Origin: Macrostomum lignano
Taxonomy: Eukaryota
Length of the DNA: 64,000 bases
Assembly: GCA_002269645.1 (NCBI GenBank)
Contig: NIVC01001994.1
Span: 1-64,000 of the forward strand
Reading direction: 5' to 3'
Program-made: the position numbers and the translations under genes
Shown here: in pieces, positions 1 to 64,000 of the stretch
How positions within the stretch are numbered: position 1 is the stretch's first letter
Layout of the letters: the number at the start of each line of letters is the position of its first letter
Notes under the pieces: generated by a model
What the model saw: the letters and a program-made list of their open reading frames with translations, nothing else
Databases searched by the model: none
What the model was told of the DNA's origin: nothing

Positions 1-150
1 TAGTTTTTGCTTTTGACTCAGCTCCAGGTCGTAGTTTTTTACTTTGACCTCTGCTCCAGGTCGTAGTGTGGCTCTTGACCTCTGCTGCCAGGTCGTAGTT
101 TTGGCCTTTGACCCCTGCTCCAGGTCGCAGTTTTGGCCTTTGACCCTGCT
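1..150. repeat. Degenerate ~31-bp tandem repeat (CTCCAGGTCGTAGTTTTGGCCTTTGACCCCTG-like), truncated by the window edge
   Basis: About 4-5 copies of the core ccaggtcgtagt...tttgacc visible at the window start. Confidence 0.8.
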
Positions 151-866
151 AAAAGCAGTTAGGAGCTGCTGTATATTCTGGCAATCCATCGGAGTGCTAT
201 TTGAGCAAGACGTTTTGCATTACACGAACGCACTTATTTTTGCAAGTACCCTTTAGATAAATTTCTCGCAAATCGTTCAGTTATCACGCGCCCTCTCTCA
301 AATCTACATGGTGAAGTGAACTGGGGTCTTGTGTAGCTCACATAAACACACGCATGCATAGCCTTGCTTTCTACATCATAGCTAGAATGTACACCCTTAA
401 ATCTGTACCGTATTGTGAGCTACAACGAGCACAGCTGTGCAGCAAAGTTGAGTTCCAGTGTTCCAGTCGTTTTGTTTGCATCCGAAATTCCTACTTACTG
501 AGCAATAGAGAGAGAGGAGGGAGAGAGGCGAAGCCAGAAAAGATGTCTGGCTGACATTGTCAATATTGTTGCTCTGTTCGAAAGGAAGAGAGAGCTCAAA
601 GATAGAAAGGACAGTCTGCAAGCCGCAGTGTCTGGCGCGTGCGTCTTGTGGCACTTGCAGAAAATGAGATTATTTAATAAGAGATGAGCCTGGAACAGGC
701 GGAGGGGTTGCAGAGCAAGAGAGAGAAAAGCTACATGGGAAATTCTGAAGGCATAATTCAATACGCTAAACTGTAAAGCTGTCTAGGAAGTCGGCATCAA
801 CGATGAGTGAGTACTGTCTAACTTGGGATCTTATGGACCCGTGCCTAAATAATTCGGTACAAAAGG

Positions 867-1547
<681 letters not shown>

Positions 1548-1876
1548 CATGTGTATGCTGTTGTCCCACAAGTACTCCCAATTCTTTGACCATTTAACTA
1601 TTCGAGCGCTATCCAACTCCGCTCCACTCGTTTCCGATTGCTCTCCGGAAAATACTAAACTGTTGCCGAACGCGGAGCGCTTATACATTGAAAAATCGAT
1701 GTTTGAAAAAAGTGTGAGCACTGAAGTAAAAACAATTTTATATACTTTATTAAGCTTCCTAGCTAGTATTTATTCTGTTTCCGCTTTGGACAGGGTGGTT
1801 AGATGTTACTCGCAAGTGAGGAGATATACATGTACAGCTTAGGGACTAAACTAGAGCGAGGGACTGCATGCTAGTC

Positions 1877-1976
1877 ATGTCTGACTGGAATTACGACTAT
1901 GATAGCTATGACAGCTACTCAGAGCTGCCACTGGAGGGCCAGTGCATTGTTCTGGATGGCTATCATTGTTCGGCAT
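1877..1976 (+). CDS. Candidate upstream first coding exon (MSDWNYDYDSYDSYSELPLEGQCIVLDGYHCSA), possibly of the synaptotagmin gene
   Basis: ATG at 1877, open for 33 codons +1 nt, then a strong donor GTGAGT at 1977. Linkage to the downstream exons is not proven. Confidence 0.35.
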
Positions 1977-2122
1977 GTGAGTTCACCAGCTTTCCTTTTT
2001 TGGACGTCAGTGTGTTGTAGAACGTGAAACCGGCTTTGAGTTTTGGTATCGTTGATTATTCAATTGGTAGCTTTATTACAACATTAATTAGTAGATTAAT
2101 GTTGGTAGATTATACACCTGGT

Positions 2123-2557
2123 TTCATGTTTGTCATAAGCTTCACCTGTTGATGTTGGTCATGAGCTTAATGTTGGTCATAAGCTTCATGTTGGTCATGA
2201 GCTTCATGTTGGTCATAAGCTTAATTTTAGTCATAAGCTTAACGTTGGTCATGAGCTTCATGTTGGTCATAAACTTAACGTTGGTCATGAGCTTCATGTT
2301 AGTCATGAGCTTCATGTCGGTTATAAGCTTAATGTTGGTCATGAGCTTTATGTTGATCATAAGCTTCATGTTGGTCATGAGCTTCATGTTGGTCATAAGC
2401 TTCATGTTGGTCATAAGCTTCATGTTGGTTATTAGATTCATGTTGGTCATAAGCTTCATGTTGGTCATAAGCTTCGTGTTGGTTATTAGCTTCATGTTGG
2501 TCATAAGCTTCATGCTGGTCATAGGCTTCATATTGGTCATGAGCTAACATGGGTCAT
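2123..2557. repeat. 18-bp minisatellite (ATGTTGGTCATAAGCTTC)n
   Basis: About 24 degenerate copies; explains the MKLMTN / MLVISF ORFs. Confidence 0.97.
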
Positions 2558-3161
2558 AAACGGATGATACGCAATCGCTTCGACATCGTTAAATGAATTT
2601 CTGTTTGCACTCGCAATGCTTTAACAGATGCATTTAAGATCGCAGTCTGACAGAATTCAATGAACAGCTTCACATATTTTCACAAAGCGAATTGCGCCTA
2701 TTTTCCGGGAAAGCAGATTATCACGCGAACGTGCCTGTGCACTTTTTAGTCAGTAGGCTGTTTTTCTGGCATTCCGCTAAGGGCATCGATGGCAGCAATG
2801 CATCCGCGCTATGCTCAGCCAGCTAAGTGTATTCCCAGTGCTCAACTGTCTCTCCTTCTCCTTCTGCTCCGAGCAAATGCTCACCTTACCAAGGGCTCTC
2901 GCTTCTCCTCCCCTCTCCTCTCTGTTTTCTCCCTTCGGAGTGGCAGTGCCCTGGAACCAATCGCTTGAGCCTAATGCGGCCTCTAATTTAGCCACCGAAA
3001 GCTGCATGCGTGATTATTATCTGACATGCACTACTGCCGACTGAAATCGTTTCCAAGACGCAGATAGGCAGGATAACGCTCCCCACGGTATATGCAGTTG
3101 AATATTTGCCGGAAGGTAGCCGAGCAGTGGTGATGTAGCCAGCGACCAGGAAGTCAATTCG

Positions 3162-4789
3162 ATGGCTGTTTATGGCAGCTCGCTGCCCACCAGCCTGCGA
3201 GCCCTGATCTCTTGTTGCTACGGCGATCGGGACGCCAGCGAAGTCGGTGGCTTTACGGCCGTTGGAAAAAACTGGCACCCGCTGACCCCGTCTGGTTGGC
3301 GAGAGCTGCGCCGACAACGACCGCCAAGGACGCGGCGGCGATGCCGCAGCAGCAGCGGCGGCGCTTTTGGCAGCGGCAGCGACGGAGGCGTCAGCGACGA
3401 CGAACTGTCGATGAGCAGCTGTGATGGCGGCGGCTGCGGTGAGGGAAAGTTTCCATTGACCACCGGATTTGAGATCAAACGTTCTGATGGTCAGTGGTCG
3501 TATTAGACCGCTGGCTACAGGTCGACTGTTGTTGTTTTGGACTTTTGGATGTGTCCAAAGACCTTAAGTGATCCAACTCATAAGCTAATATACCTACGAC
3601 CCTATTTACTCTGGCAGCTTGTACTTCGAAGTATTTCAGACGGCAGTCTGCGACGAGTGGAGCAAATTAAGCGGAAAGCTACTCACTCAGTGGCAGGGCG
3701 CTGGGACACTCGAACCTCGAGAAATCCCCCCGACTACTCATTACCTTCCTAACGCTTAATTAAGTGACGAGCCCAGAAATGCTGAAAAAATACTAAAGAG
3801 GGGCAAGAAGCAGAGGAGCAGACTGTCGAGAGTCGCATTGATAGGCATGGCAGTCAGAATGTACGGCTATACAATGACCTATTGCACCGTCATAATATTT
3901 TCAAAGCGCATATAGAAGTTATGATTCTAATTTCTCCGCATTTAAGAACAATCGAATAGCACCCTATACCCAGACTGTTTAGCTGCCAGTGCCAATTGCT
4001 AGGTGTCAAGTCACGCGGGCTCATCGCATGCCCCCCTACCAATCTTGCAGGTGCCGCGGCTGCGGCAGCCGCTGCCGAGGATGCCGAGAGTCAGGACGGC
4101 GGATCTGGCGGCTTATTCGACTCCGTGGACGCCGACCGTACCCGGCGTCGACGCTCAAAGCCGACCGGTTCGGTTGCCGCGGCGTCGTCGAGTGCGTCGC
4201 CGTCGCCAGGCTCTGAGCAGCAGAGACGGCTGAGACAGCTGCGGAGGTACTGAATGAGCGTCTGAGATTAGCGATTGTTGAAATGAACTTGAGATTAGCT
4301 ATATGTAGGATATAGATATATAGATTAATGATCCAGTGCTATCAGAACTTAAAACTACTACCTCGGGGCTAATTTATCTGTTTATCTAATTTATCTAAAA
4401 CATAATTTATCTGTAATACATTTCACTGATGGCGTTCGTGAATAACTTCCACACTACAGACAACAGCAGCTAGCGGGAGCCTCAGCCACACCAACTACTA
4501 GTCCCTCGTCACGTCGCTCCGCCGCCGGTGCCTCATCGCGTCTGTCGGCCACGGACGAAGAAGCCGCCTCCGGTCTCGGCGGCAGCCCGCGCTCAACCGC
4601 CAGGACACAGCAACGGCAGCCGAAGTCGCCGCTATCGACGCGGTCGAACGCGAGCGCCAATAAAAGCGCTGGTCGTCGCAGCGGCGGCGCTGGCCGATCT
4701 GGCGGCGGCAGCATCATTGAATCGATGCCGACACCGTCACAGGTGTCCGAACACCATAGTCATTCTCGACGTTCTGCAGAAGCTGCGGC

Positions 4790-4820
<31 letters not shown>

Positions 4821-7800
4821 GCGGCGGCAGCAGCGGAGGCGACTGATGTAGCTGACCCAATGCTAGGCGCTGATTTTCAAAGCCGTCAATTAGCCGACGG
4901 TCTGCAAATCGAAGACTTCACCGACGGACCCCTGGACGAAAGCATCCTAGAAGCCTACGGAGTTGTTCGGGGCGGTCAGGAAGTGAGGAAACAGACATTT
5001 TTTCTGTTACATACAGACGTTAATTTCAGAGGAAGTCTTTATTTACAATAAGTTTGTGTAAGAAGAGCACCACCTCCTGTGCTGACTTCTGACCACATAC
5101 AAGCACGCAGATACTGTACGCAGGCATACACACACAGGTGCACAGTGGTCCTGACTTTCTAATCGAAAAGTATGTACACTCTCTGTGCCTTGGGGCTGGC
5201 CTGATCATGGGTGTTGAATCGCACGCCAACCCCAACAGACTAGCTTATTGTGCATACAAGCCCCTAATGAATGTAGCGGCCTGAATGAACGGAATTCAAC
5301 CCGCGGGTCTGAGCTGCTCTGCCCATCCTACTCTGCAGGAAGTCAAAGGCCCAGTAGAGAAGGTCAGCAAAGTTCGCAAACTCGGAACGCTGGAGTCGTC
5401 TGTTAAATACGACAGCTCCCAGAAAATTGTAACCGTGAAGATCATCCAGACTCACGAGCTTCCCCGACCGGGCACGTACGACTTTGGCGGCAAGCTGGGT
5501 ACGAACCTGAAGTGGAACTCCATCCAAGTGACGCTCGCTCTGCTGCCGGAGAAAAAGCAGAGAAACAAGACAACGATTGCCAAGGGAGACAATCCGCAGT
5601 TTGATGAGACTTTCATGTTCACCAACATCTCTTCGGGTAAAGTTGAATATTGACTTTTGATAGTGCGGTCTTGTCTTGATTTTCATCATTGATTTTTCTT
5701 AGTGTCTTAGTAAGCATTTGACCATTTCCACCGGGTTTAAAATGGCTACTCATAGTTGTTCGGCCGTGTCAGAAACTTGCCGTTCAGTAATTTACTTTGA
5801 ATAAACTTCGCTTGTAGTTACTGAGGAGCTCAGCCGCAAAGAGCTTAGTCCTTGGGAAGCTTCATCCTTTGTCCAGGAGGAGCTTAATCCTTAGTTACGT
5901 TTGTTAAAATTCGTACGAGGTGTATATGAAGTATACGAGTTGTGTAATACACGAGGTGTGGACTACAAAAAACGGAGTTCGACTAAAACTTATCTACAGT
6001 AGTGTAAGTCTTCTTAAAGCATAGCTTCCCAGCTTTCATATGAGGCAGACTAAAGTCCAAGCATCTATGTTTTCATAATTTTTTAAATCATTAGTTGGGA
6101 GGTCGAAGTGCAAAGTGCTTTGAGAGGCTGATGTTGAGGAAGCGCGGCGTGTTCGATGTGAACAATTGGAGAACGATGCATGCTGGCTGCATCGTGATAG
6201 TGCCACAGTGCAAAAGGCGATTCCAGTGAAGCAGATTTTGCTAAAGTCAGGTTGCAGCAGAGTTGGGACCTCGTGTTGCTCACCCAATATTGGCACCGTG
6301 CGGTTTTTTGGCTCTTCTCCAAGGTGAAACAAGTCCTCAAATGAACAAGATTTGAAGACTTAGAGTCCATCAATCAGAGAATTACACGGGTGCTTGCTAA
6401 TACGAGCTAAGCAGCATCACAAAGGAAGGCTTCCAGAGTTGAATCATTAGCTGACACCAACGATTGAAATTTTTGAAATTTAAAGCAAGTTCTTGTTTCT
6501 TTTTAATGACACTTTTCGCAGCATTAACTTCTGTGGCTCATACTCTAGCAGGTTTTCCAATATAAAATCACAAATATAAGACTAAATTATTAATTACCTG
6601 ACCCATCGGATTTGCAGTGGAATTCGGTCGACTTGGCATCCGTTTTCGCGCCTACGGCTGTCAGCACAAGCGTCGCAAACTGCTCATGGCTGAGAACATT
6701 CTGGCGCTGGCGTCGTTGGCGTCGCCGAAGAACGAGACAATTCTTCATCTGCCATTGGAGCTTCGGGCTGGAGACTATGCTAGACGGGTGAGGCATCCCA
6801 GCTGGTTGTTTGTACTAAAGTCGAATTTTGTTTCAGGCGCAAAGCGTAGCATCAAGGTGTGGAAATACCCGTTCCGACATGCTGCCACCTCTTGACATGC
6901 GCTCTATGATGTAGTTTAGAGTCCACCGACTAAAGTTGGGTCAAAAAAACTTTTACATCAAGTCGTGAGTCTCTTTGATGTATCATTTGATACCAGCACC
7001 AAGTCACAAAGTAGTGCATAACATTAAACAATTTAAGTAGCCACCTAGAAAAGTTCCTATCCTCAGAGGTGAACACTTCAAACTCGATACCGAGGACTTT
7101 CTTTCGCTTTTACCATGTTTGGTTTCACAAATGTTTTCCGTGCAATGGTGCAAGATGGAGTCTCATTGCCGATTGCTTCCATTCATCCTCACAGGGTTCT
7201 GAAGATGCCAAAGATGACGCTGACGAGTTGCAAGTGGACGGTTGGACGTCGTTAGGAGTCACCGGATTTCCGGAATTATTTGTTGGCATAACGTACAACG
7301 CCTCAACTGGTCAGCTAGCTACCGAGATTATCAAGGGCAGCTCGTTTAAGCTTCCTGGAATGTCCAGAACACCTGGTGAGTACGAATTTAAGATTCATTA
7401 ATTTCGAATAACATGACTACTTTTGATTAACAAAAGATGCCTCATCATTTAAAACAATACAACTCATACTTTACTTCAGAAACGTACGTTAAAATATCTC
7501 TAATGGCGTCGAATGGTCACGTGCTATTCAAATCGAAGACAACTTCATCTGAGGGCACTCAGAACCCGATGTGGAAGGAGAACTTTGTATTTCCAGTCAA
7601 CAAATTTCAGCTTACTGACATGACCATTATGGTGGCCGTGTACGCTAAAAAGACTATGAATAGACGAGAAATCATTGGTTGGTTCTCTATCGGTAAGTTG
7701 AAGTGATTTTTTATGTAGATTATCACTAAATATAGATATTTAGAACTGTCACCAAAGTAACCCATCATCAAAGCGACCCGTCACCAAAGTGACCCGTCAC

Positions 7801-8232
7801 CAAAATGACCCGTCACCAAAGTGACCCGTCACCAAAATGACCCGTCACCAAAATGACCCGTCACCAAAATGACCCGTCACCAAAATGACCCGTCACCAAA
7901 GTGACCCGTCACCAAAGTGACCCGTCACCAAAGTGACCCGTCACCAAAATGACCCGTCACCAAAGTGACCCGTCACCAAAGTGACCCGTCACCAAAGTGA
8001 CCTGTCACCAAAATGACCCGTCACCAAAGTGACCCGTCACCAAAATGTCACCAAAATGACTCGCACTTGACGTCAACCAACTGCACTGTTACAATGTATC
8101 CTACTTTCGTTCCAAAAAGGCTGCAACAACAGCGGAGAAGAGGAGCTGGCCCATTGGCAGGACATGAAAGACGCTCACGGCGAGCCGGTCCGTCGCTGGC
8201 ATCGGCTTCTACAGACTGACCTGAAATCCTAA
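3162..8232 (+). CDS. SYT14/SYT16-like: Synaptotagmin-14/16-like tandem C2-domain protein; exons 3162-3489, 4051-4246, 4460-4982, 5339-5636, 6618-6787, 7195-7375, 7480-7692, 8120-8232 (5' end uncertain)
   Basis: All introns GT-AG with consistent phases (673 aa from 3162). C2A motifs LGTLESSVKYD and QVTLALLPEKKQRNKT; C2B motifs PELFVGITYNASTGQLATEIIKG, TYVKISL, NPMWKENFVF and EIIGWFSIG; C-terminus NNSGEEELAHWQDMKDAHGEPVRRWHRLL. These match SYT14/16 as I recall them. Confidence 0.93.
7748..8060. repeat. 16-bp minisatellite (GTCACCAAARTGACCC)n in the last intron of the SYT gene
   Basis: About 19 copies directly visible. Confidence 0.97.
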
Positions 8233-9040
8233 ACGAAGTACAATATTATTCAAAGAAACTCTTTTGTGGAACAAGGGAAATAATTACTGGCATCTTTCGC
8301 CGTGTTCAACTGCAGCAATCGGTGCTCACCGGACGCGCACCCTCCTGTTCAGGAGACCTCGTTAACACTCTCTTTTCTTTTCCCGAAGCCGCTCTGTATT
8401 ATTACTCAAATTTTTATTATGATTACGTAATATTTTAATGCTATAATCTCTGATTGTCATGCATGTATTCGTTTTGGGTGAATATTTTTCCAAAGCTGTT
8501 ATAATTTGGCTTGAAGCCGACAGTTCATTGTGGTATTATGCTGATTGCCAATCTAATTTAACCTTCTTAAATTATTCCTCATTGGCACTGCAACACAGTT
8601 GCCGGCAGTAAATGTCAGAGTTAAATTGTTTGTTCGACTGTATCAACGGTTAAAATATAAATTTATCTATCCACGAAAAATATTTATTTACATTGTCATA
8701 TGCGAAGACTAAAACGATAATATTTATGATTGTAAACAGTTCCGCCTGGCTCAAAGAAATTATCTAAGAAGACTAGAAGCGTTTTATAAATGGAAAAAAT
8801 TATTATCGTGGATAATGAACTTCATACTCGCGCAGTAGAGTCAACTGCATATGCATTAAGATTTAAACAAAATTCAAATTGACAGAAAGCCAATACTTTT
8901 AGTTAAACTACCGCACTAGTAACATTAATAATTGATTACATCTGCCCAATGGCCAGATGTGCAACCGACAGCTCAGCCGAAGCTATTGCGCGGCGCATCT
9001 GAAGGCTGCGTACGGCTGTTCAGTCTAAGGAGTGGAGGGG

Positions 9041-9204
9041 AGCTAATGCTGGCACCCATTTTACAGGTGAGTGAATTGAAGCAATGCAGAGTTAAGTGTC
9101 TTGCTCAATGACACAAATTGTTCCAAGTGGGATCGGGAATCGAACCCCCAACTATTCAGTCGTGAGTCGGGCGCTCTAACCACTAGGCTACAACTCCCTA
9201 CACT
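9041..9204 (-). mobile_element. tRNA-derived CORE-type SINE, copy 1
   Basis: Minus strand shows A-box TAGCCTAGTGGTTAG and B-box GGTTCGATTCC, then TGAGCAAGACACTTAAC...CTGTAAAATGGG, which resembles the MIR/CORE domain. A second copy lies at 48546-48709. Confidence 0.85.
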
Positions 9205-9292
9205 AGATCATACAAAATAAGAACTAGCACTTTTACTGCAAGTAGAAAGATGCGATTTTTAAAAGTAAATTTCAAGAGAAACATTAAATTAA

Positions 9293-12200
9293 CAGTAGAA
9301 CTACCAAGGGGGGGGGGGGAAAATTTCCCCCCCCCTGACAATTTTTTTTGCTGCGCCGGAACGGAGCAACGCAGACACACAAAATTCAAGAACACGGGCT
9401 AACTTTTTGTTGCGCACCTTCTCAAACAAGAATCAAGTCGCCAGCCCTCCGGACCGTCGAGATATTCGACGATTCTGCCAGAAGGTCGGATTTTTCCCAT
9501 AAGCGCTAGTGTATTCAGTACACCCCTGTGCGCCAATCAGCACTGCGCCTCAGTGCAGCCTTGCCAAGTCTCCAAATTTCATCAGCACGTCGACCACATG
9601 TGTCTGCATCAGCTCTGACTTCGTTGGTCACTAGCCTTCACCCAGGCGGAGCTTCTGGACCTTCAACAGGTGGCACCAAGTGACTATGGACACTCTGATA
9701 CGAATTTCTCGAGTTTCGCTGATCAAGCCTCGACAGTGGGCATACCTCAACTGCTAGGTATCCTCAGCTAGTCTCTCGAGCCTTCCATCATCACCCCGAC
9801 GCCGTCGGCACCTTCAACGGATTACACCAGGTGACTATGAACACCCTGATGCAAATTTCTCTAGTTTCGCTGATCAAGCCTTGCCAATGGGCAAGCCTCA
9901 ACCGCGAAACATCTTCAGCTAGTCTCTCAAGCATTCAGTCATCACCCCGACGCCGTCGGCACCTTCAACAGATGACACCAGGCGACTATGAACTTTGATG
10001 CGAATTTCTCTAGTTTCGCTGATCAAGCCTCGACAGTGAGCAAGCCTCAACTTCTGGACACCCTCAGCTAGTCTCTCAAGCATTCCGTCATCATCCCGAC
10101 GCCGTCGGCACCTTCAACAGGTGGCACCAGGTGACTATGAACACCTTGATGCGAACTTCTCGAGTTTCACCGATCAAGCCTCGACAGTAGGCAAGCCTCA
10201 ACTGCCGGACACCCTCAGCTAGTCTCTCAAGCATTCCGTCATCATCCCGACGCCGTCGGCACCTTCAACAGGTGGCACCAGGTGACTATGAACACCTTGA
10301 TGCGAACTTCTCGAGTTTCACCGATCAAGCCTCGACAGTAGGCAAGCCTCAACTGCCGGATACCCTCAGCTAGTCTCTCAAGCATTCAGTCATCACTCGG
10401 ACGCCGTCGGCACCTTCAACAGATGACACCAGGTGACTATGAACACCTTGATGCGAACTTCTCGAGTTTCACCGATCAAGCCTCGACAGTAGGCAAGCCT
10501 CAACTGCCGGATACCCTCAGCTAGTCTCTCAAGCATTCCGTCATCATCCCGACGCCGTCGGCACCTTCAACAGGTGGCACCAGGTGACTATGAACACCTT
10601 GATGCGAACTTCTCGAGTGAAGTGACGGTTCATTGGTTTGCTAGCATGGGTAACTGTGTGCGGTTTTTTGCTTAACTTTATTCTGCTAACTCAGTCACTT
10701 TGCAATTCAGTGCAATTCAGTGTACATCGTTGCTCTAGCCTTGCCTCGCCCCTTAAGTCCCTCCACTTGCTCAATCATGCAGTGCATCAATATAGTTCAA
10801 TACTCCACTTCAATATTTTCAATAGTCGCAATATTTAAACCATTGCTCTCGATCTGTGTCTCGTCAAGCAACTTAGACTATTCTACTACTGCAAATATAT
10901 CGCAAGAATTTATACTCGTTCAAACAACATTCGATTCCTGACTTTCGCGTCACGTCATCGAGTTTCACCGATCAAGCCTCGACAGTGGGCAAGCCTCAAC
11001 TGCTGGACATCCTCAGCTAGTCTCTCAAGCATTCCGTCATCATCCGGACGCCGTCGGCTCTTTCAACAGATGACACCAGGGGAGTAAGGACACCTGAGCG
11101 TGATTTTTCATCATGCTCTTAACATTTCTGAAGCTCTCAAAATTTTTCAAGCACGGACATTGCTATAGTTCAGCTTGAACTCATGTTGCTGTATATTTAT
11201 ATTATTATTACACATACTTTTATGCATACGAGCTACATACATATTTTATTCGAAAAGCTGTTTAGTTTATTCAGCTATAATATTGAACCCAATGCAGAAA
11301 GGGTTATGCTTTTAAAAAGCCAGTAAATTCAGTCGGTTTTTTCATTTTTTAATGATTCAGAAATGTTAAGAGCATGATGAAAAATCACGCTCACGTGTCA
11401 TTACTCCCCTGGTGCCACCTGTTGAAGGTGCCGACGGCGTCGGGGTGATGACGGAATGCTTGACTGACTAGCTGAGGATGTCCGGCAGTTGAGGCTTGCC
11501 TACTGTCGAGGCTTGATCGGTGAAACTCGAGAAGTTCGCATCAAGGTGTTCATAGTCACCTGGTGCCACCTGTTGAAGGTGCCGACGGCGTCGGGGTGAT
11601 GACTGAATGCTTGAGAGACTAGCTGAAGATGTTTCGCGGTTGAGGCTTGCCCATTGGCAAGGCTTGATCAGCGAAACTAGAGAAATTTGCATCAGGGTGT
11701 TCATAGTCACCTGGTGTAATCCGTTGAAGGTGCCGACGGCGTCGGGATGATGACGGAATGCTTGAGAGACTAGCTGAGGGTATCCGGCAGTTGAGGCTTG
11801 CCTACTGTCGAGGCTTGATCGGTGAAACTCGAGAAGTTCGCATCAAGGTGTTCATAGTCACCTGGTGTCATCTGTTGAAGGTGCCGACGGCGTCCGAGTG
11901 ATGACTGAATGCTTGAGAGACTAGCTGAGGGTATCCGGCAGTTGAGGCTTGCCTACTGTCGAGGCTTGATCGGTGAAACTCGAGAAGTTCGCATCAAGGT
12001 GTTCATAGTCACCTGGTGCCACCTGTTGAAGGTGCCGACGGCGTCGGGATGATGACGGAATGCTTGAGAGACTAGCTGAGGGTGTCCGGCAGTTGAGGCT
12101 TGCCTACTGTCGAGGCTTGATCGGTGAAACTCGAGAAGTTCGCATCAAGGTGTTCATAGTCACCTGGTGCCACCTGTTGAAGGTGCCGACGGCGTCGGGA

Positions 12201-13028
12201 TGATGACGGAATGCTTGAGAGACTAGCTGAGGGTGTCCAGAAGTTGAGGCTTGCTCACTGTCGAGGCTTGATCAGCGAAACTAGAGAAATTCGCATCAAA
12301 GTTCATAGTCGCCTGGTGTCATCTGTTGAAGGTGCCGACGGCGTCGGGGTGATGACTGAATGCTTGAGAGACTAGCTGAAGATGTTTCGCGGTTGAGGCT
12401 TGCCCATTGGCAAGGCTTGATCAGCGAAACTAGAGAAATTTGCATCAGGGTGTTCATAGTCACCTGGTGTAATCCGTTGAAGGTGCCGACGGCGTCGGGG
12501 TGATGATGGAAGGCTCGAGAGACTAGCTGAGGATACCTAGCAGTTGAGGTATGCCCACTGTCGAGGCTTGATCAGCGAAACTCGAGAAATTCGTATCAGA
12601 GTGTCCATAGTCACTTGGTGCCACCTGTTGAAGGTCCAGAAGCTCCGCCTGGGTGAAGGCTAGTGACCAACGAAGTCAGAGCTGATGCAGACACATGTGG
12701 TCGACGTGCTGATGAAATTTGGAGACTTGGCAAGGCTGCACTGAGGCGCAGTGCTGATTGGCGCACAGGGGTGTACTGAATACACTAGCGCTTATGGGAA
12801 AAATCCGACCTTCTGGCAGAATCGTCGAATATCTCGACGGTCCGGAGGGCTGGCGACTTGATTCTTGTTTGAGAAGGTGCGCAACAAAAAGTTAGCCCGT
12901 GTTCTTGAATTTTGTGTGTCTGCGTTGCTCCGTTCCGGCGCAGCAAAAAAAATTGTCAGGGGGGGGAAATTTTTCCCCCCCCCCCTTGGTAGTTCGACGG
13001 GCGGAAAAATGGCTTGGTATTCCTACTG
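9293..13028. mobile_element. Foldback-type element (3736 bp) with very long modular inverted arms (9293-11132 and 11356-13028), internal 151-bp subrepeats and TTAA flanks
   Basis: The right arm is the reverse complement of the left arm. Termini are CAGTAG...CTACTG, with TTAA at 9289-9292 and 13029-13032. Subrepeat period is 151 (gcacc at 10108, 10259, 10410, 10561). The central spacer 11133-11355 is AT-rich; no transposase ORF is seen. Confidence 0.9.
10618..10957. mobile_element. Solo LTR (340 bp) inserted in the foldback left arm
   Basis: TG...CA ends with imperfect inverted repeat TGAAGTGACG / CGTCACGTCA. 5-bp TSD TCGAG at 10613-10617 and 10958-10962. Absent from the mirrored right arm. 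Confidence 0.8.
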
Positions 13029-13091
13029 TTAATACAACTATTATCACAGAAGTCAACTCATGAGGTCTCATAGTCTGCATTTCGACAGAGC

Positions 13092-13790
13092 TTACTTTCT
13101 CCGTTCCAGAGTCCACCGGCCCCACTGATGGCTCTGCCCGGTGCCAGACAGGGTCCGGCGTCTTACCGGAGCGGAGGCGGGCACTTTTGAGTTTGCCAAC
13201 AGCGAACCGCGTCGCAGAGGGTGCACAGAAAACAGAGCTGAACTGCCGAGATCGTACACCCCGACTGGCTGAAGGATCGCTGTCTCAGTCTCTGTCGCAG
13301 ACAGCGAAGGTGACGAAGGTGCCGAGACGCCTCGACCGCCGCTGCCACCAACGCTTTGCTGCCGACCGCCGGAGGTTCGCCTCCAGCGGAGTTGCTGACA
13401 AGCCCGACTGTTCTCAGCTGTCATGGCGTCAGATCGGACGCTGTCCAAGCGAATGCTGGCCATGGCGCTGTTGAGCACTCGCTCCAGCTCGCTCATTTCA
13501 GCATCCCTGGCACCAGGCTGTTGAGTAGTTGACAAAATTTTCAGCGTTCGGTGCACCAGAGGCTGTTCCGTTGACGCCAAAGACGTCCCAGCAGCAACTT
13601 TGGCTTGGCTTTTTTGCACGGACGCCACGCTGCAACCGTCTCGAGATGCCGCGAGCGTCAGGCCACCGCTGCTGCCGCCAATTTGGTAGAATCGCTCAGT
13701 TCGACGATTGAAGCTAACGCCGATGTGGTGAGCATGACGGCTAAGGCGAGACTGATTTGCTGGGCACAGACTGACTGCGACTTCGGTACG
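13092..13790 (-). CDS. Probable terminal exon of an unrecognised Ser/Gly/Ala-rich protein
   Basis: 260-codon GC-rich ORF with the composition of the host exons and a possible acceptor near 13795. No recognised domain; upstream exons not resolved. Confidence 0.45.
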   Translation of the reverse strand, partial: RTEVAVSLCPANQSRLSRHAHHIGVSFNRRTERFYQIGGSSGGLTLAASRDGCSVASVQKSQAKVAAGTSLASTEQPLVHRTLKILSTTQQPGARDAEMSELERVLNSAMASIRLDSVRSDAMTAENSRACQQLRWRRTSGGRQQSVGGSGGRGVSAPSSPSLSATETETAILQPVGVYDLGSSALFSVHPLRRGSLLANSKVPASAPVRRRTLSGTGQSHQWGRWTLERRK

Positions 13791-14605
13791 AGGTAATCTT
13801 TTTGAATCAGGGCCGCAAAGCTCTGATAATTGAGAGTTATTGGCCATTTTAGAAATCAACTTATTTGGACACAAAAATGACGTAAAAATTCACGTAAGAC
13901 CAAGATCGTATTGCGAGAATTTGTCGCAACAAGCCGACGACGGGCGCTCCTATAAAATCGCGCAGCACTCAGCTGTCCCAGCTGTAAAAACCGTTTTTTC
14001 TCTCTTAGTAAACCAGTTGGCGGCTGCACATAAAAAAGGCAGCTGTTAGCTTCATTGGAATCACAGAGGTGAACTGAATCTCTCACTCCTGGGCTTGGCA
14101 AGAAAGGCGTATTTTATACAAAAGCCGCATCACAGTTGGGGCATGGAAGATAGAATAAAAACTTTTTTGGGAGGAAAACTCCGCTCTGTTTGTTCGTGTG
14201 TCAAGCCACGCTGTCTGTAATAATAATAAAACCAATACGCCTTCTACGGAGACGCGACGCAATGAATGAACGCCGGCACTGGGAGAGAGCAGCAGTAACG
14301 ACTATATTTAGGAAACTGAGGTCGAAGCAATAACCGTGTGTCCACTGCAATTCACTTGACTGGGAAGCAAAGGATTTGACTTTTTTCTGCTTTGAAAGAC
14401 CAGGAGGAAGGCATATACAGATACTAGAGTGAAACACTTTGTTGCAAGAGGTTTCATGACAACCAGTACGAGCTACTGCCCCCCCACCCCTGAAGGTCGG
14501 TTTAGGCCTGTACTGCAGTGTCTCTCGTACCAGCAGGAGATCTCCGCGCTGTGCATTCCAAACTGTAAATTATAACAAAGTTGCAAAACATGTCTTGAGT
14601 TTTGG

Positions 14606-14872
14606 AGTTTTGGTGCTGGCGCCCCTTGGTGCTGGCGCCCCTTGGTACTGGCGCCCCTTGGTGCTGGCGCCCCTTGGTGCTGGCGCCCCTTGGTGCTGGC
14701 GCCCCTTGGTGCTGGCGCCCCTTGGTGCTAAAGCCCCTTGGTGCTGGCGCCCCTTGGTGCTGGCGCGCCTTGGTGCTGGCGCCAGCTAAAGAGGGGGCGC
14801 TAGCTAAAGAGGGGGCGCCAGCTAAAGAGGGGGCGCCAGCTAAAGAGGGGGCGCCAGCTAATGAGGGGGCGT
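14606..14872. repeat. 16-bp array (GGCGCCCCTTGGTGCT)n followed by an 18-bp array (GGCGCCAGCTAAAGAGGG)n with an inverted core
   Basis: About 10 copies then about 5 copies. The core GCTGGCGCCCC and its reverse complement GGGGCGCCAGC face each other. Confidence 0.9.
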
Positions 14873-15626
14873 CAGTTACAGAGGCGCACAACAGCTTATA
14901 ATATCCCTGCAGACGTATGAGGTAGCTGGCATGCTAACACAGTTTACGCGACTCGAACACGAAGCCACTAAACATACTTTACAATCTGACTGCAGCATAA
15001 GCGTCAAATTTCACTTCAGAAAGGGCAAGTTAAATGCGCAGTTTGTCCCCGTGTTGAAGTCTGTAAATTGAAGAAATCTCTATCTAAGCGCAATTTCTAC
15101 CTAAGCCAGAATCGATGCGGTATTCATATTTTCGAACTTGAAGTCAGAGATTATTAAAAAAGACGACAGGTTATTAGTCAGGTCATTGACGATTCTTTTG
15201 CGAGGCTACCTATCGACATAGACGGAAAAGGCAAGCCAATTGATGAAACTGCGCTTGTGAGCTTAGGTGTCTTGTTTGCTCAGTTTTTTGTCTTGCCTTT
15301 TTCTCTTTCTCTTTTCCACGCGGTTTTAGTTCAGGTAATTAAAAGAAACCTGTTGGAAAACTCAATCTACGCCAAGCTTTTGCTGATAAGTGACTGTTGT
15401 ATGTACATGTAACATAGGCATAATGAATTATCTCTTTCGTGTGCTTGTTTGGTGCCAAATCAGAGTGCACTTACTCGTACTTTCCTGCACCACAGAGCAG
15501 CATTTCTAGCACTGGGTCTTAAAGAGTTTTTTATGTTTATCTCTAGTCAGTCCAGCTCAGTTGACTTTCGAGAGTTCGTACAAAAAATTACAGATACGAA
15601 AACCTACATCAGTTTGGCGCTAAGAG

Positions 15627-17721
15627 ATGGGCCTAATTAAGAAAGCGATTGTTGGCGCAGTGATCTCCATCGCGGTGTACCAGGTGCTGCATCATGTCCT
15701 GTACGATGCTTACGCCATGTGGCGGTACGCGCCGAACCGAGAGAACACGTCTGGCAAACGGGTTTTGATCACCGGTTCGAGTAAAGGAGTTGGCAGGGCA
15801 CTGGCCCAGTTATATTGTGAGCTCGGAGCTCATGTGATAGTGCACAGCAGAAGTTTGAAATCGCTGGAGGAGGTGAGCTTCAGCGAAGAACTGTTTCCGT
15901 TTTAGATGCATAAGATTTACAGGTGTTCTTATCTGATATGATAATATGATAATGATCTGATCTGATCTGATATTATCTGATATGATAATATGATCAATTT
16001 TATCTTTAAGCCTTCTTACACACTATCTAATCCACGATCAAAATCCTTAATTAACAATCAACAGGTGCAAGCCGAATGTCGCAAGCTGGGCGCCGGAAGC
16101 GTCTACGTCGTCACCGGGGACATGTCGGTAGTCGGTCAAGCTGACAAAGTGGTCAACTGGGCCGCGAAAGCCATGGGCGGTCTTGACATCGTAATCGTCA
16201 ACCACGTCAGCACGTACGTCTTCGAGACGCTTCACTCGGTGGTGTCGCGCCTACGGTCGGGTGAACTGCAGAAATCTATGCAGGTGGATTTGTTCAGCTA
16301 CGCTGAGACTGCTCTAGCTGCCATCCCTATCTTGGAGAGGACATCCGGCAGCCTTGTGCTGGTGTCCAGCGTGGCTGGCAGAATGCCTGTGCCCTACTTT
16401 TTCCAGTACGCGTCGGCAAAGGCTTCGCTGGAAGGCTTCTCCAAAAGTCTGAGACAAGAGCTGGCCATCAACGGGTCCAATGTGCACTGCGGTGTCGCCA
16501 TCCTCGGAGCCATCGACACGCAGTCTGCTCACGATCTGCTGCCGTGAGTCACTTCGCGGCAGGAGGAACAGTTTCCGTCAGGTCACAAAGTGCACTTTGT
16601 ACTCTATAAATGCAGAGACATCCCTGTAATCGCGTGTTCACTATTCACTTTCTTAACTTCCGAATTCGGGTCAGTTATATCTTCGATCCGAATACAGCTG
16701 GGTGGATGAATGAACAGTAAATGAGAGAGCACAGAGGGTGAGAGAGCACAGAGGGTGAGAGAGCACAGAGGGTGAGAGAGCACAGGGGGTGAGAGAGCAC
16801 AGAGGGTGAGAGAGCACAGAGGATGAGAGAGCACAGGGTGAGAGTGCACAGAGGGTGAGAGAGCAGGGGGTGAGAGAGCACAGAGGGTGAGAGTGCACAG
16901 AGGGTGAGAGTGCACAGAGGGTGAGAGAGCAGGGGTGAGAGAGCACAGAGGGTGAGAGTGCACAGGGGGTGAGAGTGCACAGAGGGTGAGAGAGCAGGGG
17001 GTGAGAGAGCACAGAGGGTGAGAGTGCACAGAGGGTGAGAGAGCAGGGGTGAGAGAGCTCAGAGGGTGAGAGAGCACAGAGGATGAGAGAGCACAGGGGG
17101 TGAGAGAGCACAGATGGTGAGAGAGCAACGAGGGTGAGAGAGCACAGAGGGTGAGAGAGCACAGAGGATGAGAGTGCACAGGGGGTGAGAGAGCACAGAT
17201 GGTGAGAGAGCAACGAGGGTGAGAGTGCACAGATGGTGAGAGAGCAACGAGGGTGAGAGAGCACAGAGGGTGAGAGAGCACAAAGGGTGAGAGAGCAACG
17301 AGGATGAGAGGGCACAGAGGATGAGATCGCAGAGGGTCTTCCACAAACCCAACTGTACTCGTCGTGTTCACCAGTAGACCATATTTCGTGGCCATCTTGC
17401 GTACGATATACTCGTACTAGTTAATGAGATGATCTCAAGGTAACTAACTGTTTAATGGCGAATGAGTATTTTTGTAAAGACTACTACACAAGCCGTCACA
17501 GTATAATATAATATATATCCCTGATTTTCTACAGAAAAGTCTTCTCTGGCCCGATCGACTACGCGCCTGTCAGACAGACTGCCGTCGGTATCGCCTCTGT
17601 GCCGGTCGGTCGCATCAACCAGCTGGTCACCCCGCCGGCGCTGAAAGCCGCCCTGCTGTTGGCGAGCTTGATGCCAGAGAAGACCGAAGAGCAGATCTGG
17701 CAGGGTGCCAAGCGCCTCTGA
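15627..17721 (+). CDS. HSD11B1-like: Classical short-chain dehydrogenase/reductase, 11beta-hydroxysteroid dehydrogenase 1-like; exons 15627-15872, 16065-16543, 17535-17721 (303 aa)
   Basis: N-terminal hydrophobic anchor, TGSSKGVG Rossmann motif, LDIVIVNH (NH in place of NAG, typical of 11b-HSD1), VSSVAG, catalytic YASAK and LGAIDT. Phases are consistent. Confidence 0.88.
16722..17335. repeat. 17-bp minisatellite (AGAGAGCACAGAGGGTG)n in SDR intron 2
   Basis: About 36 degenerate copies; explains the CSLTLCALSP ORFs. Confidence 0.97.
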
Positions 17722-19428
17722 GCAATCAGTCCTGATACGCTCGTACATGAGATTAAAAGCGTTTATTGATTTTAGAAACTATGAAAGAAACTTGCTTTGC
17801 TATTACAACACTTTCCAATTTTTAATAAATCTGTTACAGACGTACACTAAATGGCTGCTCTAAAAGCTTCTCATTTCAAACCAACATCTATAGGTGAAGA
17901 TACAGAGGAGCAAACAGTCCGGGAACTTTGCGACACTCCTCGTGGTAAAAAATTTTGTTCCATTGTATTCGGAAACGCTGCTTATCGTTTTATTTATTTT
18001 TCACAGCGAGTATCCCTTAGCCCTGAGCCCGAACAGTCAGATACGTCACAGATACGAGAAGTCACAGATAGTAAAATAACTATAAGTATGTCACTCGAAA
18101 TAAAAATTTTGAAAAAGACTAGAGCATCTACTCTTTTTCAGTAGTTTGTCTGCGCAGTGTCACTTAAATTTATTGTAGCAGTTAAAATTTTCCTTCCTAC
18201 CTTGGGTTTGCGGCCTCAGGAGAATGGTTAAGAATGGCAATAAGCGTTTAACTCGATGTACACAAATGAAAGCAAGACATACAAGACAAGACGAAAGTCA
18301 GTCTAGGAGGGGCAGAGATGCTATTTATAGCTCTGCTTGTAGAAAGGCGAAGACGAATTTTTTCAGCTTCAATATTTTAATTTCACCATTATAGAGGCAA
18401 AAGCGCTAATTTTACTACTGAAAAAAGAGTAGATAAGCGCATTTTTTGCAAAGGGAAAATCCAGTTATTCTAGTATCTGTGGATTAGGCTTGTTGAGTAA
18501 ACTGCTCAAGAATTTGGATTCGAATCGGCCACGACGAGATTATTTTCTCCCTCTAGGGAGAGGGTCGTGTATCGGAGCAGATGTGGGGCTGCTGGGGGGC
18601 GGCCTTGACTCAGTCAGCTTATCTGTACGAACCAATGGTGATTTTTGGTGTTGTGCAGCAGGAAGTTCCTTGTAAAGTTTTAGTACAGGATTAGCAGTCC
18701 TCAGAAGGCGCGAGTCTCAGACTTCTACTATTTCAGATATATTCTGTACATCAGGATCTGCGCAAATTGCATTTATCTAGACAAGCATGTACGCACTTCT
18801 GACGTCTGACGAGACTCTCATGCCTACACATAGTCAGCTGTTAAAATTGTCTGCGGTGAACCATCTGGTGTGAATTATAAAGTCCAAGTACCTCAATTCG
18901 GTAAAGCTACTCGTAATAGCTAGTCTACCAGCTTTAAGTATGAACTTTAGGCGGGAAAGAAAAACTAATCTGGCTCGATAAAGCCAACGATCAATAGACA
19001 AAGTGCTAAAATTTTAAGTCCAAACTTTCACACACGCTCCGTGTGGACACCACGCACCCAGTGAGTGATTTATGTACTAGTTTTATGCTTGAACTTCTCA
19101 ATTTCTCTCAAAAGATAATATTTAAATAACGGTATAACACACACTGGGGGGGGGGTTGAGGGTCAATGATTCTTACAGCTATGCGCATGCTAAAGTGGGT
19201 TAAAAACTAGGTGGACGCAAAACTTTTAGGCAAACAGGTACGTCCCCGAAAAAAAAACAAATTAACAAAACTCTCTGAATCATTTATAAAAATTAGAATC
19301 GTTCCAATTTCCAGCAGGTGCAATGATTTTTTTGATCAGGCATTTGATCAGAACTTTTATCAGAATAGATCAGTTAAACCAAGTCACAATACAAGTTAAT
19401 ATTGATAAATCAACAGTTGAGCTTAAAA

Positions 19429-22400
19429 TCAGCTTTGAGCCACGGACTCTTCACCGATGAAGCCCGAGTTGCTCTGGCCGCCGCCGATGACGAAGTTTTG
19501 TCCATCGCTGCGCTTTGTGACGCTTCCGTTGTCCTCTTGGTCCCGCGTTTCCGGGTCGCTTCCGGAATTATCGACATTCGACCCTTCCTCAGTCGCCTCT
19601 ATGGGACTGGCTTCGTCCCCTGGCGTTCGCTTCTCATCCAGCGACATTGACTTCATCCCGATGTCGCCGGCTTCGGCGTCGACAGTGCTGCTGACGTCAC
19701 CGACGCGGTTGGATTGGCGCATCCAGCTGGGTCGGATGTGGTACGCGATTACGTTGCAGATCACCAGCAGAATTATCAGTGCGATCCACTGCGAGACAGG
19801 ATGTAGGAGTTTGGCTATTATACATACGGTAACAATAACAGCATCATCAGCATCACTGAAAATAACAAAAGCGCGACAACAACAGGAACAGAGAATATGA
19901 TGGTGCTTCATAATTCCGATGGATCCTGACCAAGTCTATAGAGCGGAGTCACATCACAAACTCGAAAAATCACATCGTCGAAAAGTTTAGCAACAACCAT
20001 CACAAGCTCGAAAAGGGTTAGGGTTAGGGTTGGAGCTTGTGCCTTTTCGAGCTTGCGATGGTGGTTGCTAAACTTTTCGACGATGTGATTTTTCGAGTTT
20101 GTGATGGTGACCCCATAGAGCGACCCATGGAGGTCCTTCTCTGGGTCCCTATCTAGGGTCGCAAAAACATAAAAACAACAGCAAAAACAACAGAAACACA
20201 CAAGCAAGCAATAGCATTATTATTGACAGTAAAACAAAATAATCCAATTTGTCGGAAAAAATGACATGCGCTTTGAAACTTACCGTAACAAAGCAGGTCA
20301 TCAGCGTTTCCAGTCCGAAGTCGTACCAGCGCGATCCCGGGTCATTGTCCGCTGTGGCGGATATCTCGTCATAAATCCACCAGATTAGCAGGGCGATCGC
20401 TTCGATTGGAGCAACGATGCTGAAAAATTTTTAAATCGATTTTTCAGCATCCCAGATTTCTATTGAAGATGATTTGTGTTTGCTACGTTAACCAGATTTT
20501 CAGAGCTGTTAAAGTTGATCAAAGAATAGAAACTCAACTTGTCTTGGTCGACATTCAAAAAATCGATTCAGGTAATTCTGGTAACCGTTAAGAGGCTTCC
20601 TATGCAGTATAGGCCAAGACTCTCATTCATAAACTCACAGAATAATCACCATGGTGACGTTCGTCAGCGGCCAGTCACCGATTCCGTACTTGTTAACCAT
20701 GTCCTCTTTGAACGTATTCCAGCCTACTTTGAAGACCAGCGCTTGAAACATCAGGCCGGACGGAAGCAGAGCGAAGCCCCAGATGAAATCCTGTACGGTT
20801 TTTGGAGATGTTTAAATAAGTATGATAAAATGCATACTTTCCAGGCCAATTGAGCCTGGGAGCAAGCACTTTACTTGTAATTCTTACTGGGAGAATCAAG
20901 CCTAGTGGGGGGGGGTCTACGAATATGAAGTAACCAATTCGAGAAATGCTTATATTATATAAATTTTAACCTGATTGTCCAACACTTGAATGCTGAGTGC
21001 GGAGGGCAGCCCAATAGAGAACATGAGCAGTCCGCACACCGGGGTCGCCAGGCGTCTGGAAACTGCGACAACGGTTGACAGTGCAATTATCATCATTATC
21101 ACCATCATTTTTCTTTTATATTTAGATCAGCATGTCTTCTCAACCATCTCTGTAACATTTAACAGCAGTTGGTTTTCACTTACGCCCAAAGTTGCACAGC
21201 GTCTGCGATGTGTGCTCAACATCCGCAATGACTGTGCTGAGTCCGGCAAAGCACAGGCACAGAAAGAACATGATGCACAATAATTTGCCAACGACCCCCA
21301 GGCTGCCGAACAGGATGGGAATCCACACGAAGGTGAGTCCGGTGGATGCTGGCCCAGTGGTTTTAATGATCTCAACGATACCGGTGCGGGACAAGCTCGG
21401 GTTGCTGTTAACCAGGGTGGAGAACACTGTGCCGAATATTGTGATGGCGCAGATGAGGCTGCATTATGAGTTGTTGGGGATTTTAATATTAGTAAATGCT
21501 TGCTTCTGGATAAAATTTGGTCAGTGTTTTAGCAATATTACTTTAATTCTCCATGTGATATCTTGTCGGCTTACCTGACAAGATTGTTCATAAGAGGAAT
21601 CATTGTGGCAAATTTCACAACGCCATTTTTGGCGCTCATGTACGTGGCGTACGGGACAATCAGACCCATGGCAGCGCCCGTGTCGAAAGCATTCTGCGTT
21701 AGCGCGTCCACCCACAGTTTTGCGTTTGACAACGATTCTGTAGTGGTGTTGGAAGAAATCTCTGGTACTTTTAAAATTGCATACATAGAGGCCCAGCAAG
21801 GTTTGCAGAATGCAGCGAGTGACGCGAGTGAAATCTTTCCAACATAAACTTCTCTGCTGTCTTCTCACGGGACACCCGCTTGAAATTTAATCAGCGAAAA
21901 CGCGTACCCCAGGGGATCATGGGGGCCGCCCTCCCACGCGAATAGGCTGGCATATATTATGGCAGGGGCACGTTTGGCCACACTGCTATCAATTTAAGCA
22001 GATCCCCAGCAACTACTTTAGTGCCCCTTGGTGCTGGCGCCCCTTGGTGCTGGCACATCTTGGTGCTAGCGCCCCTTGGTGCTAAAGCCCCTTGGTGCTA
22101 AAGCCCCTTGGTGCTAAAGCCCCTTGGTGCTAAAGCCCCTTGGTGCTGGCGCCCCTTGGTGCTGGCACATCTTGGTGCTAGCGCCCCTTGGTGCTAAAGC
22201 CCCTTGGTGCTAAAGCCCCTTGGTGCTAAAGCCCCTTGGTGCTAAAGCCCCTTGGTGCTAAAGCCCCTTGGTGCTAAAGCCCCTTGGTGCTAAAGCCCCT
22301 TGGTGCTAAAGCCCCTTGGTGCTAAAGCCCCTTGGTGCTAAAGCCCCTTGGTGCTAAAGCCCCTTGGTGCTAAAGCCCCTTGGTGCTAAAGCCCCTTGGT

Positions 22401-25400
22401 GCTAAAGCCCCTTGGTGCTAAAGCCCCTTGGTGCTAAAGCCCCTTGGTGCTAAAGCCCCTTGGTGCTAAAGCCCCTTGGTGCTAAAGCCCCTTGGTGCTA
22501 AAGCCCCTTGGTGCTAAAGCCCCTTGGTGCTAAAGCCCCTTGGTGCTAAAGCCCCTTGGTGCTAAAGCCCCTTGGTGCTAAAGCCCCTTGGTGCTAAAGC
22601 CCCTTGGTGCTAAAGCCCCTTGGTGCTAAAGCCCCTTGGTGCTAAAGCCCCTTGGTGCTAAAGCCCCTTGGTGCTAAAGCCCCTTGGTGCTAAAGCCCCT
22701 TGGTGCTAAAGCCCCTTGGTGCTAAAGCCCCTTGGTGCTAAAGCCCCTTGGTGCTAAAGCCCCTTGGTGCTAAAGCCCCTTGGTGCTAAAGCCCCTTGGT
22801 GCTAAAGCCCCTTGGTGCTAAAGCCCCTTGGTGCTAAAGCCCCTTGGTGCTAAAGCCCCTTGGTGCTAAAGCCCCTTGGTGCTAAAGCCCCTTGGTGCTA
22901 AAGCCCCTTGGTGCTAAAGCCCCTTGGTGCTAAAGCCCCTTGGTGCTAAAGCCCCTTGGTGCTAAAGCCCCTTGGTGCTAAAGCCCCTTGGTGCTAAAGC
23001 CCCTTGGTGCTAAAGCCCCTTGGTGCTAAAGCCCCTTGGTGCTAAAGCCCCTTGGTGCTAAAGCCCCTTGGTGCTAAAGCCCCTTGGTGCTGGCGCCCCT
23101 TGGTGCTAAAGCCCCTTGGTGCTTTGGTGCTAAAGCCCCATGGTGCTAAAGCCCTTTGGTGCTAAAGCCCCTTGGTGCTAATGCTAAAGCCCCTTGGTGC
23201 TAAAGCCCCTTGGTGCTTTGGTGCTAAAACCCCTTGGTGCAAAACACAACAGATAAAAAACTGTCTCTGCAATTACATGTACGTTTCTGAATTCTGAGTC
23301 AATGTTATCATTTGCATTCCAGTATTATGAACTTACCTACATCCGGGGTGAACAGAAACCGGATGCCGTAGTCGCCAAACGGCTGCAGCACCGACCAGGT
23401 GTACGTCACCACAATGATCACTAGCAGGGTGGGCACCAGCACCAAGTTTACCTTCTCGATCCACGTGATGCCGCCAATGACGCAGGCCCCAGCCAAAAAG
23501 ATTGCTAAGCCATGGAACAGCGCTGGCCAGGCTGAGTTCTGGTAGGCAACGAAATCGATATTGATTTTGAGTACGAGTAGCATAAGTCGTATTAAGAACT
23601 GTCTGAACTCTGTGTCCACACGCCTATCTGCCTCACCGTGAGATTATCGAAAATCAATGCGCTCTCCTCTTCAGTCTGCGGTAGTTCGCTTACAATGCAG
23701 AGGCGGATCATCTCGTACAGGTAGTACAAGCACCAACCTAGGATGACCGCGTAATAGCAGCTGCAGTGTTGAAGAGTTGGGGCTATCGATCGTTAGTTAC
23801 GTTTTGTTACATATTGCTACGTTACATATTGCTACAGGTAAATGAATATGAATGAATTGCCAATCTAGCCTACATCAATGGATGAAGGAACACAATGGAT
23901 TGCTAATCTAGCCAACATCATGAATGAAGGAATAGAATGGATTGCTAATCTAGCCAGCTTCATGGATGAAGGAATAGAATGGATTGCTAATCTAGCTAAA
24001 AACGTCAATGGATGAAGGAATAGAATGGATTGCTAATCTAGCCAACATCATGAATGAAGGAATAGAATGGATTGCTAATCTAGCCAACGTCATGGATGAA
24101 GGAATAGAATGGATTGCTAATCTAGCCAACATCATGAATGAAGGAATAGAATGGATTGCTAATCTAGCCAGCTTCATGGATGAAGGAATAGAATGGATTG
24201 CTAATCTAGCTAAAAACGTCAATGGATGAAGGAATAGAATGGATTGCTAATCTAGCCTACATCAATGGATGAAGGAACAGAATGGATTGCTAATCTAGCC
24301 AACATCATGAATGAAGGAATAGAATGGATTGCTAATCTAGCCAGCTTCATGGATGAAGGAATAGAATGGATTGCTAATCTAGCCAAAGATCATCGATGAA
24401 GGAATAGAATGGATTGCTAATCTAGCTAAAAACGTCAATGGATGAAGGAATAGAATGGATCATCGATCATCGATAAAGGAATAGAATGGATTGCTAATCT
24501 AGCCAAAATCATGGATGAGGAAATAAAATGGATTGCTAATCTAGCCAAAATCATGGATGAAAGAATAGAATGGATTGCTAATCTAGCCAAAATCATGGAT
24601 GAGGAAATAAAATGGATTGCTAATCTAGCTAAAAACGTCAATGGATGAAGGAATAGAATGGATTGCTAATCTAGCTAAAAACGTCAATGGATGAAGGAAT
24701 AGAATGGATTGCTAATCTAGCTAAAAACGTCAATGGATGAAGGAACAGAATGGATTGCTAATCTAGCTAAAAACGTCAATGGATGAAGGAATAGAATGGA
24801 TTGCTAATCTAGCTAAAAACGTCAATGGATGAAGGAATAGAATGGATTGCTAATCTAGCCAAAGATCATCGATGAAGGAATAGAATGGATTGCTAATCTA
24901 GCCAAAATCATGGATGAGGAAATAAAATGGATTGCTAATCTAGCCAAAATCATGGATGAAAGAATAGAATGGATTGCTAATCTAGCCAAAATCATGGATG
25001 AGGAAATAAAATGGATTGCTAATCTAGCCAAAATCATGGATAAAAGAATAGAATGGATTGCTAATCTAGCCATCGACATCGTGGATTTAAAATCGATTCT
25101 TATTGTTGTTGTAGGCCTATGGAAGTAATTATTAACTTAGTAAGCTAATAAATTACTGGTAATGCAATAGGTTGCCAGATTTTCAAATGAAATCATGCCC
25201 ATATAAACTTGCCTGATGAAGAAGGTAACTGACGACACCCAGCCTCCGCACCAAATGAATTTGTCGCCCATGGCCCGTTGAAAACTTTGAATTGGAGTTT
25301 TTTTATAATACCGACCGATGACGTACTCAATGAGCAGCATTGGACTGGACCAGATGAAGAGAAACAGCATCCAGGTAATCAAGAAGATCAGCGTCCCTTG

Positions 25401-25523
25401 GCTAGCGCTGTTCTGGGCTGCTATTCTCGGAAATCGCCACACATTGCCTGTGCCAACCACCGTGCCCATGCACGAGAACACGATACCAAGAGTGGAGCTG
25501 AATTCCTTCTTCTCTTCGGACAT
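19429..25523 (-). CDS. SLC6-like: SLC6/NSS (SNF) family Na+-dependent transporter, prokaryote-like type; exons 25523-25213, 23760-23637, 23538-23337, 21737-21575, 21458-21184, 21062-20971, 20790-20639, 20419-20284, 19788-19429 (604 aa)
   Basis: Motifs VVGTGNVWRFP, PMLLIEYVIGR, YYAVILGWCLYY, GITWIEK, LWVDALTQNAFDTG, GLTFVWIP, FAGLST, GLPSAL and WIYDE. Exon lengths sum to 1815 nt with all phases matching. Intron 1 has a GC donor. Confidence 0.93.
19945..20114. mobile_element. Palindromic MITE (~170 bp) with a 7-8 bp TSD and a (TTAGGG)-like core, in SLC6 intron 8
   Basis: About 70-bp inverted arms, termini GGAGTCAC / GTGACCCC, direct repeat ATAGAGC(G) at 19938 and 20115, centre AGGGTTAGGGTTAGGGTT. 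Confidence 0.8.
22023..23240. repeat. 16-bp minisatellite (GCCCCTTGGTGCTAAA)n, ~1.2 kb, in SLC6 intron 3
   Basis: About 75 near-perfect copies; same family as the array at 14606. Confidence 0.99.
23851..25080. repeat. 42-45-bp minisatellite (GATGAAGGAATAGAATGGATTGCTAATCTAGCCAACATCATG)n, locus 1, in SLC6 intron 1
   Basis: About 28 copies; the same unit occurs at 42673-43220 and 49339-53425 in the opposite orientation. Confidence 0.98.
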
Positions 25524-25580
25524 TTTGAAGGCGTCCTGCGGTTACAGGCGGCATCTTATGGTGCTGTATAGTCATAGATA

Positions 25581-25955
25581 GTGTTCTATGGTCACTAATG
25601 GTGTTCTATGGTCACTAATGGTGTTCTATGGCCACTAATGGTGTTCTATGGTCACTAATGGTGTTCTATGGCCACTAATGGTGTTCTATGGTCACTAATG
25701 GTGTTCTATGGTCACTAATGGTGTTCTATGGTCACTAATGGTGTTCTATGGTTACTAATGGTATTCTATGGTCACTAATGGTGTTCTATGGTCACTAATG
25801 GTGTTCTATGGTCAGTTATAGTGTTCTATGGTTACTAATGGTGTTCTATGGTCAGTGATAGTGTTCTACGGTCAGTGACAATGTTCTATAATTAAGTGAT
25901 AGTGTTCTATGGTCATAGATAAAATTCTATGATCACAGATAGTGTTCCATGATCT
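25581..25955. repeat. 20-bp minisatellite (GTGTTCTATGGTCACTAATG)n in the putative 5'UTR intron of SLC6
   Basis: About 18 copies lying between a minus-strand donor CAG|GTAAGT (~25988) and an acceptor TATACAG (~25566). Confidence 0.95.
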
Positions 25956-26063
25956 TAGATGTCCCAGTAAAAAGGCCTATTAACTTACCTGGCAGCAGTT
26001 CAAATATAGCTGGTGTGTCAGAAGAGTGTCTCGGTCAAGCTGCGCTCAGCTCTTCACTGTCCC

Positions 26064-26069
26064 TTTATA
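26064..26069 (-). promoter_or_regulatory. Putative TATA box of the SLC6 gene
   Basis: TATAAA on the minus strand ~75 bp upstream of the strong donor at ~25988, consistent with a short 5'UTR exon. Confidence 0.45.
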
Positions 26070-27565
26070 TGTAAATATCTTGCTGACCCGATCCAACGAT
26101 AAGATCGAACAGTCAAATCTCTTTCTTTTTTGAGCGTAGCCATTAGCTCGTACTGAATATTTTACTTCGTACGGATAATTTCGCACTCCGCTCTAAAATG
26201 CGAAAATGCTTCTGTCGGTGGCTGTGGACCAGATAAGCTCGAGAAAGCATGTTGCCTTGAATTTTTGCTTAACTTGCTATGCAAAATTATTTTGTTTATT
26301 CGCTGTTTGGATCTCCTTGACAACGAAATGATCTTTTTGTCTTCTGCGCAATTCCGTGTCTCCAGCTCTGAATCTTGAATCAAAAAACCGAGTGAACTTT
26401 AAAAATAGATAACACAAACGCTTTTTTGCCACATGCTTTTAATGTGGAGTAATTAAAATTTTGGAGCAAATTAACGAATGTATGCTATTGAACTAAAAAT
26501 ACTTCGGCAGTTAACATTCTATTAGCCCTACTTGAAGTAGCAAGGTCTGTCGAATTAAAATACGGTCCTCTCAAATATATTGTGACATTAAAAGAAGCAA
26601 AGTTCCACTTTTTGCTAGGTGTACAGCGCATTTATCTCTTTCTTTTAGAAGCATAGGAGGCTTGCAAAATTCCTAGTACAATGCCTAGCTGTGTACAGTG
26701 CGCGCTATGTTTTGAGACTGTCCATGCTGTACGCTCACTTATTCAACGCTTCGACATCATTACTCAAGGCTACTACGAGGCGAATTAGGCAAATATAGGC
26801 AAACTTGGGCCGCAGATTTCCTGCAGAGAACGTTTTGGCCGTAATATGACTTACTGCAGTTTCTGTATAAATTGTGGTCTGGCACTCTATTGCTTCATCA
26901 CTATCTGTATATATGCCTCCATGGTGGGACATAAGTAACTATATAACTCGGAGCTAAAACATTTTTATATACGAATCAATATAAATAACGTATATATGTA
27001 TAACGACATACGATGCAGCTGTAATTTAGAATGCATTTCATTACTTTCGTAACGATCGAATTGAAGTTATTTTTAAAGACATTTGTGGTAAGCAGCCCAT
27101 TTTCTCTCAAGTTTTTTTTCCAATCTAACTGGATTTTGCGTGATGCAGCCCAGAGGGCGCGATAAAATGCATGTAGCCGCTCCCCAACTTGGACCAGGCA
27201 AGGCGCAGAATAATTCCTGACAAGAAATTGACGGATGAGGGGTGAGACACAAAAGAAAATTGCTTCCCAGAGTGGGGATATACTGGCTGACTGTATCCTG
27301 ACAGTGCCAGGGCTTGCTTTGGCTGATCAGCAATGGCCTAAGCTCCCTAATTCCTTGTTAATTTGCGGCTCCAAAATAGACGACCGGAATCCCGCTTCCG
27401 ACCTCCGCTTGAGTCTACTAAGCCTTGGCTTTCTGTGTGTTAACTTGCCGATTTCTTTCTTTCCCAGCCACCAAGGACCATGGCATGGGCTAATCTTCAA
27501 GCTGTAAACACCCGATTGGAAACTGGAAGGCTTGTTGGCGTCCAATTCCGGAACTTGAGCTCAAC

Positions 27566-27572
27566 TATAAAA
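27566..27572 (+). promoter_or_regulatory. Putative TATA box (TATAAAA) of the neuropeptide gene
   Basis: Canonical TATAAAA 118 bp upstream of the ATG at 27684. Confidence 0.5.
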
Positions 27573-27683
27573 TGGAGGCAGCTCCTGCAGTCTGAGTCGA
27601 TCCGGTAGGATAACTCAAACTCGCAACGGAAGGAGTCGAGAACCAGGAAGAGAAAATAGAAGAATTTTTCAGCGACACTGAGA

Positions 27684-28516
27684 ATGCGTTTCGCTTGGAC
27701 CCTGCTTCTGCTTGGCCTGCTGGCGTGCTGGGCTAACTGCGGGTCTGTTGAAGCTGGCTCTCGTGAGTGCCTCCGTACAGTCGCATTGCAGTCACGTTTT
27801 TTAGTTAATTTTTAAAGACTCCAATCATTGAATGCATAATTTTCCTGCAATTTCAGATCCTGATTGGGACGAAATGGCTGAAGGGTAAAAGCTTTTTTTA
27901 GAATGGATTTGCTACTAAATAGGCGTACTCGACCAATGGAACCTTTGAAATTAAAGGTTAATGTATTCTATTCTGAGGTGTCTTTGTGTGCACATGCAAT
28001 CTGTAGATAACATCCGTTGTGCTAGTTTACATAGATTCTTTCTTTCTCGATGCATCGTTGTGTCAGCCCTAATAATAATGCGTACAATAATAATGCTCGC
28101 AGTAGGATTGTGCTCATTCCGGAGCACATGGTCTCACATCCAGTTCTGAAGCAATTCTACCTATTCCGCTGACTCCTGAGCACACACTGTACACAGGCAC
28201 GCACTCATACACAGCATGTACACTCTCTGTGCCTTGGGAGTTGGCCCTCGTGGCTCAAATTCGTGCCATTGTACCTACGAAATGTCCACGCCTCACAGCC
28301 ATAATTGGCACAATTTCCTCCGAAAAAAAACGTTCCAGCCCGGAAGACGAGCCAGACGATGCCGGCTGTCACTGGGTGTGCCGGCCGCGCCACCTGAGCA
28401 AGCGCCCTTTCGGCGCCCTGTTCCGGCCCAGGCACCCGCCTCACCCGGATTCGGATCGCAAGAAGCGTCCGTTTGGGCCGCTGTTTAGGCCTCACGGTCG
28501 CAGGCCGCGCGACTGA
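27684..28516 (+). CDS. Neuropeptide prohormone (94 aa); exons 27684-27762, 27857-27884, 28339-28516; predicted peptides PFGPLFRPH-amide and PFGALFRPRHPPHPDSD
   Basis: Signal peptide MRFAWTLLLLGLLACWANCGSVEA, acidic spacer, two paralogous PFG[A/P]LFRP peptides bounded by KR, KKR and RR, and an amidation Gly (HGRR). Splice phases 1 and 2 join correctly to give 285 nt. Confidence 0.85.
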
Positions 28517-28785
28517 TTCCGACTAGTTTGACGCATCGCTCCGTGTTGGCCTCGCATCACATAGACTTGAATGATTTTCAAGCATAAAAGCACTGACTGA
28601 AAACTAAATAAACTTATTGTGTGGGCGTTACGACCACTCAGGCATAGAAGCTTTATGCTGACTAACTTGTCGCATATATTGTGCTTTTTGAATCGACCGT
28701 CTGCGTTGGTTGGTACGCTAAAATTCAAAATTAATAGTGGCAATCTTTGAGTATAATCTTCTTAGTCGTATTGAAGCAATAAAAG

Positions 28786-34125
<5,340 letters not shown>

Positions 34126-34324
34126 GCTAAACAGAAAGAAACTGTAGCAGTGGACAAGAAAGTGAAGTTTTTAAGCTAGTGAAGAGAAAAGCTCTTATAG
34201 TTTTGGCTTTTTTAATCAGTTGCCATGTGGAGAGAGGGGCAGGCAGAACTCAGATAACAGGTGCACACAAGCAAAAGTTATTTGTACGAGTTAGTTAGTT
34301 TTTTATTTCAAGTTAAAACTTTTT

Positions 34325-34732
34325 TTAAAATCCGACAGTTTTTGGGCAGGTCGCACCGTCCGAGGTGGTAACCATGACAACCCGTTGAAACACCTGCAGT
34401 CCGGCGCAGTCGCCCAGGTGTTGAAAAGCCCACGCGACGCCGGCTGAGTCAGTCTGGATTTGGCACCTGGCCGCGTCCGGTGTTGACATGCAGCGAGGCG
34501 GACCCGCCGAGTCCTTGGAGCCGCAGTCAAACCTGCTCAAACTGGATTTCGGTCCAGAGAATCGGTAGATCAATTGCTGAGGCTCGGCCGCTGACAGGTG
34601 CGGACAGGACTGCGTGACCAGGCGCAGCAGTTCAAATCTGAGATCGCTGTCGGCTCCAGATTCCTTTGCTACTAGAAGCAGAAGCGGCAGCAGCAAACTG
34701 ATGCGAGGCAACGTCAAGTGATTGAAGAACAT
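34325..34732 (-). CDS. Single-exon secreted 135-aa protein with six Cys; family not recognised
   Basis: Hydrophobic signal peptide (SLLLPLLLLVAKESGA), six Cys in the mature part, GC-rich codon style, and AATAAA just after the stop. Confidence 0.7.
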   Translation of the reverse strand: MFFNHLTLPRISLLLPLLLLVAKESGADSDLRFELLRLVTQSCPHLSAAEPQQLIYRFSGPKSSLSRFDCGSKDSAGPPRCMSTPDAARCQIQTDSAGVAWAFQHLGDCAGLQVFQRVVMVTTSDGATCPKTVGF

Positions 34733-36519
34733 TTTGGGGCTTCTTTAGTCAACTGAAACTATCAGAGCTGGAAAGTTACTTTGCTTCTAAATCGTTGCAT
34801 CGTTTCACCTTTTTTATAGCCATAACTATAAGCCGACGAATTTTCCAGGAACAGAACGAATTGCAACAAAAATACAGCGATGCTATTTTTGGAACAGCCA
34901 ATTACGTTTCAGCTTAATAATAATATCTTTAATAGACAGGTAGAGAGAGGGTAGCAGAGGATGTCTCAATTTTTATTATTTAAAAAAATTATGATGACAT
35001 GATTATACAGAATCGTTATCGTTTTTTATCCTCACAAGATCAACTTCAGCGGATGTCCTCTAGATATTTTCTGGGTCGGTTGAAACTATATTTAATGTGG
35101 CTAAAATTACATACGATTATTGCACATGATGACATCCTAAAAATAGCACAGTATGGGCACTTTCTCTCTCTCCTTGCCCCGCTATTTTAACTTGGAAATT
35201 CTAAGCAACGTTACTATACAACGTCGTTATAGGTGCAATTTTTAACTGATAAAAATTTCGATGCAAAGAAAGGTTAAAGTGGATAATTCCCGTGTGTGTG
35301 TGTGTGCGTGTGTGTGTGTTTGCGCACGGGGCATTTGTTGGGCCATACGCGTACAACGGGACCCGCACTGTTGGGCCAAAAAAAATGTTGGGACTGTCCC
35401 ATCAAGTCCGTCCAACACTTCCAAAAAAGTTACAATAGCAGCTCAAAAAAATACTCTATGGATTCAGCTCGACAGCCTCTTTTTGATGGTGCAACTCATT
35501 TTTAATAATTTTACTTGCTGTGTCAATAAATAAGCAAAAACTGGCGTCCCAATAAGGAAAAATGATACAAAATTCGACCAAATCACTATTGGGACACTGA
35601 AATGGCTAATTTGCTCCCGCATATTTTTATTGGTTTTTTCTCATATTTTTACTAATAGTAGATTTCAAGCGCATTCATTTGCTGCAGTCTTTGTTTCAAG
35701 ACGTAAATACATAGCATACATTAAAATACATACAAAGCAAAGCATAGCAAAACACTTTTAAGGGTATTTTATTGTCAAAGGATGGTTCTGGATGGAGATA
35801 AACCTAAAGAAATGACAAGGGCTTACATGTACTTCTGACTGTGATGGGCATCAGTCCTCTACACGAACTAAATTGTTAGGACAGTGTTGCAGTGTTGAAT
35901 ACAACTGCCCACTCTTGTTAGGACTCATGCTATTGACTGCTGCGCGCATTCGATATTCTATAAATTGTTGGGACTGTGTGCTAGAGTGTCGTTTACAAAA
36001 GCCCACTCATATTAGGACTTACCCCGTACATGTTAGGACTAAGCCCTACCCCCTGTGTACATGGCTCCAATTTACCAGAGTCCCCTTGCTAGTTAAGTGT
36101 AGATTTATTTTGGTCTATTATTGACGCCACCCCGCAAACGTACGGTAAACAAAATTGGCATGTACTCGCCATGCTGAAATCAATGGTCAACTCTGCCTCT
36201 GCCATGGCACCCGAGTCACCATGGTATGGAAAGAACAGCATGGAATGGCACAGCGATAAACATGTAAGTGGTATTAAAAAACTTTGTCGGAAACAAGAAG
36301 AATTTATATTTAAATGCTATAAAAAATACTGCTCCTGCTAAGCAGTACCTACCTTTACTTCAGGTATATCACCTTTGATCAACTGCCATGTGGCGCAATT
36401 GCCAAAGGATCCGTCGACTTTAACCGGTAAGCTGTAAAAGCTTTGAGTAAAACTTGACATTTCGTCTGAATCCATTGACATTCAATAGCCTACGTGTCCA
36501 ACCACAAAAATTATAAGTT

Positions 36520-39500
36520 TTGTACTTTTAACTCTCAGATTGGGTCTTAGCAGATTCTATAGCTATGCATGCAAGGGCCCCTCAGAGGAGATGCTTAAAC
36601 ACTGCAGTGCATTTTTCCTAGCAATTATTGGGACACGAAGTGTTGGGCCACTGTGTGTGTGTCTAGTTTTTTCCGCATTTGTTAAGTCACCTAAAGAACT
36701 CAATTAATAAAGGGCTCCAGAACAAATTGATGGGCAAACGGATGACACACTGCACAGAGACTTGTTGGGACATATTAAAAACAGCTTATTTTAGAATGGG
36801 TATACTTTACTAAAGTAGAATGCTCCTACAGAAAGCTGCAAGCAAACTAGCATCTTCTGGAGCTGACATGCAGAGAAGAATGATTTTGTCGTCCTTGAAA
36901 TCACTAAATCGATATGCGAAATCGATCTTTTGCTAATCCCACCACAGGTTCCAGTGAAAAGAAGAAACGAAACCCATTGACTAAATTGGCAGTCGACTCA
37001 ATCGATGCCGACTGCAACGGACCTGTCAGCTTCGAACTCAGGAGAGCAGCTAATAGACTACGAGAGTAATGCTAGATGCCAGAATGCTTCACAGCATCAA
37101 AGTCTTAAGCAGAAGCTTCAATGAAAGGTTAGTTCATGCTGTGGCTGCATTCGTTTTCGTGTCTAGAAGCGTTATAACTTTTTGTACTTTTAACTCTCAG
37201 ATCGGGTCTTAGCAGATTCTATAGCTATGCATGCAAGGGCCCCTCAGAGGAGATGCTTAAACACTGCAGTGCATTTTTCCTAGCAATTATTGGGACACGA
37301 AGTGTTGGGCCACTGTGTGTGTGTCTAGTTTTTTCCGCATTTGTTAAGTCACCTAAAGAACTCAATTAATAAAGGGCTCCAGAACAAATTGATGGGCAAA
37401 CGGATGACACACTGCACAGAGACTTGTTGGGACAGATTAAAAACAGCTTATTTTAGAATGGGTACACTTTACTAAAGTAGAATGCTCCTACAGAAAGCTG
37501 CAAGCAAACTAGCATCTTCTGGAGCTGACATGCAGAGAAGAATGATTTTGTCGTCCTTGAAATCACTAAATCGATATGCGAAATCGATCTTTTGCTAATC
37601 CCACCACAGGTTCCAGTGAAAAGAAGAAACGAAACCCATTGACTAAATTGGCAGTCGACTCAATCGATGCCGACTGCAACGGACCTGTCAGCTTCGAACT
37701 CAGGAGAGCAGCTAATAGACTACGAGAGTAATGCTAGATGCCAGAATGCTTCACAGCATCAAAGTCTTAAGCAGAAGCTTCAATGAAAGGTTAGTTCATG
37801 CTGTGGCTGCATTCGTTTTCGTGTCTAGAAGCGTTATAACTTTTTGTACTTTTAACTCTCAGATCGGGTCATAGCAGATTCTATAGCTATGCATGCAAGG
37901 GCCCCTCAGAGGAGATGCTTAAACACTGCAGTGCATTTTTCCTAGCAATTATTGGGACACGAAGTGTTGGGCCACTGTGTGTGTGTCTAGTTTTTTCCGC
38001 ATTTGTTAAGTCACCTAAAGAACTCAATTAATAAAGGGCTCCAGAACAAATTGATGGGCAAACGGATGACACACTGCACAGAGACTTGTTGGGACAGATT
38101 AAAAACAGCTTATTTTAGAATGGGTATACTTTACTAAAGTAGAATGCTCCTACAGAAAGCTGCAAGCAAACTAGCATCTTCTGGAGCTGACATGCAGAGA
38201 AGAATGATTTTGTCGTCCTTGAAATCACTAAATCGATATGCGAAATCGATCTTTTGCTAATCCCACCACAGGTTCCAGTGAAAAGAAGAAACGAAACCCA
38301 TTGACTAAATTGGCAGTCGACTCAATCGATGCCGACTGCAACGGACCTGTCAGCTTCGAACTCAGGAGAGCAGCTAATAGACTACGAGAGTAATGCTAGA
38401 TGCCAGAATGCTTCACAGCATCAAAGTCTTAAGCAGAAGCTTCAATGAAAGGTTAGTTCATGCTGTGGCTGCATTCGTTTTCGTGTCTAGAAGCGTTATA
38501 ACTTTTTGTACTTTTAACTCTCAGATCGGGTCTTAGCAGATTCTATAGCTATGCATGCAAGGGCCCCTCAGAGGAGATGCTTAAACACTGCAGTGCATTT
38601 TTCCTAGCAATTATTGGGACACGAAGTGTTGGGCCACTGTGTGTGTGTCTAGTTTTTTCCGCATTTGTTAAGTCACCTAAAGAACTCAATTAATAAAGGG
38701 CTCCAGAACAAATTGATGGGCAAACGGATGACACACTGCACAGAGACTTGTTGGGACATATTAAAAACAGCTTATTTTAGAATGGGTACACTTTACTAAA
38801 GTAGAATGCTCCTACAGAAAGCTGCAAGCAAACTAGCATCTTCTGGAGCTGACATGCAGAGAAGAATGATTTTGTCGTCCTTGAAATCACTAAATCGATA
38901 TGCGAAATCGATCTTTTGCTAATCCCACCACAGGTTCCAGTGAAAAGAAGAAACGAAACCCATTGACTAAATTGGCAGTCGACTCAATCGATGCCGACTG
39001 CAACGGACCTGTCAGCTTCGAACTCAGGAGAGCAGCTAATAGACTACGAGAGTAATGCTAGATGCCAGAATGCTTCACAGCATCAAAGTCTTAAGCAGAA
39101 GCTTCAATGAAAGGTTAGTTCATGCTGTGGCTGCATTCGTTTTCGTATCTAGAAGCGTTATAACTTTTTGTACTTTTAACTCTCAGATCGGGTCATAGCA
39201 GATTCTATAGCTATGCATGCAAGGGCCCCTCAGAGGAGATGCTTAAACACTGCAGTGCATTTTTCCTAGCAATTATTGGGACACGAAGTGTTGGGCCACT
39301 GTGTGTGTGTCTAGTTTTTTCCGCATTTGTTAAGTCACCTAAAGAACTCAATTAATAAAGGGCTCCAGAACAAATTGATGGGCAAACGGATGACACACTG
39401 CACAGAGACTTGTTGGGACAGATTAAAAACAGCTTATTTTAGAATGGGTATACTTTACTAAAGTAGAATGCTCCTACAGAAAGCTGCAAGCAAACTAGCA

Positions 39501-41716
39501 TCTTCTGGAGCTGACATGCAGAGAAGAATGATTTTGTCGTCCTTGAAATCACTAAATCGATATGCGAAATCGATCTTTTGCTAATCCCACCACAGGTTCC
39601 AGTGAAAAGAAGAAACGAAACCCATTGACTAAATTGGCAGTCGACTCAATCGATGCCGACTGCAACGGACCTGTCAGCTTCGAACTCAGGAGAGCAGCTA
39701 ATAGACTACGAGAGTAATGCTAGATGCCAGAATGCTTCACAGCATCAAAGTCTTAAGCAGAAGCTTCAATGAAAGGTTAGTTCATGCTGTGGCTGCATTC
39801 GTTTTCGTGTCTAGAAGCGTTATAACTTTTTGTACTTTTAACTCTCAGATCGGGTCTTAGCAGATTCTATAGCTATGCATGCAAGGGCCCCTCAGAGGAG
39901 ATGCTTAAACACTGCAGTGCATTTTTCCTAGCAATTATTGGGACACGAAGTGTTGGGCCACTGTGTGTGTGTCTAGTTTTTTCCGCATTTGTTAAGTCAC
40001 CTAAAGAACTCAATTAATAAAGGGCTCCAGAACAAATTGATGGGCAAACGGATGACACACTGCACAGAGACTTGTTGGGACATATTAAAAACAGCTTATT
40101 TTAGAATGGGTACACTTTACTAAAGTAGAATGCTCCTACAGAAAGCTGCAAGCAAACTAGCATCTTCTGGAGCTGACATGCAGAGAAGAATGATTTTGTC
40201 GTCCTTGAAATCACTAAATCGATATGCGAAATCGATCTTTTGCTAATCCCACCACAGGTTCCAGTGAAAAGAAGAAACGAAACCCATTGACTAAATTGGC
40301 AGTCGACTCAATCGATGCCGACTGCAACGGACCTGTCAGCTTCGAACTCAGGAGAGCAGCTAATAGACTACGAGAGTAATGCTAGATGCCAGAATGCTTC
40401 ACAGCATCAAAGTCTTAAGCAGAAGCTTCAATGAAAGGTTAGTTCATGCTGTGGCTGCATTCGTTTTCGTGTCTAGAAGCGTTATAACTTTTTGTACTTT
40501 TAACTCTCAGATCGGGTCTTAGCAGATTCTATAGCTATGCATGCAAGGGCCCCTCAGAGGAGATGCTTAAACACTGCAGTGCATTTTTCCTAGCAATTAT
40601 TGGGACACGAAGTGTTGGGCCACTGTGTGTGTGTCTAGTTTTTTCCGCATTTGTTAAGTCACCTAAAGAACTCAATTAATAAAGGGCTCCAGAACAAATT
40701 GATGGGCAAACGGATGACACACTGCACAGAGACTTGTTGGGACAGATTAAAAACAGCTTATTTTAGAATGGGTACACTTTACTAAAGTAGAATGCTCCTA
40801 CAGAAAGCTGCAAGCAAACTAGCATCTTCTGGAGCTGACATGCAGAGAAGAATGATTTTGTCGTCCTTGAAATCACTAAATCGATATGCGAAATCGATCT
40901 TTTGCTAATCCCACCACAGGTTCCAGTGAAAAGAAGAAACGAAACCCATTGACTAAATTGGCAGTCGACTCAATCGATGCCGACTGCAACGGACCTGTCA
41001 GCTTCGAACTCAGGAGAGCAGCTAATAGACTACGAGAGTAATGCTAGATGCCAGAATGCTTCACAGCATCAACGTCTTAAGCAGAAGCTTCAATGAAAGG
41101 TTAGTTCATGCTGTGGCTGCATTCGTTTTCGTATCTAGAAGCGTTATAACTTTTTGTACTTTTAACTCTCAGATCGGGTCATAGCAGATTCTATAGCTAT
41201 GCATGCAAGGGCCCCTCAGAGGAGATGCTTAAACACTGCAGTGCATTTTTCCTAGCAATTATTGGGACACGAAGTGTTGGGCCACTGTGTGTGTGTCTAG
41301 TTTTTTCCGCATTTGTTAAGTCACCTAAAGAACTCAATTAATAAAGGGCTCCAGAACAAATTGATGGGCAAACGGATGACACACTGCACAGAGACTTGTT
41401 GGGACATATTAAAAACAGCTTATTTTAGAATGGGTATACTTTACTAAAGTAGAATGCTCCTACAGAAAGCTGCAAGCAAACTAGCATCTTCTGGAGCTGA
41501 CATGCAGAGAAGAATGATTTTGTCGTCCTTGAAATCACTAAATCGATATGCGAAATCGATCTTTTGCTAATCCCACCACAGGTTCCAGTGAAAAGAAGAA
41601 ACGAAACCCATTGACTAAATTGGCAGTCGACTCAATCGATGCCGACTGCAACGGACCTGTCAGCTTCGAACTCAGGAGAGCAGCTAATAGACTACGAGCG
41701 TAATGCTGGATGCCAG
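36520..41716. repeat. 662-bp tandem array, ~7.9 near-identical copies, each containing a candidate exon
   Basis: The landmark CAGAT ends at 36540, 37202, 37864, 38526, 39188, 39850, 40512 and 41174 (period exactly 662). Only a few SNPs separate the copies. Confidence 0.98.
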
Positions 41717-44018
41717 AGTGCTCTAAATAACGAGACTCCTGTTTTCTCACTCGACCGGAATTTTTTGTTTAATCTGCTTAACTAATCTCTGCGTTTCAGT
41801 TTTTAGTTTCACTGTTAATTTTAGGTTTTTTCTAAGCGCAAGTGTAATTGAATTTTTTATTCATATTAGTCAGGCATATTGCGTACAGCATTATAGCGTA
41901 TTAGTTAAGGTAAAGGTAAATAGACTGCTTGTAACTAGTTTTTCCTTCATGTGGATTGGCTTTAACGAAGCCTTTTGTATTTCAAGTAATGCTGAATTCG
42001 CTGGACTGAGGACAATATAGTTACACGATGATATGCTATTCCTTCACTTTCAATAGATCATACTATTAGTATGGGACGTGCTTTTTTATTTCAATGTATG
42101 CTTTTTTTCATCATTTAAATGCTAAAAATACTTAATAGGTCATTGCACTGTGTGTATGTGTGTGTTTTCGTGTGTCAAAAAAAATTGCAAAATAAGTGCC
42201 CACCATTGTATACCGTACCAACAAGTGCCCGGTGCGTGATTGTGTGTGTGTGTGTGTGTGTGTGAGTTCTGTGGTTCTGACTCGCTGAAGTCTAAAGTCT
42301 GACTAAACACATGCAGGATCGACACTTCAAAGTTAGCCATAGACTGTTTGATTAAAAAGAATTTTGTATCGTTAAAATTTGCTTGTCAACTCGTCATCGG
42401 AGCTGGACGACTCAAAGATTTATTAGCTCGTAGCCAACATATTATAAAAGTACTACGGAACCTTTCAAGCTACCGAAAAATGCCGGATGATCAGCCAGTT
42501 TTCACAATCGATAACTCCCTTGCAGAGGAGACTATGAGAAGTTTTGTGAGACGGCACTGGACTACAGTGTACTTTTGCATTGGTCTGCTGGTGCACATTG
42601 GATGCCTGGTTGTACTGCATAGGACTGAGACTAATTCTGAGGTATGGCTGTGTTGCTTTGTGTTTGAGCCTGTTTGGCTAGATTAGCAATCCATTCTGTT
42701 CCTTCATTCATGATGTTGATGGCTAGATTAGCAATCCATTCTGTTCCTTCATTCATGGTGTTGATGGCTAGATTAGCAATCCATTCTGTTCCTTCATTCA
42801 TGATGTTGGCTAGATTAGCAATCCATTCTGTTCCTTCATTCATGATGTTTGGCTAGATTAGCAATCCATTCTATTCCTTCATCTATGATGATGTTGATGG
42901 CTAGACTAGCAATCCATTCTATTCCTTCATCCATGATGTTTGGCTAGATTAGCAATCCATTCTATTCCTTCATCCATGATGATGTTGATGGCTAGACTAG
43001 CAATCCATTCTATTCCTTCATCCATGATGTTTGGCTAGATTAGCAATCCATTCTGTTCCTTCATTCATGATGTTGGCTAGATTAGCAATCCATTCTGTTC
43101 CTTCATTCATGATGTTTGGCTAGATTAGCAATCCATTCTGTTCCTTCATTCATGATGTTGGCTAGATTAGCAATTCATTCTATTCCTTCATCCATGATGT
43201 TTGGCTAGATTAGCAATTCATTTTATTTGCTCATACTTATTTTCACGTCAAGCCTTTTTGTGAGGCAAGTGAAATCAAGCAAGTTACGCTAATAAATTGC
43301 AGACGCCACCGCAAGGCTACCAGCTGACCTTGCAGAGGATAGCGGCCCTATTGATGTACGTTAACGTCATAGCGATGGCTCTGATGGTGCTGCTTGATTC
43401 GCACCTGAGCATCCGTTGGCAGCGAGCCAACTCGCCGCTCAACATTGTTGAAGAGGATTCGGATCTGCCAATGACTAAAAGCGAAGCCGAAGGTGAACTT
43501 AGGTTGATCTCGAAGTTCTCCAGGAAGGAATGGGAGCCGGTTATGAATGTGAGTACATGATCTTTACTTCAAGTCTCGAAGGTCAATTGACCCCGCCTTA
43601 ATTCAGATGTAGTGTTAGATATAAGTATAACTGGATTGTTACAAAAAACCCTGGAACGAATCACCCTCAATTCCTGCACCATTCCAAGGTCGTCGGTCAC
43701 GTGAGCAAAGCAACAATCGCAATTTTCTCCTGGGTTCTGACTCTGGCAATTCTCGTCAACATTGTGACATTGTTTATCCCGCCTGGCATTATGCCAAGCC
43801 TGGCCACACAGGCCACTCTGTTCAGTTTGGCCATACCTGGCCTGCTGTGCCTCCTGGCCTGCCTGCTGTTCGTGCTGCACCACATGTACTTTAAGTATCG
43901 ACAGGCTCGCAAGACGTTCAGTCGGACTATTATCAATATGAGCCGTTCGCAACCTCCCGGTTCGTACAATCCGCTGAGATCGGCTTCGATGGATTCAGAT
44001 TTTCCGGCGGAAGAGTAA
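41548..44018 (+). CDS. Unrecognised 4-TM membrane protein (~311 aa); exons 41548(or 41582)-41699, 42434-42641, 43303-43548, 43689-44018
   Basis: The last three exons have good GT-AG sites, consistent phases and four hydrophobic helices (VYFCIGLLVHIGCLVVL; IAALLMYVNVIAMALMVLL; IAIFSWVLTLAILVNIVTLFI; LFSLAIPGLLCLLACLLFVL). The 5' exon inside the repeat is inferred and has a weak donor GTAATG. Confidence 0.65.
42673..43220. repeat. 42-45-bp minisatellite family, locus 2 (reverse orientation), in an intron of the 4-TM gene
   Basis: About 13 copies of TTGGCTAGATTAGCAATCCATTCTRTTCCTTCAT. Confidence 0.97.
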
Positions 44019-44537
44019 AGCCGTGCAAGTTCAAGAAACATCTTCAGTGTGACACTTGTGGGCGTGTAATTATAATGTAAATTCAGGTTTGTTATAATTG
44101 ATGACAGTTCTGAGAGGTTGATTGACAAAGTTTCTTAAGCGTCAATTACATAGGCTTATACTCTCATTTCGAAGGGTTGCGTATAGCTGTATAGTAGTTA
44201 AATTTTATGCAGTCGTCGTCTTATATAACTCTAAACTAGACGTTCAAACGCTATTAATAATATCATTTAATTTATTAGATCTAGCTAATTAAATAAATGA
44301 TAAAATATCCAATAAATAAAATGTCTTATTTTTTAACCAAAGTAGCGTAAAGTAGATTGGTTGTATTAATCATTTGTTTGACAACAATGAAAATGCTTTT
44401 ATACCTAAATAGCAATATACCTCGTATGTTGTGAGTACTTCATTTGAATATTACATATTGACATACATTTATAACAAATTCTGCGCGTTTCAATAATAAT
44501 AATACAATCAGTTGGCGGGAAAATTTTACTTTGATTT

Positions 44538-47500
44538 TTAGTCTTTCCTGGCGCCAAGTCGTTGAATGAGTTCTCGAGACCGCCTGAAACGGTTGGGCGT
44601 GATGCGATGGATCGCGGTTATTAGTTAAAGTATTTAAAAACTTTTTTTAAAAACTTCAACTTTAGGATGCATATTAACAAATTTAAATTCAGTCGCTACT
44701 TTAATAATAAATGTTGTAAATGGTAGATAATATCTATAAAAGAAAAAATATTAAAAATTGAGTGAAACAAACGAAATTTTAGGAGTTGGAATACTATATG
44801 ATCTATTTGGCGACTTCTTTAGTTGGAAAAGTGTCACTTCTATATATTTTGTATTGGAAATGCGAGTATATTTTTCCAGTTTAAAAATACCTTTAACGAG
44901 GCAGAAAAAAGTTGCATTTAATTTTATGTAGATTCACGTTTTCTTCACTGTTTTTACACATTGTAAACTTTCTTCGCATAAAAAATGATATTTGTTAAAA
45001 TTATCAAAAATCGTACAATCGTACCGAGTCAGATCTTCAACCTCAACCAGCATCGAGTCCTGTTCCATTTGTAGTGAATCTCGTTCGATAAGACAGCCCA
45101 CAAGCTGTTCGTTGAAGCCTATTAGTGGATGCAATTTGAACTTTAATTTATGCAGAAGCTTTCATTGTAGTATCACCCCTCCCTTTATAATTAGTCCCAG
45201 CTTCTTACCCTTGACTCTATCTAGCAGATCTTGCTGTACTTTTTGCAGTTCAATCAATGAGACGCAGCTCAAATCTTGAAAAACATTTGGCAAGCTTTTT
45301 GGCAAAATTGAGCGCTCAATCTGCAGCTGCATTCGGGCCATTGGCTCGGCCTGCGGGTTCGAGAGAGTGTTTGACGTTTTTACTGCAGAAACTGTATTTA
45401 CTACTGAAAAAGTAATATGTCTGGTCTGTGGGTCTCTAACTTAAAAAATTCAAGAGTTGCAGAATGCAGAATGAGAGAGAGATGTAGTTAACAATAAATT
45501 TTAGAGAATGGTAGATGTAGGGAACGGTAGATGTAGGGAACGGTAGATGTGTAGGAAACGGTTTGTAGAGAACGGTAGATGTAGGGAACAGTAGAGATGT
45601 AGGGAACGGTAGATGTAGGGAACAGTAGAGATGTAGGGAACGGTAGATGTAGGGAACAGTAGAGATGTAGGGAACAGTAGAGATGTAGGGAACGGTAGAT
45701 GTAGGGAACAGTAGAGATGTAGGGAACGGTAGATGTAGGGAACAGTAAAGATGTAGGGAACGGTAGATGTAGGGAACAGTAGAGATGTAGGGAACGGTAG
45801 ATGTAGGGAACAGTAGAGATGTAGGGAACGGTAGATGTAGGGAACAGTAGAGATGTAGGGAACAGTAGAGATGTAGGGAACGGTAGATGTAGGGAACAGT
45901 AGAGATGTAGGGAACGGTAGATGTAGGGAACGGTAGAGATGTAGGGAACGGTAGATGTAGGGAACAGTAGAGATGTAGGGAACGGTAGATGTAGGGAACA
46001 GTAGAGATGTAGGGAACGGTAGATGTAGGGAACAGTAGAGATGTAGGGAACGGTAGATGTAGGGAACGGTAGATGTAGGGAACAGTAAAGATGTAGGGAA
46101 CGGTAGATGTAGGGAACAGTAGAGATGTAGGGAACGGTAGATGTAGGGAACAGTAAAGATGTAGGGAACGGTAGATGTAGGGAACAGTAGAGATGTAGGG
46201 AACAGTAGATGTAGGGAACAGTAGAGATGTAGGGAACGGTAGATGTAGGGAACGTATTCAGGAAGCAGATGTTAGGAACGAGTATCTAGGGGATGTAGAC
46301 GCAAGAGGACACGTAAATGTTAAGAATATATGATGTAGGGAACGGGAACTTCTGAGATTTAGTCAAAGAACGCGCACCTGAGCCATGGCCAGCTCAGCTT
46401 CCGCCTTCAACCTGGCCTGTTGAGCGCTAATTCCGTCGGAGCTGCCGCATAACGTTGACCAATCGATATCACCGCTGCCACCACACGTGTCATGTCCAAC
46501 TGTTTCGCCGCTGCTTATGAGCAAGTCGTTCAAAGCTGAGCAGGCGGCTAGCAGCTCCGGCTCAAGTGGTCGGCGGGTGCGCAGCTTTGATTGGGGCTTG
46601 AAACGGTTGTTTTAGAGAAATATGATTTATAATTAATTTTTTTATAGTGTTTGCTTTGCTCGAGACGGCCCAGGGACGTTTACCGGCAACTGGGTCCCTC
46701 CAACTGCGAGAGAGTTCACAGCTCGCTTCCGCTGGCTTTTGTGGTTTACTGGCCATGGCCACGATGTCCATCCATACATTTAACTGAGTTTTGCGCGGTA
46801 GTCCCAAAGCAAGAGAGGGGAGAAAAGACGAAACGACAAATACTTGAAGTTAGTGGAGGCGCGCTTTAAATAGCAGAGCAGAGGGGTGGGAGAGAGATGG
46901 GGGGGGCGGGGCAGTCAGCGGGCAGCCACGACACCCCATCCCGCCGGCCAGCCAATCACGAGCCGCGGCGTCTGAGAGAGGGCAGAAAAGACAAGTACTC
47001 GTAGGTCAGGCCAGGGTGAGCCTCCAAACCCGGCCTGACCCACTGGCCCAACCAGAGCGCGCGGAGGGAGAGAGAGTAGTAAGACACAACTGCCTATCTA
47101 GACTAGCGCAACAGTAGCATGAGGTGAACATTCGAATCGCTTTTTCAAAGCTTGATTAAAACTAACGTTGACCAATCGATAATCAACTTAAATTAAGACA
47201 GGAAACTATACAAAAATGCTCCTTTGATTGTTGTCTTAACGGATTCGCATTTTTGCATGACGGTCTCATTTCTCTGATTATAATCAAGCTAGACATAAGT
47301 GCACCAACCTTGGGACAAAACGCACACTTGCTCCATTCGCCTGATTGCGATTCGGAAGTTGAGCATGTGAAAATAAATTATTAAACCAGTGCTAAAAAAG
47401 CATCCAATCTCGCTAATGCATTTTGCAGCGAACACTGGCCTTCAGCGAGCCTCCATGGCCTCGCACCAATTGCCGGAGTGTAGCGTTCTTACTTTAGTTG

Positions 47501-48376
47501 TCAATGTTTTTTTTCAAGTTCGAAAATACCAAAAGAACTTTCTTTCTCTATTAACGCATTGGCAAAAACCTCAGGCTCGCTAAAATTGTAGATTTTATTA
47601 GAGAAATATTAATGGACAGTTTAAATAGCTTAAAACAAAACTATAGTTTTAATATTGCATTGGCGAGTTGATGGGAGGTAATTGTCTTGTTGTGTTTTTG
47701 TTTAAATCAACAAGTGTTTTGCACTCTCTTGAAGTACTTCACAAGGACGATCTTTTGTTTTCTTAGAGTAACGAAAATTGACTTAAAGTAAACGCAACCC
47801 TTAGCATTAAAGATCGGACTTACCTCTTTCTCCGTTTTTATTTGTTTCATTGATAAACTGCCGAGCGGACAGATCTGAAAAATGTAGGGGGGGGGGGTAA
47901 GGTGAGATAAGGTGAGATAATTAGGGATAGTGTTGGGCTTGGGTGGAGCGAGTTCAGGTGAGATAATTAGGGCGCTAGTGTTGGACAGGGGCAAGTTCAG
48001 GTGAGATAATTAGGGCTAGTGTTGAGCGGTAGCCAGTTCAGGTGAGAGAGTTAGGCCTTGTGTTGGGCGGAAGTAAAATAACTCACTAAAATTTATCAAC
48101 TAAAAGTTATTTCTAACTTCGTGAACCAATAATTCACACCTGCAGAGATTTTGGCGGTCTACGAAAGTTCTGCCATTCGCTTTGGCGGCCGCCATCTGGG
48201 CCGCTTAAATCCTCATCGCCATCTTCATCAATATCGGAAGCTGCGTCGTTTCGGTAGCACAGCTGCATGCTGGCGCCCTCGCTCAGGCTGTGTCGGAGAG
48301 CCGACTGACTGCCGCTCATTGTGGGGCGGGCACTGCGAGCTCGATTGTGAGGCTGGTTACTCGGAAGAGGGGGCAA
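44538..48376 (-). CDS. SCHIP1-like: Schwannomin-interacting protein 1 (SCHIP1)-like; exons ~48376-48140, 46783-46684, 46535-46378, 45350-45209, 45118-45025, 44583-44538; further 5' exons likely (e.g. ~48950-49050)
   Basis: SMQLCYRND, QARLKAEAELAMAQAEPMARMQLQIE and FNEQLVGCLIERDSLQMEQDSMLVEVEDLTR match the conserved SCHIP1 C-terminal coiled coil as I recall it ([31 protein letters not shown]). Phases are consistent. Confidence 0.85.
45508..46253. repeat. 16/18-bp minisatellite (GTAGGGAACGGTAGAT / GTAGGGAACAGTAGAGAT)n in a SCHIP1 intron
   Basis: About 43 copies directly visible. Confidence 0.97.
47895..48070. repeat. Degenerate ~40-bp tandem repeat (CAGGTGAGATAATTAGGGCTAGTGTTG...)
   Basis: About 4-5 copies of GGTGAGATAATTAGGG. 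Confidence 0.7.
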
Positions 48377-48459
48377 TCGGATGACGCAACATTTTAGTGA
48401 TTGACAGGTGATAGTTAGCTCAAGCGCTGATCAGTCCAAGGACTAGGTGGGGGGATCGC

Positions 48460-48493
<34 letters not shown>

Positions 48494-48498
48494 CACAC

Positions 48499-48532
<34 letters not shown>
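48460..48532. repeat. (CA)n microsatellite abutting SINE copy 2
   Basis: Direct observation. Confidence 0.95.
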
Positions 48533-48535
<3 letters not shown>

Positions 48536-48545
48536 CAATTACCCT

Positions 48546-48709
48546 AGCTAATGCTGGCACCCATTTTACAGCTGGGTGAACTGAAGCAATGCAGAGTTGA
48601 GTGTCTTGCTCAAGGACACAAATTGTTCCAGTGGGATCGGGAATCGAACCCTCGACCTTTAAGTCGTGAGTTCGACGCTCTAACCACTAGGCTATAACTC
48701 CCTACACTA
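48546..48709 (-). mobile_element. tRNA-derived CORE-type SINE, copy 2
   Basis: Highly similar to 9041-9204, with A/B boxes and the CTGTAAAATGGG CORE motif on the minus strand. Confidence 0.85.
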
Positions 48710-49338
48710 CTGGTGAATATTTAAATTCAACATGCACTTAGAACATGACTTACCATGATTGAAAAGAGAGCGAAAACCTTGCAATGAGAAACAAGTGCAA
48801 TATGATAACTAGATATTAATATGAAAAAACTGCAGTATATACAGATTCAAAGCTTATGCTTCAGCCAATGACAGGTCATACTTAAACTGCAAGCAGCAAC
48901 CGACTGAAGTTTCAACAGCAAGACAGTAGAAAATTTGTACTTTTCAATTTGTCCAATCCTCATTGATGAGCTGCTGCTGGCAAATAAAATTCCTGCAACT
49001 GCCCGAAGTAAGATCTGTTCTCTCTCATTCTCCGGCACACTGATCAATATTTCGAATAAGGCTGATGAGACCTCAGTCAAAATTGATTTTTCATGCGAAA
49101 TTAATTTTCTCTATCTCTCAAGACATATAACTGTTGGAGAGAGATAAACAGCTTATGGGAGAGGGCAAAGGGGCGAGCAGTGACCAAATAGGATTGCTTG
49201 ATGAGGCAGATTTGAAATCAAGATATTGAGGAGTATTGACACTGCATAGGAAAAAGATCCATTTTCCCCATTTTTCCGGGAAATCAAAAGCCGTTAGCTA
49301 GTCGCCAAGGAGACTTTTACCAGAAGCTTTTTATTATC

Positions 49339-52300
49339 AATCTATTCTATTTCTTCATCCATGATGTTGGCTCGATTAGCAATCCATTCTATTCCTTCAT
49401 TCATGATGTTGATGGCTAGATTAGCAATCCATTCTATTCCTTCATCCATGATGTTGGCTAGATTAGCAATCCATTCTATTCCTTCATTCATGATGTTGAT
49501 GGCTAGATTAGCAATCCATTCTATTCCTTCATTCATGATGTTGGCTAGATTAGCAATCCATTCTATTCCTTCATTCATGATGTTGATGGCTAGATTAGCA
49601 ATCCATTCTATTCCTTAATCCATGATGTTGGCTAGATTAGCAATCCATTCTATTCCTTCATCCATGATGTTGGCTAGATTAGCAATCCATTCTATTCCTT
49701 CATCCATGATGTTGGCTAGATTAGCAATCCATTCTATTCCTTCATCTATGATATTGATGGCTAGATTAGCAATCCATTCTATTCCTTCATCCATGATGTT
49801 TGGCTAGATTAGCAATCCATTCTATTCCTTCATCCATGATGTTGGCTAGATTAGCAATCCATTCTATTCCTTAATCCATGATGTTGGCTAGATTAGCAAT
49901 CCATTCTATTCCTTCATCCATGATGTTGGCTAGATTAGCAATCTATTCTATTCCCTCATCATGTCGGCTAGATTAGGAATCCATTCTATTCCTTCATCCA
50001 TGATGTTGGCTAGATTAGCAATCCATTCTATTCCTTCATCCATGATGTTGGCTAGATTAGCAATCCATTCTATTCCTTCTTCCATGATGTTGGCTAGATT
50101 AGCAATCCATTCTATTCCTTCATCTATGATATTGATGGCTAGATTAGCAATCCATTCTATTCCTTCATCCATGATGTTGGCTAGATTAGCAATCTATTCT
50201 ATTCCCTCATCATGTCGGCTAGATTAGGAATCCATTCTATTCCTTCATCCATGATGTTGGCTAGATTAGCAATCCATTCTATTCCTTCATGCATGCTGTT
50301 GGCTAGATTAGCAATCCATTCTATTCCTTCATCTATGATATTGATGGCTAGATTAGCAATCCATTCTATTCCTTCATCCATGATGTTGGCTAGATTAGCA
50401 ATCCATTCTATTCCTTCATCCATGATGTTGGCTAGATTAGCAATCCATTCTATTCCTTCATCTATGATATTGATGGCTAGATTAGCAATCCATTCTATTC
50501 CTTAATCCATGATGTTGGCTAGATTAGCAATCCATTATATTCCTTCATCCATGATGTTGGCTAGATTAGCAATCCATTCTATTCCTTCATCCATGATGTT
50601 GGCTAGATTAGCAATCCATTCTATTCCTTCATCTATGATATTGATGGCTAGATTAGCAATCCATTCTATTCCTTCATTCATGATGTTGATGGCTAGATTA
50701 GCAATCCATTCTATTCCTTCATCCATGATGTTGGCTAGATTAGCAATCCATTCTATTCCTTCATTCATGATGTTGATGGCTAGATTAGCAATCCATTCTA
50801 TTCCTTCATTCATGATGTTGGCTAGATTAGCAATCCATTCTATTCCTTCATTCATGATGTTGATGGCTAGATTAGCAATCCATTCTATTCCTTAATCCAT
50901 GATGTTGGCTAGATTAGCAATCCATTCTATTCCTTCATCCATGATGTTGGCTAGATTAGCAATCCATTCTATTCCTTCATCCATGATGTTGGCTAGATTA
51001 GCAATCCATTCTATTCCTTCATCTATGATATTGATGGCTAGATTAGCAATCCATTCTATTCCTTCATCCATGATGTTTGGCTAGATTAGCAATCCATTCT
51101 ATTCCTTCATCCATGATGTTGGCTAGATTAGCAATCCATTCTATTCCTTAATCCATGATGTTGGCTAGATTAGCAATCCATTCTATTCCTTCATCCATGA
51201 TGTTGGCTAGATTAGCAATCTATTCTATTCCCTCATCATGTCGGCTAGATTAGGAATCCATTCTATTCCTTCATCCATGATGTTGGCTAGATTAGCAATC
51301 CATTCTATTCCTTCATCCATGATGTTGGCTAGATTAGCAATCCATTCTATTCCTTCATCCATGATGTTGGCTAGATTAGCAATCCATTCTATTCCTTCAT
51401 CTATGATATTGATGGCTAGATTAGCAATCCATTCTATTCCTTCATCCATGATGTTGGCTAGATTAGCAATCTATTCTATTCCCTCATCATGTCGGCTAGA
51501 TTAGGAATCCATTCTATTCCTTCATCCATGATGTTGGCTAGATTAGCAATCCATTCTATTCCTTCATGCATGATGTTGGCTAGATTAGCAATCCATTCTA
51601 TTCCTTAATCCATGATGTTGGCTAGATTAGCAATCCATTCTATTCCTTCATCCATGATGTTGGCTAGATTAGCAATCTATTCTATTCCTTAATCCATGAT
51701 GTTGGCTAGATTAGCAATCCATTCTATTCCTTCATCTATGATATTGATGGCTAGATTAGCAATCCATTCTATTCCTTCATCCATGATGTTGGCTAGATTA
51801 GCAATCCATTCTATTCCTTCATCCATGATGTTGGCTAGATTAGCAATCCATTCTATTCCTTCATCTATGATATTGATGGCTAGATTAGCAATCCATTCTA
51901 TTCCTTAATCCATGATGTTGGCTAGATTAGCAATCCATTCTATTCCTTCATCCATGATGTTGGCTAGATTAGCAATCCATTCTATTCCTTCATCCATGAT
52001 GTTGGCTAGATTAGCAATCCATTCTATTCCTTCATCTATGATATTGATGGCTAGATTAGCAATCCATTCTATTCCTTCATTCATGATGTTGATGGCTAGA
52101 TTAGCAATCCATTCTATTCCTTCATCCATGATGTTGGCTAGATTAGCAATCCATTCTATTCCTTCATTCATGATGTTGATGGCTAGATTAGCAATCCATT
52201 CTATTCCTTCATTCATGATGTTGGCTAGATTAGCAATCCATTCTATTCCTTCATTCATGATGTTGATGGCTAGATTAGCAATCCATTCTATTCCTTAATC

Positions 52301-53425
52301 CATGATGTTGGCTAGATTAGCAATCCATTCTATTCCTTCATCCATGATGTTGGCTAGATTAGCAATCCATTCTATTCCTTCATCCATGATGTTGGCTAGA
52401 TTAGCAATCCATTCTATTCCTTCATCTATGATATTGATGGCTAGATTAGCAATCCATTCTATTCCTTCATCCATGATGTTTGGCTAGATTAGCAATCCAT
52501 TCTATTCCTTCATCCATGATGTTGGCTAGATTAGCAATCCATTCTATTCCTTAATCCATGATGTTGGCTAGATTAGCAATCCATTCTATTCCTTCATCCA
52601 TGATGTTGGCTAGATTAGCAATCCATCCTATTCCTTCATCTATGATATTGATGGCTAGATTAGCAATCCATTCTATTCCTTCATCCATGATGTTGGCTAG
52701 ATTAGCAATCTATTCTATTCCCTCATCATGTCGGCTAGATTAGGAATCCATTCTATTCCTTCATCCATGATGTTGGCTAGATTAGCAATCCATTCTATTC
52801 CTTCATGCATGATGTTGGCTAGATTAGCAATCCATTCTATTCCTTAATCCATGATGTTGGCTAGATTAGCAATCCATTCTATTCCTTCATCCATGATGTT
52901 GGCTAGATTAGCAATCCATTCTATTCCTTCATCCATGATGTTGGCTAGATTAGCAATCCATTCTATTCTTTCATCTATGATATTGATGGCTAGATTAGCA
53001 ATCCATTCTATTCCTTCATCCATGATGTTTGGCTAGATTAGCAATCCATTCTATTCCTTCATCCATGATGTTGGCTAGATTAGCAATCCATTCTATTCCT
53101 TAATCCATGATGTTGGCTAGATTAGCAATCCATTCTATTCCTTCATCCATGATGTTGGCTAGATTAGCAATCCATTCTATTCCTTCATCTATGATATTGA
53201 TGGCTAGATTAGCAATCCATTCTATTCCTTCATCCATGATGTTTGGCTAGATTAGCAATCCATTCTATTCCTTCATGCATGATGTTGGCTAGATTAGCAA
53301 TCCATTCTATTCCTTAATCCATGATGTTGGCTAGATTAGCAATCCATTCTATTCCTTCATCCATGATGTTGGCTAGATTAGCAATCTATTCTATTCCCTC
53401 ATCATGTCGGCTAGATTAGGAATCC
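49339..53425. repeat. 42-45-bp minisatellite family, locus 3 (4.1 kb), with higher-order duplications of 1277 and 1403 bp
   Basis: Variant units recur at offsets of 1277 (49961/51238; 49622/50899) and 1403 (50509/51912; 50899/52302). Confidence 0.98.
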
Positions 53426-53988
53426 ACTGTGTCCTTACAATCAAGGACGAGATAAAAAAGCTGTTTATTCTGCATATATTGAGCTATACAAAGCCCTAAG
53501 CATCATCCCAATATCTCATTGCTTCGCAAGCACAGCTAAATGAAAATATTTCAAACCTTCTACTTGTTTCTCTTCCTTCGCACACATGGTTCAGGAATTT
53601 CCCAGAGCAATCGCAAAATCTGCGAGCATTTGAGAGCAACAGAAATGTCGAGAGCAGGGATCGCAGCTAGCCTTAAGCTGCTGAGCAAATATTTGAGAAC
53701 AGAGTTGGGAAACAGGCCTGCAAAGAGAAAGCTATAGCTGTTTTATCCTTAAAATAATCAGCAATATCATCATCATAAAGAGAGAAATCTACATCAGAAT
53801 CTCCCTAGACCCTACTATATTTTTACGATGCATAGGAGCAACTATAAAAGTCAGATATAATGTTCAACTATACTACTGACAGTTCAAAACAAACAGACAG
53901 TAGTATTGCTGCTGATGAGAAGCAGGTTTAATCAATTGAAATGCGAATCGAATGGGAGGATCTCTATGCTGATTGTCAAGAGAAACGG

Positions 53989-54100
<112 letters not shown>

Positions 54101-54864
54101 GCAAGTCGTGACAAAACGCTCTAAGTAAGTTATAATAAGGCACTTAAAATATTTGTTATTACAGGCGCTTGAACTTGTTATAATTAGGCACTTAAAATAC
54201 TCGTAGTTATAATTACGTGCACCTAAGTTACGAATAATTATTTAGTGTTCCAGTTTTCTACTCATTCTAGAAACTGTCCGAAAAGACTAATGCAGATTAT
54301 TTTCCAAATGATTGCTTAACGATATTAATTCATTAATTCTCAAACGAAAATGAAGGATTCTGTTGGGGGACTTTAACAAGAGTTTCTCGTCTAGCTCTTA
54401 TCTTAACTACTTTCTGAGTAGTTAGGCGCCTTTGAAACGTGCTCAAGCATTCGATTTCGTACTAATCCAAGGAGCCGAGCTTGGAGCAAACTAACTAACT
54501 GACTGACCGACCGCAGGCAGTAATCCCATTATAGCTAGCAGGCAAAATCTAGTCAAGAGTTCAGCTGGTCTACATTATATACTGCAGCTATACATTGGCT
54601 ATTGAAATTGATTTCTGCGAGGGCCAACCGCGGCCTACTGGATTGCAGAGGAGGTCAATCAAGCTGGACACTCTCAAGCCGGACGAATTCAAGTGATTTG
54701 AGGGCGGCGGCGTGGAAGGCAGAGAGAATGTTTAAGAATTCCTCCGTAAAAGCAACTTGAGAAGCTGAGAGAGGCGCGCGACATGGCTTTGAGGACTGAT
54801 TTGAGAAGAGTTTGATGAAGCATTCGTGGAGCTGCGCAAATTATGCAGGACATCCTATTGCTTC

Positions 54865-54952
54865 TGTGTGTTTGCCTGCCTGCCTGCCTACAAGTGTCTG
54901 TCTGTGTGTCTGTCTGTCTGTCTGTGTGTTTGCCTGCCTGCCTGCCTGCAAG

Positions 54953-55015
<63 letters not shown>

Positions 55016-55050
55016 GTGTTTGCCTGCCTGCCTGCCTGCAAGTGTCTGTA

Positions 55051-55135
<85 letters not shown>

Positions 55136-55240
55136 TAGTGTCTGTGTGTCTGTCTGTGTGTCTGTCTGTGTGTCTGTCTGTGTGTATGTCTGTCTGTCTG
55201 TCTGTCTTAGTGTCTGTGTGTCTGTCTGTGTGTCTGTCTA

Positions 55241-55317
<77 letters not shown>

Positions 55318-55432
55318 GTGTCTGTCTGTCTGTGTGTCTGTCTGTCTGTCTGTCTGTCTGCCTTAGTGTCTATCTGTCTGTCTGTGTGTCTGTCTATATG
55401 TCTGTCTGTCTGTCTGTCTGTCTGCCTGTCTG
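54865..55432. repeat. Compound (GTCT)n/(GCCT)n microsatellite
   Basis: Direct observation; explains the VCLS ORFs. Confidence 0.97.
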
Positions 55433-57204
55433 ATTGTCCGATTACTTAGCAAGAATATCTCAATAGTTGAGAAACCACCAGAGTTTGCGCAAATCGCCAA
55501 AAGTACATGCACAGCAATGAAAAAGCTATTATAGAAAAATAGTATGAGTCGATTAGGGCAGCATAAAGTACAATTAGCTAGGGGTTGCATTGTAGTTAAG
55601 TGTAGCAGCAGTAACAGATAAAGCATGACCATGCTTATTACAAAAGTAATATGATCGCAGAACAAAGAGAATTATAACATGCACTCCTATCGCAGGCCTA
55701 TAATTTCCCGTTAAACTTGCAGTTACAAATAATTGAGCCAATTCTAAATGATGGAGGACGTCATGAACAGGACACAAATTGCTTGTAAATGTAGCTATTT
55801 GATCTGCCATACTAACTGCAAATAGTAATAATTGAATTAGCTCTTATCTTAGTAATACATACGGTACATGTAATCGATCCCATGGTTTTATGATTGATGG
55901 AGTATGGATATGTATTGTTTCTCCTTCATGATAGTAATTCATGAAAGTATAGCTGCAGGGGACGAGAGAATCTGCAGACATTGTATAGCTAGTATAGTAT
56001 ACGCTGTTTGGAGGGTATATAGGATTCTGAAGGTACTTCTCATTTAAACATAGTGGCTTCATATTGGGTATTGCTCAACTATTGTAGTGTAGACTAGCAG
56101 TCAAGGGATATTTCTGAGATTATCTAGCACACAAGGGGTATTTCTCAACTAGCCTAGTTTAGAAAGCGAGGGGTATTTCTTAACTAGCTTTAGTCTAGAA
56201 AGCGAGGGGTATTTCTCACTGCACTCATATAAAATGTAAACGTGAAATTTACAGCTAGGCATAGAATTAAAAGCTTGTTCACTTATATCGTCGCATTTTC
56301 AGACAACTTTCGAGGCATTTCGTGTGCCTAAGTGCATTGGATAATATAGACATGGCAACTAACGCCCCTGAGGCCCAACCACAAAGGCGCAGTGAAGTGT
56401 ACATGCCTAACGATAAATAAAGTTAGGGCCGCTGTGCACTCCTGTGTGAGTGTTTACCTGTTCGTTTAATTATGGGCAGTAATTAATGCCTCTCGCCGGT
56501 TGTGTGACAATGTTGCTTATTACATGTAAAGTGCGCCAGGGTGCACATGCAGACGGCCACTAATTGAAAATAGAGAACACCACATGTAACCCAAAATGCA
56601 TGACGTAACTCACTTGAGCTTAATTAGTTAGACAAGCTTGCAAACAACACACGCACTCGCTGCTCCACTCAGTTGAGAAGTCCTAAGGATAAATATCTGA
56701 CTAGAAGTATCTAATCCGATGCAAGAGTTGCAGGAAAAATCGAAATGCTGCTACGCCCGAGGAACTTAATCTAGCTGTCTATCGCGTTATAATAATCCAC
56801 TTCTATGCTTCTCTGGGGACTTTCTACAAGCACGACTGCTCAAGTATATGATGCTGATGCAGCTGAAACACGTCAGCCAATGAATGGCACACTGGGCCAG
56901 CCTCCCAATGCCCCCATGCAATCCCTCTAGGCCAGCTAGATAAAAGACTAGGCCAATATAAAACAAATGTGAATTTGATAAAAATTCTTGATAAGAAATC
57001 TTCAAACTAAGATACGACCGCATCCGAAATGTTGAAAAGTTGGAAAAGATGACGCTAATGTTATTGAATACAATATATATTTCGATCCATCTTTAAAACC
57101 AATGACCCGTTTACCAATACATCGAAAAGACAAAGAATGAAATATACTACTAATGCTTTGCAGCGATAATCTTCCGCAGAATACATTTTTTAATAAAACC
57201 GACG

Positions 57205-57470
57205 CTCACGTGACCTACGATCATAGATAGCGATACTTGGTCATCACGTGACCTATTTCAAAGATGGAGATACTTGATCATCATATGACCTACTTTATAG
57301 ATAGCAGCACGTTATCAATGATTATCACGTGACCTACTTTATAGATAGCGATACTTGATTATCACGTGACCTACTTTATAGATAGCGATACTTGATTATC
57401 ACGTGACCTACTTTATAGATAGCGATACTTGATTATCACGTGACCTACTTAATAGATAGCGATTAGATCG
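57205..57470. repeat. 37-bp tandem repeat (ATAGATAGCGATACTTGATTATCACGTGACCTACTTT)n with a CACGTG palindrome
   Basis: About 6-7 copies, degenerate at the left end. Confidence 0.9.
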
Positions 57471-57515
57471 TCACCTGATAAGAAGAAAAAATTATTATAA
57501 TCCAATAAAAATTAA

Positions 57516-60512
57516 TTAAGCAGAGTTAATCTTTCTAGCATCCATGGACTCCATTAGTAGCAGATCATGCTGCTCCTTCTGCTCTTGATGGTGCTGTTGC
57601 TGCTGCTGTGTAAGAAACACATCGCTAGTCTCAGCCGACAGTGACAGGCTGTTTCGCACTCTCAAGCTAGCAGACTCGTTATCCGGGTCAGTTGATAAGC
57701 TCAGGCTGCGGTACATGGGGCTGCCGCCAGTACCACCAGTAGCTGCCGACGACAGGCCCGAGTTTCTACTGTGTGACCCGAATGTGGCGGCATAGATCAA
57801 GAAGCAAGCGATTAGTACGCTGATTGCGTAAGCCGTGTGAGACAGATTCTCCTCTGCCACATATTTCTCCTCCTGTGTGACAATGGCATGTTGAGGAGGG
57901 TATTAATGATCTGTGAATGATTACTGATGCTTTTTAGTGAGCTGTGAATGCTTACTGATGATTTTTAGTGAGCTGTGAATGATTACTGATGATTTTTAGT
58001 GAGCTGTGAATGCTAAATCTACAATTACAGGGATCTGTGAAAGCTAAACCTACAATTTTTGGGATCTGTGAATGCTAAACCAACAATTACAGGGATCTGT
58101 GAATGCTAAACCAACAATTACAGGGATCTGTGAATGCTAAACCAACAATTACAGGGATCTGTGAATGCTAAACCAACAATTACAGGGATCTGTGAATTCT
58201 AAACCTACAATTGCAGGGATCTGTGAATGCTAAACCAACAATTACAGGGATCTGTGAATGCTAAACCTACAATTACAGGGATCTGTGAAAGCTAAACCTA
58301 CAATTTTTGGGATCTGTGAATGCTAAACCAACAATTACAGGGATCTGTGAATGCTAAACCTACAATTACAGGGATCTGTGAATGCTAAACCTACAATCAC
58401 AGGGATCTGTGAATGCTAAACTTACAATCACAGGGATCTGTGAATGCTAAACCTACAATTTTAGGGTTTTGAGCTCACGCTCGGACCCCTACGGATAGCA
58501 GAGGACAATAATTAAGTAAAATTAAAATCACTCACAGTCGATAGCATCTCAGTAAGCCGAGGATTATGCGAGTACTTCAGCTTCAGTCTGGGCTGCCCAG
58601 AACTACAAAAGAACAAACTGGACCAGTACACAGTCTTGAATATGTACATGTAGGACATCCTCAGACTGGGCGTTGGATCTCCGCTAGACAGCAGACGTCT
58701 GGAGAGATCAAAGCTCGGGCTGCCGCACTGGCGGGGCGGCTTCGTTCGAGGGAAGATCGACTCGGGACCGACCATTTCGACGCAGATTTTGTCACGCTTC
58801 TTTGGCAACTGGGGTATCACAGCCGTGATGTTGATCACCTGGGGAGAGAGTTTATGTTAATAATACTTTAAACCAGTAATTTCAGATAACACAGGTAAAA
58901 TAAGAAAGAATCGACTCTATTTGACTCTTAAGCAACGAGATGTCACGGTACAAGAGAGGTCAAGTCGCTGTATAGAATCACTGAGTTGCGTCACTTTATG
59001 AATTAAAATCGCATTTCACTCCATTTAGTCTACTTGAGTTAGTAGAAAGTGAAGCGCTAACACAAACGACTATTTGCAAGACTTTTTTCGCGACTTGAGT
59101 TGTTAAAAAGAACGATTCTGGTCACGGTAACCTTTTTAATAATTACAATTTGGATCCACACACCTGATAAGCTGTACTTCGATCTCTAAGCCCCAACAGT
59201 CTGCCACTGATAGCTCCAATCAGTATCGAATAGTTCGACAGCGCGTGTCTCTGCTTATCGTCCAGCTCCACCCCAAGCAGCATGCGGTGCAGTTTCAGCC
59301 GCGGCTGCGCGTGAGCCACCGGCTGCGGCAAGTCGATGGCGCTGTCGCCGTCTATGGTGAAAGCCGACAGACGACGAATGAATGGATAAGACTTGTTGCC
59401 TGTCAGGCAGATCTCCATTGAGGCGAATCGTTCCAGGAATCTGTTCCAGTCCTGCGTGTGAAGGGTGGAGCAGACGAAGAGAGCGCTCTGAGTTTTGGGA
59501 ACTTGTTGGAATTTGGAATTTCTACAATTTTGGGAGATCTTAAGTTTTTGGATTCTTGGGGTGGAGTCATGAAGATTTGGGATCATGAGAGTTAGGATAA
59601 TGAGGATTTGGGTTCTTGGGATTTGGGATCATGGGATTTGTGATCATGGAATTTGGGATCATGGGATTTGGGATCATGAGATTTGGGATCGTGGGATTTG
59701 GGATCATGGGATTTGGGATCATGGGATTTGGGATCATGGGATTTGGGATCATGGGATTTGGGATCTTGGGACTTGGGATCAAGGAATTCGGGATAATGGA
59801 ATTTTTAATTATATGATTTTGTATCGTGGTTTCTGAGGGATTTGACATCATGGGATTTTGGAGCATAAGATCTATGATTATGCAATTTTCGGGATTTGAG
59901 ATCATGGGATATGAAATGATGAGATTTGCGATCATGGAACTCGGGATCATGGGATTTGGGATCATGGGATTTGGGATCATGGAATTTGGGATCATGGGAT
60001 TTGGGATCATGAGATTTGGGATCGTGGGATTTGGAATTTAGAATCAATAATATTTGATAGCTTGGGATTCAATATAGTTTTGGGATTATAAATTTTGAAT
60101 ATTCTTGGCTTTTTGATAACTTCAACTTGATTGAGTTCTGCGATAAATAATAGATTCTGTTTTGATCAAAGATAAGCATAGTAAGATTTGGGATTTCTAG
60201 TACTAGTGTCTTTTTGATTACAAAAAATTCTCAGATTTCAAATTGCAATTCTAAGTCTCAATGCCTACTGTCAGTAGCACCTCAGAGATAATGAATTATG
60301 AAATAATTAAGAATATAACCAACCTTAGTGGCATCAGGGTTCTGCATATCATTATACTGAATCCAGTAGGACAGAAACAAAAGTGCAGCAGCAAATATTA
60401 TTAAGTTAAATAAAAAAATGACAAGTGGTGGTCGAGAGTGAAAGAAATTGCGCAAATTGTTGGCACATTTGCTGCAACAGAAGAAAATCATAATTGCCAG
60501 CCAAGGATGCAC
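57516..60512 (-). CDS. TMEM248-like: TMEM248-like two-pass membrane protein; exons 60512(?)-60324, 59451-59164, 58838-58536, 57872-57516
   Basis: NLRNFFHSRPPLVIFL...NPDATK|DWNRFLERFASMEICL, FPRTKPPRQC and NLSHTAYAISVLIACFLIYA match TMEM248 as I recall it (ISSRPPLVVF...DWNTFLLRFNDLDLC...HLMHTSY). Phases are all 0; the start codon is uncertain. Confidence 0.85.
57909..58460. repeat. Two related 31-bp minisatellites (CTGTGAATGATTACTGATG... and CTGTGAATGCTAAACCAACAATTACAGGGAT) in the last TMEM248 intron
   Basis: About 3 + 15 copies sharing CTGTGAATG. Confidence 0.95.
59577..60035. repeat. 15-bp minisatellite (GGGATTTGGGATCAT)n in a TMEM248 intron
   Basis: Two blocks of copies; explains the MIPNP / GIWDH ORFs. 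Confidence 0.95.
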
Positions 60513-62449
60513 TGATGTGCTTTGCCAATCAGTACAGTTTATTTATTTAAGCATGAATCAAATTTAAATGAAGTTTTGAAATCTGATTTTAATCCTAATA
60601 TGACTGGATCTTCTAGTTAGACATTAAATCAAATAAAAAAATTGTTTCTTATTTGGCATCAATGAATCAATACTCCTTTCAATTGATTTCTCAATAATTT
60701 TATCACTTATATAAGTTATTATATATTGTTACTATTTTCCATATAATTTCCCTTGCTTGATTAAAATTATTTTTGATGGTTTTGTCTGCATATTCCATTT
60801 TGATAGGATTTAATTTTAAGAAATCAGGTAAAGTGGCTTGCTTGGCAAGCAAAAAAAACTACCTACCTACCTACAAAGTAGTTGTAGGTTAATAGTCCAA
60901 AAAGCGGGGCAAAGACCAATGGGCAGAAAAAAATAATGGGCTGAAGGGCATGCTGTTCAGATAGGCTGAGCTTGTGGCTCAAGATGTTGGTGATAGCCTG
61001 TGGGATGCTTCTATGCTGTTGCTTCTCCAGCCAGAGGTTTTGAACCTTTGTTTTCTGCCCATTGGTCTTTGCCCCACCCTATATACTATCAATCTTGAAC
61101 TACTTTGTACATACAAAATACTCACTAGCTACATTTGTTTCATTGACAAAAATTTATAAATTTGCTTTACTCACACCTTCATTTCAAACAATATACTTGA
61201 CAATACACCTTGGTATACAAAATGCATCATAACAACCTACATGTTGATTTTCAGCTTTCTTTTAGTTTTAAGAATAAAATTTTATGCAATTGAATATAAA
61301 AATAGTAAGCAACAACCATTTGTTGGTTGTTAGGTTAAAATTGCAAATAATATTTCAAGTGATATATATATTTTATATATCTAATATCCTATATACTAAA
61401 ATGAAAATCTTGCTTATATTACCTATTTATACAAAAGTAACTTAATAAATGTCTATATAAACAAATTGACAAAAATATAATATGTTATGATTATTATGCT
61501 TTTATAGTGTTAGTAGCATAGGCCTAGTATATATATAATCCTACATAGTATTGCGGCTATATAAGATTATAAAGAAGTGAAGTAGGGGGAAGTCCACACT
61601 CTGAATCATGTAGTATACACCCAAAACTTTGGGCATGCATTGGCCTTGCATGCCAAAAGTAGACATGCAGAGTTGGTGTGCATCATTCCTAAGAAAATAC
61701 ACCTGGCATGTACATAGAATCATGCAGAGTTATTGTAAAGTAGAAGAAAAGGTGGAAAAAGTTCTTTTTTAAGCATAAATTTCCTGCTTTCCAGGTTTTT
61801 AAGCTCGTAAAGGCATTTAGACAATTCTTTGCATGTATCAATTTTCCACTGTGAATAGTGTCACTAAAAAAGCAGAAAAAATTAACTAAATCATCTGTCA
61901 AAAGGGTCTATTATGCAATGAAAAGGGTCATTTATTGTCACAATGTAAAAAAGGTCATTTATTGTTGCAACACCAGCAGAGTTTTAAGAATGGCCATGCA
62001 CTCAATTTTTTGGCGTGCATTTGTAGGCCTAACTATTGATTTTTGTTTAAGCATGCACCCAGCATGATCCAGACTATGAGGGGAAGTGCATACAGTATAT
62101 ACTACTGAGAAGTAGAATGTTGGAAGGAGAAGAAATATACAGAGTAGATCTTGAAACAGATAAGGGCCAAGGGCCATGACCTTTTGATCTTGGTAATGCC
62201 TAGGACTAGAAATATATGCAATGTATTATGTAATATAACAATAGTAATTTAAATATACTAAATCTTCAAGTAATAGTAATATATCTGATTGTCAATAAAG
62301 TACTTTTAAATTCCATAATATTCTATTTTTGCCTGTTTTGGAACATTCTGGGACATTCTTAATGTAATGTACATATAAATAGTAGTGTAATGTGCATAAA
62401 AAACTACAATAGATAAAAAATTCTTTGCTCAACTATCTGAAATGCTGAA

Positions 62450-63651
62450 ATGGCGAAAGATACTCTGTACTCAAAAGACCTGCAGCAAATTCTGCTTTTC
62501 TATGACTATTGCTCTGGCAAGAATGCAAGACAATTGGCCACTGACATCAATGCTACTTTTGGTGCAGGAACCCTCACCCATCAGACTACCAACAATTGGT
62601 TCAGGCAATTCAAAGATGGAGATGAGGGCCTTAAAGACAAGCCCCACAATGGCCAGCTGGCAGAGCTTGACGACAGTGCACTTGAGCAACTGCTTGAGTG
62701 GGACACCCAGCAGACTACGCATGAGCTGGCCACGCAGCTAGGTGTGCATCATTCCACTGTTGCTGACCACCTTCACTGTCTGAACAAGAAACCAAAGCTG
62801 GGATGTTGGGTGCCCTACCAGCTGACTGGCACTGACAAGGACCGGCATATTGAGGCTGCCCTCACCATGCTCTCCTGATCCTGCCATCTGGATTGGCTGG
62901 ATGATGTGGTGACAGGTGACAAAAAATAGTGCCTCTACATCAACATCCAATGCGAGCAACAGTGGGTTGATTTGGATGCAAAGCCAGAGCGAGAGGCCAA
63001 GGCTGAACTATACCCCAAAAAGGTCATGCTTTCAGTCTTCTAGGACACGAAAGGAATCATAATGTGGGAGCTGCTGCCAAAGAACAATAGCATACATGCG
63101 CAACTTTGGGAATCACCTGGCCGTTTCTATTGGCAACACACACATGTAAGTCGCTATTGGCTGAGAGCAGTCACGTGACTACTATTCCGTCCAATAGCGA
63201 CTTACATGTGTGTGTTGCCAATAGAAACGGCCGAGTGAATCCCAAGGTTGCGCCCAAGCATGAACAATAGTATCAATGCTCCTTCTACCAGGAGCAGCTT
63301 GAGCGCCTGCAGCAGAAGCTGGCTGAGGTGCACCTTGAATGTTGCCAGGTCATCTTGCTGCATGACAATGCACCTGCGCACAAGGCACAGTTGACCCATC
63401 AGAAGCTGCTCCTCAAGCTATGAGTAGGCTGGGAGATTCTTCCCCACCCACCATACAGCCCAGATCTTGCACCTACCAGTTATCACATGTTTGCTGCCCT
63501 TGACCATTCTTTGGCCGGCCAGCAATTCAATGACGAGGACAACCTGACAAACTTGTTTGAGGGCCAGTGCCCGGGGTTCTATAGCCAGGGCATCCGCTCC
63601 CTACATACATGCTGGCAGATAGTTATTGACCATGATGGTGACTACATTTAA
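62450..63651 (+). mobile_element. Decayed mariner (DD34D-type) transposase pseudogene interrupted by a MITE; element probably spans ~62280-63735
   Basis: N-terminal HTH region, WVPYQL, VTGD, KKVMLSVF*D, LLHDNAPAH and HPPYSPDLAP..YHMF. Several in-frame stops and a frameshift; the third catalytic Asp appears replaced. TIRs are only weakly visible (CTGATTGT at both ends). Confidence 0.93.
63091..63262. mobile_element. 172-bp palindromic MITE with 8-bp TSD AACAATAG (hAT-like), inserted in the mariner ORF
   Basis: TSD at 63083-63090 and 63263-63270, CAT...ATG ends, and ~70-bp inverted arms with a perfect 42-bp inner stem. Removing it restores ELLPKNNSINA. Confidence 0.88.
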
Positions 63652-64000
63652 GATTGATAACCTTGTTGTACAGAAAAGTGTTATATTGAATAAACTTGTA
63701 ACAAATGTAAAAAAATGTCCCAACAATCAGGTATATACTGCTCAGGTCAAATTTGCATACAATGCTACTAGAATAACAGTGAGAATGCTAGAAATGCTAC
63801 CAATATAAGGGATAACTAATACTTAGAATAATACTGAGATAAATACTAAGAATAATTCTTAGACTAATACTCAGACATATACTTAGACCAATACTAAGGC
63901 TAATTCTAAAAAAGTATAGATTTAGCCTTGTTATAACTTGGTAACAGCATTTAAGGACATTTGCAACGATAAAAGCAAAATCCCTATGACAATTATAATA

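Follow-up and report, generated by a model that had tools for sequence, protein, structure and literature searches.

A candidate multi-copy peptide prohormone of the flatworm Macrostomum lignano with two PFGxLFRP(R)H units in an unnamed three-exon gene

The DNA considered in the current analysis, referred to as the window, is a stretch of 64,000 nucleotides from the flatworm Macrostomum lignano. An exact-sequence look-up has identified its source as contig NIVC01001994.1 of assembly GCA_002269645.1, the coordinates of the window being identical to those of the record. An earlier note, made from the letters alone, proposed that the region 27684-28516 encodes an unrecognised neuropeptide prohormone. 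The locus raises the question whether a genuine gene is present, what kind of product it would release and whether that product belongs to a described peptide family. We consider that the gene, Mlig024080, is probably a small, transcribed, protein-coding gene for a secreted, multi-copy precursor of the neuropeptide or peptide-hormone type, the neuronal side of which we infer from sequence.

In silico splicing of the locus, read directly over 27300-28900, joins three exons in frame to a CDS of 285 nt encoding the 94 residues MRFAWTLLLLGLLACWANCGSVEAGSHPDWDEMAEGPEDEPDDAGCHWVCRPRHLSKRPFGALFRPRHPPHPDSDRKKRPFGPLFRPHGRRPRD, which are exactly the residues of the three-exon precursor proposed earlier. 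The features of the gene model are the following.

27566 to 27572, plus strand: TATAAAA box, 112 nt 5' of the ATG, the same in all three genomic copies
27664 to 27673, plus strand: pyrimidine tract with CAG (aatttttcag), ending 10 nt 5' of the ATG
27684 to 27762, plus strand: exon 1 (CDS, 79 nt), M1 to S26 and the first base of codon 27, from direct reading and in silico splicing
27763 to 27856, plus strand: intron 1 (94 nt, GT..AG), from in silico splicing
27857 to 27884, plus strand: exon 2, a micro-exon of 28 nt, H27-PDWDEMAE-G36, with a partial codon at each end
27885 to 28338, plus strand: intron 2 (454 nt, GT..AG), from in silico splicing
28339 to 28516, plus strand: CDS of exon 3, including the stop codon TGA (28514-28516)
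28607 to 28612, plus strand: AATAAA polyadenylation signal, 91 nt past the stop codon, the same in all three copies

The junctions read ctc/gtgagt...tttcag/atc for intron 1 and aagg/gtaaaa...ttccag/ccc for intron 2, and the start codon has an A at -3, which is a good context. The TATA box reported in the earlier note is present at the position listed. The aatttttcag tract may be the acceptor of a spliced-leader trans-splice or of an intron in the 5'UTR, as far as its letters suggest; trans-splicing is known for 38.8% of M. lignano genes (PMC5730564). The micro-exon is indispensable, because its skipping puts exon 3 in another frame. Exon-2 skipping has been rejected as a productive form, since exon 3 would then be read in the frame of the ORF 28216-28488 and both peptides would be lost. 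An antisense ORF of 96 aa (28205-28495) has also been rejected; it begins with GTG, has no ATG, is on the strand opposite to the annotated transcript and probably results from the high GC content of the coding strand. No RNA family of Rfam has been detected in the 64-kb window.

The identical 94-aa protein is already present in NCBI and UniProt (PAA61818.1 / A0A267EJZ6) as 'hypothetical protein BOX15_Mlig024080g1', with the same contig and coordinates. The gene model is thus already in the databases with a protein that carries no name, and the functional reading is what the earlier note adds. The GenBank annotation of this assembly is derived from RNA-seq only, using StringTie/TACO transcripts and a de novo transcriptome with ORFs assigned by TransDecoder (PMC5730564). 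A spliced mRNA joining 27762-27857 and 27884-28339, on which the earlier note had made its proposal depend, therefore exists.

The precursor is comprised of a signal peptide, an acidic spacer and a basic C-terminal half in which the putative peptides are set between basic sites.

27684 to 27755, plus strand: signal peptide MRFAWTLLLLGLLACWANCGSVEA, residues 1-24, likely cleaved between VEA and GS, from hydropathy and the -3/-1 rule applied by inspection
28340 to 28366, plus strand: exon-3 part of the acidic spacer (residues 37-45, PEDEPDDAG)
28367 to 28399, plus strand: C46-H/R-W-V-C50-RPRHLS, a candidate five-residue disulphide loop and the first RPRH unit
28400 to 28405, plus strand: K57-R58 dibasic site
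28406 to 28459, plus strand: peptide copy 1, PFGALFRPRHPPHPDSD(R), with the core PFGALFRPRH at 28406-28435
28460 to 28468, plus strand: K77-K78-R79 site, which reads R-K-K-R with R76
28469 to 28504, plus strand: peptide copy 2, PFGPLFRPH (28469-28495), with Gly89 as amide donor (28496-28498) and R90-R91 (28499-28504)
28505 to 28513, plus strand: C-terminal tripeptide PRD

The n/h/c layout typical of signal peptides is seen in residues 1-24, in which M-R is followed by 15 mostly hydrophobic residues, V-E-A at -3 to -1 and then G-S; the windowed hydropathy reaches 3.0 over residues 3-17. The predicted cleavage past residue 24 would remove Cys15 and Cys19 and leave the pair Cys46 and Cys50, which may possibly form a disulphide. 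The whole acidic spacer (residues 25-45, GSHPDWDEMAEGPEDEPDDAG) begins in exons 1 and 2 and has 21 residues with a net charge of about -9. The following 49 residues (46-94) carry a charge of +11 with a pI of 11.9 and include 11 Arg, 3 Lys, 5 His and 10 Pro. The 70-residue Pro-rich pro-peptide is probably disordered.

The sites KR58, (R)KKR79 and RR91 flank the two PFGxLFRP(R)H units. The furin-type consensus is R-x-K/R-R, and R-K-K-R (R76-R79) fits it. H88-G89-R90-R91 constitutes an amidation signal in copy 2; copy 1 has no Gly, so that amidation is open to one copy alone. The signal peptide, the KR, KKR and RR sites, Gly-Arg-Arg and two paralogous peptide copies bear out the prohormone hallmarks claimed earlier, and the claim of amidated peptides holds for copy 2 and fails for copy 1. 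The predicted PFGPLFRPH-NH2 has a computed [M+H]+ of 1066.5945 ([M+2H]2+ 533.8009); for the predicted non-amidated PFGALFRPRHPPHPDSD the computed [M+H]+ is 1942.967 ([M+3H]3+ 648.327). A C-terminal His-amide, as predicted for this peptide, is unusual.

Across all six frames of the 64-kb window the pattern [KR][KR]PFG.LFRP has just two occurrences, both of them inside a stretch of 63 nt, so that the repeat is not attributable to chance. A third, weaker unit lies upstream (W-V-C-R-P-R-H-L-S-KR), and [C/F]-R-P-(R)-H is common to all three. A codon alignment of the units K-R-P-F-G-A-L-F-R-P-(R)-H and K-R-P-F-G-P-L-F-R-P-H has revealed synonymous differences at 8 of 8.7 sites (pS 0.92) and non-synonymous differences at 1 of 24.3 (pN 0.04; Fisher p = 6e-6). 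Change at synonymous sites has reached saturation, yet the peptide has been retained along with the dibasic site in front of it; it follows that the duplication is old, and the contrast indicates purifying selection on both the peptide and the dibasic site. The PFGxLFRP(R)H core, being under selection, is likely to be the bioactive part. The saturated synonymous change speaks against both a chance ORF and a gene of recent de novo origin, and orthologs in related species are predicted from the age of the selected repeat.

The protein belongs to a 90% cluster of three M. lignano proteins, referred to as g1, g2 and g3, that share 97-99% identity. They are encoded on three contigs in the same gene order: an SNF transporter, Mlig024080 and a 3-beta-HSD-like gene. 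The upstream neighbour is a sodium:neurotransmitter symporter gene and the downstream neighbour a 3-beta-HSD/epimerase-like gene, both on the minus strand. The genome of M. lignano is known to be neopolyploid and redundant (PMC5730564), and three copies with the same neighbours are in line with this redundancy.

There is almost no DNA difference between g1 and g2. Between g1 and g3, which are homeologous copies, the exons differ by 7 substitutions in 285 positions (2.5%) and the introns by 43 in 454 (9.5%; Fisher p = 1.3e-4), which amounts to about fourfold higher conservation of the exons. Intron 1 has diverged by 8.6% with indels and intron 2 by 9.7% with 93 gap columns; the 5' flank and 5'UTR region differ by 1.7%. 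All indels between g1 and g3 lie outside the CDS, exon 2 has no substitution across the three copies and the reading frame is intact in each of them. The CDS differences between g1 and g3 are 4 synonymous and 3 non-synonymous, and two of the synonymous changes fall inside core 1. The residue changes are A44D in the acidic spacer, H47R in the C-x3-C loop and H71R in the tail of peptide copy 1; none affects a PFGxLFRP core or a basic cleavage site. Residue 47 is His in g1 and Arg in g2 and g3, and the C-HWV-C motif described in the earlier note is accordingly correct for g1 and reads C-RWV-C in the other two. The peptide units are more conserved than the spacers, as judged within this one species from the internal repeat and the g1/g3 changes. 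The interpretation in the earlier note is reasonable and has been strengthened by this analysis of selection; support for it is partial, in that 'neuropeptide' and 'new signalling system' go further than the gene model does.

Homologs have been sought in a number of databases. A word-indexed search of 5.8 billion proteins with the full precursor has returned only its own 90% cluster; the same search with the 49-residue basic half has returned nothing and missed even the source protein, and is uninformative. An exhaustive HMMER scan of 1.84 billion representative proteins, which at whole-library E-values is blind to relatives sharing just two 9-residue motifs, has retrieved the query itself and one other entry (P0004). 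The latter, a 615-aa Cys-rich tandem-repeat protein with neither a PFG nor an LFRP motif, has been rejected as spurious. No match has been obtained at E <= 10 in Pfam, which includes a neuromedin U model, or among PDB sequences. Back-translated patterns gave 600 pattern matches in JGI metagenomes, none of which has been confirmed by tblastn. The family so far appears to consist of one gene in three near-identical genomic copies in M. lignano.

The strings PFGPLF, PFGALF and FRPHamide are not found in the open-access literature searched, and an earlier description in McVeigh et al. 2009 or Koziol et al. 2016 is possible. The gene and protein ids of Mlig024080 are absent from the main texts searched, and the gene is absent from the supplements of the M. 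lignano transcriptome papers PMC5816591, PMC7336406, PMC12896417 and PMC5946080. Neither the text nor the supplements of Collins et al. 2010 (PMC2953531) contain FRP, PFG or RPH as strings.

The alternative that survives best is that of a secreted product other than a neuropeptide, which would be either a gland product (seminal-fluid, adhesive, mucus or rhabdite) or a cationic Pro/Arg-rich host-defence peptide, in which the anionic pro-piece would offset the charge of the basic C-terminal half up to the moment of a furin-type cut. The charge layout, with the acidic spacer of 21 residues (-9) preceding 49 basic residues (pI 11.9), and the furin match of R-K-K-R agree with it. Apidaecin-type peptides are known to have precursors of several units with processing sites between them, and Mlig024080 resembles precursors of the apidaecin and Bac5 types in its anionic pro-region, its cationic Pro/Arg/His-rich region and its units between basic sites. 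In planarians, a number of prohormone-like genes show expression in testes and in glands that surround the copulatory apparatus and not in neurons (PMC2953531), and M. lignano has many fast-evolving secreted reproductive proteins (PMC5977470, PMC7336406).

This alternative is nevertheless unlikely. The dibasic sites and short cores have been kept by selection, which favours peptides of 9-17 residues as the products, and such peptides are too short and of too low a charge (~+1 to +2) for typical proline-rich antimicrobials. The latter are long, uncleaved cationic peptides with about 25% or more Pro, with PRP motifs and with no Cys. Pro accounts for 20% and Arg for 22% of the basic half, which includes two Cys, is devoid of PRP triplets and keeps its internal dibasic sites conserved; its predicted short, weakly charged products and its amidation signal also set it apart from the apidaecin and Bac5 types. 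Gly-Arg-Arg is typical of peptides of the regulated pathway. Further, Mlig024080 does not appear in the supplements, which may be truncated, of the positional and reproductive RNA-seq paper.

A second alternative places the gene, in strongly diverged form, in the neuromedin U/pyrokinin (PRXamide) or the LFRFamide/short-NPF group, with a canonical amidated C-terminus that would have been lost or shifted. Porcine NmU-8 is YFLFRPRN and a cockroach pyrokinin is LVPFRPRL (PMC1397894); L-F-R-P-R of copy 1 corresponds to residues 3-7 of the former, a match of five residues, and F-R-P-R of copy 1 occurs also in the latter, the peptides in each case being short and following a dibasic site. The PRX peptides of molluscs include (F/S)FFRPAPRGamide (PMC7749107). 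G-A-L-F-R of copy 1 is likewise present in oyster GALFRFamide and Aplysia GGALFRFamide (PMC4208409), which share with Mlig024080 the arrangement of multiple short peptide copies.

The C-termini that define these families are missing, however. The neuromedin U and pyrokinin end, Pro-Arg-X-NH2 encoded as P-R-X-G and a basic site, is not formed, as copy 1 reads P-R-H-P-P (PPHPDSD following FRPRH) with no Gly and copy 2 reads R-P-H-G-R-R, which would give a Pro-His-amide with no Arg before its last residue. This is of consequence since activation of the slug NMU/PRXamide receptor was almost abolished whichever of the three PRX residues had been replaced by Ala (PMC7749107). The Arg-Phe-NH2 end of LFRFamide and short NPF is missing as well: both copies have Pro after LFR, and an RFG motif is absent. 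A canonical pyrokinin-like precursor with five copies of YFSPRM/Lamide is known in planarians as ppl-1 (PMC2953531); BLASTP against Smed-ppl-1 has given a non-significant E of 0.19, and the Pfam search described above is negative. Short strings that fit three unrelated families at once are unspecific. Divergent membership is thus quite improbable, and the proposal that the motif lies outside the known families stands in so far as no database or searchable paper names it, whereas the resemblances of LFRPR, GALFR and LFRP, with unlike C-termini, had not been recognised.

That the frame is untranslated or non-functional, belonging to a non-coding transcript or a young orphan with accidental prohormone features, could be argued from the short ORF, the lack of a domain and the lack of a homolog outside M. 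lignano in the databases searched, but is very improbable in view of near-complete residue conservation in a repeat with saturated synonymous change, exons about four times more conserved than introns, a CDS free of indels, a frame intact in three of three copies, the good start context, the TATA box and the poly(A) signal.

For the favoured reading, a secreted precursor of the peptide-hormone type, the following route may be envisaged. The signal peptide (residues 1-24) would direct the protein into the ER, where Cys46 and Cys50 may pair. Prohormone convertases would cut after KR58, KKR79 and RR91, a carboxypeptidase would trim the basic residues and peptidylglycine alpha-amidating monooxygenase would convert Gly89 to a C-terminal amide. 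The expected products are PFGPLFRPH-NH2, the non-amidated PFGALFRPRHPPHPDSD, an acidic fragment of 32 residues with the C-x3-C loop and the tripeptide PRD. The main product is most likely to be PFGPLFRPH-amide, together with the non-amidated PFGALFRPRHPPHPDSD. A homolog of PC2-type convertases (RNA815_2403.2) is known in M. lignano, with an in situ pattern suggestive of expression in the nervous system and lethality of RNAi in hatchlings (PMC4490696). As R-K-K-R also fits furin, processing outside neurons is conceivable as well.

The PFGxLFRP(R)H core probably acts on a G-protein-coupled receptor. A further-reaching suggestion, to be taken as tentative, is that PFGPLFRPH-amide and its non-amidated sibling could be ligands of a receptor system without an ortholog among the described bilaterian neuropeptide families. 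Judged by the saturated synonymous divergence of the internal repeat, this system would be old, and it may be conserved across Macrostomorpha or wider in flatworms. As a rarer variant, the peptides might descend from one of the neuromedin U/pyrokinin type with a shifted amidated end.

Peptide signalling in flatworms has been only partly catalogued, and M. lignano is the flatworm model with working transgenesis. An unnamed prohormone under selective constraint, with a short and easily made amidated peptide, therefore offers a cheap and testable entry point. If the peptide is neuronal and has a receptor of its own, one more lineage-specific signalling system would be added. The gene also presents a case for asking how short motifs such as LFRPR and GALFR recur across peptide families, and if the descent from neuromedin U/pyrokinin with a shifted amidated end were true, it would constitute a natural experiment in the co-evolution of ligand and receptor. 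An orphan multi-copy precursor in an invertebrate is in itself unsurprising, lineage-restricted ones being found by the dozen in each neuropeptidome survey, and Mlig024080 is plausibly an unnamed orphan of this very common kind of multi-copy peptide prohormone.

Among known systems, the 'novel flatworm NPPs' described in McVeigh et al. 2009 are reportedly lineage-restricted multi-copy neuropeptide precursors likewise. In the CCHamide or excitatory-peptide type, a two-Cys loop and a C-terminal His-amide reside on one peptide; in Mlig024080, unlike these, KR58 and KKR79 lie between the C46-x3-C50 loop and the His-amide end, and the loop spacing is 3 residues. In organisation Mlig024080 is close to the planarian npp and spp genes (Collins et al. 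2010, PMC2953531), which likewise encode small precursors of ~100 aa that combine a signal peptide, an acidic spacer and short repeated peptides with dibasic flanks and a Gly-dibasic amidation signal, and for which, as for Mlig024080, no ortholog is recognisable beyond a narrow lineage. The PFGxLFRP(R)H sequence and the presence of just two copies, one of them amidatable, distinguish Mlig024080 from the planarian peptides searched.

The RPamides of cnidarians, such as Antho-RPamide-4 (GP(Hyp)SLFRPamide) and Nematostella pQLLFRPamide (PMC7523074), share L-F-R-P with both copies and are similarly short and proline-rich. They belong to another phylum, however, and often begin with pyroglutamate in place of the N-terminal Pro; moreover, RP is followed by R-H or H-G in Mlig024080, so that the Arg-Pro-NH2 end of the RPamides, encoded as R-P-G and a basic site, cannot form, and the match is most likely convergent. 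As one core of 8 residues matches three unrelated families over 4-5 residues, such matches weigh little, and the gene is therefore filed as a generic multi-copy amidated-peptide prohormone in no named family.

The peptide-coding gene Mlig024080, a three-exon candidate prohormone, occurs in three genomic copies, of which the one in the window (g1) and the second copy (g2) are nearly identical across 1.4 kb. In the third copy (g3, contig NIVC01000059.1) intron 2 is about 90 bp shorter than in g1 and g2 (positions 6001-6743 of L002, the DNA of the g3 locus, vs 27885-28338 of the window) and the 3'UTR carries a 9-bp insertion. Based on this near-identity of g1 and g2 and the differences in g3, the three sequences appear to represent a pair, either allelic or recently duplicated, and one older homeolog.

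The features of the 5' end of the gene and of its surroundings are as follows.

15990-16547, + strand: exon-sized ORF matching short-chain dehydrogenases (adh_short, E = 7e-24)
25137-25523, - strand: exon-sized ORF matching the initial portion of a sodium:neurotransmitter symporter (SNF, E = 7e-14)
27664-27673: aatttttcag, a strong 3' splice-acceptor-like sequence ending 10 nt 5' of the start codon of the peptide gene

The acceptor-like sequence is retained upstream of the ATG in all three copies and could serve either as a spliced-leader trans-splice site or as the acceptor of an intron in the 5'UTR. With an acceptor of either type, the TATA box (TATAAAA, 27566-27572) would drive a short outron. 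Spliced-leader trans-splicing is common in M. lignano.

In each of the three copies, the SNF gene lies next to the peptide gene on its upstream side; at the g2 locus this SNF gene is annotated with 547 aa, as against 604 aa. The downstream gene, which is 3-beta-HSD/epimerase-like, is annotated with 247 aa at the g2 locus (8283-12530 of L003, the DNA of that locus) vs 374 aa at those of g1 and g3. The shorter neighbours could be truncated copies, differently spliced copies or the outcome of differences in annotation.

The window also contains a number of repeats and a transposase-like ORF.

9659-10618 and 11408-12635: two mutually inverted arrays of a 151-bp repeat
23844-25072, 42671-43222 and 49333-53426: three arrays of a 42-43-bp satellite, unit ATTAGCAATCCATTCTATTCCTTCATCCATGATGTTGGCTAG
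867-1547, 22023-23217, 29319-29538, 33126-33828 and 54895-55432: dense micro- and minisatellites
62450-62878, + strand: ORF with a Mos1/mariner-transposase HTH domain (Pfam HTH_48, E = 8e-11)

The last of these is probably a fragment of a mariner-type transposon. The satellite comprises one array of 4.1 kb and two smaller ones, one array being oppositely oriented, and gives rise to long spurious ORFs in several frames. The 151-bp arrays, with 6.4 and 8.1 copies of about 90% identity and separated by about 800 bp, together form a large inverted tandem-repeat structure. The micro- and minisatellites comprise two (CTAT)n tracts, (TGTC)n and two repeats with longer units, one of 16 bp in 75 copies and one of 12 bp in 59 copies. 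The density of tandem repeats in the window is unusually high, and this richness agrees with the repeat content reported for the M. lignano genome.
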